Shown here piece after piece: positions 1 to 32,000 of a stretch of 32,000 nucleotides of DNA. Position numbers and translations under genes: made by a program. This stretch comes from Candidatus Lokiarchaeum ossiferum. GTDB lineage: Archaea > Asgardarchaeota > Lokiarchaeia > Sigyniarchaeales > Promethearchaeaceae. Below the pieces are notes generated by a model. The model saw nothing but the letters and a program-made list of their open reading frames with translations. It was not told where the DNA came from and searched no databases. Each line of letters opens with the position of its first letter. Within the stretch, counting starts at the first letter, position 1. The stretch is from positions 3,660,001 to 3,692,000 of the forward strand of contig CP104013.1 in assembly GCA_025839675.1 (NCBI GenBank), in the 5' to 3' direction.

Positions 1-1
1 A

Positions 2-667
2 GGTACTGCAATATCCGAGGAAGAAATTTCTCAAATTCTCCAATTTACTCAAAAGAGAAATATTTTGGTGTTGATTGATGAAGCTTATTATCAGTTTTAT
101 GGTAAATCGGCTATAAAATATTTGAATGAGTTTAAAAATCTAATAATATTGCAGACTTTTTCTAAAGCATTTGGATTAGCAGGTATTCGATTAGGATATA
201 TAATCTCCAATCCATCCACAATCCAAACCTTACAAAAAGTACTATCTCCCTATAGTGTAAATAAATTAGCAATAGTTGCTGGTTCTGCAGCATTATCCGA
301 TTTAGAATACATATCTGCATATACTAGGGAAATTCGTAAGAATCGACTATTTTTAGCTTTAGAAATTCAAAAACTTGGATTTAGTACTTTTCCATCTCAA
401 GCTAATTTCATAGTGGTGAATTTCAAAGAGAAATGTGAGTTTTTATGTAATCAGTTAAAAATGGGTGGAATATTGACCCGAAATCGATCTAAATATCCTT
501 TATTACAAAATTGCTTGCGAATCACTATTGGAACCAAGTACCAATGTGAGTTTTTACTAAAAGAAATTAAATTTCTCTTAGATCAATGGGATTTTTTTAC
601 AAAAAAAGGGTATTCCATCCCTGATAATTTAATTAAAATACGAAATCAAAATGGTGCATGGAGATAA
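2..667 (+). CDS. hisC: histidinol-phosphate aminotransferase, C-terminal part (5' end lies outside the window)
   Basis: The frame is open from the window edge (GTAISEEEISQILQFTQKRNILVLIDEAY...). TFSKAFGLAGIRLGY matches the HisC/class-II aminotransferase PLP-lysine motif. It is the first gene of the his cluster. Confidence 0.85.
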   Translation, partial: GTAISEEEISQILQFTQKRNILVLIDEAYYQFYGKSAIKYLNEFKNLIILQTFSKAFGLAGIRLGYIISNPSTIQTLQKVLSPYSVNKLAIVAGSAALSDLEYISAYTREIRKNRLFLALEIQKLGFSTFPSQANFIVVNFKEKCEFLCNQLKMGGILTRNRSKYPLLQNCLRITIGTKYQCEFLLKEIKFLLDQWDFFTKKGYSIPDNLIKIRNQNGAWR

Positions 668-1260
668 ATAAAATGAGAACAACCAAATTAACACGAAATA
701 CAAATGAAACTCAAATTGACATATCCATTAATTTGGATGGAACCGGAATTTATGATGTCAAAACACCAATAGGATTTTTAACTCACATGTTAGAATCTTT
801 TGCAAAACATGGCCTATTTGACTTAGAATTAAATTCTATGGGGGATTTGGAAGTCGATCAACACCACCTAGTGGAGGATGTTGGAATTGCTTTAGGGGAA
901 GCTTTCGATCAAGTTTTAGGGGATAAAAAAGGGATCAATCGAAATGGATTCTGTATTTATCCTATGGATGATTCTCTTGTCACTGTAGCTTTAGATCTCG
1001 GAGGAAGGCCTTATTTCTCTTTTTTGGGAGAATTCCGACGAAGATACTGCGGAGAGTTGGATCTTGATTTACTTGAGGATTTCTTTAGAGGTTTTTCGAG
1101 TGCATTGAAAATAAATTTGTTTATTGAGATAAATCAAGGTACAAATGATCATCACAAAGTAGAGGCGATTTTCAAAGCCCTTGCCAAAAGTTTGATGCAA
1201 GCATGCAGTATTAATTCTCGTATCAAAAATATTATTCCGAGTACAAAAGGTGTGATCTAA
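658..1260 (+). CDS. hisB: imidazoleglycerol-phosphate dehydratase (monofunctional, no phosphatase domain)
   Basis: RNTNETQIDISINLDGTG, GFLTHMLESFAKHG and DQHHLVEDVGIALG are IGPD signatures. The true start may be the in-frame ATG at 673, which has GGAG 10 nt upstream. Confidence 0.9.
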   Translation: MEINKMRTTKLTRNTNETQIDISINLDGTGIYDVKTPIGFLTHMLESFAKHGLFDLELNSMGDLEVDQHHLVEDVGIALGEAFDQVLGDKKGINRNGFCIYPMDDSLVTVALDLGGRPYFSFLGEFRRRYCGELDLDLLEDFFRGFSSALKINLFIEINQGTNDHHKVEAIFKALAKSLMQACSINSRIKNIIPSTKGVI

Positions 1261-1851
1261 ATGGATGATAACATTGCAATAATTGATATTGGGAGTGGAA
1301 ATCTCCAAAGTGTTCAAAAAGTCCTCAAATACTTAGGAAAAGATTCAGAAATTATCGTTAATCCAGAGAAAATATCCAAGTTTGACAAAGTGATTTTACC
1401 TGGCGTAGGAAATTTTGGAAAAGTGATGGAGGGTATAAGATCAAGAGGATTTGAGACGCCAATCAAAGAAATTATCAATCAAAATACAAAATTCCTTGGG
1501 ATTTGTGTAGGGATGCAAGTTTTGTTTGAAAGTAGTGATGAGAGTCCGGGATGTCCAGGGCTATGTTCATTCAAAGGAAAAGTCCTCAAATTTCAAAAGG
1601 GAAAAATTCCCCAAATTGGATGGAACCTCCTTGAACCACGCGAATCTAAAATAATTTCTAAAGGGTATGTGTATTATGTCAATTCTTATTATGTTCAGCC
1701 TGAAAATGAATCCTTAATCTCTGCAACATCAGATTATTATGGAGAATTTACTGGTGCTATTCAATTCAAAAACCTCACGGCAGTACAATTCCACCCAGAA
1801 AAAAGTGGGGAATATGGTATTGAATTTTATCGGAGATGGTTATCGTGCTAA
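1261..1851 (+). CDS. hisH: imidazole glycerol phosphate synthase, glutamine amidotransferase subunit
   Basis: 196 aa class-I GATase. It has GICVGMQ (nucleophile Cys) and a C-terminal FHPEKS motif. Its ATG directly abuts the hisB stop, and AGGTG lies upstream. Confidence 0.9.
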   Translation: MDDNIAIIDIGSGNLQSVQKVLKYLGKDSEIIVNPEKISKFDKVILPGVGNFGKVMEGIRSRGFETPIKEIINQNTKFLGICVGMQVLFESSDESPGCPGLCSFKGKVLKFQKGKIPQIGWNLLEPRESKIISKGYVYYVNSYYVQPENESLISATSDYYGEFTGAIQFKNLTAVQFHPEKSGEYGIEFYRRWLSC

Positions 1852-2609
1852 CTAAACGCATTATTCCTTGCCTTGATATTAAGGACGGCAGAGTAGTCAA
1901 AGGAATCAATTTTGAAAACTTCAACGATGCAGGAAATCCTGTAGAACTCGCAAAGTACTATAATAATCAAGGTGCGGATGAGTTATCAATCTTGGATATC
2001 ACTGCTTCATATGAAAAACGAGATATCATATATGATATTGTTGAGAAGGTAGCCAATGAAGTTTTTATTCCTTTATCTGTGGGGGGCGGTATTAAGTCAT
2101 TAGACGAAATACGAAAACTTCTCTCTCTTGGGGCCGAAAAAGTCAGTCTTGGCAGTAGTGCTGTTCAAGATCCTAGTTTAATCAAGAAAGCTTCCGAAGA
2201 ATTTGGAACGCAAGCGATAGTTACTTCCCTCGATGTGAAAAAAAATCATTTCATGAAAAATGGGTGGGAAGTCTATATCCACGGAGGTAGAACTGCTACC
2301 GGGTTGGATGCTCTGAATTTTGCCCAGCGAATGGAGAGATTTGGAACAGGAGAAATTTTATTGAATTCCATAGATAGTGATGGTACGCAACAAGGGTTTG
2401 ATTTAACTCTAAATCGATTATTTAGTGAAACTTTAAATATTCCGATTATTGCATCTGGTGGGGCTGGATCTGTTGAGGATATCTACAATGTTTTCACAGC
2501 CGGTAAGGCAGATGCGGCCTTAGCTGCCAGTATTTTTCACTACCACAAAATTACAATCAAAGAGGTTAAAACTTTTTTAAAAGAAAAAAACATCGAGGTC
2601 CGAATATAA
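1836..2609 (+). CDS. hisF: imidazole glycerol phosphate synthase, cyclase subunit
   Basis: KRIIPCLDIKDGRVVKG, GADELSILDITAS and IIASGGAG are HisF TIM-barrel motifs. An alternative GTG start at 1845 gives MLTKRIIPCLD with GGAG upstream. The gene overlaps the hisH stop. Confidence 0.92.
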   Translation: MVIVLTKRIIPCLDIKDGRVVKGINFENFNDAGNPVELAKYYNNQGADELSILDITASYEKRDIIYDIVEKVANEVFIPLSVGGGIKSLDEIRKLLSLGAEKVSLGSSAVQDPSLIKKASEEFGTQAIVTSLDVKKNHFMKNGWEVYIHGGRTATGLDALNFAQRMERFGTGEILLNSIDSDGTQQGFDLTLNRLFSETLNIPIIASGGAGSVEDIYNVFTAGKADAALAASIFHYHKITIKEVKTFLKEKNIEVRI

Positions 2610-3832
2610 TGATAATCCCAAGCATAGATTTAATGAATGGAAAAGCAGTGCAGTTACAACAAGGAAAAAAACTGATCTTAGAAAGAGAAGACATTTTTGA
2701 ATTAGCTAATGAATTTAAAAAGTATGGTGAAATCGCAGTTATTGACTTAGATGCTGCCCTAGGTAAAGGAGATAATATAGATATTATCAAAAAACTTTGT
2801 TCGATTGCACCTTGCCGTGTGGGTGGTGGAATCCGATCTTTGGAAAGAGCTAATGAATTATTACAGGCTGGAGCTCAAAAAATCATCATTGGGACGGCTG
2901 CGACTCCTGAATTTCTACAAAAGTTGCCAAAGGATCGTTTAATTGTTGCAATTGATACTAAAGGGGATAAGGTGGTGAACCGAGGATGGCAAAATAAAAC
3001 CAATATCACCCCTCAAGCAATGATTGCTCTTGTTGACTCTTTTTGTTCTGAATATTTATTTACGAATGTTGATGTCGAAGGAATGATGCAAGGTCTCGAG
3101 TTTAAGATTGTAGATGAACTTCAACAACTCACAAAAAATCCCATGACCGTTGCAGGTGGAACAACAACAATCTCCGATATAAAAGATCTTGAAAAAAGGA
3201 ACTTGAATTCACAAATTGGAATGGCAATCTATACAGGAGCTATAGAATTATCAGAAGCTTTTGTTGAAATGATTGATTTCGATAAAGGTGCTGGATTAGT
3301 ACCCACTATTGTCGAAGATGATAAAGGCCAAATTCTAATGCTGGCTTATTCTAATCGCCAATCGTTGTTGCAAACGTTTAAAACGGGTTTAGGCACCTAT
3401 TTTAGCAGATCTCGAAAGGAAATATGGATCAAAGGAAAAACTTCTTCCAATATGCAAACTTTCATCACTGCCCGATACGATTGTGATCGAGATACTTTGT
3501 TGTTTCGAGTAAAGCAGGAAAACCGAGCTTGTCATTTGGAGCAATATAGTTGTTTTGGAGATCAACGTTTTTCGTTGTCAAATCTTTATGAAGTGATCAC
3601 TGATCGTATTGATAATCCTTCGCCACAATCCTATACCTCAAAAATTGTTCAACAAGAATCCTTAATTATGGCAAAAATTCAAGAGGAATCTGCAGAAGTT
3701 GTGAATTATGTTGATAGAGATAATTTAGTGTGGGAAATTTCTGATTTGACTTATTTTCTGATGGTTTTAATGGCAAAAAAAGGGATAACTCCTGCAGAAA
3801 TTAGAAATGAACTATGGAGGCGACGACGATAA
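2609..3832 (+). CDS. hisA-hisIE: fused ProFAR isomerase / PR-AMP cyclohydrolase / PR-ATP pyrophosphatase (HisA-HisI-HisE)
   Basis: The N-terminal ~228 aa are HisA-like (MIIPSIDLMNGKAVQLQQG, GGGIRS). The middle is HisI-like (GLVPTIVEDDKGQILMLAYSN...YFSRSRKEIWIKGKTSSN...DCDRDTLLF...ACHLEQYSCFG). The C-terminus is HisE-like (SYTSKI...EESAEV...EISDLTYFLMVLMAKKGI). The ATG overlaps the hisF TAA (TAATG). Confidence 0.85.
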   Translation: MIIPSIDLMNGKAVQLQQGKKLILEREDIFELANEFKKYGEIAVIDLDAALGKGDNIDIIKKLCSIAPCRVGGGIRSLERANELLQAGAQKIIIGTAATPEFLQKLPKDRLIVAIDTKGDKVVNRGWQNKTNITPQAMIALVDSFCSEYLFTNVDVEGMMQGLEFKIVDELQQLTKNPMTVAGGTTTISDIKDLEKRNLNSQIGMAIYTGAIELSEAFVEMIDFDKGAGLVPTIVEDDKGQILMLAYSNRQSLLQTFKTGLGTYFSRSRKEIWIKGKTSSNMQTFITARYDCDRDTLLFRVKQENRACHLEQYSCFGDQRFSLSNLYEVITDRIDNPSPQSYTSKIVQQESLIMAKIQEESAEVVNYVDRDNLVWEISDLTYFLMVLMAKKGITPAEIRNELWRRRR

Positions 3833-4827
3833 TGCAAATACCCTCAAATAAAATTCGATTTGCTTTACCTTCTAAAGGAAGAATGGGCAAATCTACTCTT
3901 GAATTTCTTGAAAAATGTGGGTTGCGAATCCACCGAAAAAATAGGGATTATATTGGTTCTATTGCGATGTTTCCTGATGTTCAAATTGTGTTTCAAAATC
4001 AATCGGATATTATCAGAGGTATTGAGGGTGGTTCTCTTAATTTTGGTATCGTTGGATTTGATCTGGTGAGTGAATTGATGAATTCATATAGCTCCGAAAC
4101 GGTTATTATTCATGAAAATCTTGAATTTGGGCGATGCAATCTTGAACTTGCTATTCCAGAAGAATGGAGCGCGCAATCACTTGAAGAAGTTTTCGTTTCA
4201 AATAAAAAAATTCGTATAGCAACTAAATTTCCCCGGTGTACCGAGCGGTTTTTAGAAAATTATAGAACACAATTTGAAATTATTGAAGGTAAAGGAGCTC
4301 TTGAAGTGTATCCTGCCCTAAATTATTGTGATATTATTGTTGATTTAGTATCTTCTGGTGAAACTTTGCAAGCCAATCGATTGAAACAAATACAAAATGG
4401 TTGTATTTTGTCTTCACAAGCCGTGTTCATTGGAAATCGCTTCAGCCTGGAACAACCAGAAGTGTTGGAAATTGCACGTCAATTATTAGAATATTTTGAA
4501 GCTTATTTACGGGGAAAAAAATATGTACAGATATTTGCTAACATGAAAGAGGCCGATCCACGGGAACTTACGCGAAAATTATTTGCTCTCCCCGAATTAA
4601 GTGGATTGCAAGGACCAACAATTTCTCCTGTTTATACTCCTTCAGGACAAACATGGAATGCTATTCACATCATTGTGCCTAAAAATCAACTACAAAAAGT
4701 GATCCGTGCTTTGAGATCAATTGGTGGGAGTGGTGTAATTGTTTCTCCAACCCTCTATATTTTCGAAGAAGAACCATTATGTTATCGACAATTGCTCCTA
4801 ACTATCAATGGAAAGGGTGTTAATTAA
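3832..4827 (+). CDS. hisG: ATP phosphoribosyltransferase, long form with C-terminal regulatory domain
   Basis: IRFALPSKGRM...DIIRGIEGGSLNFGIVGFD, DLVSSGETL, and a C-terminal GPTISPV...AIHIIV regulatory domain. The ORF track starts at 3814, but ATG 3832 has GGAGG 11 nt upstream and overlaps the previous stop by 1 nt. Confidence 0.85.
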   Translation: MQIPSNKIRFALPSKGRMGKSTLEFLEKCGLRIHRKNRDYIGSIAMFPDVQIVFQNQSDIIRGIEGGSLNFGIVGFDLVSELMNSYSSETVIIHENLEFGRCNLELAIPEEWSAQSLEEVFVSNKKIRIATKFPRCTERFLENYRTQFEIIEGKGALEVYPALNYCDIIVDLVSSGETLQANRLKQIQNGCILSSQAVFIGNRFSLEQPEVLEIARQLLEYFEAYLRGKKYVQIFANMKEADPRELTRKLFALPELSGLQGPTISPVYTPSGQTWNAIHIIVPKNQLQKVIRALRSIGGSGVIVSPTLYIFEEEPLCYRQLLLTINGKGVN

Positions 4828-6090
4828 ATGGAAATATGCCGAAATTTAGAGGATCTAGATCACTATATTCAGAAGAATCAATTATCTGAAATTGATTCAG
4901 TGAAAAATATTGTATCAAAGGTGAAACGAGAAGGAGATGCTGCAGTGAAATATTTCACTTCTCTCTTTGATCAGAAGACTATGGATCAATTTGAAGTTGA
5001 AAAGATAAAGATTGAAGAAGCATATTTAAAAGCCGATAAATCGACTATTTCTGCAATAAAGAAAGCAGCGAAACGAATTGAAATATTTGCAACTAAACAA
5101 ATGGGTTGTTTTCAGGATTTTTCCTATGAAGATGATGTTTCAGAGCTAGGCCAAAAAATAGTTCCTTTGGATTCAGTTGGATGCTATATTCCTGGAGGTC
5201 GGTACCCTTTATTCTCTACTGTTTTAATGACTGTAATTCCCGCAAAAGTTGCAGGTGTTAAAAACATAATTGTTTGTTCTCCAAACATTCACCCTCTAAC
5301 ATTAATTGCTGCAGATATTGCAGGAGCATCACAAATTTTTCAAGTTGGTGGTGCTCAAGCAATAAGTGCGATGGCTTATGGAACAGAAAGTATTCCAAAA
5401 GTATGTAAAATAGTTGGACCTGGTAATCAATATGTTTCTTATGCTAAAAAATTAGTTTATGGAGAAGTAGGAATTGATTTTATCGCAGGACCAAGTGAAG
5501 TATTAGTCATTGCAGATGAAACCGGGAATTCTTCCTACATTGCAGCCGATTTACTTGCTCAAGCCGAGCATGATCCGTTAGCAATACCTATTTTGCTAAC
5601 TACATCAGAGAATATAGCGCAAGCTGTGAATAAAGAAATCAATTATCAACTCAATGAATTAAAAACCAAAGCCGTTGCAGATGTTGCTCTTTTAAATGGA
5701 AAAATTTTTCTCGTAGATTCGATAACAACTGCAGTCACAATATCCAATCGTATCGCTCCAGAACATTTAGAGCTTCAAGTCCACGACATTGATAAGATTG
5801 TGCCACTGTTGACAAATTATGGCTCTTTATTCATTGGAAATAATTCTGCTGAAGTGTTTGGAGATTATTGCTCTGGGACAAATCACGTTCTTCCAACGAA
5901 TGGCGCTGCCAGATATTCTGGAGGTTTGTCAGTAAAGGATTTCCTAAAAATTCTTACTTATCAAAAAATGAAGGAGAACATTTCTACGGATTTTATCGAA
6001 ATTGCTACGAATATGGCTAAACAAGAAGGATTGGATGCGCATCATAATGCTGCATTTTTGCGACAAAAACATAATCAGAATCTTAAATAA
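4828..6090 (+). CDS. hisD: histidinol dehydrogenase
   Basis: 420 aa with IPGGRYPLFSTVLM, VGPGNQYV, AGPSEVLVIAD, QAEHDP and CSGTNHVLPT motifs of HisD. The ATG directly abuts the hisG stop. Confidence 0.92.
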   Translation: MEICRNLEDLDHYIQKNQLSEIDSVKNIVSKVKREGDAAVKYFTSLFDQKTMDQFEVEKIKIEEAYLKADKSTISAIKKAAKRIEIFATKQMGCFQDFSYEDDVSELGQKIVPLDSVGCYIPGGRYPLFSTVLMTVIPAKVAGVKNIIVCSPNIHPLTLIAADIAGASQIFQVGGAQAISAMAYGTESIPKVCKIVGPGNQYVSYAKKLVYGEVGIDFIAGPSEVLVIADETGNSSYIAADLLAQAEHDPLAIPILLTTSENIAQAVNKEINYQLNELKTKAVADVALLNGKIFLVDSITTAVTISNRIAPEHLELQVHDIDKIVPLLTNYGSLFIGNNSAEVFGDYCSGTNHVLPTNGAARYSGGLSVKDFLKILTYQKMKENISTDFIEIATNMAKQEGLDAHHNAAFLRQKHNQNLK

Positions 6091-6098
6091 ATTAGCAA

Positions 6099-6120
6099 TT
6101 TTTTTTAGGTTCCATTTTTT
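6099..6120 (+). terminator. oligo-T tracts after hisD (T8 at 6099-6106, T6 at 6115-6120)
   Basis: Two T-runs lie within 30 nt after the hisD TAA. Oligo-dT is the archaeal intrinsic termination signal. Only 39 nt separate hisD from the next ORF, so read-through is possible. Confidence 0.3.
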
Positions 6121-6129
6121 CCTAAATAT

Positions 6130-6621
6130 ATGAAAATAATACCTTATGAATCTAGTTTGGAATCACAGATTGTAAAACTAATGGCCGATTTCCGTGTTAC
6201 TCTGTCATCCTTCAAAAATGTTAAACGAAATCCAAATCTCATTATTGCCAAAGAGGAATTATGTGAGTATCTTTCTAATAATTTTCCAATTTTTATTGCA
6301 ATTGATAATCAAGGTATACTACATGGGTACATCGTCTGTCGTATTCAAGATCAGGTTGTGTGGGCTGAATCAATTTATGTTAAACATAATTCTCGTAAAC
6401 AAGGTATTGCATCTAAGCTCTATTTAGAAGCAGAAAAAATAGCTGTTTCGTTAAATTCTGATACTGTTTATAATTGGGTGCATCCAAACAATACCAAAAT
6501 CATCCCATTTCTAAAATCCCGAGGATATAATGTCTTAAATTTAATCGAGCTCCGGAAACCACATTTAGGTGAAAATCTATCTATGCATATCTCAATTTTA
6601 GATAATGTATTTGATTACTGA
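6130..6621 (+). CDS. GNAT-family N-acetyltransferase
   Basis: 163 aa. VKHNSRKQGIASKLYLEAEKIA fits the GNAT acetyl-CoA motif A (R/Q-x-x-G-x-A/G). Substrate unknown. Confidence 0.7.
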   Translation: MKIIPYESSLESQIVKLMADFRVTLSSFKNVKRNPNLIIAKEELCEYLSNNFPIFIAIDNQGILHGYIVCRIQDQVVWAESIYVKHNSRKQGIASKLYLEAEKIAVSLNSDTVYNWVHPNNTKIIPFLKSRGYNVLNLIELRKPHLGENLSMHISILDNVFDY

Positions 6622-6734
6622 ACAATCCATTAAATAAATGAACTACTTAGTTTTTCTCAATGTTCAATTGATTTTACTTATTTGCGGAGAATTTTGCTAC
6701 ATGATTCAATATGCGGAGATATTTTCCATACCAA

Positions 6735-6770
6735 TTTATAAAGAATCCGACGAAGAATTATTTATAAAAA
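6735..6770 (+). promoter_or_regulatory. two TATA-like boxes (tttataaa at 6735-6742 and 6761-6768) upstream of the giant ORF
   Basis: The boxes lie in an imperfect inverted arrangement (tttataaagaat / attatttataaa) around ccgacgaaga. Their spacing would place a transcription start either ~15 nt before ATG 6778 or at the second in-frame ATG (6787, leaderless). Confidence 0.3.
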
Positions 6771-6777
6771 AATCCAA

Positions 6778-9700
6778 ATGAGAAAAATGCAAAGTCAAGA
6801 AAAACCTAATAATGAGCAACCTCAGCAATTTGTAAAATGGACTAATATTATTACAGAGCTCGCATTTCTTTTACTATTCCTACTTGCACTTCCAGGTGTC
6901 GCAGGTCTTGTTTGTTCTGGTATCTCCTTTCTTTTTATTTCAGGAAATGAACTTTTTTTTGCGGGAGAAATAAATCTTGGCATGTTTATTTTAGGATTTT
7001 TAGTCAGTTTACCCATCTTCTTCTATTTGTATCTTAAAACTCGAAGAAAAAAGATATACAGTTTCATAACTCCCATGGTTTTCCGGAAAAAACTATCCTT
7101 AAGTTTAATAATACTCTATTTCCCTGCGATATTTGCTTCTACAGTGTTTTCGATTCTTGGGACTACCTTAGGCTATGATCTTTATCTAACTACATTTCAA
7201 ATTGCCATATTTACCATCTTTCCGTTAATTTCAATATTTTTCCAAAAATTCTTTCTCCTTCGTGTTCGAGTTACTGATTCATTGAAGGAAAATCTTACCG
7301 TTCCAATTAATTCAAAATTTATTACCGAATTAAAAAATGGGCAAATATTTCTTCTTTTCTTGAAATCTGCAGTTATAAATATTGCTGTCAATCTATTATT
7401 GCTCATTCTTGGTGGTTTGTATTCAACCGTTCTTTCAATAAATCTAACCTTTAGTATTCTTTCCTTAATTGCTGTTCAAGTTATTGCAGTTAAATTTAAC
7501 GAAGCCAAAGCTTTAGGTTTAGGAATTTTGGTGAAATTGTTATCAACTTTATTAATTCTTGCTAGTTTTATCTCCTTATCTGTCTTAGTTTACTCTGAAA
7601 CTATACCTATTGCCTTATATGTGACATTGGTTTTACTATTGACCATAAAACTTGCGCTACTCAATTTCAAATTCTCTATTCAGAAATTCCTTAATCAGAT
7701 CAGCTATACTAAAAATCTCACTTGGTTAGTGGTTCTTAATACATGTTCGTCTATTATTATCAATCTGGGTATCATTATTACTTCCTACGTTTTAATTGAT
7801 AACCCTTTTATCCAATTAGTCATTCAGATTGGATTGATCATTGAAAATCTATTTGAAAGTAAAATGGGGTTGATTCATCAAAAAATCTCACCTCTATTTT
7901 TAGTTGCGCAATTGCTTCTTGCTAATATTCATCTGTCATTTTTTATTGTAATGGACCTTTCTGAAATATTCTGGGCTGGACTTCTCACTTTTACTGCACT
8001 AGGGATTGGTATTCTTGAACTCCTAAAATATCAGAATTTTCTTTCCCAAAAACAAACTTATATTTTGCGCAATTGTATATATATTGCAATCTTATTAGAA
8101 TTAGCATTATTATTTTCAACATTGGCTGTAGCTAATGATTTAAACATCAACAACGTACCCTTTTTAACGTATCTCTTTTTTATATCTGTGTCAACTCTTA
8201 TTTCTTCTTTTCTTCTTAATAAAATCTATTTTGCAGACAAACCCTCCAATATCTTTACTGGTTTCTTGTATTGTAATCTTGCAATTATCTTATTTTGCTT
8301 TTTTGTCATGATTCAGAATATTATTCTCCCATTTTCAACAGATTTCGTATCTGGAGGTAAGAGATTTTCCAGAATATTCTTATTCTTTTCACCAAGTGGT
8401 GTTTTATCTAACATTGAAGAAGTTCTTTTAAGTATTTTTGATGGTATTGGAAGTTTATCTAATGACCAGAGTATTTTGTTTAAATCTAGTGAAGGGATGG
8501 TTAGTTTATTTAATGTATCTCTTTCCTCTCTTCTTTCTGTCGGATTGAATCTCGTTATTTTCAAATTTTTGAACGGTTGGAAACTAATTTCCAACGAATT
8601 ATATAAAAAACTTCAAATTATTCTTCAAATATTATCTATTGTTGCAATTTCCAATCTTATTGTTCTTATTACATTAGATCTAACGGGATTCGTTTTTTCC
8701 CTGATCGTGACCAATGTCTTAGTTAAATTATCGATATATTACCTTTACAAATCACACACGATCATTAAATATCCTTCTGTTTATCATGATCTTCAAAATA
8801 ATTTCTCTTGTGTGATTTTAGGGCAAGTTATTCTTTGGTTTGGATTCTTATTAGGAGAATCTTTCAACGTTCCTTTTCTCTATATCATGGTTGCATGTAT
8901 TATCTTGTTTCTGCTTGCCCAAAACAATATTCACCTTATAATAAAAAAATATGAATCGATAAAATCTCCCTATCATATTCTAAAAGTAAGCAACGCAATT
9001 TTATTTGGAATGCTCGCTTTGCTTGTTATTTTGATTCCAGTGATTGAGTTAAATTACATATTTGAAGATACGGGTATTTTTGTTCTATTTTTTTCCGGTA
9101 TTATATCTTATGTAAGTTTACGCTTTCTCTATAAAACAGGACAAAACCTACATCAAGGATTAGTAATTCCAAACAAGTTATGGAAAAGAATTCAATATAT
9201 ACTCTTCAACTTCAGACTTCTCTCATTATTCGCATCTCTTATTAGTTTCATTCTTGTCTCTGGTATTTTTGATTTTCTTTATGGGCTTTTTAGAAATGCT
9301 GAGAATGTGATTCCTGAGATTAAATTTGCTATATTCTTCATCTCACTTTCCTTGTTTATATTTTCCCTTAGATTGAAGCCTCTCCTAAATCGATCGAACG
9401 AAATTGAAGATAATCTTCTTAGTAAAATTACCATCTTGCAAGTTATTATGGTGCAGCAAATGAGTGTGCTTGGAATTCTTTTCATTTTTCTTCCAGTTTC
9501 ATCATTCAAACTTACGATAACTGCATTTCTAATAATCTTGCTTCTCTACTCCTTCATGTTTTCAATTAATCAGTACTTGAAACATTTTAATCGTTTTTGC
9601 AAATTTTTAGAGTCCATCAATTTCGTAATCTATAATTTTAATGGACTTTTATTCTCTTTCTTCTTATTTTCCATAATAACAATAGATTTATCCCAAAATT

Positions 9701-12700
9701 GGATCTTAGGATTATTGGTGGGGATTCTTGCTCATTTTGTAATTAATAATGTAATTCAATGGGTTAAAAGCAATTATTCGGAAAAAATCCTCCATATTAT
9801 TAATCTTATTGAACGAAGCTTGGTGTTGATTCTTGCTTTTCCTGCTTTATATCTATTTTTTAGTTCTCTCTCTTTCCCTAATGAATCAAACATAGTTTTA
9901 CTCTCATATCTATTTGAATCAAAATTTGTTGTTATTGCATTTTTGTCCCAATTTTTATTCATTATTACCACAGTCCTAAGTATTTCAAGGGGTCTGCATA
10001 AACTTGGTCGTATTAAATCTACGATGCATGAAAACATTTTGATTGCTTCTATTGAATCGTATTTGCTATCCATTGCCTCCATTTTTGCTTCAGGGATACA
10101 TCTTATTTTTAGAGCTGCCTTTAATCATCGATATGCTGAATATATTAACCTGATTTTGTGCTTTGTGGTTTCTACAGCTATTTTAACTGTCATGATTTTC
10201 TCAAACTTCTATAAAAAACGGATTTACGGCGTCCACAACTCAAAATGGAGAGGTTTTTGGACTCTTCAACATCTAATTTCTTGGACCCTTTTCTGGATCG
10301 CTTTATCTTTTGGCTTTGTTTTCTTATCTGAATATTCACTTACAGTCATTGTTGTATCAATTTCTGTTAATTTACTCGCCTTCAATTTTACTCTTTCCAG
10401 CTTTTCAAAACTCTATCCTGAACTTGCCTTAAAATTCCAATCGTTAATTTACGGAATTCAAATCACCATTTTTATCCTAATCGCAGCTTCGGGTGCTGTT
10501 TTATTCTATGATCTCTTCCAATTCATTTTACCCTTGGTCGTTCTTATTGGTTGCAGTTTATTTTTAGTAGAAATTCACGTTGTTCCTTTGTTTTCCAAAG
10601 GTCTCTTCAAGAATCGCAAGCATCTCATGAATAGCATAATTGGAGTAACTAATGTTGGGTTAGCAGTTGTGACTATTCTCCAATATCTTGCAAGATCTGA
10701 TATATATTTATTCGCTATAAATCCATCTGCTACAATTTCTGGGATATTGGGAATTTTTGCTCTTGGATTGATATTTGCGAATTATCAAGTTTTCTTGGGT
10801 AATCGTATATCTCCTGAAACTAAAACAACGAATAATTTTATCCTCGTTAATGGATTTATTTATGCTTCTTACTCTTTGGTGGTGTCTATATTTATCCAAG
10901 TGACCCAAGTAGAGCATTTTTATTTGTTTAAGATTGCGAACTATCTTTTTATTTTCTTCCTTCCCTTAATTCTTCTTTATGGTGTCCTCAGAGTCATGGT
11001 GTATTTTAAAGCCTATGAGAGTTCTCCTAAATTCTTCAAAATTCTCCAATATCAAGAATTTGCCCTCTGGACTGTATCTTCCAATTTACTCTTAGTTTTA
11101 ATATTGGTGTTCTTAGAATTCAATCCTGTGATAAGGGGATATAATGTGGTTTTAATCTGCTATAGTTTAATATATTCCCTCGATATCTTACGAACAATCA
11201 ATCCGCATATTTCCAAACATACAGAGTTTTGGAAAAATATCTTGAAACAAGCATCTATTGTGATTATGGCGTATTCATCTTACATAAATTTCAACCGAGT
11301 ACTTGAATATAGTCCTGAAATATCCTTAATCCTGACCCTCAGCTCCCAACTTTTCTTTATATTTTTATTAAAACCATATCGGAAGTTACTCGCAAAAATA
11401 TTAATTCAACTCACTGCAATGGTTACTTTCATAATTTCGGTATGTGCTGCATTCGAGCTTTATGGTTTAGCGATTCATTTTGGACAATTTAAAGCATCTT
11501 ATACGTGTTTGCTCTTGTTGATACCACTTGTCGGATCTTTTATCACTATTTTAATTCTCTCCAAATTAACTTCCATTAAAAGGATTGCATCTCAGATCCA
11601 TGCTTTGCTTTACAGTCTGGTGATTGTCGATTTAGCGGGTCTAGTATATTTTGCTGCAGTAACTTACTTTTTCCCAATAGATTCCATTTTCTTCGCTTCA
11701 TTAGTCATCCCGGTGTTGTTAATTGTTGATCGCTATACCTTCCGGTTATTAATGACTGATAAATTATTTATTCTTTGCTTAACCATCACTTATTCTATTG
11801 TTTCGAGTTTATTTTCAATAATTCTTGTTAAAAATGTAGTGGATCGTTTGAAATATCAAATTCCTATTGCATTCATCTTAGAAATATTATTCGTTACTGG
11901 TTTATTGATCTATATTGTTTGGCATTATGATAAGAATGAAGAATACGAATTTGTTACCGAATCTGATACACAACCAAATAATGACGATGAAAATGGAGAT
12001 GAATTTGAAATTCCATTCATTCAGGCACGTTCTGAAAATCCTAGTCAGAAGTTGTCTCACTCTATTTTTACTCATCTTTTCCAAATTAAAGTCGCTTTAA
12101 TGATTGTGCTATTCATCAATACTTCTTTGATCGTCATATTCAATTCTCTTGACTCTGAAATTGCCCATACTCCTTTCAATGTCGCTTCCCTCGGAATTTT
12201 AGCTCTCTATGCTCTATCCATGATTCCCAAGCAACAAGTTCAGCTTTTGAAATTTTATATCATTGCCGGATTAACTGTATTCTTAAGTATCCAATCTTAT
12301 TGGTTTGGAACAGGAATACTCTCTTCAATTCTTATTATTAGTAATCTTATCGCAATTAACTGGGTTGTGTCTTCCCGAAAATCTACTTCATTCAATGGAA
12401 AACTGTTACTAAATCTTTTAGTACTTGGGTTGTACTTCTTCAACTTCAAGTCTTTTAACATTGATTTCTTTACATTGAATGGCAATAACATGCTAGAACT
12501 CTCTATTCTCGCCTCTATTATCTGCTATGAGTTGGGAACTACCAAACATTACAAGAATTTAATGTTTAAATCTTTGAAAAATGGAGCCATAGCTTATTTC
12601 ATTTCAATTCTTACCCAATATTTTCTGGAACCTTCCTTTAAAAATGAAGTACTTGTTCCCATACTCGTTCCCATTGCGATTTTTCTAACCATTTTTGCAA

Positions 12701-15700
12701 CATTGGAATGGTTTCTGGTTGAAATTTCATATCCTGGATACAAATCAATTCCCAAATCTATTTGTGGATATGTTTCCCTCATCGGGATATTCTTTGTATA
12801 TAGTCAATTTTACAAAACTTTTTCTACCGTTTTTGGATATATCACCGCTCCCGTTCTACTATTCGTCATCATTGGGGCGATCCTCTTAAAAAATGTCGAT
12901 CGATTACGACATCGGAAAAATTTATTAAATCAGGTTGTTTTAGTTGCCACCTTTGGATTTTTCTTGTTCAGTGGATTAAATTATATTTTCACCAGTTTTG
13001 AAAATCCTCTTATTTTAAGTATCCTATTGAGCACTGCTATTGGGGGATATTTATATACTTTTATGTATAATTGGCTTGAAATAAAGACATCTAAAAACTT
13101 GATCATTACAACCCTGACTTCTGGAGCAGTTTCCGCAGGGGCATTCTTTTATTTCTTTTTAACTGATCTAAAAATATATTTTAAGCCCACTCACTCCTTC
13201 GCGGTTGCAATCGATTTTTGTGTATTAATGTTTTTCATCGCCCTTGGAATTTATTATAAGTCTTTTCAGAAAGTCTGGTCTATTGGAGCTTATGTGTGGA
13301 TAATTGTGCCCATTGCAAACTTCATCATAATATCATATAGTCTTCAAGATATTGACTACATCATTGAGGCGATTCATATTGGTTCAAACTCGGTCAATGG
13401 ATCAATAATTCTTGCCGTAGTTGTTTGTTCGTTGTTGTACTTGCCTGTGTTATTAACGAAGTTGAAAAAACATTTCAACAAAATTATCTATATTTTCTGG
13501 TTGGAAATGTTTATGTGTGCCTATTGGGCCGCTACAAATATATTTCCAAGTGAAACTCTTCTGCAATGGGTTTTTGCAGGTGCAATTGGCCTAATTCTTA
13601 TTCTCCCGATTTTGTATATCTACAAAAAATGGAATTGGATGTCCTTGGCATGGCCTTCGTTATGTGCGACGAATATTGTTTTTATTTCGAACTATTTATC
13701 CTACCTTCCTCCTCACTATTTGATTCCTATTGATGTTCTGATTGGAGGGATTTTCTTACTTTCCTTAGGATATTTCCCAAATATCAAGAAAATTAAATCC
13801 AACTGGCAAAATATCATAATTATTTCCGGATATATGACTATCCTTGGCGGTTTATTTGCATTGATTAATCCTGCCATGATTTTCTTACTTGAAGATAAGA
13901 TCATTTCGGCTGCTGTGACCACACTGATAATGTCTTTTGTCCTTCTTTCTGGTAAACAATTCCGAATTCGAGATGATATTGTAAAACATTTCCATGCTTA
14001 TATCTTGATATTAGACATTGCCGTAATCATCTGGCGTACTTTTTATCTTGTTGGAGTGTCTTTATTATCTCCTGAAGCGATTGTGATAACCCATTTTAGC
14101 GTATTTGGACTTTTATTGGGTTTATCTTTTGCTTTTGGAACCGCTCTTTCCTTCCAAGCCAGAAATTATCTAAAGAAAAGTTATCACTTTGTGCTCTGGT
14201 TTTTCATGGCTTTATTCTTTGGTTTATCGGTATTTCAATTATTGTTAGCTATTTTTGAAGTAGGTCCTTGGGCTTCAACAGGTGTTTTGATTCTGGCCAC
14301 ATCGCTAATATGTTTCAATTTCTTCAAAAAGAAAATTGCTTTATTCAATATGGTGATGCTTTCTGGTACCAGCTTAGTATTAATGAATTGGTTAAGTCAA
14401 ATTGATATTTTCCAAAACTATATTGGCTTGATTTTCATAGATTTGGTGGTATTGCTTGAATTCATTTATCTGTATTTAACACAAGATTCTAAATATCAAC
14501 TAGTTAATCAAACAACACTGAATAAACAATTAGTTGCCAGTGTATGGTTAATCCTTAGTATTGCTTTATCTATCACTACCAGTCTGATATTAACAAGTAT
14601 CCAAGCTGGGGGAGTTCCATCGAAAATACTTCTCGGAATCATTGTTTTCAACTTTCTGAATATTCCAACTTATAATTACATTCAAAAGAATAATCTCTTT
14701 GCCATGTTTACTCGGATGAATGAGATTTTAAAAGGGATCAAAATTTTCCTCTTTCAGAGCATTGTTTTATCGGGCACTCTCTTAATTTCTCTCAATATTC
14801 CCTTTTTGATTCAACCGAATACAAGTCATGCACTTTTCCAAACCTTCCTTCATCATACTGGGCTATTCCTCCTGCTTCAATTCATCTATTACGAGTTTGT
14901 TGAAAAATATTGGGTTCATTTAATTCCTGAAAAAATCCGGCTGCAAGTGAGTTCGGGGATCTTCTTGATATTCTCCTTAAGTTTTTATGGTAACTTGTTA
15001 TATATTCCCGATTCTTGGCAACTATCAACAATTATTCTAGGAATTTTATCCTTTTACACCATTGAACTAAATGTTAAAGCTAAGAATATTCAAAATTCAA
15101 AAGTTTTCCGGGTTGTTGTTCTTTCTGCTATGAATATATGTCTCTTTTTCATGCTGTGGGATCCTTTAATGATCGGATATTGGCTATCCAGAGGCAGATT
15201 TGAGTCACTTTCGCTCAGTTTATTTATTATTGCACTCATTTATTTTGTGGGAATGAAAATACACTTCATTTCTTCTAAGTTCGTTATTCCTGCATATGTC
15301 GTTACCAACTCACTCTTTGGGATATTTGTCGAAGAAATCCTTCGAAATGTTAGTAAAGCCTCGATATTTACAATATTGGGTACATTTTTCATTATTCTCT
15401 GCCTTTCAAATTTCTTCTTAATTAAAAATCCGAAATCAGTGCATCTATATTGGTTAGTTGCCAGTTTTGCCATTACTTGTCTAATTCATGGAGGAATACA
15501 AAATTATCTAATGTCTGATTTTGGAAAGAGTCTATTTTTCTTCTGCACTCTAGGGACTATTTTGACTGTTATTTATTATATTTTAGCTTCACAATCCCAT
15601 ACTCCCGCTTCTTTATCAAATCTTGATATTGGGGATCAACAGGTTTCAAAATCAGAAAAAAGCCTTACTGCTTCGAATTTATTAAGGATTCCAATGAAAA

Positions 15701-18700
15701 ACCGTTCGCAATTGTGGTTTATCAACACCTATCTTATTAGTTCTTTTTTAATCTCAATCGGGATAAATCAAGGCTGGTATTCTTTACTCACGAAACAATT
15801 AATTGAGCTCAGTCCATTATCAAGTTTCAGTTCCTTCATTTTATACAGCTGTAGCGCGATGATTGGATTTCTTCTTGGTTTAATCCTAATAGCTCAATAT
15901 ATTGAAAATGAAGATCAAAAATCTCAGAAACACCTTCAAGCTCTATCAACTAAAAGTAATCAAATTGCTATCCGTTATGGTGTTACCTTCGTTACGGCTT
16001 TAACAATCTTTATTGATTTATGGTTCATTTTAGACATTTGGACCTCCATTCTCGATAGAAATTTCGATTTACTTACATTAAATTTGGTAATTGCCTTAGT
16101 ACTTGTTTATCTTTGTATGCGGTTGAAATTTATTCCTAAGAAAGGAACGGCTCTAGTTACCTTAATTATTTCAATCCTTATTTCCTTGTATATTGAAGAA
16201 CTTGTCCGTATTAATCTTTCGATAGGTCCAATCTTTAATAGTTCTATTTTTAAATTCCTGTTCAATAGCTCCGTTTTCATTGTCCTTTTTATCCTGTTTA
16301 ATTGGCAAAAAACATATAATTCCATTTTGGCTTATACGTTCTGGAGTTTGATGTCATATTCACTCACTACGTTCATCAATACTTTGATTCGCTTAGTTTT
16401 ACCTTCAAGTTTTTCACCCTTCAATGAAATAGTGGTGTTTTCATTCATTTTTAGTATCCTTACAACGATAATATTTGGTCGCTTAGCGATTCCGAGAAAT
16501 GATAAATTGGATGTGTCTTCCCCTTCAAATTCTCTCCCAGATGGAGATCTAAACACATCCACTGAAAATGATAGACAGAAAATCCCAACTCGTACCTACT
16601 TAAAATATGGACATCCAGATCAACGGATTTCACAACACATTTTCGTTTATTGGGTGGTATTAATTGCGAATCTCGTCATCAGTTTTACCTTAGCTTATGC
16701 ATGGAATCAATTAACTCTAACGAAAATGTTTTATTATGAAGCGTTAAGCGGGTTTATGAATTTTATTATCAGTTTTACCTTAGCTTTTGCAATTTTTGCA
16801 GGTATTTTCCGCTTAGTTATAAAATATACTCGCAAAAACTCAATATCTTTCTCCAACCGTTTTGAAACAATAAACAATCCTGTTCTAGATGTAATTCTGG
16901 GGTATTTGGGCACTCTGTGCTTTAATATTACACTTTTCATTCATCTTTGGTACCAATTTGATACTGCTCTATCTTTAGAACAATTGAATTTCATGAGTTT
17001 ATTGCTTAATGTCACTATAAACACAATGATTGTCTCTTTGTTGATGAAATTCGCAGTAATCAAACCTTTCAAGCCAGACTTTTTTAGTTTTATTAATTCC
17101 ATTGTGTTTTCTCTATTGATTGAAGAATTAATTCGTATGGTATTTGCGGATACTCTGTTTAATATTTCCGTCTTCCTCTTTTTATTCACGGTAATCAATT
17201 GGCGAAAAACTTACAATTCAGTTCTTGCTTATATTTTCTGGTCGGTGCTCTCATTCTCATTCTCTTCATTCCTCTATACATTTATCCGTCTTGCATTACC
17301 TGAAAGCTTCTCACCCTTCAATGAAGTGGTTGTTTATTCATTCATTATTTGTATCTTCACTTCAGTTATATATGGACGTATGGCAAACCATCCGGTTGAT
17401 AATCCCGATGTTCCGTATATGATAGGCCCCACTATGGAAGAAAAAACACCTCAGTTCTCCGAAAATAACAATCAGAAAGTCCCTAGTATTATATTCTTAA
17501 AATATGGTCATCCTGATCAACAGATTTCAAAACGACGTTTTGTTTATTGGACTCTATTCGCAAATTTCATAGTTAGCAGTATTTTAGCTTATGCCTGGAA
17601 TCGATTAATACTCACCAATTTATCATTTTACGAAGATTTACCCTTGTTTATGGAAGTACTAACATGTTTAACTCTTGCTTTTGCGATCTATGCAGGGATA
17701 ACTCGGTTAATTCTGAAATATAATCGAAAAGAATCGGTTATTTTTGCAAATATTTTTGAAAACATGAACAAACCATTAGTAGACATTGTTTACGGATATG
17801 TAGGAACTTTTGCAATGAACGTTACTTTATTTATCCACTTATGGTACTTGTTTAACACTGCTTTTTCACTCGAAAACTCCAATTATACAAGTTTATTATT
17901 CAATCTTTCAATTAACACACTAATTGTATCTCTTTTGATGAAAAATGCCATAATCAAACCATTCAAGCCAGCAGCATTTAGTTTCATTAACTCAATTGTA
18001 TTTTCACTATTCATTGAAGAACTAATTCGCACGAATTTAGAAACCGAACTTCTTCTCAATATTTCAATCTTCGTGATTTTGTTCACGGTAATTAATTGGA
18101 GAAAAACTTACAATACTATACTTGCCTATGGATTTTGGACTGCAATCTCCTTTTCTCTCTCCACTTTTCTGTATGAACTGCTTAATTTAACATTTCCCGC
18201 ATCCTATACAAGATTTAATAAAGTGCTTGTGTTTGCATTCATTTTCTGTTTAATCACCACTTTCTTATTTGGAAGCCTCGCAAATCGCTTTGTTGATCGA
18301 TTGAATTTCAAGGTCCTTTCAGTTTCTGATTCTGAAGATGAAAACAAGCTTGCTTTAACAACTACTTCCAATCCTAACAAGGAAATTCTTTTATTGAAAT
18401 ACGGTCATTCAAATCAATTGATAGCGCAGCGTATTTTTGTATATTGGTTACTGTTGGCGAGTGTGATTAATACATTTATTTTGACCTATGGTTGGAATCA
18501 AGGAATTCTATCTCAACTTTCCCTTTTTAGTGATGTGGGTGGATTTATGAATTTTGTAATGAATTTCTCTCTAGCATCTGCTATTCTAATGGGATTTTTA
18601 CGCTTGATTATCCAATATAACCAGAAGATGGAAATAACTCTTAATCGAAACTGGAATAAATTGAATTCACCTATTACGGATGAATTATTGGGATATTTAG

Positions 18701-21504
18701 GGACTTTTGCGTTCAATATTTCCCTATTCTTGCATATTTGGTATCTGTTAGAGATCAATTCTTATCTCATTCTATTAGATTTCACTGGTCTTGTTTTCAA
18801 TCTTGCAGTGAATTTCCTCATTATCACATTATTAATGGAGTTCAATGTTATCAAACCGTATAAGCAAGTACTTGCAAGTATATTTACAACACTCTTATTC
18901 TCGCTTCTCCTCGAAGAAGTGGTAAGAATAAGTAATCCTGATATTAACTGGGCTCTATTGGTTGCAATTACCACACTTAGCTTTACCATACTCAACACAC
19001 TTAAAATTAAAACTTCTAAGATGGTTTATAGTTATTGGGCAAGTCTGATATTGTGCATTACTGTGTTCATTATGAATTCGGTGATTCTCAATAATCCTGA
19101 AATGATGCCTTTGACTGTGCTTTATTTCTCAGTAATCATCTTTTCATCCTTCGCCTTGATTGTGTCTCTTTCGCTCGCTCACCGCTTCTGGATCAAAATC
19201 GCACCTTGGATTGGTGAAAAATATAATTCCGTCAATAATAAATCCAGTAACCAAAAAGAATTTCCCTTTAAATTAGAAACCTCAATAGAAGCTCCAAAAG
19301 AAATTCTCTCCAATTCTTCTCCAGAAAATGAATGGGTAGAAAGTCATCCCAATTTTCCCCTTCTCTTATTGGGTAATCGATCTCACTTACCTGTCAAAAA
19401 AATTTTCTCCATTTTGGTTTTTGCAGAAATTCTGTTAACCATTCCATACCTTTCTCACCTCCTTAATGGAGCCTATATCCATAGCATCAAAAATATTGCA
19501 TTAGAAAGTATATATTCTGACTTTTCGTTCCTGTCTCTCTTTGCAGTGTTTATTACTTTCAGTTTTACCTATCTTTTTGGAAAGCTCGGAAAATATATTC
19601 AAAAATATCAATTATGGGCTGAAAATCCTAAACTCTATAGTAATATTCAACGATTTTTTACGCTTAGTGGGATCATTTATTATATTATTCTTCCGTTAAT
19701 GTTAATGGGCTATTTGAATCAATTATTTGGATTAATCCCAAACTTGACGCTTTTCATTCGTACCGCATTAGATATTCTAATAGTTGTGTTAGGACTTTAT
19801 ATCGGAATTTATCTCCTTGATATCAAGAAAAATCACTTCATCCCTCAAAAAATTGCTTTCAAATGTACTATTATTCTGTCTATACTCATGGCGTTAGATA
19901 TAAGTACTTTGTACATAAGTATTTTGTGGGGCAAAATTCCACCATACTTTGTTATTGCCTCTGCTCTCATTATATTTTCACTCTCTCTAAATATATTGCA
20001 TATAATCAAGGAATTTTCAGAGGATTTGAAGGGAAAGATCAGAGTGGGTGTCATCGGCAGCCTTTATATTGAGATACTTCTTCTCTTAGGAGGTCTATTC
20101 GCGAATTTTGAAGATGTTGCTAAAATATTCAGAAGCGTTCTGATAATAGTTCTTGTTATCTACCTCGCCATCGAGCTGGAACATCATGTAAAATGGATCA
20201 AACCAATTACTTCATTTATCACAACTATTCGACCTTACAGTTACATCATAGCTACTGGTTCAATTGCCATTTTAATTGGATTTTGGGGATTTACCGTGTT
20301 TAATCTCTCTTTAGTTATCTTTTCACTCATGTTATTCACTGCATCATTAATATTGTGGAGCTATCTTGAGTTTAGAAAGGATAATCCTGAAAAATTCCTA
20401 AAAAACCGAAAAGTTCTTGGAATTGCTCTATATGCAGAAATTTTACTTCTTATCAATGCTCTCACTTTAAACTTGTATATAGATAAAGTTATTCGCTTTG
20501 ATATTGTTAAATCAGATTTACTTGCTGTATTTTGTGCCATTACTCAATTTTTCATTGTAAGTTATCTTATTTTACTTGTTGATCACCGGGTTCTCAAATT
20601 AATCAAAGAATCGGTTTTGAAAATATTAGAATTAGGTTGTTTCTTTGTTTCAATCATTTTGGGTGCCTTTGATATTCTTTTTTATATTATATCAAAAACT
20701 AGCTCTCGACCCAGCACACCCTCTTCTGGTTTTGCAATCCCAAATACTTCCATTTTAATTCCAATCTTAATTGTGAGCGCCATTATTGGATTTGTATTGC
20801 ATTTACGATTCAAAAATAAGATCGTCAATCAAGTCTCCTATTTTGTTGGATTTTTCGAATTAGCACTAATAATTTTCAAGTTTGGGGAACAAAATAATAA
20901 TAGCAATAATATTTTGCTTGCAATTTGTATTTTTGTTGCTCTTCTCTTATATCCATTTATTTTCTTTATGGATAAAATGCGAGTTCTCATAAAAAAACTT
21001 ATAATGGATCTCAAAAACCTAGTGATTCGCATTAAAAACTGGTTCATCCAAGCTTGGCACACTTTGGTCCATTTATATCACAAGTATCGAACGATTGTGT
21101 TTGTAGTCATTGCAAGTATCATCGGTGCTATTCCGCCCATCATTCTTGCTGAATCTAACCTCATTATTGGATTATTTATTGGTGGCTTAATCTTCCTAAT
21201 TGTTGTTTATCCAGTATCACCCGAAAAATTAGATGATATTTCAGCAAAAACGTTTACGAAAAAGATAATTTACCGTTCCATGATATTACTCTCAGCTTTC
21301 GGAATAATAATTAGCTTATTTGAAGATCCAGAATCATGGATATTTTCATTGTTAGTTTGGGCTCTATTTGGGTATATTCTTGTAATTGTAAAGCGTCGCG
21401 AAGAACTATATAAATTGCCTATTTATTGGCGCTTTTTCAGCGCATTAGCTACAATATTGCTATCAATTCTGACTGTAGTTTTAGTAATTATTTCCTTTAT
21501 TTAA
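6778..21504 (+). CDS. giant polytopic integral membrane protein (4,908 aa), function unknown
   Basis: An uninterrupted 14,727-nt ORF in AT-rich DNA. The product is almost continuous TM-length hydrophobic segments with K/R-rich short loops and internal amino-acid repeats. A T9 tract lies 16 nt after the TAA. Confidence 0.8.
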   Translation: MRKMQSQEKPNNEQPQQFVKWTNIITELAFLLLFLLALPGVAGLVCSGISFLFISGNELFFAGEINLGMFILGFLVSLPIFFYLYLKTRRKKIYSFITPMVFRKKLSLSLIILYFPAIFASTVFSILGTTLGYDLYLTTFQIAIFTIFPLISIFFQKFFLLRVRVTDSLKENLTVPINSKFITELKNGQIFLLFLKSAVINIAVNLLLLILGGLYSTVLSINLTFSILSLIAVQVIAVKFNEAKALGLGILVKLLSTLLILASFISLSVLVYSETIPIALYVTLVLLLTIKLALLNFKFSIQKFLNQISYTKNLTWLVVLNTCSSIIINLGIIITSYVLIDNPFIQLVIQIGLIIENLFESKMGLIHQKISPLFLVAQLLLANIHLSFFIVMDLSEIFWAGLLTFTALGIGILELLKYQNFLSQKQTYILRNCIYIAILLELALLFSTLAVANDLNINNVPFLTYLFFISVSTLISSFLLNKIYFADKPSNIFTGFLYCNLAIILFCFFVMIQNIILPFSTDFVSGGKRFSRIFLFFSPSGVLSNIEEVLLSIFDGIGSLSNDQSILFKSSEGMVSLFNVSLSSLLSVGLNLVIFKFLNGWKLISNELYKKLQIILQILSIVAISNLIVLITLDLTGFVFSLIVTNVLVKLSIYYLYKSHTIIKYPSVYHDLQNNFSCVILGQVILWFGFLLGESFNVPFLYIMVACIILFLLAQNNIHLIIKKYESIKSPYHILKVSNAILFGMLALLVILIPVIELNYIFEDTGIFVLFFSGIISYVSLRFLYKTGQNLHQGLVIPNKLWKRIQYILFNFRLLSLFASLISFILVSGIFDFLYGLFRNAENVIPEIKFAIFFISLSLFIFSLRLKPLLNRSNEIEDNLLSKITILQVIMVQQMSVLGILFIFLPVSSFKLTITAFLIILLLYSFMFSINQYLKHFNRFCKFLESINFVIYNFNGLLFSFFLFSIITIDLSQNWILGLLVGILAHFVINNVIQWVKSNYSEKILHIINLIERSLVLILAFPALYLFFSSLSFPNESNIVLLSYLFESKFVVIAFLSQFLFIITTVLSISRGLHKLGRIKSTMHENILIASIESYLLSIASIFASGIHLIFRAAFNHRYAEYINLILCFVVSTAILTVMIFSNFYKKRIYGVHNSKWRGFWTLQHLISWTLFWIALSFGFVFLSEYSLTVIVVSISVNLLAFNFTLSSFSKLYPELALKFQSLIYGIQITIFILIAASGAVLFYDLFQFILPLVVLIGCSLFLVEIHVVPLFSKGLFKNRKHLMNSIIGVTNVGLAVVTILQYLARSDIYLFAINPSATISGILGIFALGLIFANYQVFLGNRISPETKTTNNFILVNGFIYASYSLVVSIFIQVTQVEHFYLFKIANYLFIFFLPLILLYGVLRVMVYFKAYESSPKFFKILQYQEFALWTVSSNLLLVLILVFLEFNPVIRGYNVVLICYSLIYSLDILRTINPHISKHTEFWKNILKQASIVIMAYSSYINFNRVLEYSPEISLILTLSSQLFFIFLLKPYRKLLAKILIQLTAMVTFIISVCAAFELYGLAIHFGQFKASYTCLLLLIPLVGSFITILILSKLTSIKRIASQIHALLYSLVIVDLAGLVYFAAVTYFFPIDSIFFASLVIPVLLIVDRYTFRLLMTDKLFILCLTITYSIVSSLFSIILVKNVVDRLKYQIPIAFILEILFVTGLLIYIVWHYDKNEEYEFVTESDTQPNNDDENGDEFEIPFIQARSENPSQKLSHSIFTHLFQIKVALMIVLFINTSLIVIFNSLDSEIAHTPFNVASLGILALYALSMIPKQQVQLLKFYIIAGLTVFLSIQSYWFGTGILSSILIISNLIAINWVVSSRKSTSFNGKLLLNLLVLGLYFFNFKSFNIDFFTLNGNNMLELSILASIICYELGTTKHYKNLMFKSLKNGAIAYFISILTQYFLEPSFKNEVLVPILVPIAIFLTIFATLEWFLVEISYPGYKSIPKSICGYVSLIGIFFVYSQFYKTFSTVFGYITAPVLLFVIIGAILLKNVDRLRHRKNLLNQVVLVATFGFFLFSGLNYIFTSFENPLILSILLSTAIGGYLYTFMYNWLEIKTSKNLIITTLTSGAVSAGAFFYFFLTDLKIYFKPTHSFAVAIDFCVLMFFIALGIYYKSFQKVWSIGAYVWIIVPIANFIIISYSLQDIDYIIEAIHIGSNSVNGSIILAVVVCSLLYLPVLLTKLKKHFNKIIYIFWLEMFMCAYWAATNIFPSETLLQWVFAGAIGLILILPILYIYKKWNWMSLAWPSLCATNIVFISNYLSYLPPHYLIPIDVLIGGIFLLSLGYFPNIKKIKSNWQNIIIISGYMTILGGLFALINPAMIFLLEDKIISAAVTTLIMSFVLLSGKQFRIRDDIVKHFHAYILILDIAVIIWRTFYLVGVSLLSPEAIVITHFSVFGLLLGLSFAFGTALSFQARNYLKKSYHFVLWFFMALFFGLSVFQLLLAIFEVGPWASTGVLILATSLICFNFFKKKIALFNMVMLSGTSLVLMNWLSQIDIFQNYIGLIFIDLVVLLEFIYLYLTQDSKYQLVNQTTLNKQLVASVWLILSIALSITTSLILTSIQAGGVPSKILLGIIVFNFLNIPTYNYIQKNNLFAMFTRMNEILKGIKIFLFQSIVLSGTLLISLNIPFLIQPNTSHALFQTFLHHTGLFLLLQFIYYEFVEKYWVHLIPEKIRLQVSSGIFLIFSLSFYGNLLYIPDSWQLSTIILGILSFYTIELNVKAKNIQNSKVFRVVVLSAMNICLFFMLWDPLMIGYWLSRGRFESLSLSLFIIALIYFVGMKIHFISSKFVIPAYVVTNSLFGIFVEEILRNVSKASIFTILGTFFIILCLSNFFLIKNPKSVHLYWLVASFAITCLIHGGIQNYLMSDFGKSLFFFCTLGTILTVIYYILASQSHTPASLSNLDIGDQQVSKSEKSLTASNLLRIPMKNRSQLWFINTYLISSFLISIGINQGWYSLLTKQLIELSPLSSFSSFILYSCSAMIGFLLGLILIAQYIENEDQKSQKHLQALSTKSNQIAIRYGVTFVTALTIFIDLWFILDIWTSILDRNFDLLTLNLVIALVLVYLCMRLKFIPKKGTALVTLIISILISLYIEELVRINLSIGPIFNSSIFKFLFNSSVFIVLFILFNWQKTYNSILAYTFWSLMSYSLTTFINTLIRLVLPSSFSPFNEIVVFSFIFSILTTIIFGRLAIPRNDKLDVSSPSNSLPDGDLNTSTENDRQKIPTRTYLKYGHPDQRISQHIFVYWVVLIANLVISFTLAYAWNQLTLTKMFYYEALSGFMNFIISFTLAFAIFAGIFRLVIKYTRKNSISFSNRFETINNPVLDVILGYLGTLCFNITLFIHLWYQFDTALSLEQLNFMSLLLNVTINTMIVSLLMKFAVIKPFKPDFFSFINSIVFSLLIEELIRMVFADTLFNISVFLFLFTVINWRKTYNSVLAYIFWSVLSFSFSSFLYTFIRLALPESFSPFNEVVVYSFIICIFTSVIYGRMANHPVDNPDVPYMIGPTMEEKTPQFSENNNQKVPSIIFLKYGHPDQQISKRRFVYWTLFANFIVSSILAYAWNRLILTNLSFYEDLPLFMEVLTCLTLAFAIYAGITRLILKYNRKESVIFANIFENMNKPLVDIVYGYVGTFAMNVTLFIHLWYLFNTAFSLENSNYTSLLFNLSINTLIVSLLMKNAIIKPFKPAAFSFINSIVFSLFIEELIRTNLETELLLNISIFVILFTVINWRKTYNTILAYGFWTAISFSLSTFLYELLNLTFPASYTRFNKVLVFAFIFCLITTFLFGSLANRFVDRLNFKVLSVSDSEDENKLALTTTSNPNKEILLLKYGHSNQLIAQRIFVYWLLLASVINTFILTYGWNQGILSQLSLFSDVGGFMNFVMNFSLASAILMGFLRLIIQYNQKMEITLNRNWNKLNSPITDELLGYLGTFAFNISLFLHIWYLLEINSYLILLDFTGLVFNLAVNFLIITLLMEFNVIKPYKQVLASIFTTLLFSLLLEEVVRISNPDINWALLVAITTLSFTILNTLKIKTSKMVYSYWASLILCITVFIMNSVILNNPEMMPLTVLYFSVIIFSSFALIVSLSLAHRFWIKIAPWIGEKYNSVNNKSSNQKEFPFKLETSIEAPKEILSNSSPENEWVESHPNFPLLLLGNRSHLPVKKIFSILVFAEILLTIPYLSHLLNGAYIHSIKNIALESIYSDFSFLSLFAVFITFSFTYLFGKLGKYIQKYQLWAENPKLYSNIQRFFTLSGIIYYIILPLMLMGYLNQLFGLIPNLTLFIRTALDILIVVLGLYIGIYLLDIKKNHFIPQKIAFKCTIILSILMALDISTLYISILWGKIPPYFVIASALIIFSLSLNILHIIKEFSEDLKGKIRVGVIGSLYIEILLLLGGLFANFEDVAKIFRSVLIIVLVIYLAIELEHHVKWIKPITSFITTIRPYSYIIATGSIAILIGFWGFTVFNLSLVIFSLMLFTASLILWSYLEFRKDNPEKFLKNRKVLGIALYAEILLLINALTLNLYIDKVIRFDIVKSDLLAVFCAITQFFIVSYLILLVDHRVLKLIKESVLKILELGCFFVSIILGAFDILFYIISKTSSRPSTPSSGFAIPNTSILIPILIVSAIIGFVLHLRFKNKIVNQVSYFVGFFELALIIFKFGEQNNNSNNILLAICIFVALLLYPFIFFMDKMRVLIKKLIMDLKNLVIRIKNWFIQAWHTLVHLYHKYRTIVFVVIASIIGAIPPIILAESNLIIGLFIGGLIFLIVVYPVSPEKLDDISAKTFTKKIIYRSMILLSAFGIIISLFEDPESWIFSLLVWALFGYILVIVKRREELYKLPIYWRFFSALATILLSILTVVLVIISFI
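15270..19700 (+). repeat. intragenic tandem array of ~299-codon (about 8-TM) repeat units inside the giant ORF
   Basis: NW(Q/R)KTYN codons start at 16300, 17197 and 18094. LKYGH codons start at 16600, 17497 and 18394. Both sets are exactly 897 nt apart. Degenerate flanking copies occur at ~15427 (IKNPKSVHLYW) and ~18994 (NTLKIKTSKMVYSYW). Confidence 0.85.
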
Positions 21505-21519
21505 TCTTTAAAACAAAGG

Positions 21520-21528
21520 TTTTTTTTT
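21520..21528 (+). terminator. T9 tract downstream of the giant ORF
   Basis: ggtttttttttc lies 16 nt after the stop codon. This is an archaeal-style oligo-T terminator candidate. Confidence 0.4.
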
Positions 21529-21976
21529 CTTTCTCGCTGTCTTTTACCCATTTTAGATCTGTAAATAAAACATTACTAGATTTCGCTGGATTAAATCAAA
21601 GATGCAGAAAAAGTGGGAAATATGCTCGTTTTTTTTCAAACTCACTTGTTTTTTTTATAATAAAAAAATTATAAAAAAAAATTGAAATTCCTAAAAAAAA
21701 TGAGCACATATAACTTAGCACGCAGCCTATCTTTAAATCTAAGTGAATTCTATATCAAATAAGAGGCTAAAACAAATGAACTTCCAAAAACTCAAGTGAC
21801 ATGGAAACAAGAATTTTTAATATTTTAGTATAGTTTTAGTTGTTCTAAAATGATAAACTATTAAACAACTATTCCGTTTTTCAAAATTATATTACTAAAC
21901 AAACTCAAAATCCAAAAATTCTCTACTCAATGAAGAGCGGAACTTCTTGATTAATTTATCGATATCCTAAAGTTGT

Positions 21977-21989
21977 AAAAAAAAAAAAA
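21977..21989 (-). terminator. T13 tract (minus strand) downstream of the peroxiredoxin gene
   Basis: The A13 run on the + strand is T13 on the - strand, 47-59 nt after the TAG of the 22036 gene. It is preceded (in minus-strand sense) by the AT palindrome gtaatataatattac. Confidence 0.4.
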
Positions 21990-22035
21990 TTAGATGCAAT
22001 CAATAGTGTAATATTATATTACTATATTTGCAAAT

Positions 22036-22701
22036 CTATTCTTCTAGTTTCTTATGGCACAACCACCAATCATAGCATTCATGATCTTTTGATTTCAGGC
22101 GCTCTTTTGCCGTTTTAACATCCTTTGCAGGAGGTACGATTACATGATCTCCAACCAACTCACTATTTGGCCAATTGGCGGGGATAGCTACTTTATTTTT
22201 GTCTGCTATTTGAAGAATTTTAACAATTCGAACAATCTCATCCATATTTCTTCCAATCTCTTGAGTATAATAGAGGATTAATCGTATAAATCCTTCAGTA
22301 TCGACAACAAATACTGCTCTGACTGTATTGGATCCTTTGCCAGGATGGATCATTCCTAAGGTTTTACCAATCAATCCATGGTCCGCGATAATCGGAAATT
22401 GGATTTCCTGATGTAGATTTTCTTCAATTCACTCGGTCCATTTGATATGACTAAAAACTTGATCAATCGAAAGTCCCAAGAGTTCACAGTTGTAACTTTT
22501 AAATTCTTCGTAATGCTTTGCGAAACTATAAAATTCGGTGGTGCACACAGGTGTAAAATCGGCAGGATGAGAAAATAACACAAAATATTTTCCTTTATAA
22601 TCTCCCGGAAGATTTTTCATCCCGTGCGTGGTTTGTACTTTCATATCGGGGAATTTGTCCCCAATTAATGGAAAACTTTGATTTTCAGACATTTTTTTCA
22701 C
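22036..22701 (-). pseudogene. peroxiredoxin (archaeal Prx6-like AhpC/TSA family) interrupted by one in-frame TGA (22429-22431)
   Basis: ORFs 22429..22701 and 22036..22374 are in the same frame (327 nt apart). Translation across the gap reads ...[36 protein letters not shown].... The peroxidatic FTPVCTTE and the C-terminal CYDWWLC are both present. Confidence 0.8.
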
Positions 22702-23333
22702 TTTTTAGTTTTTCAATTTAATTTTCAATGATAATTTCAAAACTACCATTGAGTATTCAAATATCTATTCACAATGAATGTTAATTCAATCCTTAAGACT
22801 TAAAATTAGATTTTAAAAAATTCTTTAATTTTATTATCACACTTTCGTTTGCATCCTAAATCAAAGTTTTACATGAAGTTCCCGGTGAGAATTCCTCTAT
22901 TTGGAGATTTAATCATGGAATTTAGGTTCTTTATTACGCAATTTAGTTTTCTAGGTAGTAGATTAAATATAATACTTCAATCCTTGTTTTTTGAAAGGCT
23001 TGGGTTTTTACTTTCGGTTGACTCCTAGGTTTCGCAAACAATGGGCAAAAGTGATCTAACATATAAACATCGATTGAGACGAACTTTTTTCACTCAGTAG
23101 AGATCTCACTACATAATAAAGAATTGTCAATAGATATGAAGAAATCTCTATTCTGTGGGCTTGTTGTTGATTTATATATTAAATTCGGGTTAAATCATTT
23201 TATGAGAAGTAAAAGGTAGGTTTGAAAAATCAGAAGTATAGTTGGTTGTGAATTTGATTCCAGATTGATTGGGTTGTTTTTTTCATTATACTCTGTCATC
23301 TCCTGATAATTTTCTTGTTGGTTTTAATAAATT

Positions 23334-23402
23334 TTAGTAGTATTGGGTTTGGGTTGAGACTAAGCTCCAGATATTTTCCGTTTTTTGAGTGTGAGTTTTC
23401 AT
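23334..23402 (-). CDS. candidate 22-codon mini-ORF in repeat unit 1 (MKTHTQKTENIWSLVSTQTQYY); coding status unproven
   Basis: ATG...TAA on the minus strand, with GGAG 10 nt upstream of the ATG. Confidence 0.2.
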   Translation of the reverse strand: MKTHTQKTENIWSLVSTQTQYY

Positions 23403-23440
23403 TTTTTAGGTTCTCCAGGGGGTTAGTGTGTGAAAAAAGT

Positions 23441-23509
23441 TTAGTAGTATTGGGTTCGGGTTGAGACTAAGCTCCAGACATTTTCTGTTTTTTGAGTATG
23501 AGTTTTCAT
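23441..23509 (-). CDS. candidate 22-codon mini-ORF in repeat unit 2 (MKTHTQKTENVWSLVSTRTQYY); coding status unproven
   Basis: Same frame and structure as unit 1, with GGAG 10 nt upstream of the ATG. Confidence 0.2.
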   Translation of the reverse strand: MKTHTQKTENVWSLVSTRTQYY

Positions 23510-23546
23510 TTTTTAGGTTCTCCAGGGGTTTGTGTGTGAAAAAAGT

Positions 23547-23615
23547 TTAGTAGTATTGGGTTCGGGTTGAGACTAAGCTCCAGACATTTTCCGTTTTTTG
23601 AGTGTGAGATTTCAT
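23547..23615 (-). CDS. candidate 22-codon mini-ORF in repeat unit 3 (MKSHTQKTENVWSLVSTRTQYY); coding status unproven
   Basis: Same ORF as units 1 and 2. The upstream sequence differs (cggtgcaaaaaaaaATG) and is preceded by AT-rich TATA-like sequence. Confidence 0.2.
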   Translation of the reverse strand: MKSHTQKTENVWSLVSTRTQYY

Positions 23616-23947
23616 TTTTTTTTGCACCGTATTTTTTATGTATAAGAGATGTGTTTCTAATTATATTAAGGTGTATCTAATATATAAAGATATGTATTTT
23701 TAGTGTGTATCATTTTTCTAAATTTTCTTGGTTAATTCTCTAATATCCCTAAAATCATCCAATTGTTGTAAAATAATTTTTTCTGAACAAATGAACAAAT
23801 TTATTAATAGTTCAATTCCATTTAACTTATGAAATTGATGAATAAGGAACTATGGTGAATAAGTTAACATTCAATGTTAGTGTGTATTCTATGATTCAAT
23901 AAATGTACTAAAAAAAAGCGAGAAAAATATATGCTACGAACAAAAAC

Positions 23948-24862
23948 TTACTTTAAGAGTACTTTAAGATTTCGACTAATTATTGGAAGCATGGTCTTGG
24001 AATGTTCAGGTTTAAACATCTTCAATTTATTACAGATATTCTGCAGTTTATCTTCTGGTATTGATTGATTTAAAATCATCCGGGTTTCTTCGGCCGATAA
24101 TTCTCCTAAATTTATTAAATCCTTTGCAGCTATTCTATTACCTGGACATTTATACTGACATCGTAAGCATCCCATCATAGCATTGTGTACTGAAGGTTCA
24201 ATCCATTTTGGAAACTCTCCTTCTACTTCATTATACAATGTTACACATTTTGCCACATCAATTACAAAATTTTCTTTACGAATTGCATTTGTGGGACAAT
24301 TATCAAGACAGAAATTGCACGTTCTACAATATTCCATCAGCTGTCGTTCACCCCAATAATCATCCAAAAATTCATGCTCGGTGAAAAAACCTAAAAGGGT
24401 TATAAAACTTCCCATTTCGTCAACATAACAGATATTATTACGGCCATATTTTCCGAGCCCACTTCGAACTGCTGCATTTTTCATTAAAACGCCATTAGCG
24501 CGTATCAACGGTTGAGTTGAATCTTTCAACACATCTTGCCTCAAAGAATCTTCGATCATTTCAGCTGTCACTCCATCATAATAATATTGGGGAGGTATGA
24601 ACATTGGCTGCTTGCTTTCATTATAATTAACCGTGATTCGTGCGAGCTTCGTATAAGATGCTACGATTATCAGAAATTTTGCGTTTGGCATTTCATCAGG
24701 TAATTCAAAGGTTTTGTTTTCAATATAAGATAAAAATGTCTCATTATGGCTGAGCTTATCGTCTTGCTTTAATTTGTCAATATCATCTCGTAAATCTTTT
24801 AAATGTTTCACAGAGACTGTAGTATATTTGTATTTCATGGGAATTTTTTCGATTGTTGGCAT
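23948..24862 (-). CDS. QueG/reductive-dehalogenase-superfamily 4Fe-4S protein (epoxyqueuosine reductase-like)
   Basis: 304 aa. AAVRSGLGKYGRNNICYVDEMGSFITL followed by CRTCNFCLDNCPTNAI...DVAKCVTLYNE...GCLRCQYKCPGN parallels the QueG core and its two ferredoxin-type cluster motifs. Confidence 0.6.
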   Translation of the reverse strand: MPTIEKIPMKYKYTTVSVKHLKDLRDDIDKLKQDDKLSHNETFLSYIENKTFELPDEMPNAKFLIIVASYTKLARITVNYNESKQPMFIPPQYYYDGVTAEMIEDSLRQDVLKDSTQPLIRANGVLMKNAAVRSGLGKYGRNNICYVDEMGSFITLLGFFTEHEFLDDYWGERQLMEYCRTCNFCLDNCPTNAIRKENFVIDVAKCVTLYNEVEGEFPKWIEPSVHNAMMGCLRCQYKCPGNRIAAKDLINLGELSAEETRMILNQSIPEDKLQNICNKLKMFKPEHSKTMLPIISRNLKVLLK

Positions 24863-25228
24863 GCTATTGTCACCTAAATATGAGATAGACCATTCAATAT
24901 GTTAAAAGTGTCAATAAAATAAAATGATTGTCCAATTTAAGAAAAACTCTTATGAAATATCACAAGTTCAGCCAGATTAGCCCTTCAATTTATCTTTTCT
25001 AGATCCTTTTTCATCATTCGAGGTATTATTGTAGTCCTGCTGCTAATTTTCTCAAGAATTACTTAATATTAGAATTGGTGCGAGTAATTACTTAGAAAAC
25101 AGAAATTATTCTTTAAACAAATCAACCTATTAGTTAACCAGAATATTAAAAATTCAAAGATGACCTGTGTAAATTGAAGAGCATCGTGGTTAATTTAGCA
25201 AAACTATAAGTGCTAGCTTGACGTTTTT

Positions 25229-27166
25229 CTAACGACTAAATACTCGTTCAAGTATTTTTTCCAGTTGAGGAACTTGATCTGGCTGAAGAAGATTGTTAGA
25301 TTCTGTCGCAAAAATTAATTGCTGCCAAGTTTCGCGAGAAGCGAATACATCATTAATAAATTGCTCTAGGTGTTGTTGGGCGGCAAATGTTGGACCCATA
25401 TACAGATATATTATGATTATTGGAGAATTGAAGGAAACAATTACATTGTACTTCCCAAAACGTGCTCGATCAAAGGATTCTTTAAATAGATCATTGCAAA
25501 ATGAATGAAATGCACTCATTAATCCTCCAAATAATTGATCGTCATAATTCCAATCTTTTAAAAATTGGTGCGAATATATCGTTGGACCTGATTCATTGAT
25601 GATAGACAATAAGACTGGGGTTTCACTTGGATATTGTTCATTTTCTGCAAAATTTTTCCGTAGAATTCGATCAACATGCTCTCCTAAATTTACTTTTTGG
25701 AGGCGTTTACTTAGGGGCGCTTTTTCTGCTTTCAAATTTCGCCAAAATAATTCTTCTTCTAATAAAGAATCATGATAATTAGATATATTTAGAGCCAACC
25801 GGGTTAATCCATGGGATTGGGCGATCTTTTGGGCTATGGCTAAAAATCTTCGAGAATTGTCAGGATTTAATTGAATTAGTTCTACTTTGGCCTGCAAAAA
25901 ACGTGTTTCTGCCTCAATATAGTGGGAATGCTGCTGATTCGTCTTATTAAGCAATTTATCAATTATTTTTTGAATATCATCGATAATTTCAAGATTCTCT
26001 TCAATCTTCAGTTCTTCAATGTATAAGTCACATAAATTAAGCATAACCGACAGTATTTTTTCATGTTCGAGAACATTATCTTGAATTAATTGATCAAAAA
26101 TCTCTTGAGCCTTGAATCTATCCCGCGGACGATTACTTCCTTTTAATATAAGTCCTTTACTCAGAAGAAATCTCTGTTTCACCCGCGGATTTTCCGTAGA
26201 TTCACAAATTTTTTCAAATTTTTCAAAATATGTATTCGCTTCTTCATTCCTTTTTATTTCAACCAATACCTCAATTAAATTGAGGAGAACCGTTGAGATA
26301 TCAAAATCATTACCATGGATGATATTCAACTCGAAGCTTTCTTCCAAATATTCCAAAGCCATCTCCGGATCACCTTTTTGCCAGTATACTGCTCCAATAT
26401 TGTTTAGAAGCGATGCAATTCGGTATTTATTTCCTATTTTATGTGCAATTTCGATAGCGTTTTGAAATTCAACAAGAGCATATTCTAATTCTCCGATTTG
26501 GCGATAAAGCCATCCAATATTATTATGGATGCGCGAAATTTGAGGTGGATTTTTTAATTCTTCGGCTATTTTTAATGCTTTATTAAAATTATTCAATGCG
26601 TCCTGCATATTTCCTTGACAAGTGTATAAAATTCCAAGATTTGCCTGATTTTTTGCTAAATCTGATAGAAACCCATATTTTTGAAGGATTCTCATGCATT
26701 CCTTGACCAGTTCAATCGCTTCATCGATTTTTCCTTGTTGCCAGAAAATTCCTGCTTTGGTATTGAACAATTTGGATTTTTTTAACGCATATTCTTTGGA
26801 ATCAATGTGTGGCAATGAATGGAGAACAGTGAAACTCTTTTCAATTTCGGTTAAAGCTGCTTCAAGTAATCCTTGACGAAACAAATTATCCACTTGAATT
26901 GTTTTTATTTCCATCAAAGTTAATAAGTCTTTAAGAACATAAGTCAAATCTGCAGCCTTTTCTAACACATCTTGCGATGGGATAAAGAACCCTAGTTTAT
27001 TATAAGCCGATCCTTTCATCACAATTAATTTTAAGTACTTCGGGAGATCTTCATTTTGATAGATGGTTTCAATGCTGTTAATATGAGAAATTATGCCTTT
27101 GAAATCCCCGTCTTCATACAATTTCTCTATCTTCTGGAATTCCCCTTCGAAATTTTCCATTACCAT
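25229..27166 (-). CDS. TPR-repeat protein with unassigned C-terminal alpha/beta domain
   Basis: 645 aa. Successive 34-40 aa TPR-like units (AGIFWQQGKIDEAIELVKE, LGILYTCQGNMQDALNNFNKALKIAEE, IGWLYRQIGELEYALVEFQNAIEIA, IGAVYWQKGDPEMALEYLEESFEL). The last ~130 aa are non-TPR. Confidence 0.75.
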   Translation of the reverse strand: MVMENFEGEFQKIEKLYEDGDFKGIISHINSIETIYQNEDLPKYLKLIVMKGSAYNKLGFFIPSQDVLEKAADLTYVLKDLLTLMEIKTIQVDNLFRQGLLEAALTEIEKSFTVLHSLPHIDSKEYALKKSKLFNTKAGIFWQQGKIDEAIELVKECMRILQKYGFLSDLAKNQANLGILYTCQGNMQDALNNFNKALKIAEELKNPPQISRIHNNIGWLYRQIGELEYALVEFQNAIEIAHKIGNKYRIASLLNNIGAVYWQKGDPEMALEYLEESFELNIIHGNDFDISTVLLNLIEVLVEIKRNEEANTYFEKFEKICESTENPRVKQRFLLSKGLILKGSNRPRDRFKAQEIFDQLIQDNVLEHEKILSVMLNLCDLYIEELKIEENLEIIDDIQKIIDKLLNKTNQQHSHYIEAETRFLQAKVELIQLNPDNSRRFLAIAQKIAQSHGLTRLALNISNYHDSLLEEELFWRNLKAEKAPLSKRLQKVNLGEHVDRILRKNFAENEQYPSETPVLLSIINESGPTIYSHQFLKDWNYDDQLFGGLMSAFHSFCNDLFKESFDRARFGKYNVIVSFNSPIIIIYLYMGPTFAAQQHLEQFINDVFASRETWQQLIFATESNNLLQPDQVPQLEKILERVFSR

Positions 27167-27330
27167 CCCTCATCGTTTTTAGTAAAACTACTCAACTCAT
27201 TTAAGGTATTTAGGCTATTTAAGTTCTCTCGACAGATTCAGCGGAAAACTAACATAAATAGGAATTCGACTTTCACCCTTGGGATTTACTTTTTTGGAAC
27301 TATATTGAAATTAATTGAGTGTGACTGTCG

Positions 27331-27810
27331 TCATGTTGGGGAAAAAGACTCGTCTGTTATTTTATTTATTTTATTTTTCATATTCCATTGTTCCTGGGAA
27401 AAGAAAAACAGTAAGGGAAGAACAAGTTCATACACTCCAGTCCCTATATCCGTTAATTCGTAGCTCACTCGAATAGGTTGAGTGTTTTCAATTTTTCGAT
27501 TAACGATTCCAAGATGTGCAAATTCTTTCAGACGTGTAGTTAAGGTACGAGAATTAATCTCTGGTAGTGCACGCCGAATATCATTAAAAAAAGATTTTCC
27601 TTTAATGCGGATTATGTAAATTAGATCGAGAGTCCACTTCTTTTGAAGAAATTTGAGGGCATTACCAAGAGAATCTCTTTCTTCGCGAATTCGTTTATCA
27701 TCATGAACGAAAGCTGTTAAATCTCTTTTGAGTCCTTTCGCCACCGCTTTTCGCATAACGGGGATAGTATCCCATACTTCTTTCCAAATTTCTTCCGAAT
27801 TTTTTTCCAT
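27331..27810 (-). CDS. HxlR-family winged-helix transcriptional regulator
   Basis: KKWTLDLIYII...FNDIRRALPEINSRTLTTRLKEFAHLGIVNRK...VSYELTDIG matches the HxlR wHTH core. There is a ~50 aa N-terminal extension. Confidence 0.75.
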   Translation of the reverse strand: MEKNSEEIWKEVWDTIPVMRKAVAKGLKRDLTAFVHDDKRIREERDSLGNALKFLQKKWTLDLIYIIRIKGKSFFNDIRRALPEINSRTLTTRLKEFAHLGIVNRKIENTQPIRVSYELTDIGTGVYELVLPLLFFFSQEQWNMKNKINKITDESFSPT

Positions 27811-27845
27811 ATTGGTTCTTATCCTGCTAAATGAGGTAAAAAAAA

Positions 27846-28445
27846 CTAATTCTTGATAAATTCTATGAAATAGACAAGATCGTGGATTTCTTTCTGTTTA
27901 ACGGTAAAACCACGTTCTTCTGCAAGTGAAATAAACCAACTCATCTTTTGACGGTGGATTTTTGCTCCATAGCCTGTACTGATACTGTTACCATTTGGTA
28001 AGTTGACTTTGAGATATGAAGCAATCACTTGTTTTTCAATCCCCTCAGGATAATCGAAAACAATATCCCATAAAAAGAATTTTCCTCCTGGTTTTGTAAC
28101 ACGGGCGATTTCATCCATTGTTTTATTGATATCCTCCTTAGTATGGGCAATATACATTAATGTGAAAAATGCTGTAACTGTTTCAAATGAATTGTCTAAA
28201 AATTGCATATTTCGGGCATCCATAGTAATTTTTAAAGCTTTATTATCTGTTTCTTCTAATTCCTCCTTACGAAAATCAATTGCGATAACTTGATCTCCTT
28301 TAATCTGTCCAATTATTCCTTCTCCTCCTCCTCCAATATCCAAAATCCATCCATCTTCACATTCAAAGTCCTTAACTGTTATTTCCTGCTTTTCAATGAA
28401 ATAAACCTTTTCCATTTCCTTTTCTTCCTCTTCGTGGTTTGACAT
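27846..28445 (-). CDS. class I SAM-dependent methyltransferase
   Basis: ILDIGGGGEGIIG (motif I), AIDFRKEE (motif II acidic residue) and VTKPGGKFFLWD (post-III). Substrate unknown. Confidence 0.75.
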   Translation of the reverse strand: MSNHEEEEKEMEKVYFIEKQEITVKDFECEDGWILDIGGGGEGIIGQIKGDQVIAIDFRKEELEETDNKALKITMDARNMQFLDNSFETVTAFFTLMYIAHTKEDINKTMDEIARVTKPGGKFFLWDIVFDYPEGIEKQVIASYLKVNLPNGNSISTGYGAKIHRQKMSWFISLAEERGFTVKQKEIHDLVYFIEFIKN

Positions 28446-28559
28446 GTTTTTCCCTTAGTATATTTTTTATGTTAGGTGTATATTTTAAACCTACTTTCAT
28501 TATGATGACTTTCCTATAAAAACCAAAAAGTGTTTTGAAATCCACTAAGTGAAAAAAAG

Positions 28560-28834
28560 TAAACTTACTTTTGATAAATCAGTTTCCGAGGACTTGTTTT
28601 TTTAAACGTTGGAATGCAATATTTTTTCGAATAGAAGGCATATTACTAGGTATAGGCTAGTTAAGATTTTCAAATCGCCATTTTTCATGAACCCATTGTT
28701 TTCGATAAGAATAAAAATATTCGGAAAGATCTCCAAGATCAGGGCCCAAATAATATAACTCCCTTGATATTAGGGTTGCTTAACACGAATTTAAAATCGT
28801 TAGTGATTTGCTCTATTAATTCTGAGCTAGCCAT
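28560..28834 (-). pseudogene. decayed partial duplicate of the nadE 3' end
   Basis: 28594-28619 matches nadE 28895-28920 at 25/26 nt. 28617-28632 matches nadE 29014-29028. The minus-strand translation gives ...GPDLGDLSEYF... and ...SIRKNIAFQRLKKQVLGN*, compared with NadE ...QLGDVKAFI...TIRKNIFKR...FAFQRLKKQILDN. It is broken by a frameshift, stops and a ~95-nt deletion. Confidence 0.5.
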
Positions 28835-28849
28835 ATCTCAATTTCCTCT

Positions 28850-30820
28850 TTAAACATGTGTAATATTGCCATTGATTCCAAAATTATCTAATATTTGTTT
28901 TTTTAAACGTTGGAACGCAAATGATGGCGTCCAAACAAATTGGCTCTCCCTAATATCAAATCCGTATGCACTTTTACTCACAAGTACGATAGGAGGTGAT
29001 TGAATTCTTTTGAAAATATTTTTTCGAATCGTTTTTGTGAACCATTCCAAATCGGCAATGAATGCCTTGACATCTCCCAACTGATATTTTTCAAATAAAG
29101 TAGGGGTAATTCCAAGTTTTTCGCAGAAAAATGGCTCTCCCTTTTGATACCATCGTAGAATATCTTCTGGTGTCTTTTTCTGATAATCGGTGAATGCTAC
29201 TAATAAGGCATCATGATATCCGAACTTCATGGGATCGAGTTGATTATGCTTCAGTTCTGCCGTGGGGGGTATTCCATCTTTGGTAAATGTGAAATTTTCA
29301 TCGGGAATGACTTCTGGAGGGATTAATTCTCCAAATTGCTGATTAATATCTCGAGCCATTTGAAATACTTCAGTTTTAGTTAGATCACCTATGGGTGCAA
29401 TCGCTCCGTTTACATCTCCATACAATGTTGCATATCCTAAGGCTATTTCCAATTTATTTCCATTATTTGTCATTACGCCATTATGCATCCCAGCTAAATT
29501 GGATAGTATGGATGTTCCACGGATTTTCGCTTGTATATTTTCTGCCGCCAGGGAAGGGATGGCCCCGGTTTTTTCTAACAATTTTGTATTTTCCTGAACC
29601 AACTCGGATATTGGTAATTCATAGTATCGATTAATCTTTAGATTTTCAACCAACTTGGCCGCCGAACTGCGAGTTTTGGCACTATTGTATTCCGTAGGGA
29701 GATTTGATGCAATAATTCGATCCGATCCCACTGCATGGGCGACTAATGTAGCAACAAGACTGCTATCGACACCTCCGGAGAGACCAATAATATAATTTGG
29801 TTTCCAATCCATCATCTCATCAAAGGATCGAATGCCCTGTATTATTGCTTCATATTTTTGGGTGAGTTTTGGTTTTCTCCTGTGGTAATGGATACCTCTA
29901 TCTTTAAGAGTTATGGAATGATCCACGGTGATTAATTGTTCTTGAAAGTCCTCCGCCCGATATTCGAATATCTGGCTACCAAATTGATTATAAATCGTTG
30001 ATCCTCCATCAAAAGTTATAATGTTTTTTCCATTATTTTGCACTCCACAAGCATTAACATAATAGACTGGAACAAATTGCGAGTTTAAATCTTTTTGAAG
30101 TGATTGAATTCGATTATCACGCGCTTGTTCTTTTCCAAAGGTCCAAGGGGAAGAAGAGATATTAACTATGAAATCGGCTCCATTCCGAACCAAGGTTCCC
30201 AGCGGGTTATAAGGAATTTGCCGGTTCTTATTATAAATTCTGGAATAATCTTCATACCACATATCCTCACAAATACTTAAACCAATATTGTAGTATTTAC
30301 CATCCACAGACAACTTGAATGGTTGATAAGCTTTTTCGATAGATACGCCCATTTCCTGAACTAAATCTATGAAGGGGTAAAAATATCGTTTATCATCGAA
30401 GTATCGATAATTGGGTAGAAGAGACTTAAAGGAAACTCCATTCGGAATTCCCAATGTGGAGTTTACGGGATGATTTATCGGTTGTTTGTTTTGAAAGATA
30501 TATGCTGCATTATATTTTCGAAATCTCCCATCGGTATTTCGTTTCGATTTGTCAATGAAGATATTTCCATATATAAGAATAATTCCCTCGGATGCCTCCT
30601 GTAAGATAGAATTGCATTCCATCAAATAGTCACACCATGATTCTTCTAACCAGACATCTCCGACCAGATACCCTCCCACAGCCATTTCGGGAAAAATTAT
30701 CATATCTATTTGAGTACTTTTCGCTTGTTCAATCAATTCCAGCATTTTTTGGAGATTTTTTTCGGGACGACCCGCTTTAACATTTAATTGACATAACCCG
30801 ATTTTCATTTTTTTATTCAT
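28850..30820 (-). CDS. nadE: glutamine-dependent NAD+ synthetase (N-terminal CN-hydrolase/glutaminase domain plus C-terminal NAD synthetase domain)
   Basis: 656 aa. Nitrilase-type triad context (IIFPEMAVGGY, LPNYRYFDDKRYF, GLSICEDMW). ATP-pyrophosphatase P-loop GLSGGVDSS. Confidence 0.9.
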   Translation of the reverse strand: MNKKMKIGLCQLNVKAGRPEKNLQKMLELIEQAKSTQIDMIIFPEMAVGGYLVGDVWLEESWCDYLMECNSILQEASEGIILIYGNIFIDKSKRNTDGRFRKYNAAYIFQNKQPINHPVNSTLGIPNGVSFKSLLPNYRYFDDKRYFYPFIDLVQEMGVSIEKAYQPFKLSVDGKYYNIGLSICEDMWYEDYSRIYNKNRQIPYNPLGTLVRNGADFIVNISSSPWTFGKEQARDNRIQSLQKDLNSQFVPVYYVNACGVQNNGKNIITFDGGSTIYNQFGSQIFEYRAEDFQEQLITVDHSITLKDRGIHYHRRKPKLTQKYEAIIQGIRSFDEMMDWKPNYIIGLSGGVDSSLVATLVAHAVGSDRIIASNLPTEYNSAKTRSSAAKLVENLKINRYYELPISELVQENTKLLEKTGAIPSLAAENIQAKIRGTSILSNLAGMHNGVMTNNGNKLEIALGYATLYGDVNGAIAPIGDLTKTEVFQMARDINQQFGELIPPEVIPDENFTFTKDGIPPTAELKHNQLDPMKFGYHDALLVAFTDYQKKTPEDILRWYQKGEPFFCEKLGITPTLFEKYQLGDVKAFIADLEWFTKTIRKNIFKRIQSPPIVLVSKSAYGFDIRESQFVWTPSFAFQRLKKQILDNFGINGNITHV

Positions 30821-30981
30821 ACATCCCTATTTTCCAAAGATTGATAGATATAAACGCCCCATCTGGTTAAAAAAATTTGGGATCGGATAGGAAAATTGGA
30901 AATTGAGGGGAGATTAGGTACGGAGACTGATAATCATATTTATTACAGAAGTAGTAAATATCACTTGAGGAATAAATATTT

Positions 30982-31407
30982 ATGTCAAATGCAACAGTTA
31001 GCACCATTACAGCAACCCTTTCTACAATTTTGTTAATAATTGGGATGATATTTGTGATTCGGAAAATAATTACTAGGAAAACTCAGAAATCAAATTCTGA
31101 ACTATCTGCAATTAAATCAAAAAAAATTCTTTATAATCTTCACATGTCTACTACCGCTCTCGCCACGATCTTGGGATTTGTCCATGGGTTTACCGTTGAG
31201 ACAATTAATCAAACCTATGTTATCACCGGATGGATTTTGGGTTTTTCCATGATAGTGATGACAAGTCAAGGCATCTTTCTTGGATTTCAAAATAGATGGC
31301 ACCCATTTTCGGAAGAAGAAGATCAAAAATATAAATATAGTCGAATAATTAAATGGATTTTAACATTTATAATGATTATTGCCTTGGTTGGGCATTTCGT
31401 TTTCTAA
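30982..31407 (+). CDS. small integral membrane protein, about 4 TM segments, function unknown
   Basis: 141 aa with four hydrophobic stretches and His residues inside or near the TM segments (FVHGF, VGHFVF). No family recognised. Confidence 0.55.
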   Translation: MSNATVSTITATLSTILLIIGMIFVIRKIITRKTQKSNSELSAIKSKKILYNLHMSTTALATILGFVHGFTVETINQTYVITGWILGFSMIVMTSQGIFLGFQNRWHPFSEEEDQKYKYSRIIKWILTFIMIIALVGHFVF

Positions 31408-31413
31408 GAATGG

Positions 31414-31428
31414 TTTTTTTTTTTTTTT
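31414..31428. terminator. T15 tract between convergent genes
   Basis: 15 consecutive T start 7 nt after the TAA of the 30982..31407 gene. The tract lies between convergent genes. On the minus strand it reads A15, so it does not provide an oligo-T signal for the 31444..31803 gene. Confidence 0.45.
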
Positions 31429-31443
31429 CCCCACTGGAGATTT

Positions 31444-31803
31444 TTACTTCTTTTTTCTTTCCTCATTCTCCCTTTCTGCAATGATGTCTTCTGCCATATC
31501 TGGAAATAGTTTCCTTAAACATGAATCACAATAGCCATGACTGAACCCAGTATCCGTTTTCTCAGTAATGTATTGATCAATTTGCATCCACGCGCCTTCT
31601 TCGGTGAAAACACTTTTACAATTCGAGCATATCACTAAGAAGGATTTTAGAATCTTGATTTCTGAATTTTTTTTCTCCAATTCATCATTTAGCAATTGAA
31701 GATGTTGGTTTTTTTTATGTAAATCTCGTTGGACATTCACCAGCTCGTTATTAAGCTTCATAAGCTCGGTAAGATATTCTTCTTCAGTTTTTTTTGGCAT
31801 CAA
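31444..31803 (-). CDS. coiled-coil protein with C-terminal Cys4 (CxxC...FSHGxCxxC) putative metal-binding module
   Basis: 119 aa. The N-terminal heptad-like region is LTELMKLNNELVNVQRDLHKKNQHLQLLNDELEKKNSEIKIL. It is followed by ICSNCKSVFTEEGAWMQIDQYITEKTDTGFSHGYCDSCLRKLFP. Confidence 0.6.
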   Translation of the reverse strand: MMPKKTEEEYLTELMKLNNELVNVQRDLHKKNQHLQLLNDELEKKNSEIKILKSFLVICSNCKSVFTEEGAWMQIDQYITEKTDTGFSHGYCDSCLRKLFPDMAEDIIAERENEERKKK

Positions 31804-31862
31804 GCAGTCATTCCTAAATCATCATTAGATGATCTTTAAAATATTGGAAAAAAAAGTAACGA

Positions 31863-32000
31863 TTATGACCCCTTTTTTATCAGTTCATCAGCAATCTGCA
31901 ATGCAGATTCAATGTCTTTGCCCATTCCATCAGCTCCCACTTCTTTCCATAAATTTTTATTTACCATGAATGGAAATCCACCAACCATTATTTTGATGTT
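31863..32000 (-). CDS. C-terminal end of a cobalamin (B12)-binding-domain / corrinoid protein (5' part outside the window)
   Basis: The minus-strand translation NIKIMVGGFPFMVNKNLWKEVGADGMGKDIESALQIADELIKKGS* fits the end of B12-binding Rossmann domains (v-MVGG-p...-GADgy-kDa--A). Only 45 aa are visible. Confidence 0.5.
   Translation of the reverse strand, partial: NIKIMVGGFPFMVNKNLWKEVGADGMGKDIESALQIADELIKKGS

Follow-up and report, generated by a model that had tools for sequence, protein, structure and literature searches.

The 32,000-nucleotide stretch of the Candidatus Lokiarchaeum ossiferum genome analyzed here (the window; contig CP104013.1) holds one forward-strand frame that stays open for thousands of codons, which raises the question of whether so long a frame is a real gene and, if so, what kind of protein it encodes.

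6778..21504, forward strand: whole open reading frame (ORF), 4,908 codons with an ATG start and a TAA stop; predicted integral membrane protein of 561 kDa, pI 9.3

The ORF has a GC content of 32.3%. Approximately 309 stop codons would be expected by chance in its frame and none is seen (probability of an open frame ~3e-139); read over these coordinates, the five alternative frames contain 218–501 stops. A first, sequence-only reading of this DNA had claimed that selection keeps the frame open and had named frameshifts or chimeric joins as what would refute it; comparison with related genomes bears out the claim and reveals neither defect. The closed genome of L. ossiferum B36 carries a syntenic ortholog at 94% amino acid identity (398 synonymous and 306 non-synonymous differences, dN/dS = 0.21), with indels limited to two single internal codons plus a 3-codon difference at the annotated start. 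An intact, colinear ortholog of 3,940 a.a. is present in the closed genome of P. syntrophicum MK-D1 and is also intact in an independent Logan read assembly. The competing explanation, that the ORF is an artefact (a chimeric assembly, several genes fused in a row, or an untranslated frame arising from T-rich strand bias), has no positive support and can draw only on the missing direct demonstration of translation and on the poor discrimination of the expression data; transcription of the MK-D1 copy is on record at an RPKM of 152 (Imachi 2020, Supplementary Table 3), which we count as weak evidence because the dynamic range of that RPKM table is narrow. Against an artefact stand the colinear orthologs, intact both in the closed genomes of two cultured strains and in the independent assembly, the predominance of synonymous change, the conservation of a core at 22–40% identity in dozens of metagenome-assembled genomes (MAGs), repeats that are in register, and a positive-inside pattern, and we regard the artefact as refuted for practical purposes. 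The giant ORF is a true gene maintained by purifying selection, its translation not having been shown, and the sampled genomes apparently carry one copy each. Scanning the window for Rfam families and tRNAs gave no hits.

The encoded chain is extremely hydrophobic (L+I+F 39%, charged residues 11.7%, GRAVY 0.86). Kyte–Doolittle analysis (19-residue windows, threshold >1.6) gives 115 non-overlapping segments and a dynamic-programming hydropathy caller gives 142 membrane segments, so that the earlier description of an almost purely transmembrane protein holds and its figure of 120–150 segments was a fair estimate. The latter caller replaced a summed Hessa-scale caller, which was dropped as too threshold-sensitive (6–122 segments), and it agrees with AlphaFold in the core (19 versus about 18–19 helices) and in the B module described below (8 versus 8). 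We nevertheless rejected the segment count alone as evidence, because residue-shuffled versions of the protein, its composition being so hydrophobic, still yield about 128 segments. The evidence for many spans is instead the alternating K+R signal and the AlphaFold models. Odd loops contain 205 K+R residues and even loops 87, a difference reached by none of 20,000 label permutations, and individual blocks give 24:0, 0:18, and 2:31; the Lys/Arg pattern, noted earlier as positive-inside-like, alternates strongly. Nearly all of the longer hydrophilic segments fall on the K/R-rich (cytoplasmic) side, and the K/R distribution places the predicted N-terminus in the cytoplasm. Topology evidence, which could have overturned the many-span interpretation, favors it, and the chain is predicted to cross the membrane about 130–145 times. 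Segmentation leaves seven loops >40 a.a., the rest of the chain having very short loops.

Amino acids 1715–1771, 2938–2978, 3239–3287, 3534–3587, 3836–3885, and 4135–4208: loops >40 a.a. (segmentation) that match hydrophilic islands of the sequence-only reading

Amino acids 4732–4772: seventh loop >40 a.a. (segmentation), amphipathic and K/R-rich

All seven islands listed by that reading are true polar stretches where it placed them, and six of the seven coincide with these loops. Its seventh is a shorter Ser/Pro/Thr-rich stretch (a.a. 4638–4658).

The protein is modular, comprising an N-terminal region, four ~272-a.a. units, a core of ~800 a.a., five or six further modules, and a C-terminal domain.

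6778..8613, forward strand: N-terminal region (a.a. 1–612), about 17 predicted membrane helices

8614..11919, forward strand: array A (a.a. 613–1714), four diverged tandem units of ~272 a.a., about 29 helices by the hydropathy caller

11920..12090, forward strand: acidic hydrophilic island (a.a. 1715–1771) separating array A from the middle region

12415..15177, forward strand: conserved core (a.a. ~1880–2800), the sole part recognizable Asgard family-wide

13159..14289, forward strand: most conserved part of the core (a.a. 2128–2504)

14935..19446, forward strand: array B (a.a. 2720–4223), five tandem copies of a ~299-a.a. 8-helix module

14935, 15763, 16690, 17584, and 18481, forward strand: copy boundaries of array B

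19447..21117, forward strand: region C (a.a. 4224–4780), about 15 helices

21118..21501, forward strand: conserved C-terminal domain (a.a. 4781–4908), 47% identity in the close subfamily

BLASTP of the protein split into chunks reveals internal repeats; Tandem Repeats Finder reports none at the DNA level because they are too diverged. A 299-a.a. repeat with 8 transmembrane segments had been proposed by eye, and array B proves to hold five full tandem copies of it, with 8 membrane helices called both by hydropathy and in the AlphaFold model (pLDDT 83, pTM 0.74). The copies share 18–53% identity with copy 3 in the A6 alignment (42–63% over BLAST-matched stretches) and a mean column identity of 31%, the sole invariants within modules being a Glu and an Arg ("EExxR") located where helix 4 ends in every copy. 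Each ends in a polar linker of 40–75 a.a. that falls on the K/R-rich side and, in the single copy modelled, is disordered; a "GHxxQ" motif usually comes next. The first half of region C (a.a. 4224–4500) probably represents a sixth B-type module that has diverged, as judged from an in-register hhalign match of this half to the B module (68.7%, E 4.5e-5), and a.a. 2614–2756 are similar to a.a. 4249–4402 and 4527–4636. Module copy number varies from 1 to 6 across the family, with 1–3 in homologs and five or six in the Lokiarchaeum protein. In array A, profile-profile self-comparison relates the second and third units at 98% (E 4e-14), the first and third at 95%, and the third and fourth at 87%. 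The two ends of the chain are well conserved, a.a. 1–100 at 46% identity within the close subfamily and the C-terminal domain with the motifs YPVSPE, KIxYR, and GY...R.SEE.Y.L..YWR.

Such a series of bundles might be read as a tandem fusion of independent transporters or channels, with every 8-helix module and every ~272-a.a. unit forming a small transporter or pore of its own, since the module is modelled as a self-contained 8-helix bundle and carries its invariant Glu/Arg pair in every copy. This we consider very doubtful: the pair lies at a helix end near the interface and not mid-membrane, the modules are otherwise poorly conserved and vary in number as noted above, no transporter family was matched, and the strongest constraint falls on the non-repeated core.

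Single-sequence phmmer comparisons with distant members match the giant only within a.a. ~1,880–2,800, and these members match a profile of a.a. 2000–2790 end to end; outside the core, the family flanks have diverged past recognition yet remain all-membrane (GRAVY 0.86–1.17). The core invariants are W2167, W2174, P2178, N2181, G2208, S2209, P2223, W2241, E2243, W2250, N2254, P2277, W2285, W2292, and P2334, and conserved polar residues are buried in its helices (D/N2146, N2181, E2243, N2299, N2379, N/D2413). A conserved acidic loop (a.a. 2190–2207) contains the nearly invariant D2193 and no K or R. AlphaFold, given an alignment of 15 rows, predicts an all-helical structure for a.a. 2040–2620 (pLDDT 72.8, pTM 0.64), in which confidence is lowest at the most conserved loop (pLDDT <50 at model residues 150–191).

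The ~790-a.a. core profile (A1) defines the family. In an exhaustive scan of 1.84 billion representative proteins, it matched only 36, all at E<=1e-10; the named ones belong to Lokiarchaeota/Promethearchaeota, Sigynarchaeum, and Thor-, Hod-, and Helarchaeota, with the sole exception of one contig labelled as a Nanopelagicaceae bacterium, which is probably mis-binned. A genome scan with A1 recovered close relatives only, and a profile search of a word-indexed database added at least 3 further proteins from the best 8,000 candidates. HMM slices of the giant were run in HMMER with --max; under default settings, the composition-bias filter suppressed even self-matches. The suggestion that homologs could be searched for among Asgard archaea was well founded, with colinear homologs in MK-D1 and dozens of Asgard MAGs. 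There are 11 close and 68 more distant homologs of 2,500–4,400 a.a., and full-length members (2,500–4,908 a.a.) are hydrophobic along their entire length. Carriers include two cultured L. ossiferum strains and P. syntrophicum MK-D1. We propose as family criteria a match to A1, invariant W2167, W2174, P2178, N2181, E2243, W2250, and N2254, a length >2,500 a.a., and a GRAVY of about 0.9–1.2. The window protein meets these (1,012 bits against A1, but it is itself among the A1 source sequences). Literature searches found the protein described nowhere, and the family appears to be undescribed.

Searches against known families and structures were uniformly negative, as the sequence-only reading had anticipated in recognizing no known signature. 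With E values up to 10 allowed, no Pfam-A family, Piezo models included, matched the full-length protein, nor did any match the MK-D1 and P0018 homologs; an NCBIfam scan gave no matches. Among PDB sequences, the sole match was MrpG, which is not significant (E = 0.04, 13.6 bits), and profiles A3 and A6 found nothing in the PDB below E 0.69. Foldseek searches of the PDB gave no significant fold match (core E>=0.4, TM<=0.2; second search E>=1.9), with matches to ABCC, MATE, and NuoL at E>1 and TM<=0.16. Neither do profile searches of Pfam, NCBIfam, and PDB sequences support membership in the ABC, MFS, RND, MATE, or complex I/Mrp antiporter-like superfamilies, and a concatenation of known transporters, which would have refuted the earlier interpretation, is not what they reveal. 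STT3/AglB is likewise unsupported, with no Pfam or NCBIfam match and no WWDYG among the conserved core columns. The giant protein represents an Asgard-archaeon-specific family without a detectable relative among known families.

As to what it does, the reading we favor, at a rough probability of 35% and without functional evidence, is that of a functional core with flanking expandable in-plane arms, analogous but not homologous to Piezo. The core is proposed as the functional site because it is the only region conserved family-wide and holds invariant or near-invariant buried polar residues; as the working part, its invariant buried Glu and buried Asn/Asp, its broken Trp/Pro/Asn helix, and its acidic outer loop would resemble a site for conduction, transport, or lipid-facing catalysis. 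The tandem arrays on its two sides would serve as arms of helical bundles, proposed as expandable because copy number varies, the E...R pair is the sole module invariant, and the flanks diverge yet stay all-membrane. Such arms may set the membrane footprint of the protein, and they may either make the core responsive to membrane state, such as tension, curvature, or thickness, or give the membrane its local shape, which would suit Asgard cells with long actin-filled protrusions. The term arms is an analogy and not an observation, since the three-dimensional arrangement between modules was not modelled. No conserved neighbor points to a pathway, and confidence in the core model is only moderate. 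The sequence-only reading had put forward a scaffold, a mechanosensor, or a conduit as speculation, and the present results neither favor nor rule out any of the three.

The acidic loop also admits an interpretation in which the core is a membrane-embedded enzyme that handles lipid-linked substrates at the outer face as a polytopic transferase, polymerase, or flippase, with the arrays as accessories; its functional parallel would be GT-C glycosyltransferases or Wzy-type polymerases. GT-C enzymes typically have acidic outer-loop residues beside the membrane, and here a broken helix with many invariant Trp, Pro, and Asn residues precedes the K/R-free loop and its near-invariant D2193 ("GID" motif). 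The likeness is by analogy only, and a single loop Asp is not specific to GT-C. With GT-C, STT3, Wzy, and flippase all unmatched in Pfam, NCBIfam, and PDB sequences at E up to 10, no fold match, and no glycosylation or lipid-biosynthesis genes among conserved neighbors, we find an enzyme improbable.

A passive scaffold or "membrane skeleton" is unlikely too, if a more serious possibility. Here a plate or belt of helices would stiffen, thicken, or organize the membrane without transport or catalysis, for example as a diffusion barrier or protrusion stabilizer, and the core would be an assembly or oligomerization interface. The protein has hardly any extramembrane mass (seven loops >40 a.a.), its repeat number varies freely, and the top weak Foldseek matches of the core are helical-repeat/solenoid proteins and not transporters, though these are insignificant. 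A gene for SPFH/flotillin, a membrane-organizing family, lies directly upstream of the MK-D1 copy, but this adjacency is not conserved among the other contexts compared, and invariant buried Glu and Asn in the core would be costly for a purely structural helix pack. Across the eight genomic contexts compared, no conserved gene partner was found; flotillin was set aside as a functional lead, being absent beside the gene in every other context examined, as was an amidohydrolase that follows the giant gene in MK-D1 and P0018 and does not recur.

The favored reading, a core with in-plane arms, draws its analogy from Piezo, a trimeric, curved, mechanically gated cation channel with a blade of 4-helix units and a C-terminal pore module with a cap; at 38 membrane helices per chain, Piezo is cited as the record holder. 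Like Piezo1 and Piezo2, the Asgard protein is a very large polytopic chain of tandem helix bundles with little soluble mass, and the proposed combination of a functional module with repeated in-plane arms would be a further likeness. It differs in lacking any sequence match (Pfam) or fold match (Foldseek), in its units of 8 helices and ~272–299 a.a. rather than 4 helices, in a conserved part that is central rather than C-terminal, in the absence of an extracellular cap domain, in its ~140 helices per chain (~3.5x the Piezo count), and in its restriction to Asgard archaea rather than eukaryotes; a test for the Piezo fold, with 4-helix blade units and a C-terminal pore and cap, was negative. Antiporter-like subunits of complex I and Mrp (NuoL/M/N, MrpA/D) resemble it in their long membrane domain, repeated helical modules, and conserved charged residues in or near the membrane. 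Those, however, are several separate homologous subunits and not one chain, and the Asgard protein has no Proton_antipo_M match (only the MrpG match above) and no redox or energy-coupling genes beside it. Huge prokaryotic proteins tend to be repeat proteins that are soluble or sit at the surface; this one shares their extreme length, in an archaeon and partly from internal tandem repeats, but consists almost solely of membrane helices. In a survey of proteins >5,000 a.a. (PMC11573180), a cutoff just above the 4,908 a.a. found here, most had no transmembrane helix and many had at least one.

To our knowledge, ~140 helices is several times the number in any characterized protein chain. If the spans are real, this would be the most polytopic single polypeptide known by a wide margin, and a direct question is how a Sec/YidC-type machinery could insert a chain of this kind and fold it. 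Asgard archaea are the closest known relatives of eukaryotes, and their unusual envelope, with no classical wall and with long actin-supported protrusions, is central to models of eukaryogenesis. Being confined to Asgard archaea, conserved across several lineages, and apparently single-copy, the family is a candidate lineage-defining component of that envelope. More tentatively still, and doubtful in its entirety, the protein may be the first recognized Asgard-specific single-chain "mega-polytopic" machine, with ~140 helices and a new fold and architecture for sensing or shaping membrane geometry; if so, a conserved conducting or catalytic core with expandable 8-helix arrays would operate in protrusion-forming cells thought to be ancestral to eukaryotes. 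Proteomes and cryo-tomograms of L. ossiferum and MK-D1 exist, with L. ossiferum proteomes deposited in PRIDE under PXD055577 and PXD068820, and the family is testable in cultured strains. In public genomes, it constitutes an annotation gap, a 0.56-MDa protein family listed as "hypothetical protein" without a domain model.

The start of the gene has some features of its own.

6761..6789, forward strand: putative promoter and start region, with a TATA-like element TTTATAAAAAAA at 6761–6772

The promoter function of this element is inferred from its sequence and not shown; the ~110 nt upstream of the gene are nearly identical in B36. In-frame ATGs occur at 6778 and 6787, the second of which corresponds to a conserved Met (M4), shared by 11 or more of 12 family members, and is the annotated start in B36. 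A neighboring peroxiredoxin gene, in contrast to the intact giant frame, contains a nonsense mutation.

The giant gene occupies a single frame on the forward strand, as the sequence-only reading had described:

6778..21504, + strand: giant ORF, ATG start, TAA stop, 4,908 codons

Given its base composition (32.3% GC), one stop would be expected per ~16 codons (~309 overall), and the other five frames of this stretch contain 218–501. A protein database search returned a 94%-identical homolog of 4,905 aa in Ca. Lokiarchaeum ossiferum and ten further colinear homologs of 2,791–4,141 aa, including DSAG12_00898 of Promethearchaeum syntrophicum MK-D1. The first lies on CP163304, a closed 6.27-Mb chromosome (strain B36, per a 2026 preprint), where the giant gene has in common with the window an upstream his operon and downstream genes for a peroxiredoxin, a Fer4 protein, a TPR protein, HxlR, a methyltransferase, and NAD synthase. 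The window thus derives from another, close Lokiarchaeum relative, perhaps strain B35. In a codon alignment, the window and B36 genes show 398 synonymous and 306 non-synonymous differences (dS 0.13, dN 0.027, dN/dS 0.21) and only two internal indels, both single codons, with dN/dS at or below 0.34 in each 500-codon block. Tolerated stops do arise at this locus, as indicated by the window peroxiredoxin gene, which lies 500 nt beyond the 3′ end of the giant ORF and carries a nonsense change (TGG>TGA). The dN/dS value bears out the suggestion that selection keeps the frame open, and the giant ORF is a genuine gene under selection. That it is instead an artefact retains almost no credence; the MK-D1 copy is likewise intact, both in its closed genome and where public reads have been assembled independently (Logan). 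The MK-D1 copy has an RPKM of 152 in the expression table of Imachi et al. 2020, which shows transcription but little more, since the values in the rows consulted span about 109–375.

The encoded protein (predicted mass 561 kDa, pI 9.3) is rich in Leu (16%), Ile (13%), and Phe (10%), with only 11.7% charged residues and a GRAVY of 0.86. Kyte-Doolittle windows above 1.6 gave 115 non-overlapping segments and a dynamic-programming hydropathy segmentation gave 142 membrane segments, but shuffled sequences also yielded ~128, so the count by itself proves nothing. The loops are more informative: K+R residues number 205 in odd-numbered versus 87 in even-numbered loops, a difference reached in 0 of 20,000 label permutations, with 12-loop blocks reading, for example, 24:0, 0:18, 2:31, and 3:26. 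Loss of register is confined to two places, near aa ~400 and between ~1650 and ~2050. Such a pattern requires spans that are correctly phased and truly alternate. AlphaFold models agree, with eight long helices in the repeated module (pLDDT 83, pTM 0.74), equal to the segmentation, and about 18–19 helices versus 19 in 581 aa of the core (pLDDT 72.8, pTM 0.64). Both the eight spans counted by eye per 299-aa repeat and the extrapolation to 120–150 are thus supported; we estimate 130–145 membrane helices, uncertain by a few. All seven hydrophilic islands reported earlier are true polar stretches, six of them corresponding to loops of more than 40 aa, of which the segmentation contains seven. The five module linkers and the loop at aa 4732–4772 lie on the K/R-rich side, presumably cytoplasmic.

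Two tandem arrays were resolved in the protein:

aa 613-1714: array A, four ~272-aa units (profile-profile self-comparison, E down to 4e-14)
aa 2720-4223: array B, five tandem copies of a ~294-aa module (iterative HMMs)

Array A is older than array B, and aa 4224–4500 of region C, which follows array B, probably represent a sixth module of the B type that has diverged. Homologs carry two or three array B copies (about one in the homolog P0014), which accounts for the length difference of 4,908 versus ~3,930 aa. The array B modules share just two invariant residues, the Glu and the Arg of an 'EExxR' motif at the end of helix 4; the linker is disordered in the modelled module, and a 'GHxxQ' motif usually follows the linkers. 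Profile-profile comparison detected no relation among array A, array B, and the core. The possibility that the protein is a chain of independent small transporters appears improbable to us.

Only the core (aa ~1880–2800) is recognisable family-wide, between flanks that are equally hydrophobic across the family; within the close subfamily, the C-terminal ~110 aa show good conservation too. The core has invariant Trp, Pro, Gly, and Asn residues. Conserved polar positions lie within its helices (D/N2146, N2181, E2243, N2299, N2379, and N/D2413), and a nearly invariant D2193 sits in a conserved acidic loop without K/R. A membrane-embedded enzyme could be considered, although we hold this to be unlikely. 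The core is tightly constrained, non-repeated, and contains buried polar residues, whereas the arrays are under weak constraint and differ in copy number among homologs, which points to two roles. We propose that the core would be the functional site and the flanking arrays structural extensions, i.e., a functional core with expandable in-plane arms, a tentative reading (roughly 35% probability) in which function is inferred only. In design, Piezo comes closest: it is cited as having more transmembrane passes than any other membrane protein (38 per chain), and its repeated helical units form arms coupling membrane geometry to a central module. A purely structural scaffold remains possible, if rather doubtful, and the remaining probability falls to a reading not considered here.

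No known relative emerged. Searches at E up to 10 matched no family in Pfam-A or NCBIfam, and the MK-D1 homolog and P0018 (a distant member of the family) matched none in Pfam. Against PDB sequences, the single sequence listed only MrpG (E=0.04, 13.6 bits), and the core and module profiles gave no match below E=0.69. Foldseek-PDB gave a best E of 0.4 (TM<=0.2) for the core model, with mostly designed or natural helical-repeat proteins as top matches, and 1.9 for the module model. The failure to recognise a family signature by eye therefore stands. Neither a domain model nor a structure or publication on the family came to light, its only public name being 'hypothetical protein'; it is new and without known relative, the most sensitive fold comparisons not being included.

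The ~790 aa with the highest conservation were turned into a profile, and all 1.84 billion cluster representatives were scored with it; only 36 proteins matched, every one at E<=1e-10, with no weak tail into other families. A search begun from P0018 added 68 clusters of 2,000–3,750 aa. Source names, where given, are Lokiarchaeota/Promethearchaeota, Ca. Sigynarchaeum, Thorarchaeota, Hodarchaeota, Helarchaeota, and Ca. Harpocratesius, so the Asgard homologs suggested earlier exist under Loki-, Thor-, Hod-, and Helarchaeota labels, with MAG labels taken as deposited; one contig labelled Nanopelagicaceae is probably mis-binned. Genomes that could be judged carry one copy. The MK-D1 and P0018 contexts have in common an upstream M42 peptidase and a downstream amidohydrolase, suggesting that the two 'subfamilies' are orthologous to each other and belong to different lineages. 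Two shorter-subfamily loci (L004 805-7805 and L005 1466-7706) are preceded by the same genes in the same order (Fer4, MFS transporter, aminotransferase, small ORF, then glycoside hydrolase family 4) under differing labels, one Lokiarchaeota and the other Hodarchaeota, and these labels may therefore be unreliable. Across eight genomic contexts, no conserved partner gene was found. In MK-D1 (L002 8496-9731), SPFH/Band-7 (flotillin-like) and transglutaminase-like genes directly precede the giant gene on the same strand, a pairing absent from the other seven.

The window peroxiredoxin (22036-22701, − strand) carries its TGA in frame at the conserved Trp of 'WTEW', splitting it into 90-aa and 112-aa ORFs, versus an intact 218-aa ortholog in B36 (L001 25248-25904); this is either a real pseudogene in the strain or a base error. 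Adjacent to it, 22702-23947 (~1.25 kb) contains no ORF of at least 60 aa and no Rfam or tRNA match. Its B36 equivalent is likewise gene-free and mostly 86–99% identical, save for a ~110-nt indel near 23490-23580, and the GC skew at 23001-24000 is unusually positive (+0.27); an unannotated non-coding element may lie here. Further downstream, a nucleotidyltransferase/HepT toxin-antitoxin pair (L001 31947-32740) separates the methyltransferase gene from the NAD synthase gene in B36; at this place the window shows no more than a gap of ~400 nt (28446-28849).

The strains differ far more in the his operon (window 1-6650, L001 3171-9763) than in all that lies to the right of it, with nucleotide identities of only 68% for hisD versus 95% for the giant gene, 95% for Fer4, and 98% for TPR. 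Judged from this comparison alone, the contrast suggests a putative recombination or replacement boundary directly 5′ of the giant gene. Between hisD and the giant gene, the window has a 163-aa GNAT acetyltransferase gene (6130-6621, + strand), which B36 lacks at that position, its gap being only 237 nt. The putative promoter region of the giant gene (~110 nt) is nearly identical in both strains. An imperfect direct repeat with GCGGAGA at 6680-6725 (TTTGCGGAGAATTTT ... ATATGCGGAGATATTTT), ~60–100 nt upstream of the giant ORF and kept in B36, may be a regulatory site.

Follow-up and report, generated by a model that had tools for sequence, protein, structure and literature searches.

The window, by which we mean the whole 32,000-nt stretch of Lokiarchaeum DNA analyzed here, encodes a giant membrane protein that contains six tandem units of ~300 amino acids (aa), where relatives outside Lokiarchaeum have three. 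The 897-nt repeats seen in this array arose by amplification, specific to this lineage, of a module that folds on its own as a bundle of eight transmembrane (TM) helices, and the protein may be understood as a modular array; taken together, we give this explanation a probability of roughly 60%. With low confidence, we further suggest that the protein is a modular, length-tunable membrane array and not a classical transporter. If the predictions hold, it would possess by far the most membrane-spanning helices known in one polypeptide, ~140 compared with the 38 of Piezo, which is usually cited as the record. It has been conserved, under purifying selection, in the only Asgard archaea that have been cultured; the Asgard archaea are the prokaryotes most closely related to eukaryotes. 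Its unit array offers a natural experiment in the growth of a polytopic protein, in which tandem copies of an even-numbered bundle, predicted to have both termini in the cytoplasm (N-in/C-in), keep a polar signature. The family has neither an annotation nor a Pfam or NCBIfam model, no structural relative of it was found, and it constitutes a well-defined target for further study.

A giant protein that is almost wholly transmembrane

The array lies within a single 14.7-kb open reading frame (ORF), in which three further regions could be distinguished:

6778..21504, + strand: giant ORF of 4,908 aa (ORF list and translation), containing the entire repeat array
9793..11415, + strand: second internal duplication, older than the unit array and within the N-terminal half, pairing aa ~1006-1284 with aa ~1228-1546 (hhalign of family-profile windows)
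12895..14397, + strand: conserved core, aa 2040-2540, with ~17 TM helices, directly upstream of the unit array (conservation profile)
21178..21501, + strand: conserved C-terminal segment, aa 4801-4908, containing YPVSPE...RREELYKLPIYWRF and common to all full-length family members

Counted from the second Met, at nt 6787, the product has 4,905 aa. A hydropathy scan calibrated on two AlphaFold models, those of unit U4 and the conserved core, predicted ~138-146 TM helices, so that the protein appears to be almost wholly transmembrane. No soluble domain was detected in it, the longest non-TM stretch in a first hydropathy pass being ~100 aa and largely hydrophobic. Searches of the giant protein against Pfam (whole protein, E up to 1), NCBIfam, and PDB sequence profiles gave no match, and neither tRNA genes nor Rfam matches were found in the window.

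Whole-gene dN/dS between the orthologs of two Lokiarchaeum strains was 0.21. The core is the most conserved part of the family; its columns in the family alignment (A2) average 58% identity, 45 of them are invariant, and its dN/dS was 0.07. The AlphaFold2 model of the core reached a pLDDT of 72 and a pTM of 0.48, and the core had no match in PDB, Pfam, or Foldseek. The C-terminal segment showed 46% mean identity to the homologs in that alignment window. The two halves of the N-terminal duplication were aligned by hhalign with a probability of 96% (E values of 1e-8 and 3e-9). The profile of the 8-TM unit did not match this duplication, and no additional copies of the unit were found elsewhere in the giant protein by HMM or by profile-profile comparison.

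Six tandem units with a shared polar signature

The units of the array and one motif that recurs within it are listed below, where positions 1, 2, and 3 denote the three modules of the ancestral protein.

14521..15399, + strand: U1, aa 2582-2874, position-1 ortholog (iterated unit HMM, unit tree, hhalign probability 100%)
15421..16299, + strand: U2, aa 2882-3174 (BLASTP E value of 1e-17 to U4, HMM score of 67 bits before iteration, alignment)
16300..17196, + strand: U3 (copy A), aa 3175-3473, 299 aa (BLASTP, iterated HMM, alignment)
17197..18093, + strand: U4 (copy B), aa 3474-3772, 299 aa, the unit used for AlphaFold2
18094..18993, + strand: U5 (copy C), aa 3773-4072, 300 aa, ~40% identical to U3 and U4
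19006..19977, + strand: U6, aa 4077-4400, position-3 ortholog (iterated HMM, unit tree, MAFFT, residue table)
16600..16623, + strand: LKYGHPDQ motif, recurring at 17497-17520 and 18394-18417, at the end of an acidic loop and immediately N-terminal to TM3

A preliminary description of this DNA had reported that two motifs recur at a spacing of exactly 897 nt, and both were found at every position given for them: NW(Q/R)KTYN at nt 16300, 17197, and 18094 and LKYGH(P/S)(D/N)Q at nt 16600, 17497, and 18394. The 24-mer TTAAAATATGG[A/T]CATCC[A/T]GATCAA was likewise identical at 22 of 24 positions between copies, and the reported alignment of LLLLGNRSHLPVKKIF to LLLKYGHSNQLIAQRIF was reproduced by MAFFT. 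The same description had placed a more diverged copy on either side of the three core copies. Both are real, U2 being opened by IKNPKSVHLYW at nt 15421 and the start of U6 being marked by NTLKIKTSKMVYSYW at nt 18994; however, the units number six in total, as U1, which is even more diverged, had been overlooked and was recovered here by an iterated HMM and profile-profile comparison.

With U4 (aa 3474-3772) as the query, a BLASTP self-comparison detected U3 at 57% aa identity (66% at the nucleotide level; E value of 3e-111), U5 at 40% (2e-76), and the upstream copy at aa 2884-3162 at 25% (1e-17). These values were obtained without compositional correction, and with composition-based statistics nothing was retained off the diagonal. 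When applied to family proteins outside its training set, the unit HMM gave E values of 1e-13 to 1e-63 per unit. Judged from these comparisons, the similarity among the units greatly exceeds chance.

The units share a set of short motifs. U3 contains NWQKTYN, LKYGHPDQ, LFIHLWY, IKPFKP, and EELIR, and U5 contains LKYGHSNQ, LFLHIWY, IKPYK, and EEVVR. EExxR is found at nt 15328 (EEILR, in U1), 16195 (EELVR, in U2), 17122, 18016, and 18913. According to the residue table, U1 is without the His and without GHxDQ, while U6 has a longer cytoplasmic loop and has lost EExxR and the His. Across the family, none of the 32 position-1 and position-2 units departs from the Glu and Arg of EExxR; the His of LFxHLW is present in 11/11 position-2 units of three-unit proteins and in six of eight amplified Lokiarchaeum units, and Trp shows position-specific invariance alongside these residues (residue table). 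EExxR and the His are mostly gone from position-3 units, so that not every module needs these residues. In the LKYGHPDQ region, 7/7 residues are the same in U3 and U4; the 37-aa loop that precedes it is 22% identical.

Each unit is predicted to be an eight-helix bundle with both termini in the cytoplasm

The AlphaFold2 model of U4 was a confident eight-helix bundle (pLDDT of 82.8, pTM of 0.75) composed of eight long helices, with a disordered loop at residues 64 to 107, and Foldseek found no match to it in the PDB. Hydropathy and the model agree on eight TM helices per unit, the number that had been proposed from the sequence beforehand; the arrangement given at that time, three TM helices, a loop, and five more, is the same as two, a loop, and six when read in the other phase. 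The K+R counts of successive loops alternate (2/102/5/39/12/45/3 over 21 units), and the positive-inside rule thereby predicts an N-in/C-in topology for the unit. With an even number of helices and this topology in every unit, a duplication would leave the topology of the remaining protein unchanged, in agreement with the preliminary description. Comparison of the unit with itself lent no support to a 4+4 or 2+2+2+2 repeat pattern (hhalign probability of ≤35%).

From the K+R counts, the ~45-aa acidic disordered loop that ends in GH(P)DQ is predicted to face the cytoplasm. The positions of the helix ends, combined with the predicted topology, suggest that the W-N pair, the His, two Asn residues, and EExxR cluster at the outer ends of TM3, 5, 6, and 7. 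The earlier reading of these polar residues as conserved for function was borne out by dN/dS ratios (omega) of ~0.2 between paralogous units and 0.13 to 0.32 between orthologous units. Its placement of them within the membrane needs amendment, in that the residues map to the outer helix ends and not throughout the membrane core, and GH(P)DQ to the cytoplasmic side.

Amplification of the position-2 module in Lokiarchaeum

An ortholog is present in the 6.27-Mb chromosome record CP163304.1 of "Ca. L. ossiferum"; it is labeled a "hypothetical protein," has 4,905 aa, 94% aa identity, and six units, and differs by two compensating 1-aa indels. Homologs of 3,491 to 4,356 aa were found in Promethearchaeaceae, together with truncated proteins from MAGs, the shortest of 2,791 aa, and phmmer gave 336 to 1108 bits to ten homologs that were 26 to 31% identical over 24 to 43% of the query. 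Every named member of the family comes from the Promethearchaeaceae (Lokiarchaeia-type Asgard archaea), and their homology is full length, including the core and the C-terminal YPVSPE...EELYxLPIYWRF segment. A true full-length homolog in Promethearchaeum syntrophicum MK-D1, the 3,940-aa "hypothetical protein" DSAG12_00898, has the N terminus, core, unit array, and C terminus in common with the protein studied here. However, proteins of this kind outside Lokiarchaeum, none of which is annotated, have three units: this was the number in 13/13 other family proteins or loci carrying the whole array, among them those of P. syntrophicum MK-D1, "Ca. Harpocratesius repetitus," and MAGs. The member that diverges most, P0010, yielded a single unit. 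In the family alignment, most of the stretch from aa 2800 to 4000 is 70 to 98% gap in the homologs.

In a tree of units, U1 grouped with position 1 and U6 with position 3, while U3 to U5 were placed together beside positions 2 and 3. Every unit paired with its own L. ossiferum ortholog, which indicates that gene conversion has not occurred recently. U2 was left unplaced by the tree and was assigned to the position-2 type on the basis of its pairwise identities to U3 to U5 and the alignment; it is the oldest extra copy of that type.

The ancestral protein had three tandem modules that had already diverged. In Lokiarchaeum, the position-2 module was duplicated three times to give four position-2 copies and six modules in all, with U2 branching off before U5 and U5 before U3 and U4. 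Each added module would begin and end in the cytoplasm and leave the rest of the protein undisturbed. Every module may contribute one outward-facing polar site, which would staple neighboring helices together or bind a lipid head group, an ion, or some component of the envelope, and one cytoplasmic docking loop, such that amplification at position 2 would multiply both and widen the membrane footprint.

No relatives outside the family were found among 1.84 billion representative proteins, and two metagenome scans yielded no further relatives. A word-indexed search returned one fragment with the core profile and nothing with the C-terminal segment; neither outcome is informative, probably since hydrophobic low-complexity words swamp the candidates. 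Nothing specific emerged from literature searches on the family, the locus tag DSAG12_00898, and giant TM proteins of Asgard archaea. In the window, the gene sits after the his operon and a GNAT gene, and the MK-D1 homolog is flanked by Band_7 and amidohydrolase genes; the gene neighborhood thus differs between Lokiarchaeum and Promethearchaeum and identifies no operon partner.

All unit copies are under purifying selection

The closest paralogs, U3 and U4, showed a dN of 0.31, a dS of ~1.5, and an omega of ~0.2. For the paralogous units overall, omega was ~0.2, with a dS that is saturated (1.5 to >2.9), indicating that the duplications are old. Between strains, on a protein-guided codon alignment, omega for U2 to U5 was 0.21 to 0.32. 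All unit copies are under purifying selection. These data bear on the possibility that the extra units are selectively neutral filler, a hydrophobic spacer without a sequence-specific role, which would fit a unit number that varies by genus (three versus six) in the absence of another obvious change, as well as a long loop that is only 22 to 24% identical between units. We consider this very improbable, given that omega is low between paralogs despite the saturated dS and low for U2 to U5 between strains, that the new copies retain GH(P)DQ, LFxHLW, W-N, and EExxR, and that the units keep lengths of 299, 299, and 300 aa. Still less credence can be given to the worry, raised in the preliminary description, that the array was mis-assembled, collapsed, or expanded. 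Tandem repeats of ~900 nt are a recognized assembly hazard, and short reads probably underlie both the window and the Logan contigs. However, the closest units are 66% identical in nucleotide sequence and the others 38 to 56%, so that they are too dissimilar to be collapsed or expanded; the identical 4,905-aa product is encoded in three separate Logan assemblies, which may share one culture or project; and six units are also present in CP163304.1. An assembly artifact is refuted by these observations to the point of being next to impossible.

Possible functions and comparison with known systems

Ion, proton, or ligand handling had been suggested for the conserved polar residues, but this remains conjecture, as no transporter, channel, or enzyme family was identified by Pfam, NCBIfam, PDB profiles, or Foldseek against the PDB. 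Invariant Glu, Arg, and His residues might just as well be the mark of a transport or catalytic site as of the polar sites of a modular array. In complex I and Mrp antiporter-like subunits, Lys, Glu, and His form the pathway, and each 8-TM unit could similarly conduct ions, protons, or small solutes along its polar helix residues. The unit has conserved Glu, Glu, Arg, His, and Asn residues in or beside its TM helices, under purifying selection, and it is a compact eight-helix bundle; such homologous bundles in series, with conserved charged residues, recall NuoL/M/N and MrpA/D. In contrast to those subunits, with which there was no sequence or fold match, the polar residues here are predicted at the outer helix ends rather than in the middle of the membrane. 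Neither Proton_antipo_M nor any transporter family was matched at E values up to 10, the Foldseek search of the PDB yielded no transporter, no inverted or 4+4 repeat was detected within the unit, there is no energy-coupling domain, and position-3 units are without the residues. A conducting module thus seems unlikely, and identity with complex I or Mrp antiporter subunits was rejected, there being no Pfam match and no inverted 5-TM repeats (hhalign probability of ≤35%). We are similarly doubtful that the position-1 and position-2 units are a membrane enzyme with its active site at the outer face. Such an enzyme might be a metal-dependent hydrolase or transferase whose substrates are lipid linked or belong to the envelope, comparable to CPBP/Rce1 proteases or GT-C transferases, and amplification would in that case increase the number of catalytic centers. 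The invariance of the EExxR Glu and Arg (32/32) and of the His in position-2 units of three-unit proteins (11/11) would suit an active site, as would the Trp-Asn pair and two Asn residues at the same membrane level. CPBP proteases, moreover, have eight TM helices and an EExxxR motif, and the unit resembles CPBP/Rce1 proteins in its helix number and in having Glu-Glu...Arg and a conserved His in TM helices. However, the CPBP/Rce1 motifs EExxxR, FxxxH, and HxxxN/D follow each other in that order along the sequence, whereas the unit has EExxR, not EExxxR, in TM7, preceded by a single conserved His in TM5, and has no FxxxH or HxxxN/D. PF02517 was matched by none of 21 units at E values up to 10, and in the Foldseek search of the PDB no enzyme, Rce1 and GT-C included, was structurally matched. 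CPBP/Rce1 identity was rejected on the grounds of Pfam, motif order and spacing, and the lack of an Rce1-like fold in Foldseek, and a GT-C or O-antigen ligase-like identity was rejected on the grounds that neither Pfam nor NCBIfam gave a match and Foldseek gave no GT-C structure.

L. ossiferum and P. syntrophicum are wall-less cells with long protrusions. The modular array that we favor might, in such cells, act as a novel type of membrane scaffold that shapes, stiffens, or senses the curvature of the membrane or its protrusions, with three versus six modules tuning its length and the GH(P)DQ loops serving as multivalent anchors to cytoplasmic partners, for example, the cytoskeleton. By a rough estimate, a chain with ~140 TM helices, built up through repeated duplication of TM bundles, would occupy a bilayer area of the order of 100 nm2. 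We regard this role as speculative and improbable.

Piezo, whose protomer has 38 TM helices and whose curved blade is formed by nine tandem 4-TM repeats, is likewise a very large polytopic protein with serial repeats of even-helix bundles, and it offers an analogy for the way in which a row of bundles might take up and shape an extensive area of membrane. It differs from the present protein in having 4-TM rather than 8-TM units, 38 rather than ~140 TM helices, and a eukaryotic rather than archaeal origin, and no pore module or cap is recognizable here. Piezo-type repeats were rejected on the basis of the eight TM helices per unit, the absence of any Piezo chain from the Foldseek results for the unit and the core, and the absence of a Pfam Piezo match. 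The "archaeovorins" of Omnitrophota are encoded by giant ORFs of >30,000 aa and combine many TM helices with soluble SecA-DEAD, peptidase, and carbohydrate-active domains (bioRxiv 10.1101/2023.11.21.568195). The present protein differs from them in having no recognizable soluble domain and resembles them in being giant, rich in TM helices, and largely unannotated.

Six tandem eight-helix units in a single giant protein

The repeats at 15270-19700 lie wholly within a single uninterrupted ORF of 4,908 aa (6778-21504, forward strand) in a window with a G+C content of 32%. The motif positions given in the preliminary description proved exact throughout, with NW(Q/R)KTYN starting at 16300, 17197, and 18094, LKYGH(P/S)(D/N)Q at 16600, 17497, and 18394, and EExxR at 15328, 16195, 17122, 18016, and 18913. 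Each core unit carries one LF(I/L)H(L/I)WY and one IKP(F/Y)K motif, and copies of the 24-mer repeat are, as originally described, identical at 22 of 24 positions. When unit B was compared with the giant protein by BLASTP, it matched unit A (57% identity; E, 3e-111), unit C (40%; 2e-76), and an upstream copy (25%; 1e-17), similarity that far exceeds chance. Units were then defined with an HMM built from these three core units and iterated over the family, with recruits admitted at an E value of <1e-4 under the preceding model, which gave six tandem units.

Units of the giant protein (iterated HMM)
U1, aa 2582-2874
U2, aa 2882-3162
U3 (copy A), aa 3179-3470
U4 (copy B), aa 3478-3769
U5 (copy C), aa 3777-4069
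U6, aa 4077-4400

Since the scores of an iterated HMM are partly circular, three checks were applied, of which the recruitment threshold was the first. Family proteins absent from training (P0012 to P0018) matched at per-unit E values of 1e-13 to 1e-63. Profile-profile comparison of the family consensus recovered exactly three unit positions, at 99.9 to 100% probability, and no unit beyond them. All five units proposed earlier were confirmed, the two flanking diverged copies being U2 and U6, but the count was one short, as U1 brings the total to six. Within U3, a 34-nt direct repeat (16668-16701 and 16758-16791; 85% identical) recurs in frame at a spacing of exactly 90 nt, and its two copies code for NLVISFTLAYA (TM3) and NFIISFTLAFA (TM4). 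The repeat is far less pronounced in U4 and U5 and may be a micro-duplication, a local conversion, or a chance occurrence in biased sequence.

The array is old and under purifying selection

The preliminary description raised the risk that the array is an assembly artifact. The closest units share only 66% nucleotide identity and the others 38 to 56%, values far too low for assembly collapse or expansion to be tenable. An identical 4,905-aa product was also found on contigs of three separate Logan sequencing-run assemblies, although the samples are possibly not independent, and the 6.27-Mb L. ossiferum chromosome record CP163304.1 contains the same six units. An artifactual origin is therefore effectively refuted.

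Motif conservation might alternatively reflect recent duplication of neutral filler, for which a dN/dS (omega) near 1 was to be expected. No such value was seen. The U3-U4 paralogs gave a dN of 0.31, a dS of ~1.5, and an omega of ~0.2, and U3-U5 gave a dN of 0.49 and a dS of ~2.9; for all other pairs, including U4-U5, synonymous differences were too saturated for a dS. Between two Lokiarchaeum strains, omega was 0.21 for the whole gene (dN, 0.027; dS, 0.132), 0.13 to 0.32 for the units, and 0.07 for the conserved core (aa 2040-2540). U3 and U4 are 63% identical in their helices versus 22% in the long loop, and the seven-residue segment before TM3, which comprises most of LKYGHPDQ, is 100% identical. 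The repeats are genuine, of old origin, and subject to purifying selection, and the suggestion that the extra units are neutral filler is effectively refuted by these omega values. The dS between strains varies ~30-fold along the gene (0.014 to 0.47 per 200 codons; 6778-21504 versus 10001-24718 of the L. ossiferum comparison sequence L005), which suggests recombination tracts inside it.

Amplification of the middle unit in the Lokiarchaeum lineage

Three units were found in all 13 other family proteins or loci with a whole array, among them those of Promethearchaeum syntrophicum MK-D1, "Ca. Harpocratesius repetitus," two further MAGs of Promethearchaeum, and several other MAGs. The most divergent member (P0010) has one detectable unit. 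In the full-length alignment, homologs are 70 to 98% gap over most of Lokiarchaeum aa 2800-4000. In a neighbor-joining tree of 40 units, U1 fell among the position-1 units and U6 among those of position 3, ((U3,U4),U5) adjoined the position-2 and position-3 groups, and U2 was unresolved at the base. From its alignment with and 21 to 26% identity to U3-U5, U2 was assigned to the position-2 type. The tree and the three-unit relatives show that the array grew from three to six units in this lineage, the middle unit therefore having been amplified from one copy to four. The tree partner of each unit is its L. ossiferum orthologue; amplification thus predates the split of the two strains, with no later gene conversion among the units.

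Predicted structure and topology of the unit

An AlphaFold2 model of U4, run with a 21-unit alignment (mean pLDDT, 82.8; pTM, 0.75), contained eight long helices (residues 2-33, 40-63, 108-141, 150-178, 193-218, 231-249, 258-281, and 285-298) and a disordered loop at residues 64-107. Summed over 21 units, successive loops contain 2, 102, 5, 39, 12, 45, and 3 Lys plus Arg residues, and the unit junction is basic (IKxxK/NWRKTYN). The positive-inside rule puts the two ends of the unit in the cytoplasm, together with three loops: the KYxxK loop, the IKPFKP loop, and the long acidic loop that carries GH(P)DQ. The unit is accordingly predicted to be an independently folding, N-in/C-in bundle, and the earlier proposal that an even helix number makes duplication topologically neutral is borne out. 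The outer helix ends are predicted to hold W134-N135 (TM3), H214 (TM5), N236/N240 (TM6), and E274-E275-x-x-R278 (TM7). In a comparison of 52 units, every position-1 unit (13/13) and every position-2 unit (19/19) had E275 and R278, which are mostly lost at position 3. All 11 position-2 units of three-unit family proteins have His214, as do six of the eight amplified Lokiarchaeum units, and it is missing from position-1 units; in position-3 units, the GHxDQ Gly never varies.

An all-membrane protein and its family

A first Kyte-Doolittle pass called 122 hydrophobic segments and missed some AlphaFold-predicted helices; with settings tuned to both modeled regions (8 helices in U4, 17 in the core), 138 to 146 TM segments were obtained. 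The longest stretch uncalled by the first pass (~100 aa) is itself largely hydrophobic, and so no soluble domain is evident. Conservation is highest at aa 2100-2500 and in the final 100 residues. The core was modeled with moderate confidence as ~17 helices (pLDDT, 72; pTM, 0.48). A second, older internal duplication of a multi-TM segment of ~260 aa occupies aa 1006-1546 (window ~9793-11415; hhalign probability, 96%; E, 1e-8 to 3e-9) and is not matched by the unit profile. The protein seems to have grown through repeated TM-bundle duplication.

The whole protein had no match in Pfam, and 21 single units and ten core segments searched at E values up to 10 gave only scattered chance-level matches to unrelated small families (best E, 0.03). 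NCBIfam had no match for the whole protein, unit, or core, and one far below threshold for the C-terminal segment. PDB sequence profiles gave no match, and Foldseek against PDB returned nothing significant for the unit (best E, 0.8; TM-score, ≤0.26) or core (best E, 0.5). A unit-profile HMMER scan of 1.84 billion representative proteins found only ten proteins, all members or fragments of the same family; members with a name are all Promethearchaeaceae, and no account of the family turned up in literature searches. Among database proteins, the nearest is a "hypothetical protein" (4,905 aa, 94% identity) from "Candidatus Lokiarchaeum ossiferum," and the window is therefore assigned to a second Lokiarchaeum strain or species (Promethearchaeaceae, Asgard archaea). 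A more divergent core relative (32% identity over residues 113-364) occurs in Promethearchaeota MAG Zod_Metabat.578, where a 2,750-aa open stretch has no unit match reaching an E value of 1e-5; this relative may represent a branch that lacks the array, or else a fragmented gene. The EExxR motif and eight TM helices recall CPBP/Rce1 proteases, but this identity was rejected because the spacing and order of the motifs, the Pfam search, and the fold all failed to fit. The serial even-numbered TM bundles resemble Piezo by analogy, not kinship.

Each unit would present a disordered acidic loop to the cytoplasm, with GH(P)DQ at its end, and a cluster of polar residues facing outward. Our tentative reading (probability, roughly 0.3) is of a modular array or platform embedded in the membrane, whose number of units may determine how many outer-face sites and cytoplasmic docking loops it offers and how large its membrane footprint is. 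That each unit is instead a conducting module, or an enzyme acting at the outer face, we consider unlikely, and equally so.

Neighboring genes and other features of the window

Upstream of the giant ORF: his operon (hisC/B/H/F/A-IE/G/D), then a GNAT acetyltransferase gene
Downstream: peroxiredoxin, 4Fe-4S protein, TPR protein, HxlR regulator, methyltransferase, NAD synthase

Promethearchaeum does not share this gene neighborhood with Lokiarchaeum. In MK-D1, a Band_7 (SPFH/stomatin-like) membrane-scaffold gene (L006, 6496-7731) directly precedes the giant gene on the same strand, which is not so in Lokiarchaeum; the adjacency may be coincidental. Identity to L005 is mosaic, at 99.4% for the his operon (1-4775) and 93 to 97% for the remaining window (6679-30780), and 4776-6678 (3' part of hisD and the GNAT gene, 6130-6621) has no megablast match there, a pattern suggestive of recent recombination or of gene replacement. 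In L005, the methyltransferase and NAD synthase genes flank a HepT/MNT (nucleotidyltransferase) toxin-antitoxin pair (31947-32740) that the window lacks (28581-28888). A 106-nt tandem repeat (23329-23620; 2.7 copies, 94% identical; no Rfam match) lies in a 1.25-kb intergenic region flanked by the peroxiredoxin and 4Fe-4S genes; the same repeat in L. ossiferum (L005, 26539-26941) has ~3.8 copies, so the strains differ in copy number. The peroxiredoxin gene (22036-22701, reverse strand) contains an in-frame TGA at 22429-22431, where L. ossiferum has Trp in an intact 218-aa gene. The same gene is split in an independent Logan assembly, and the TGA probably represents a true nonsense mutation or marks a pseudogene in the window strain.
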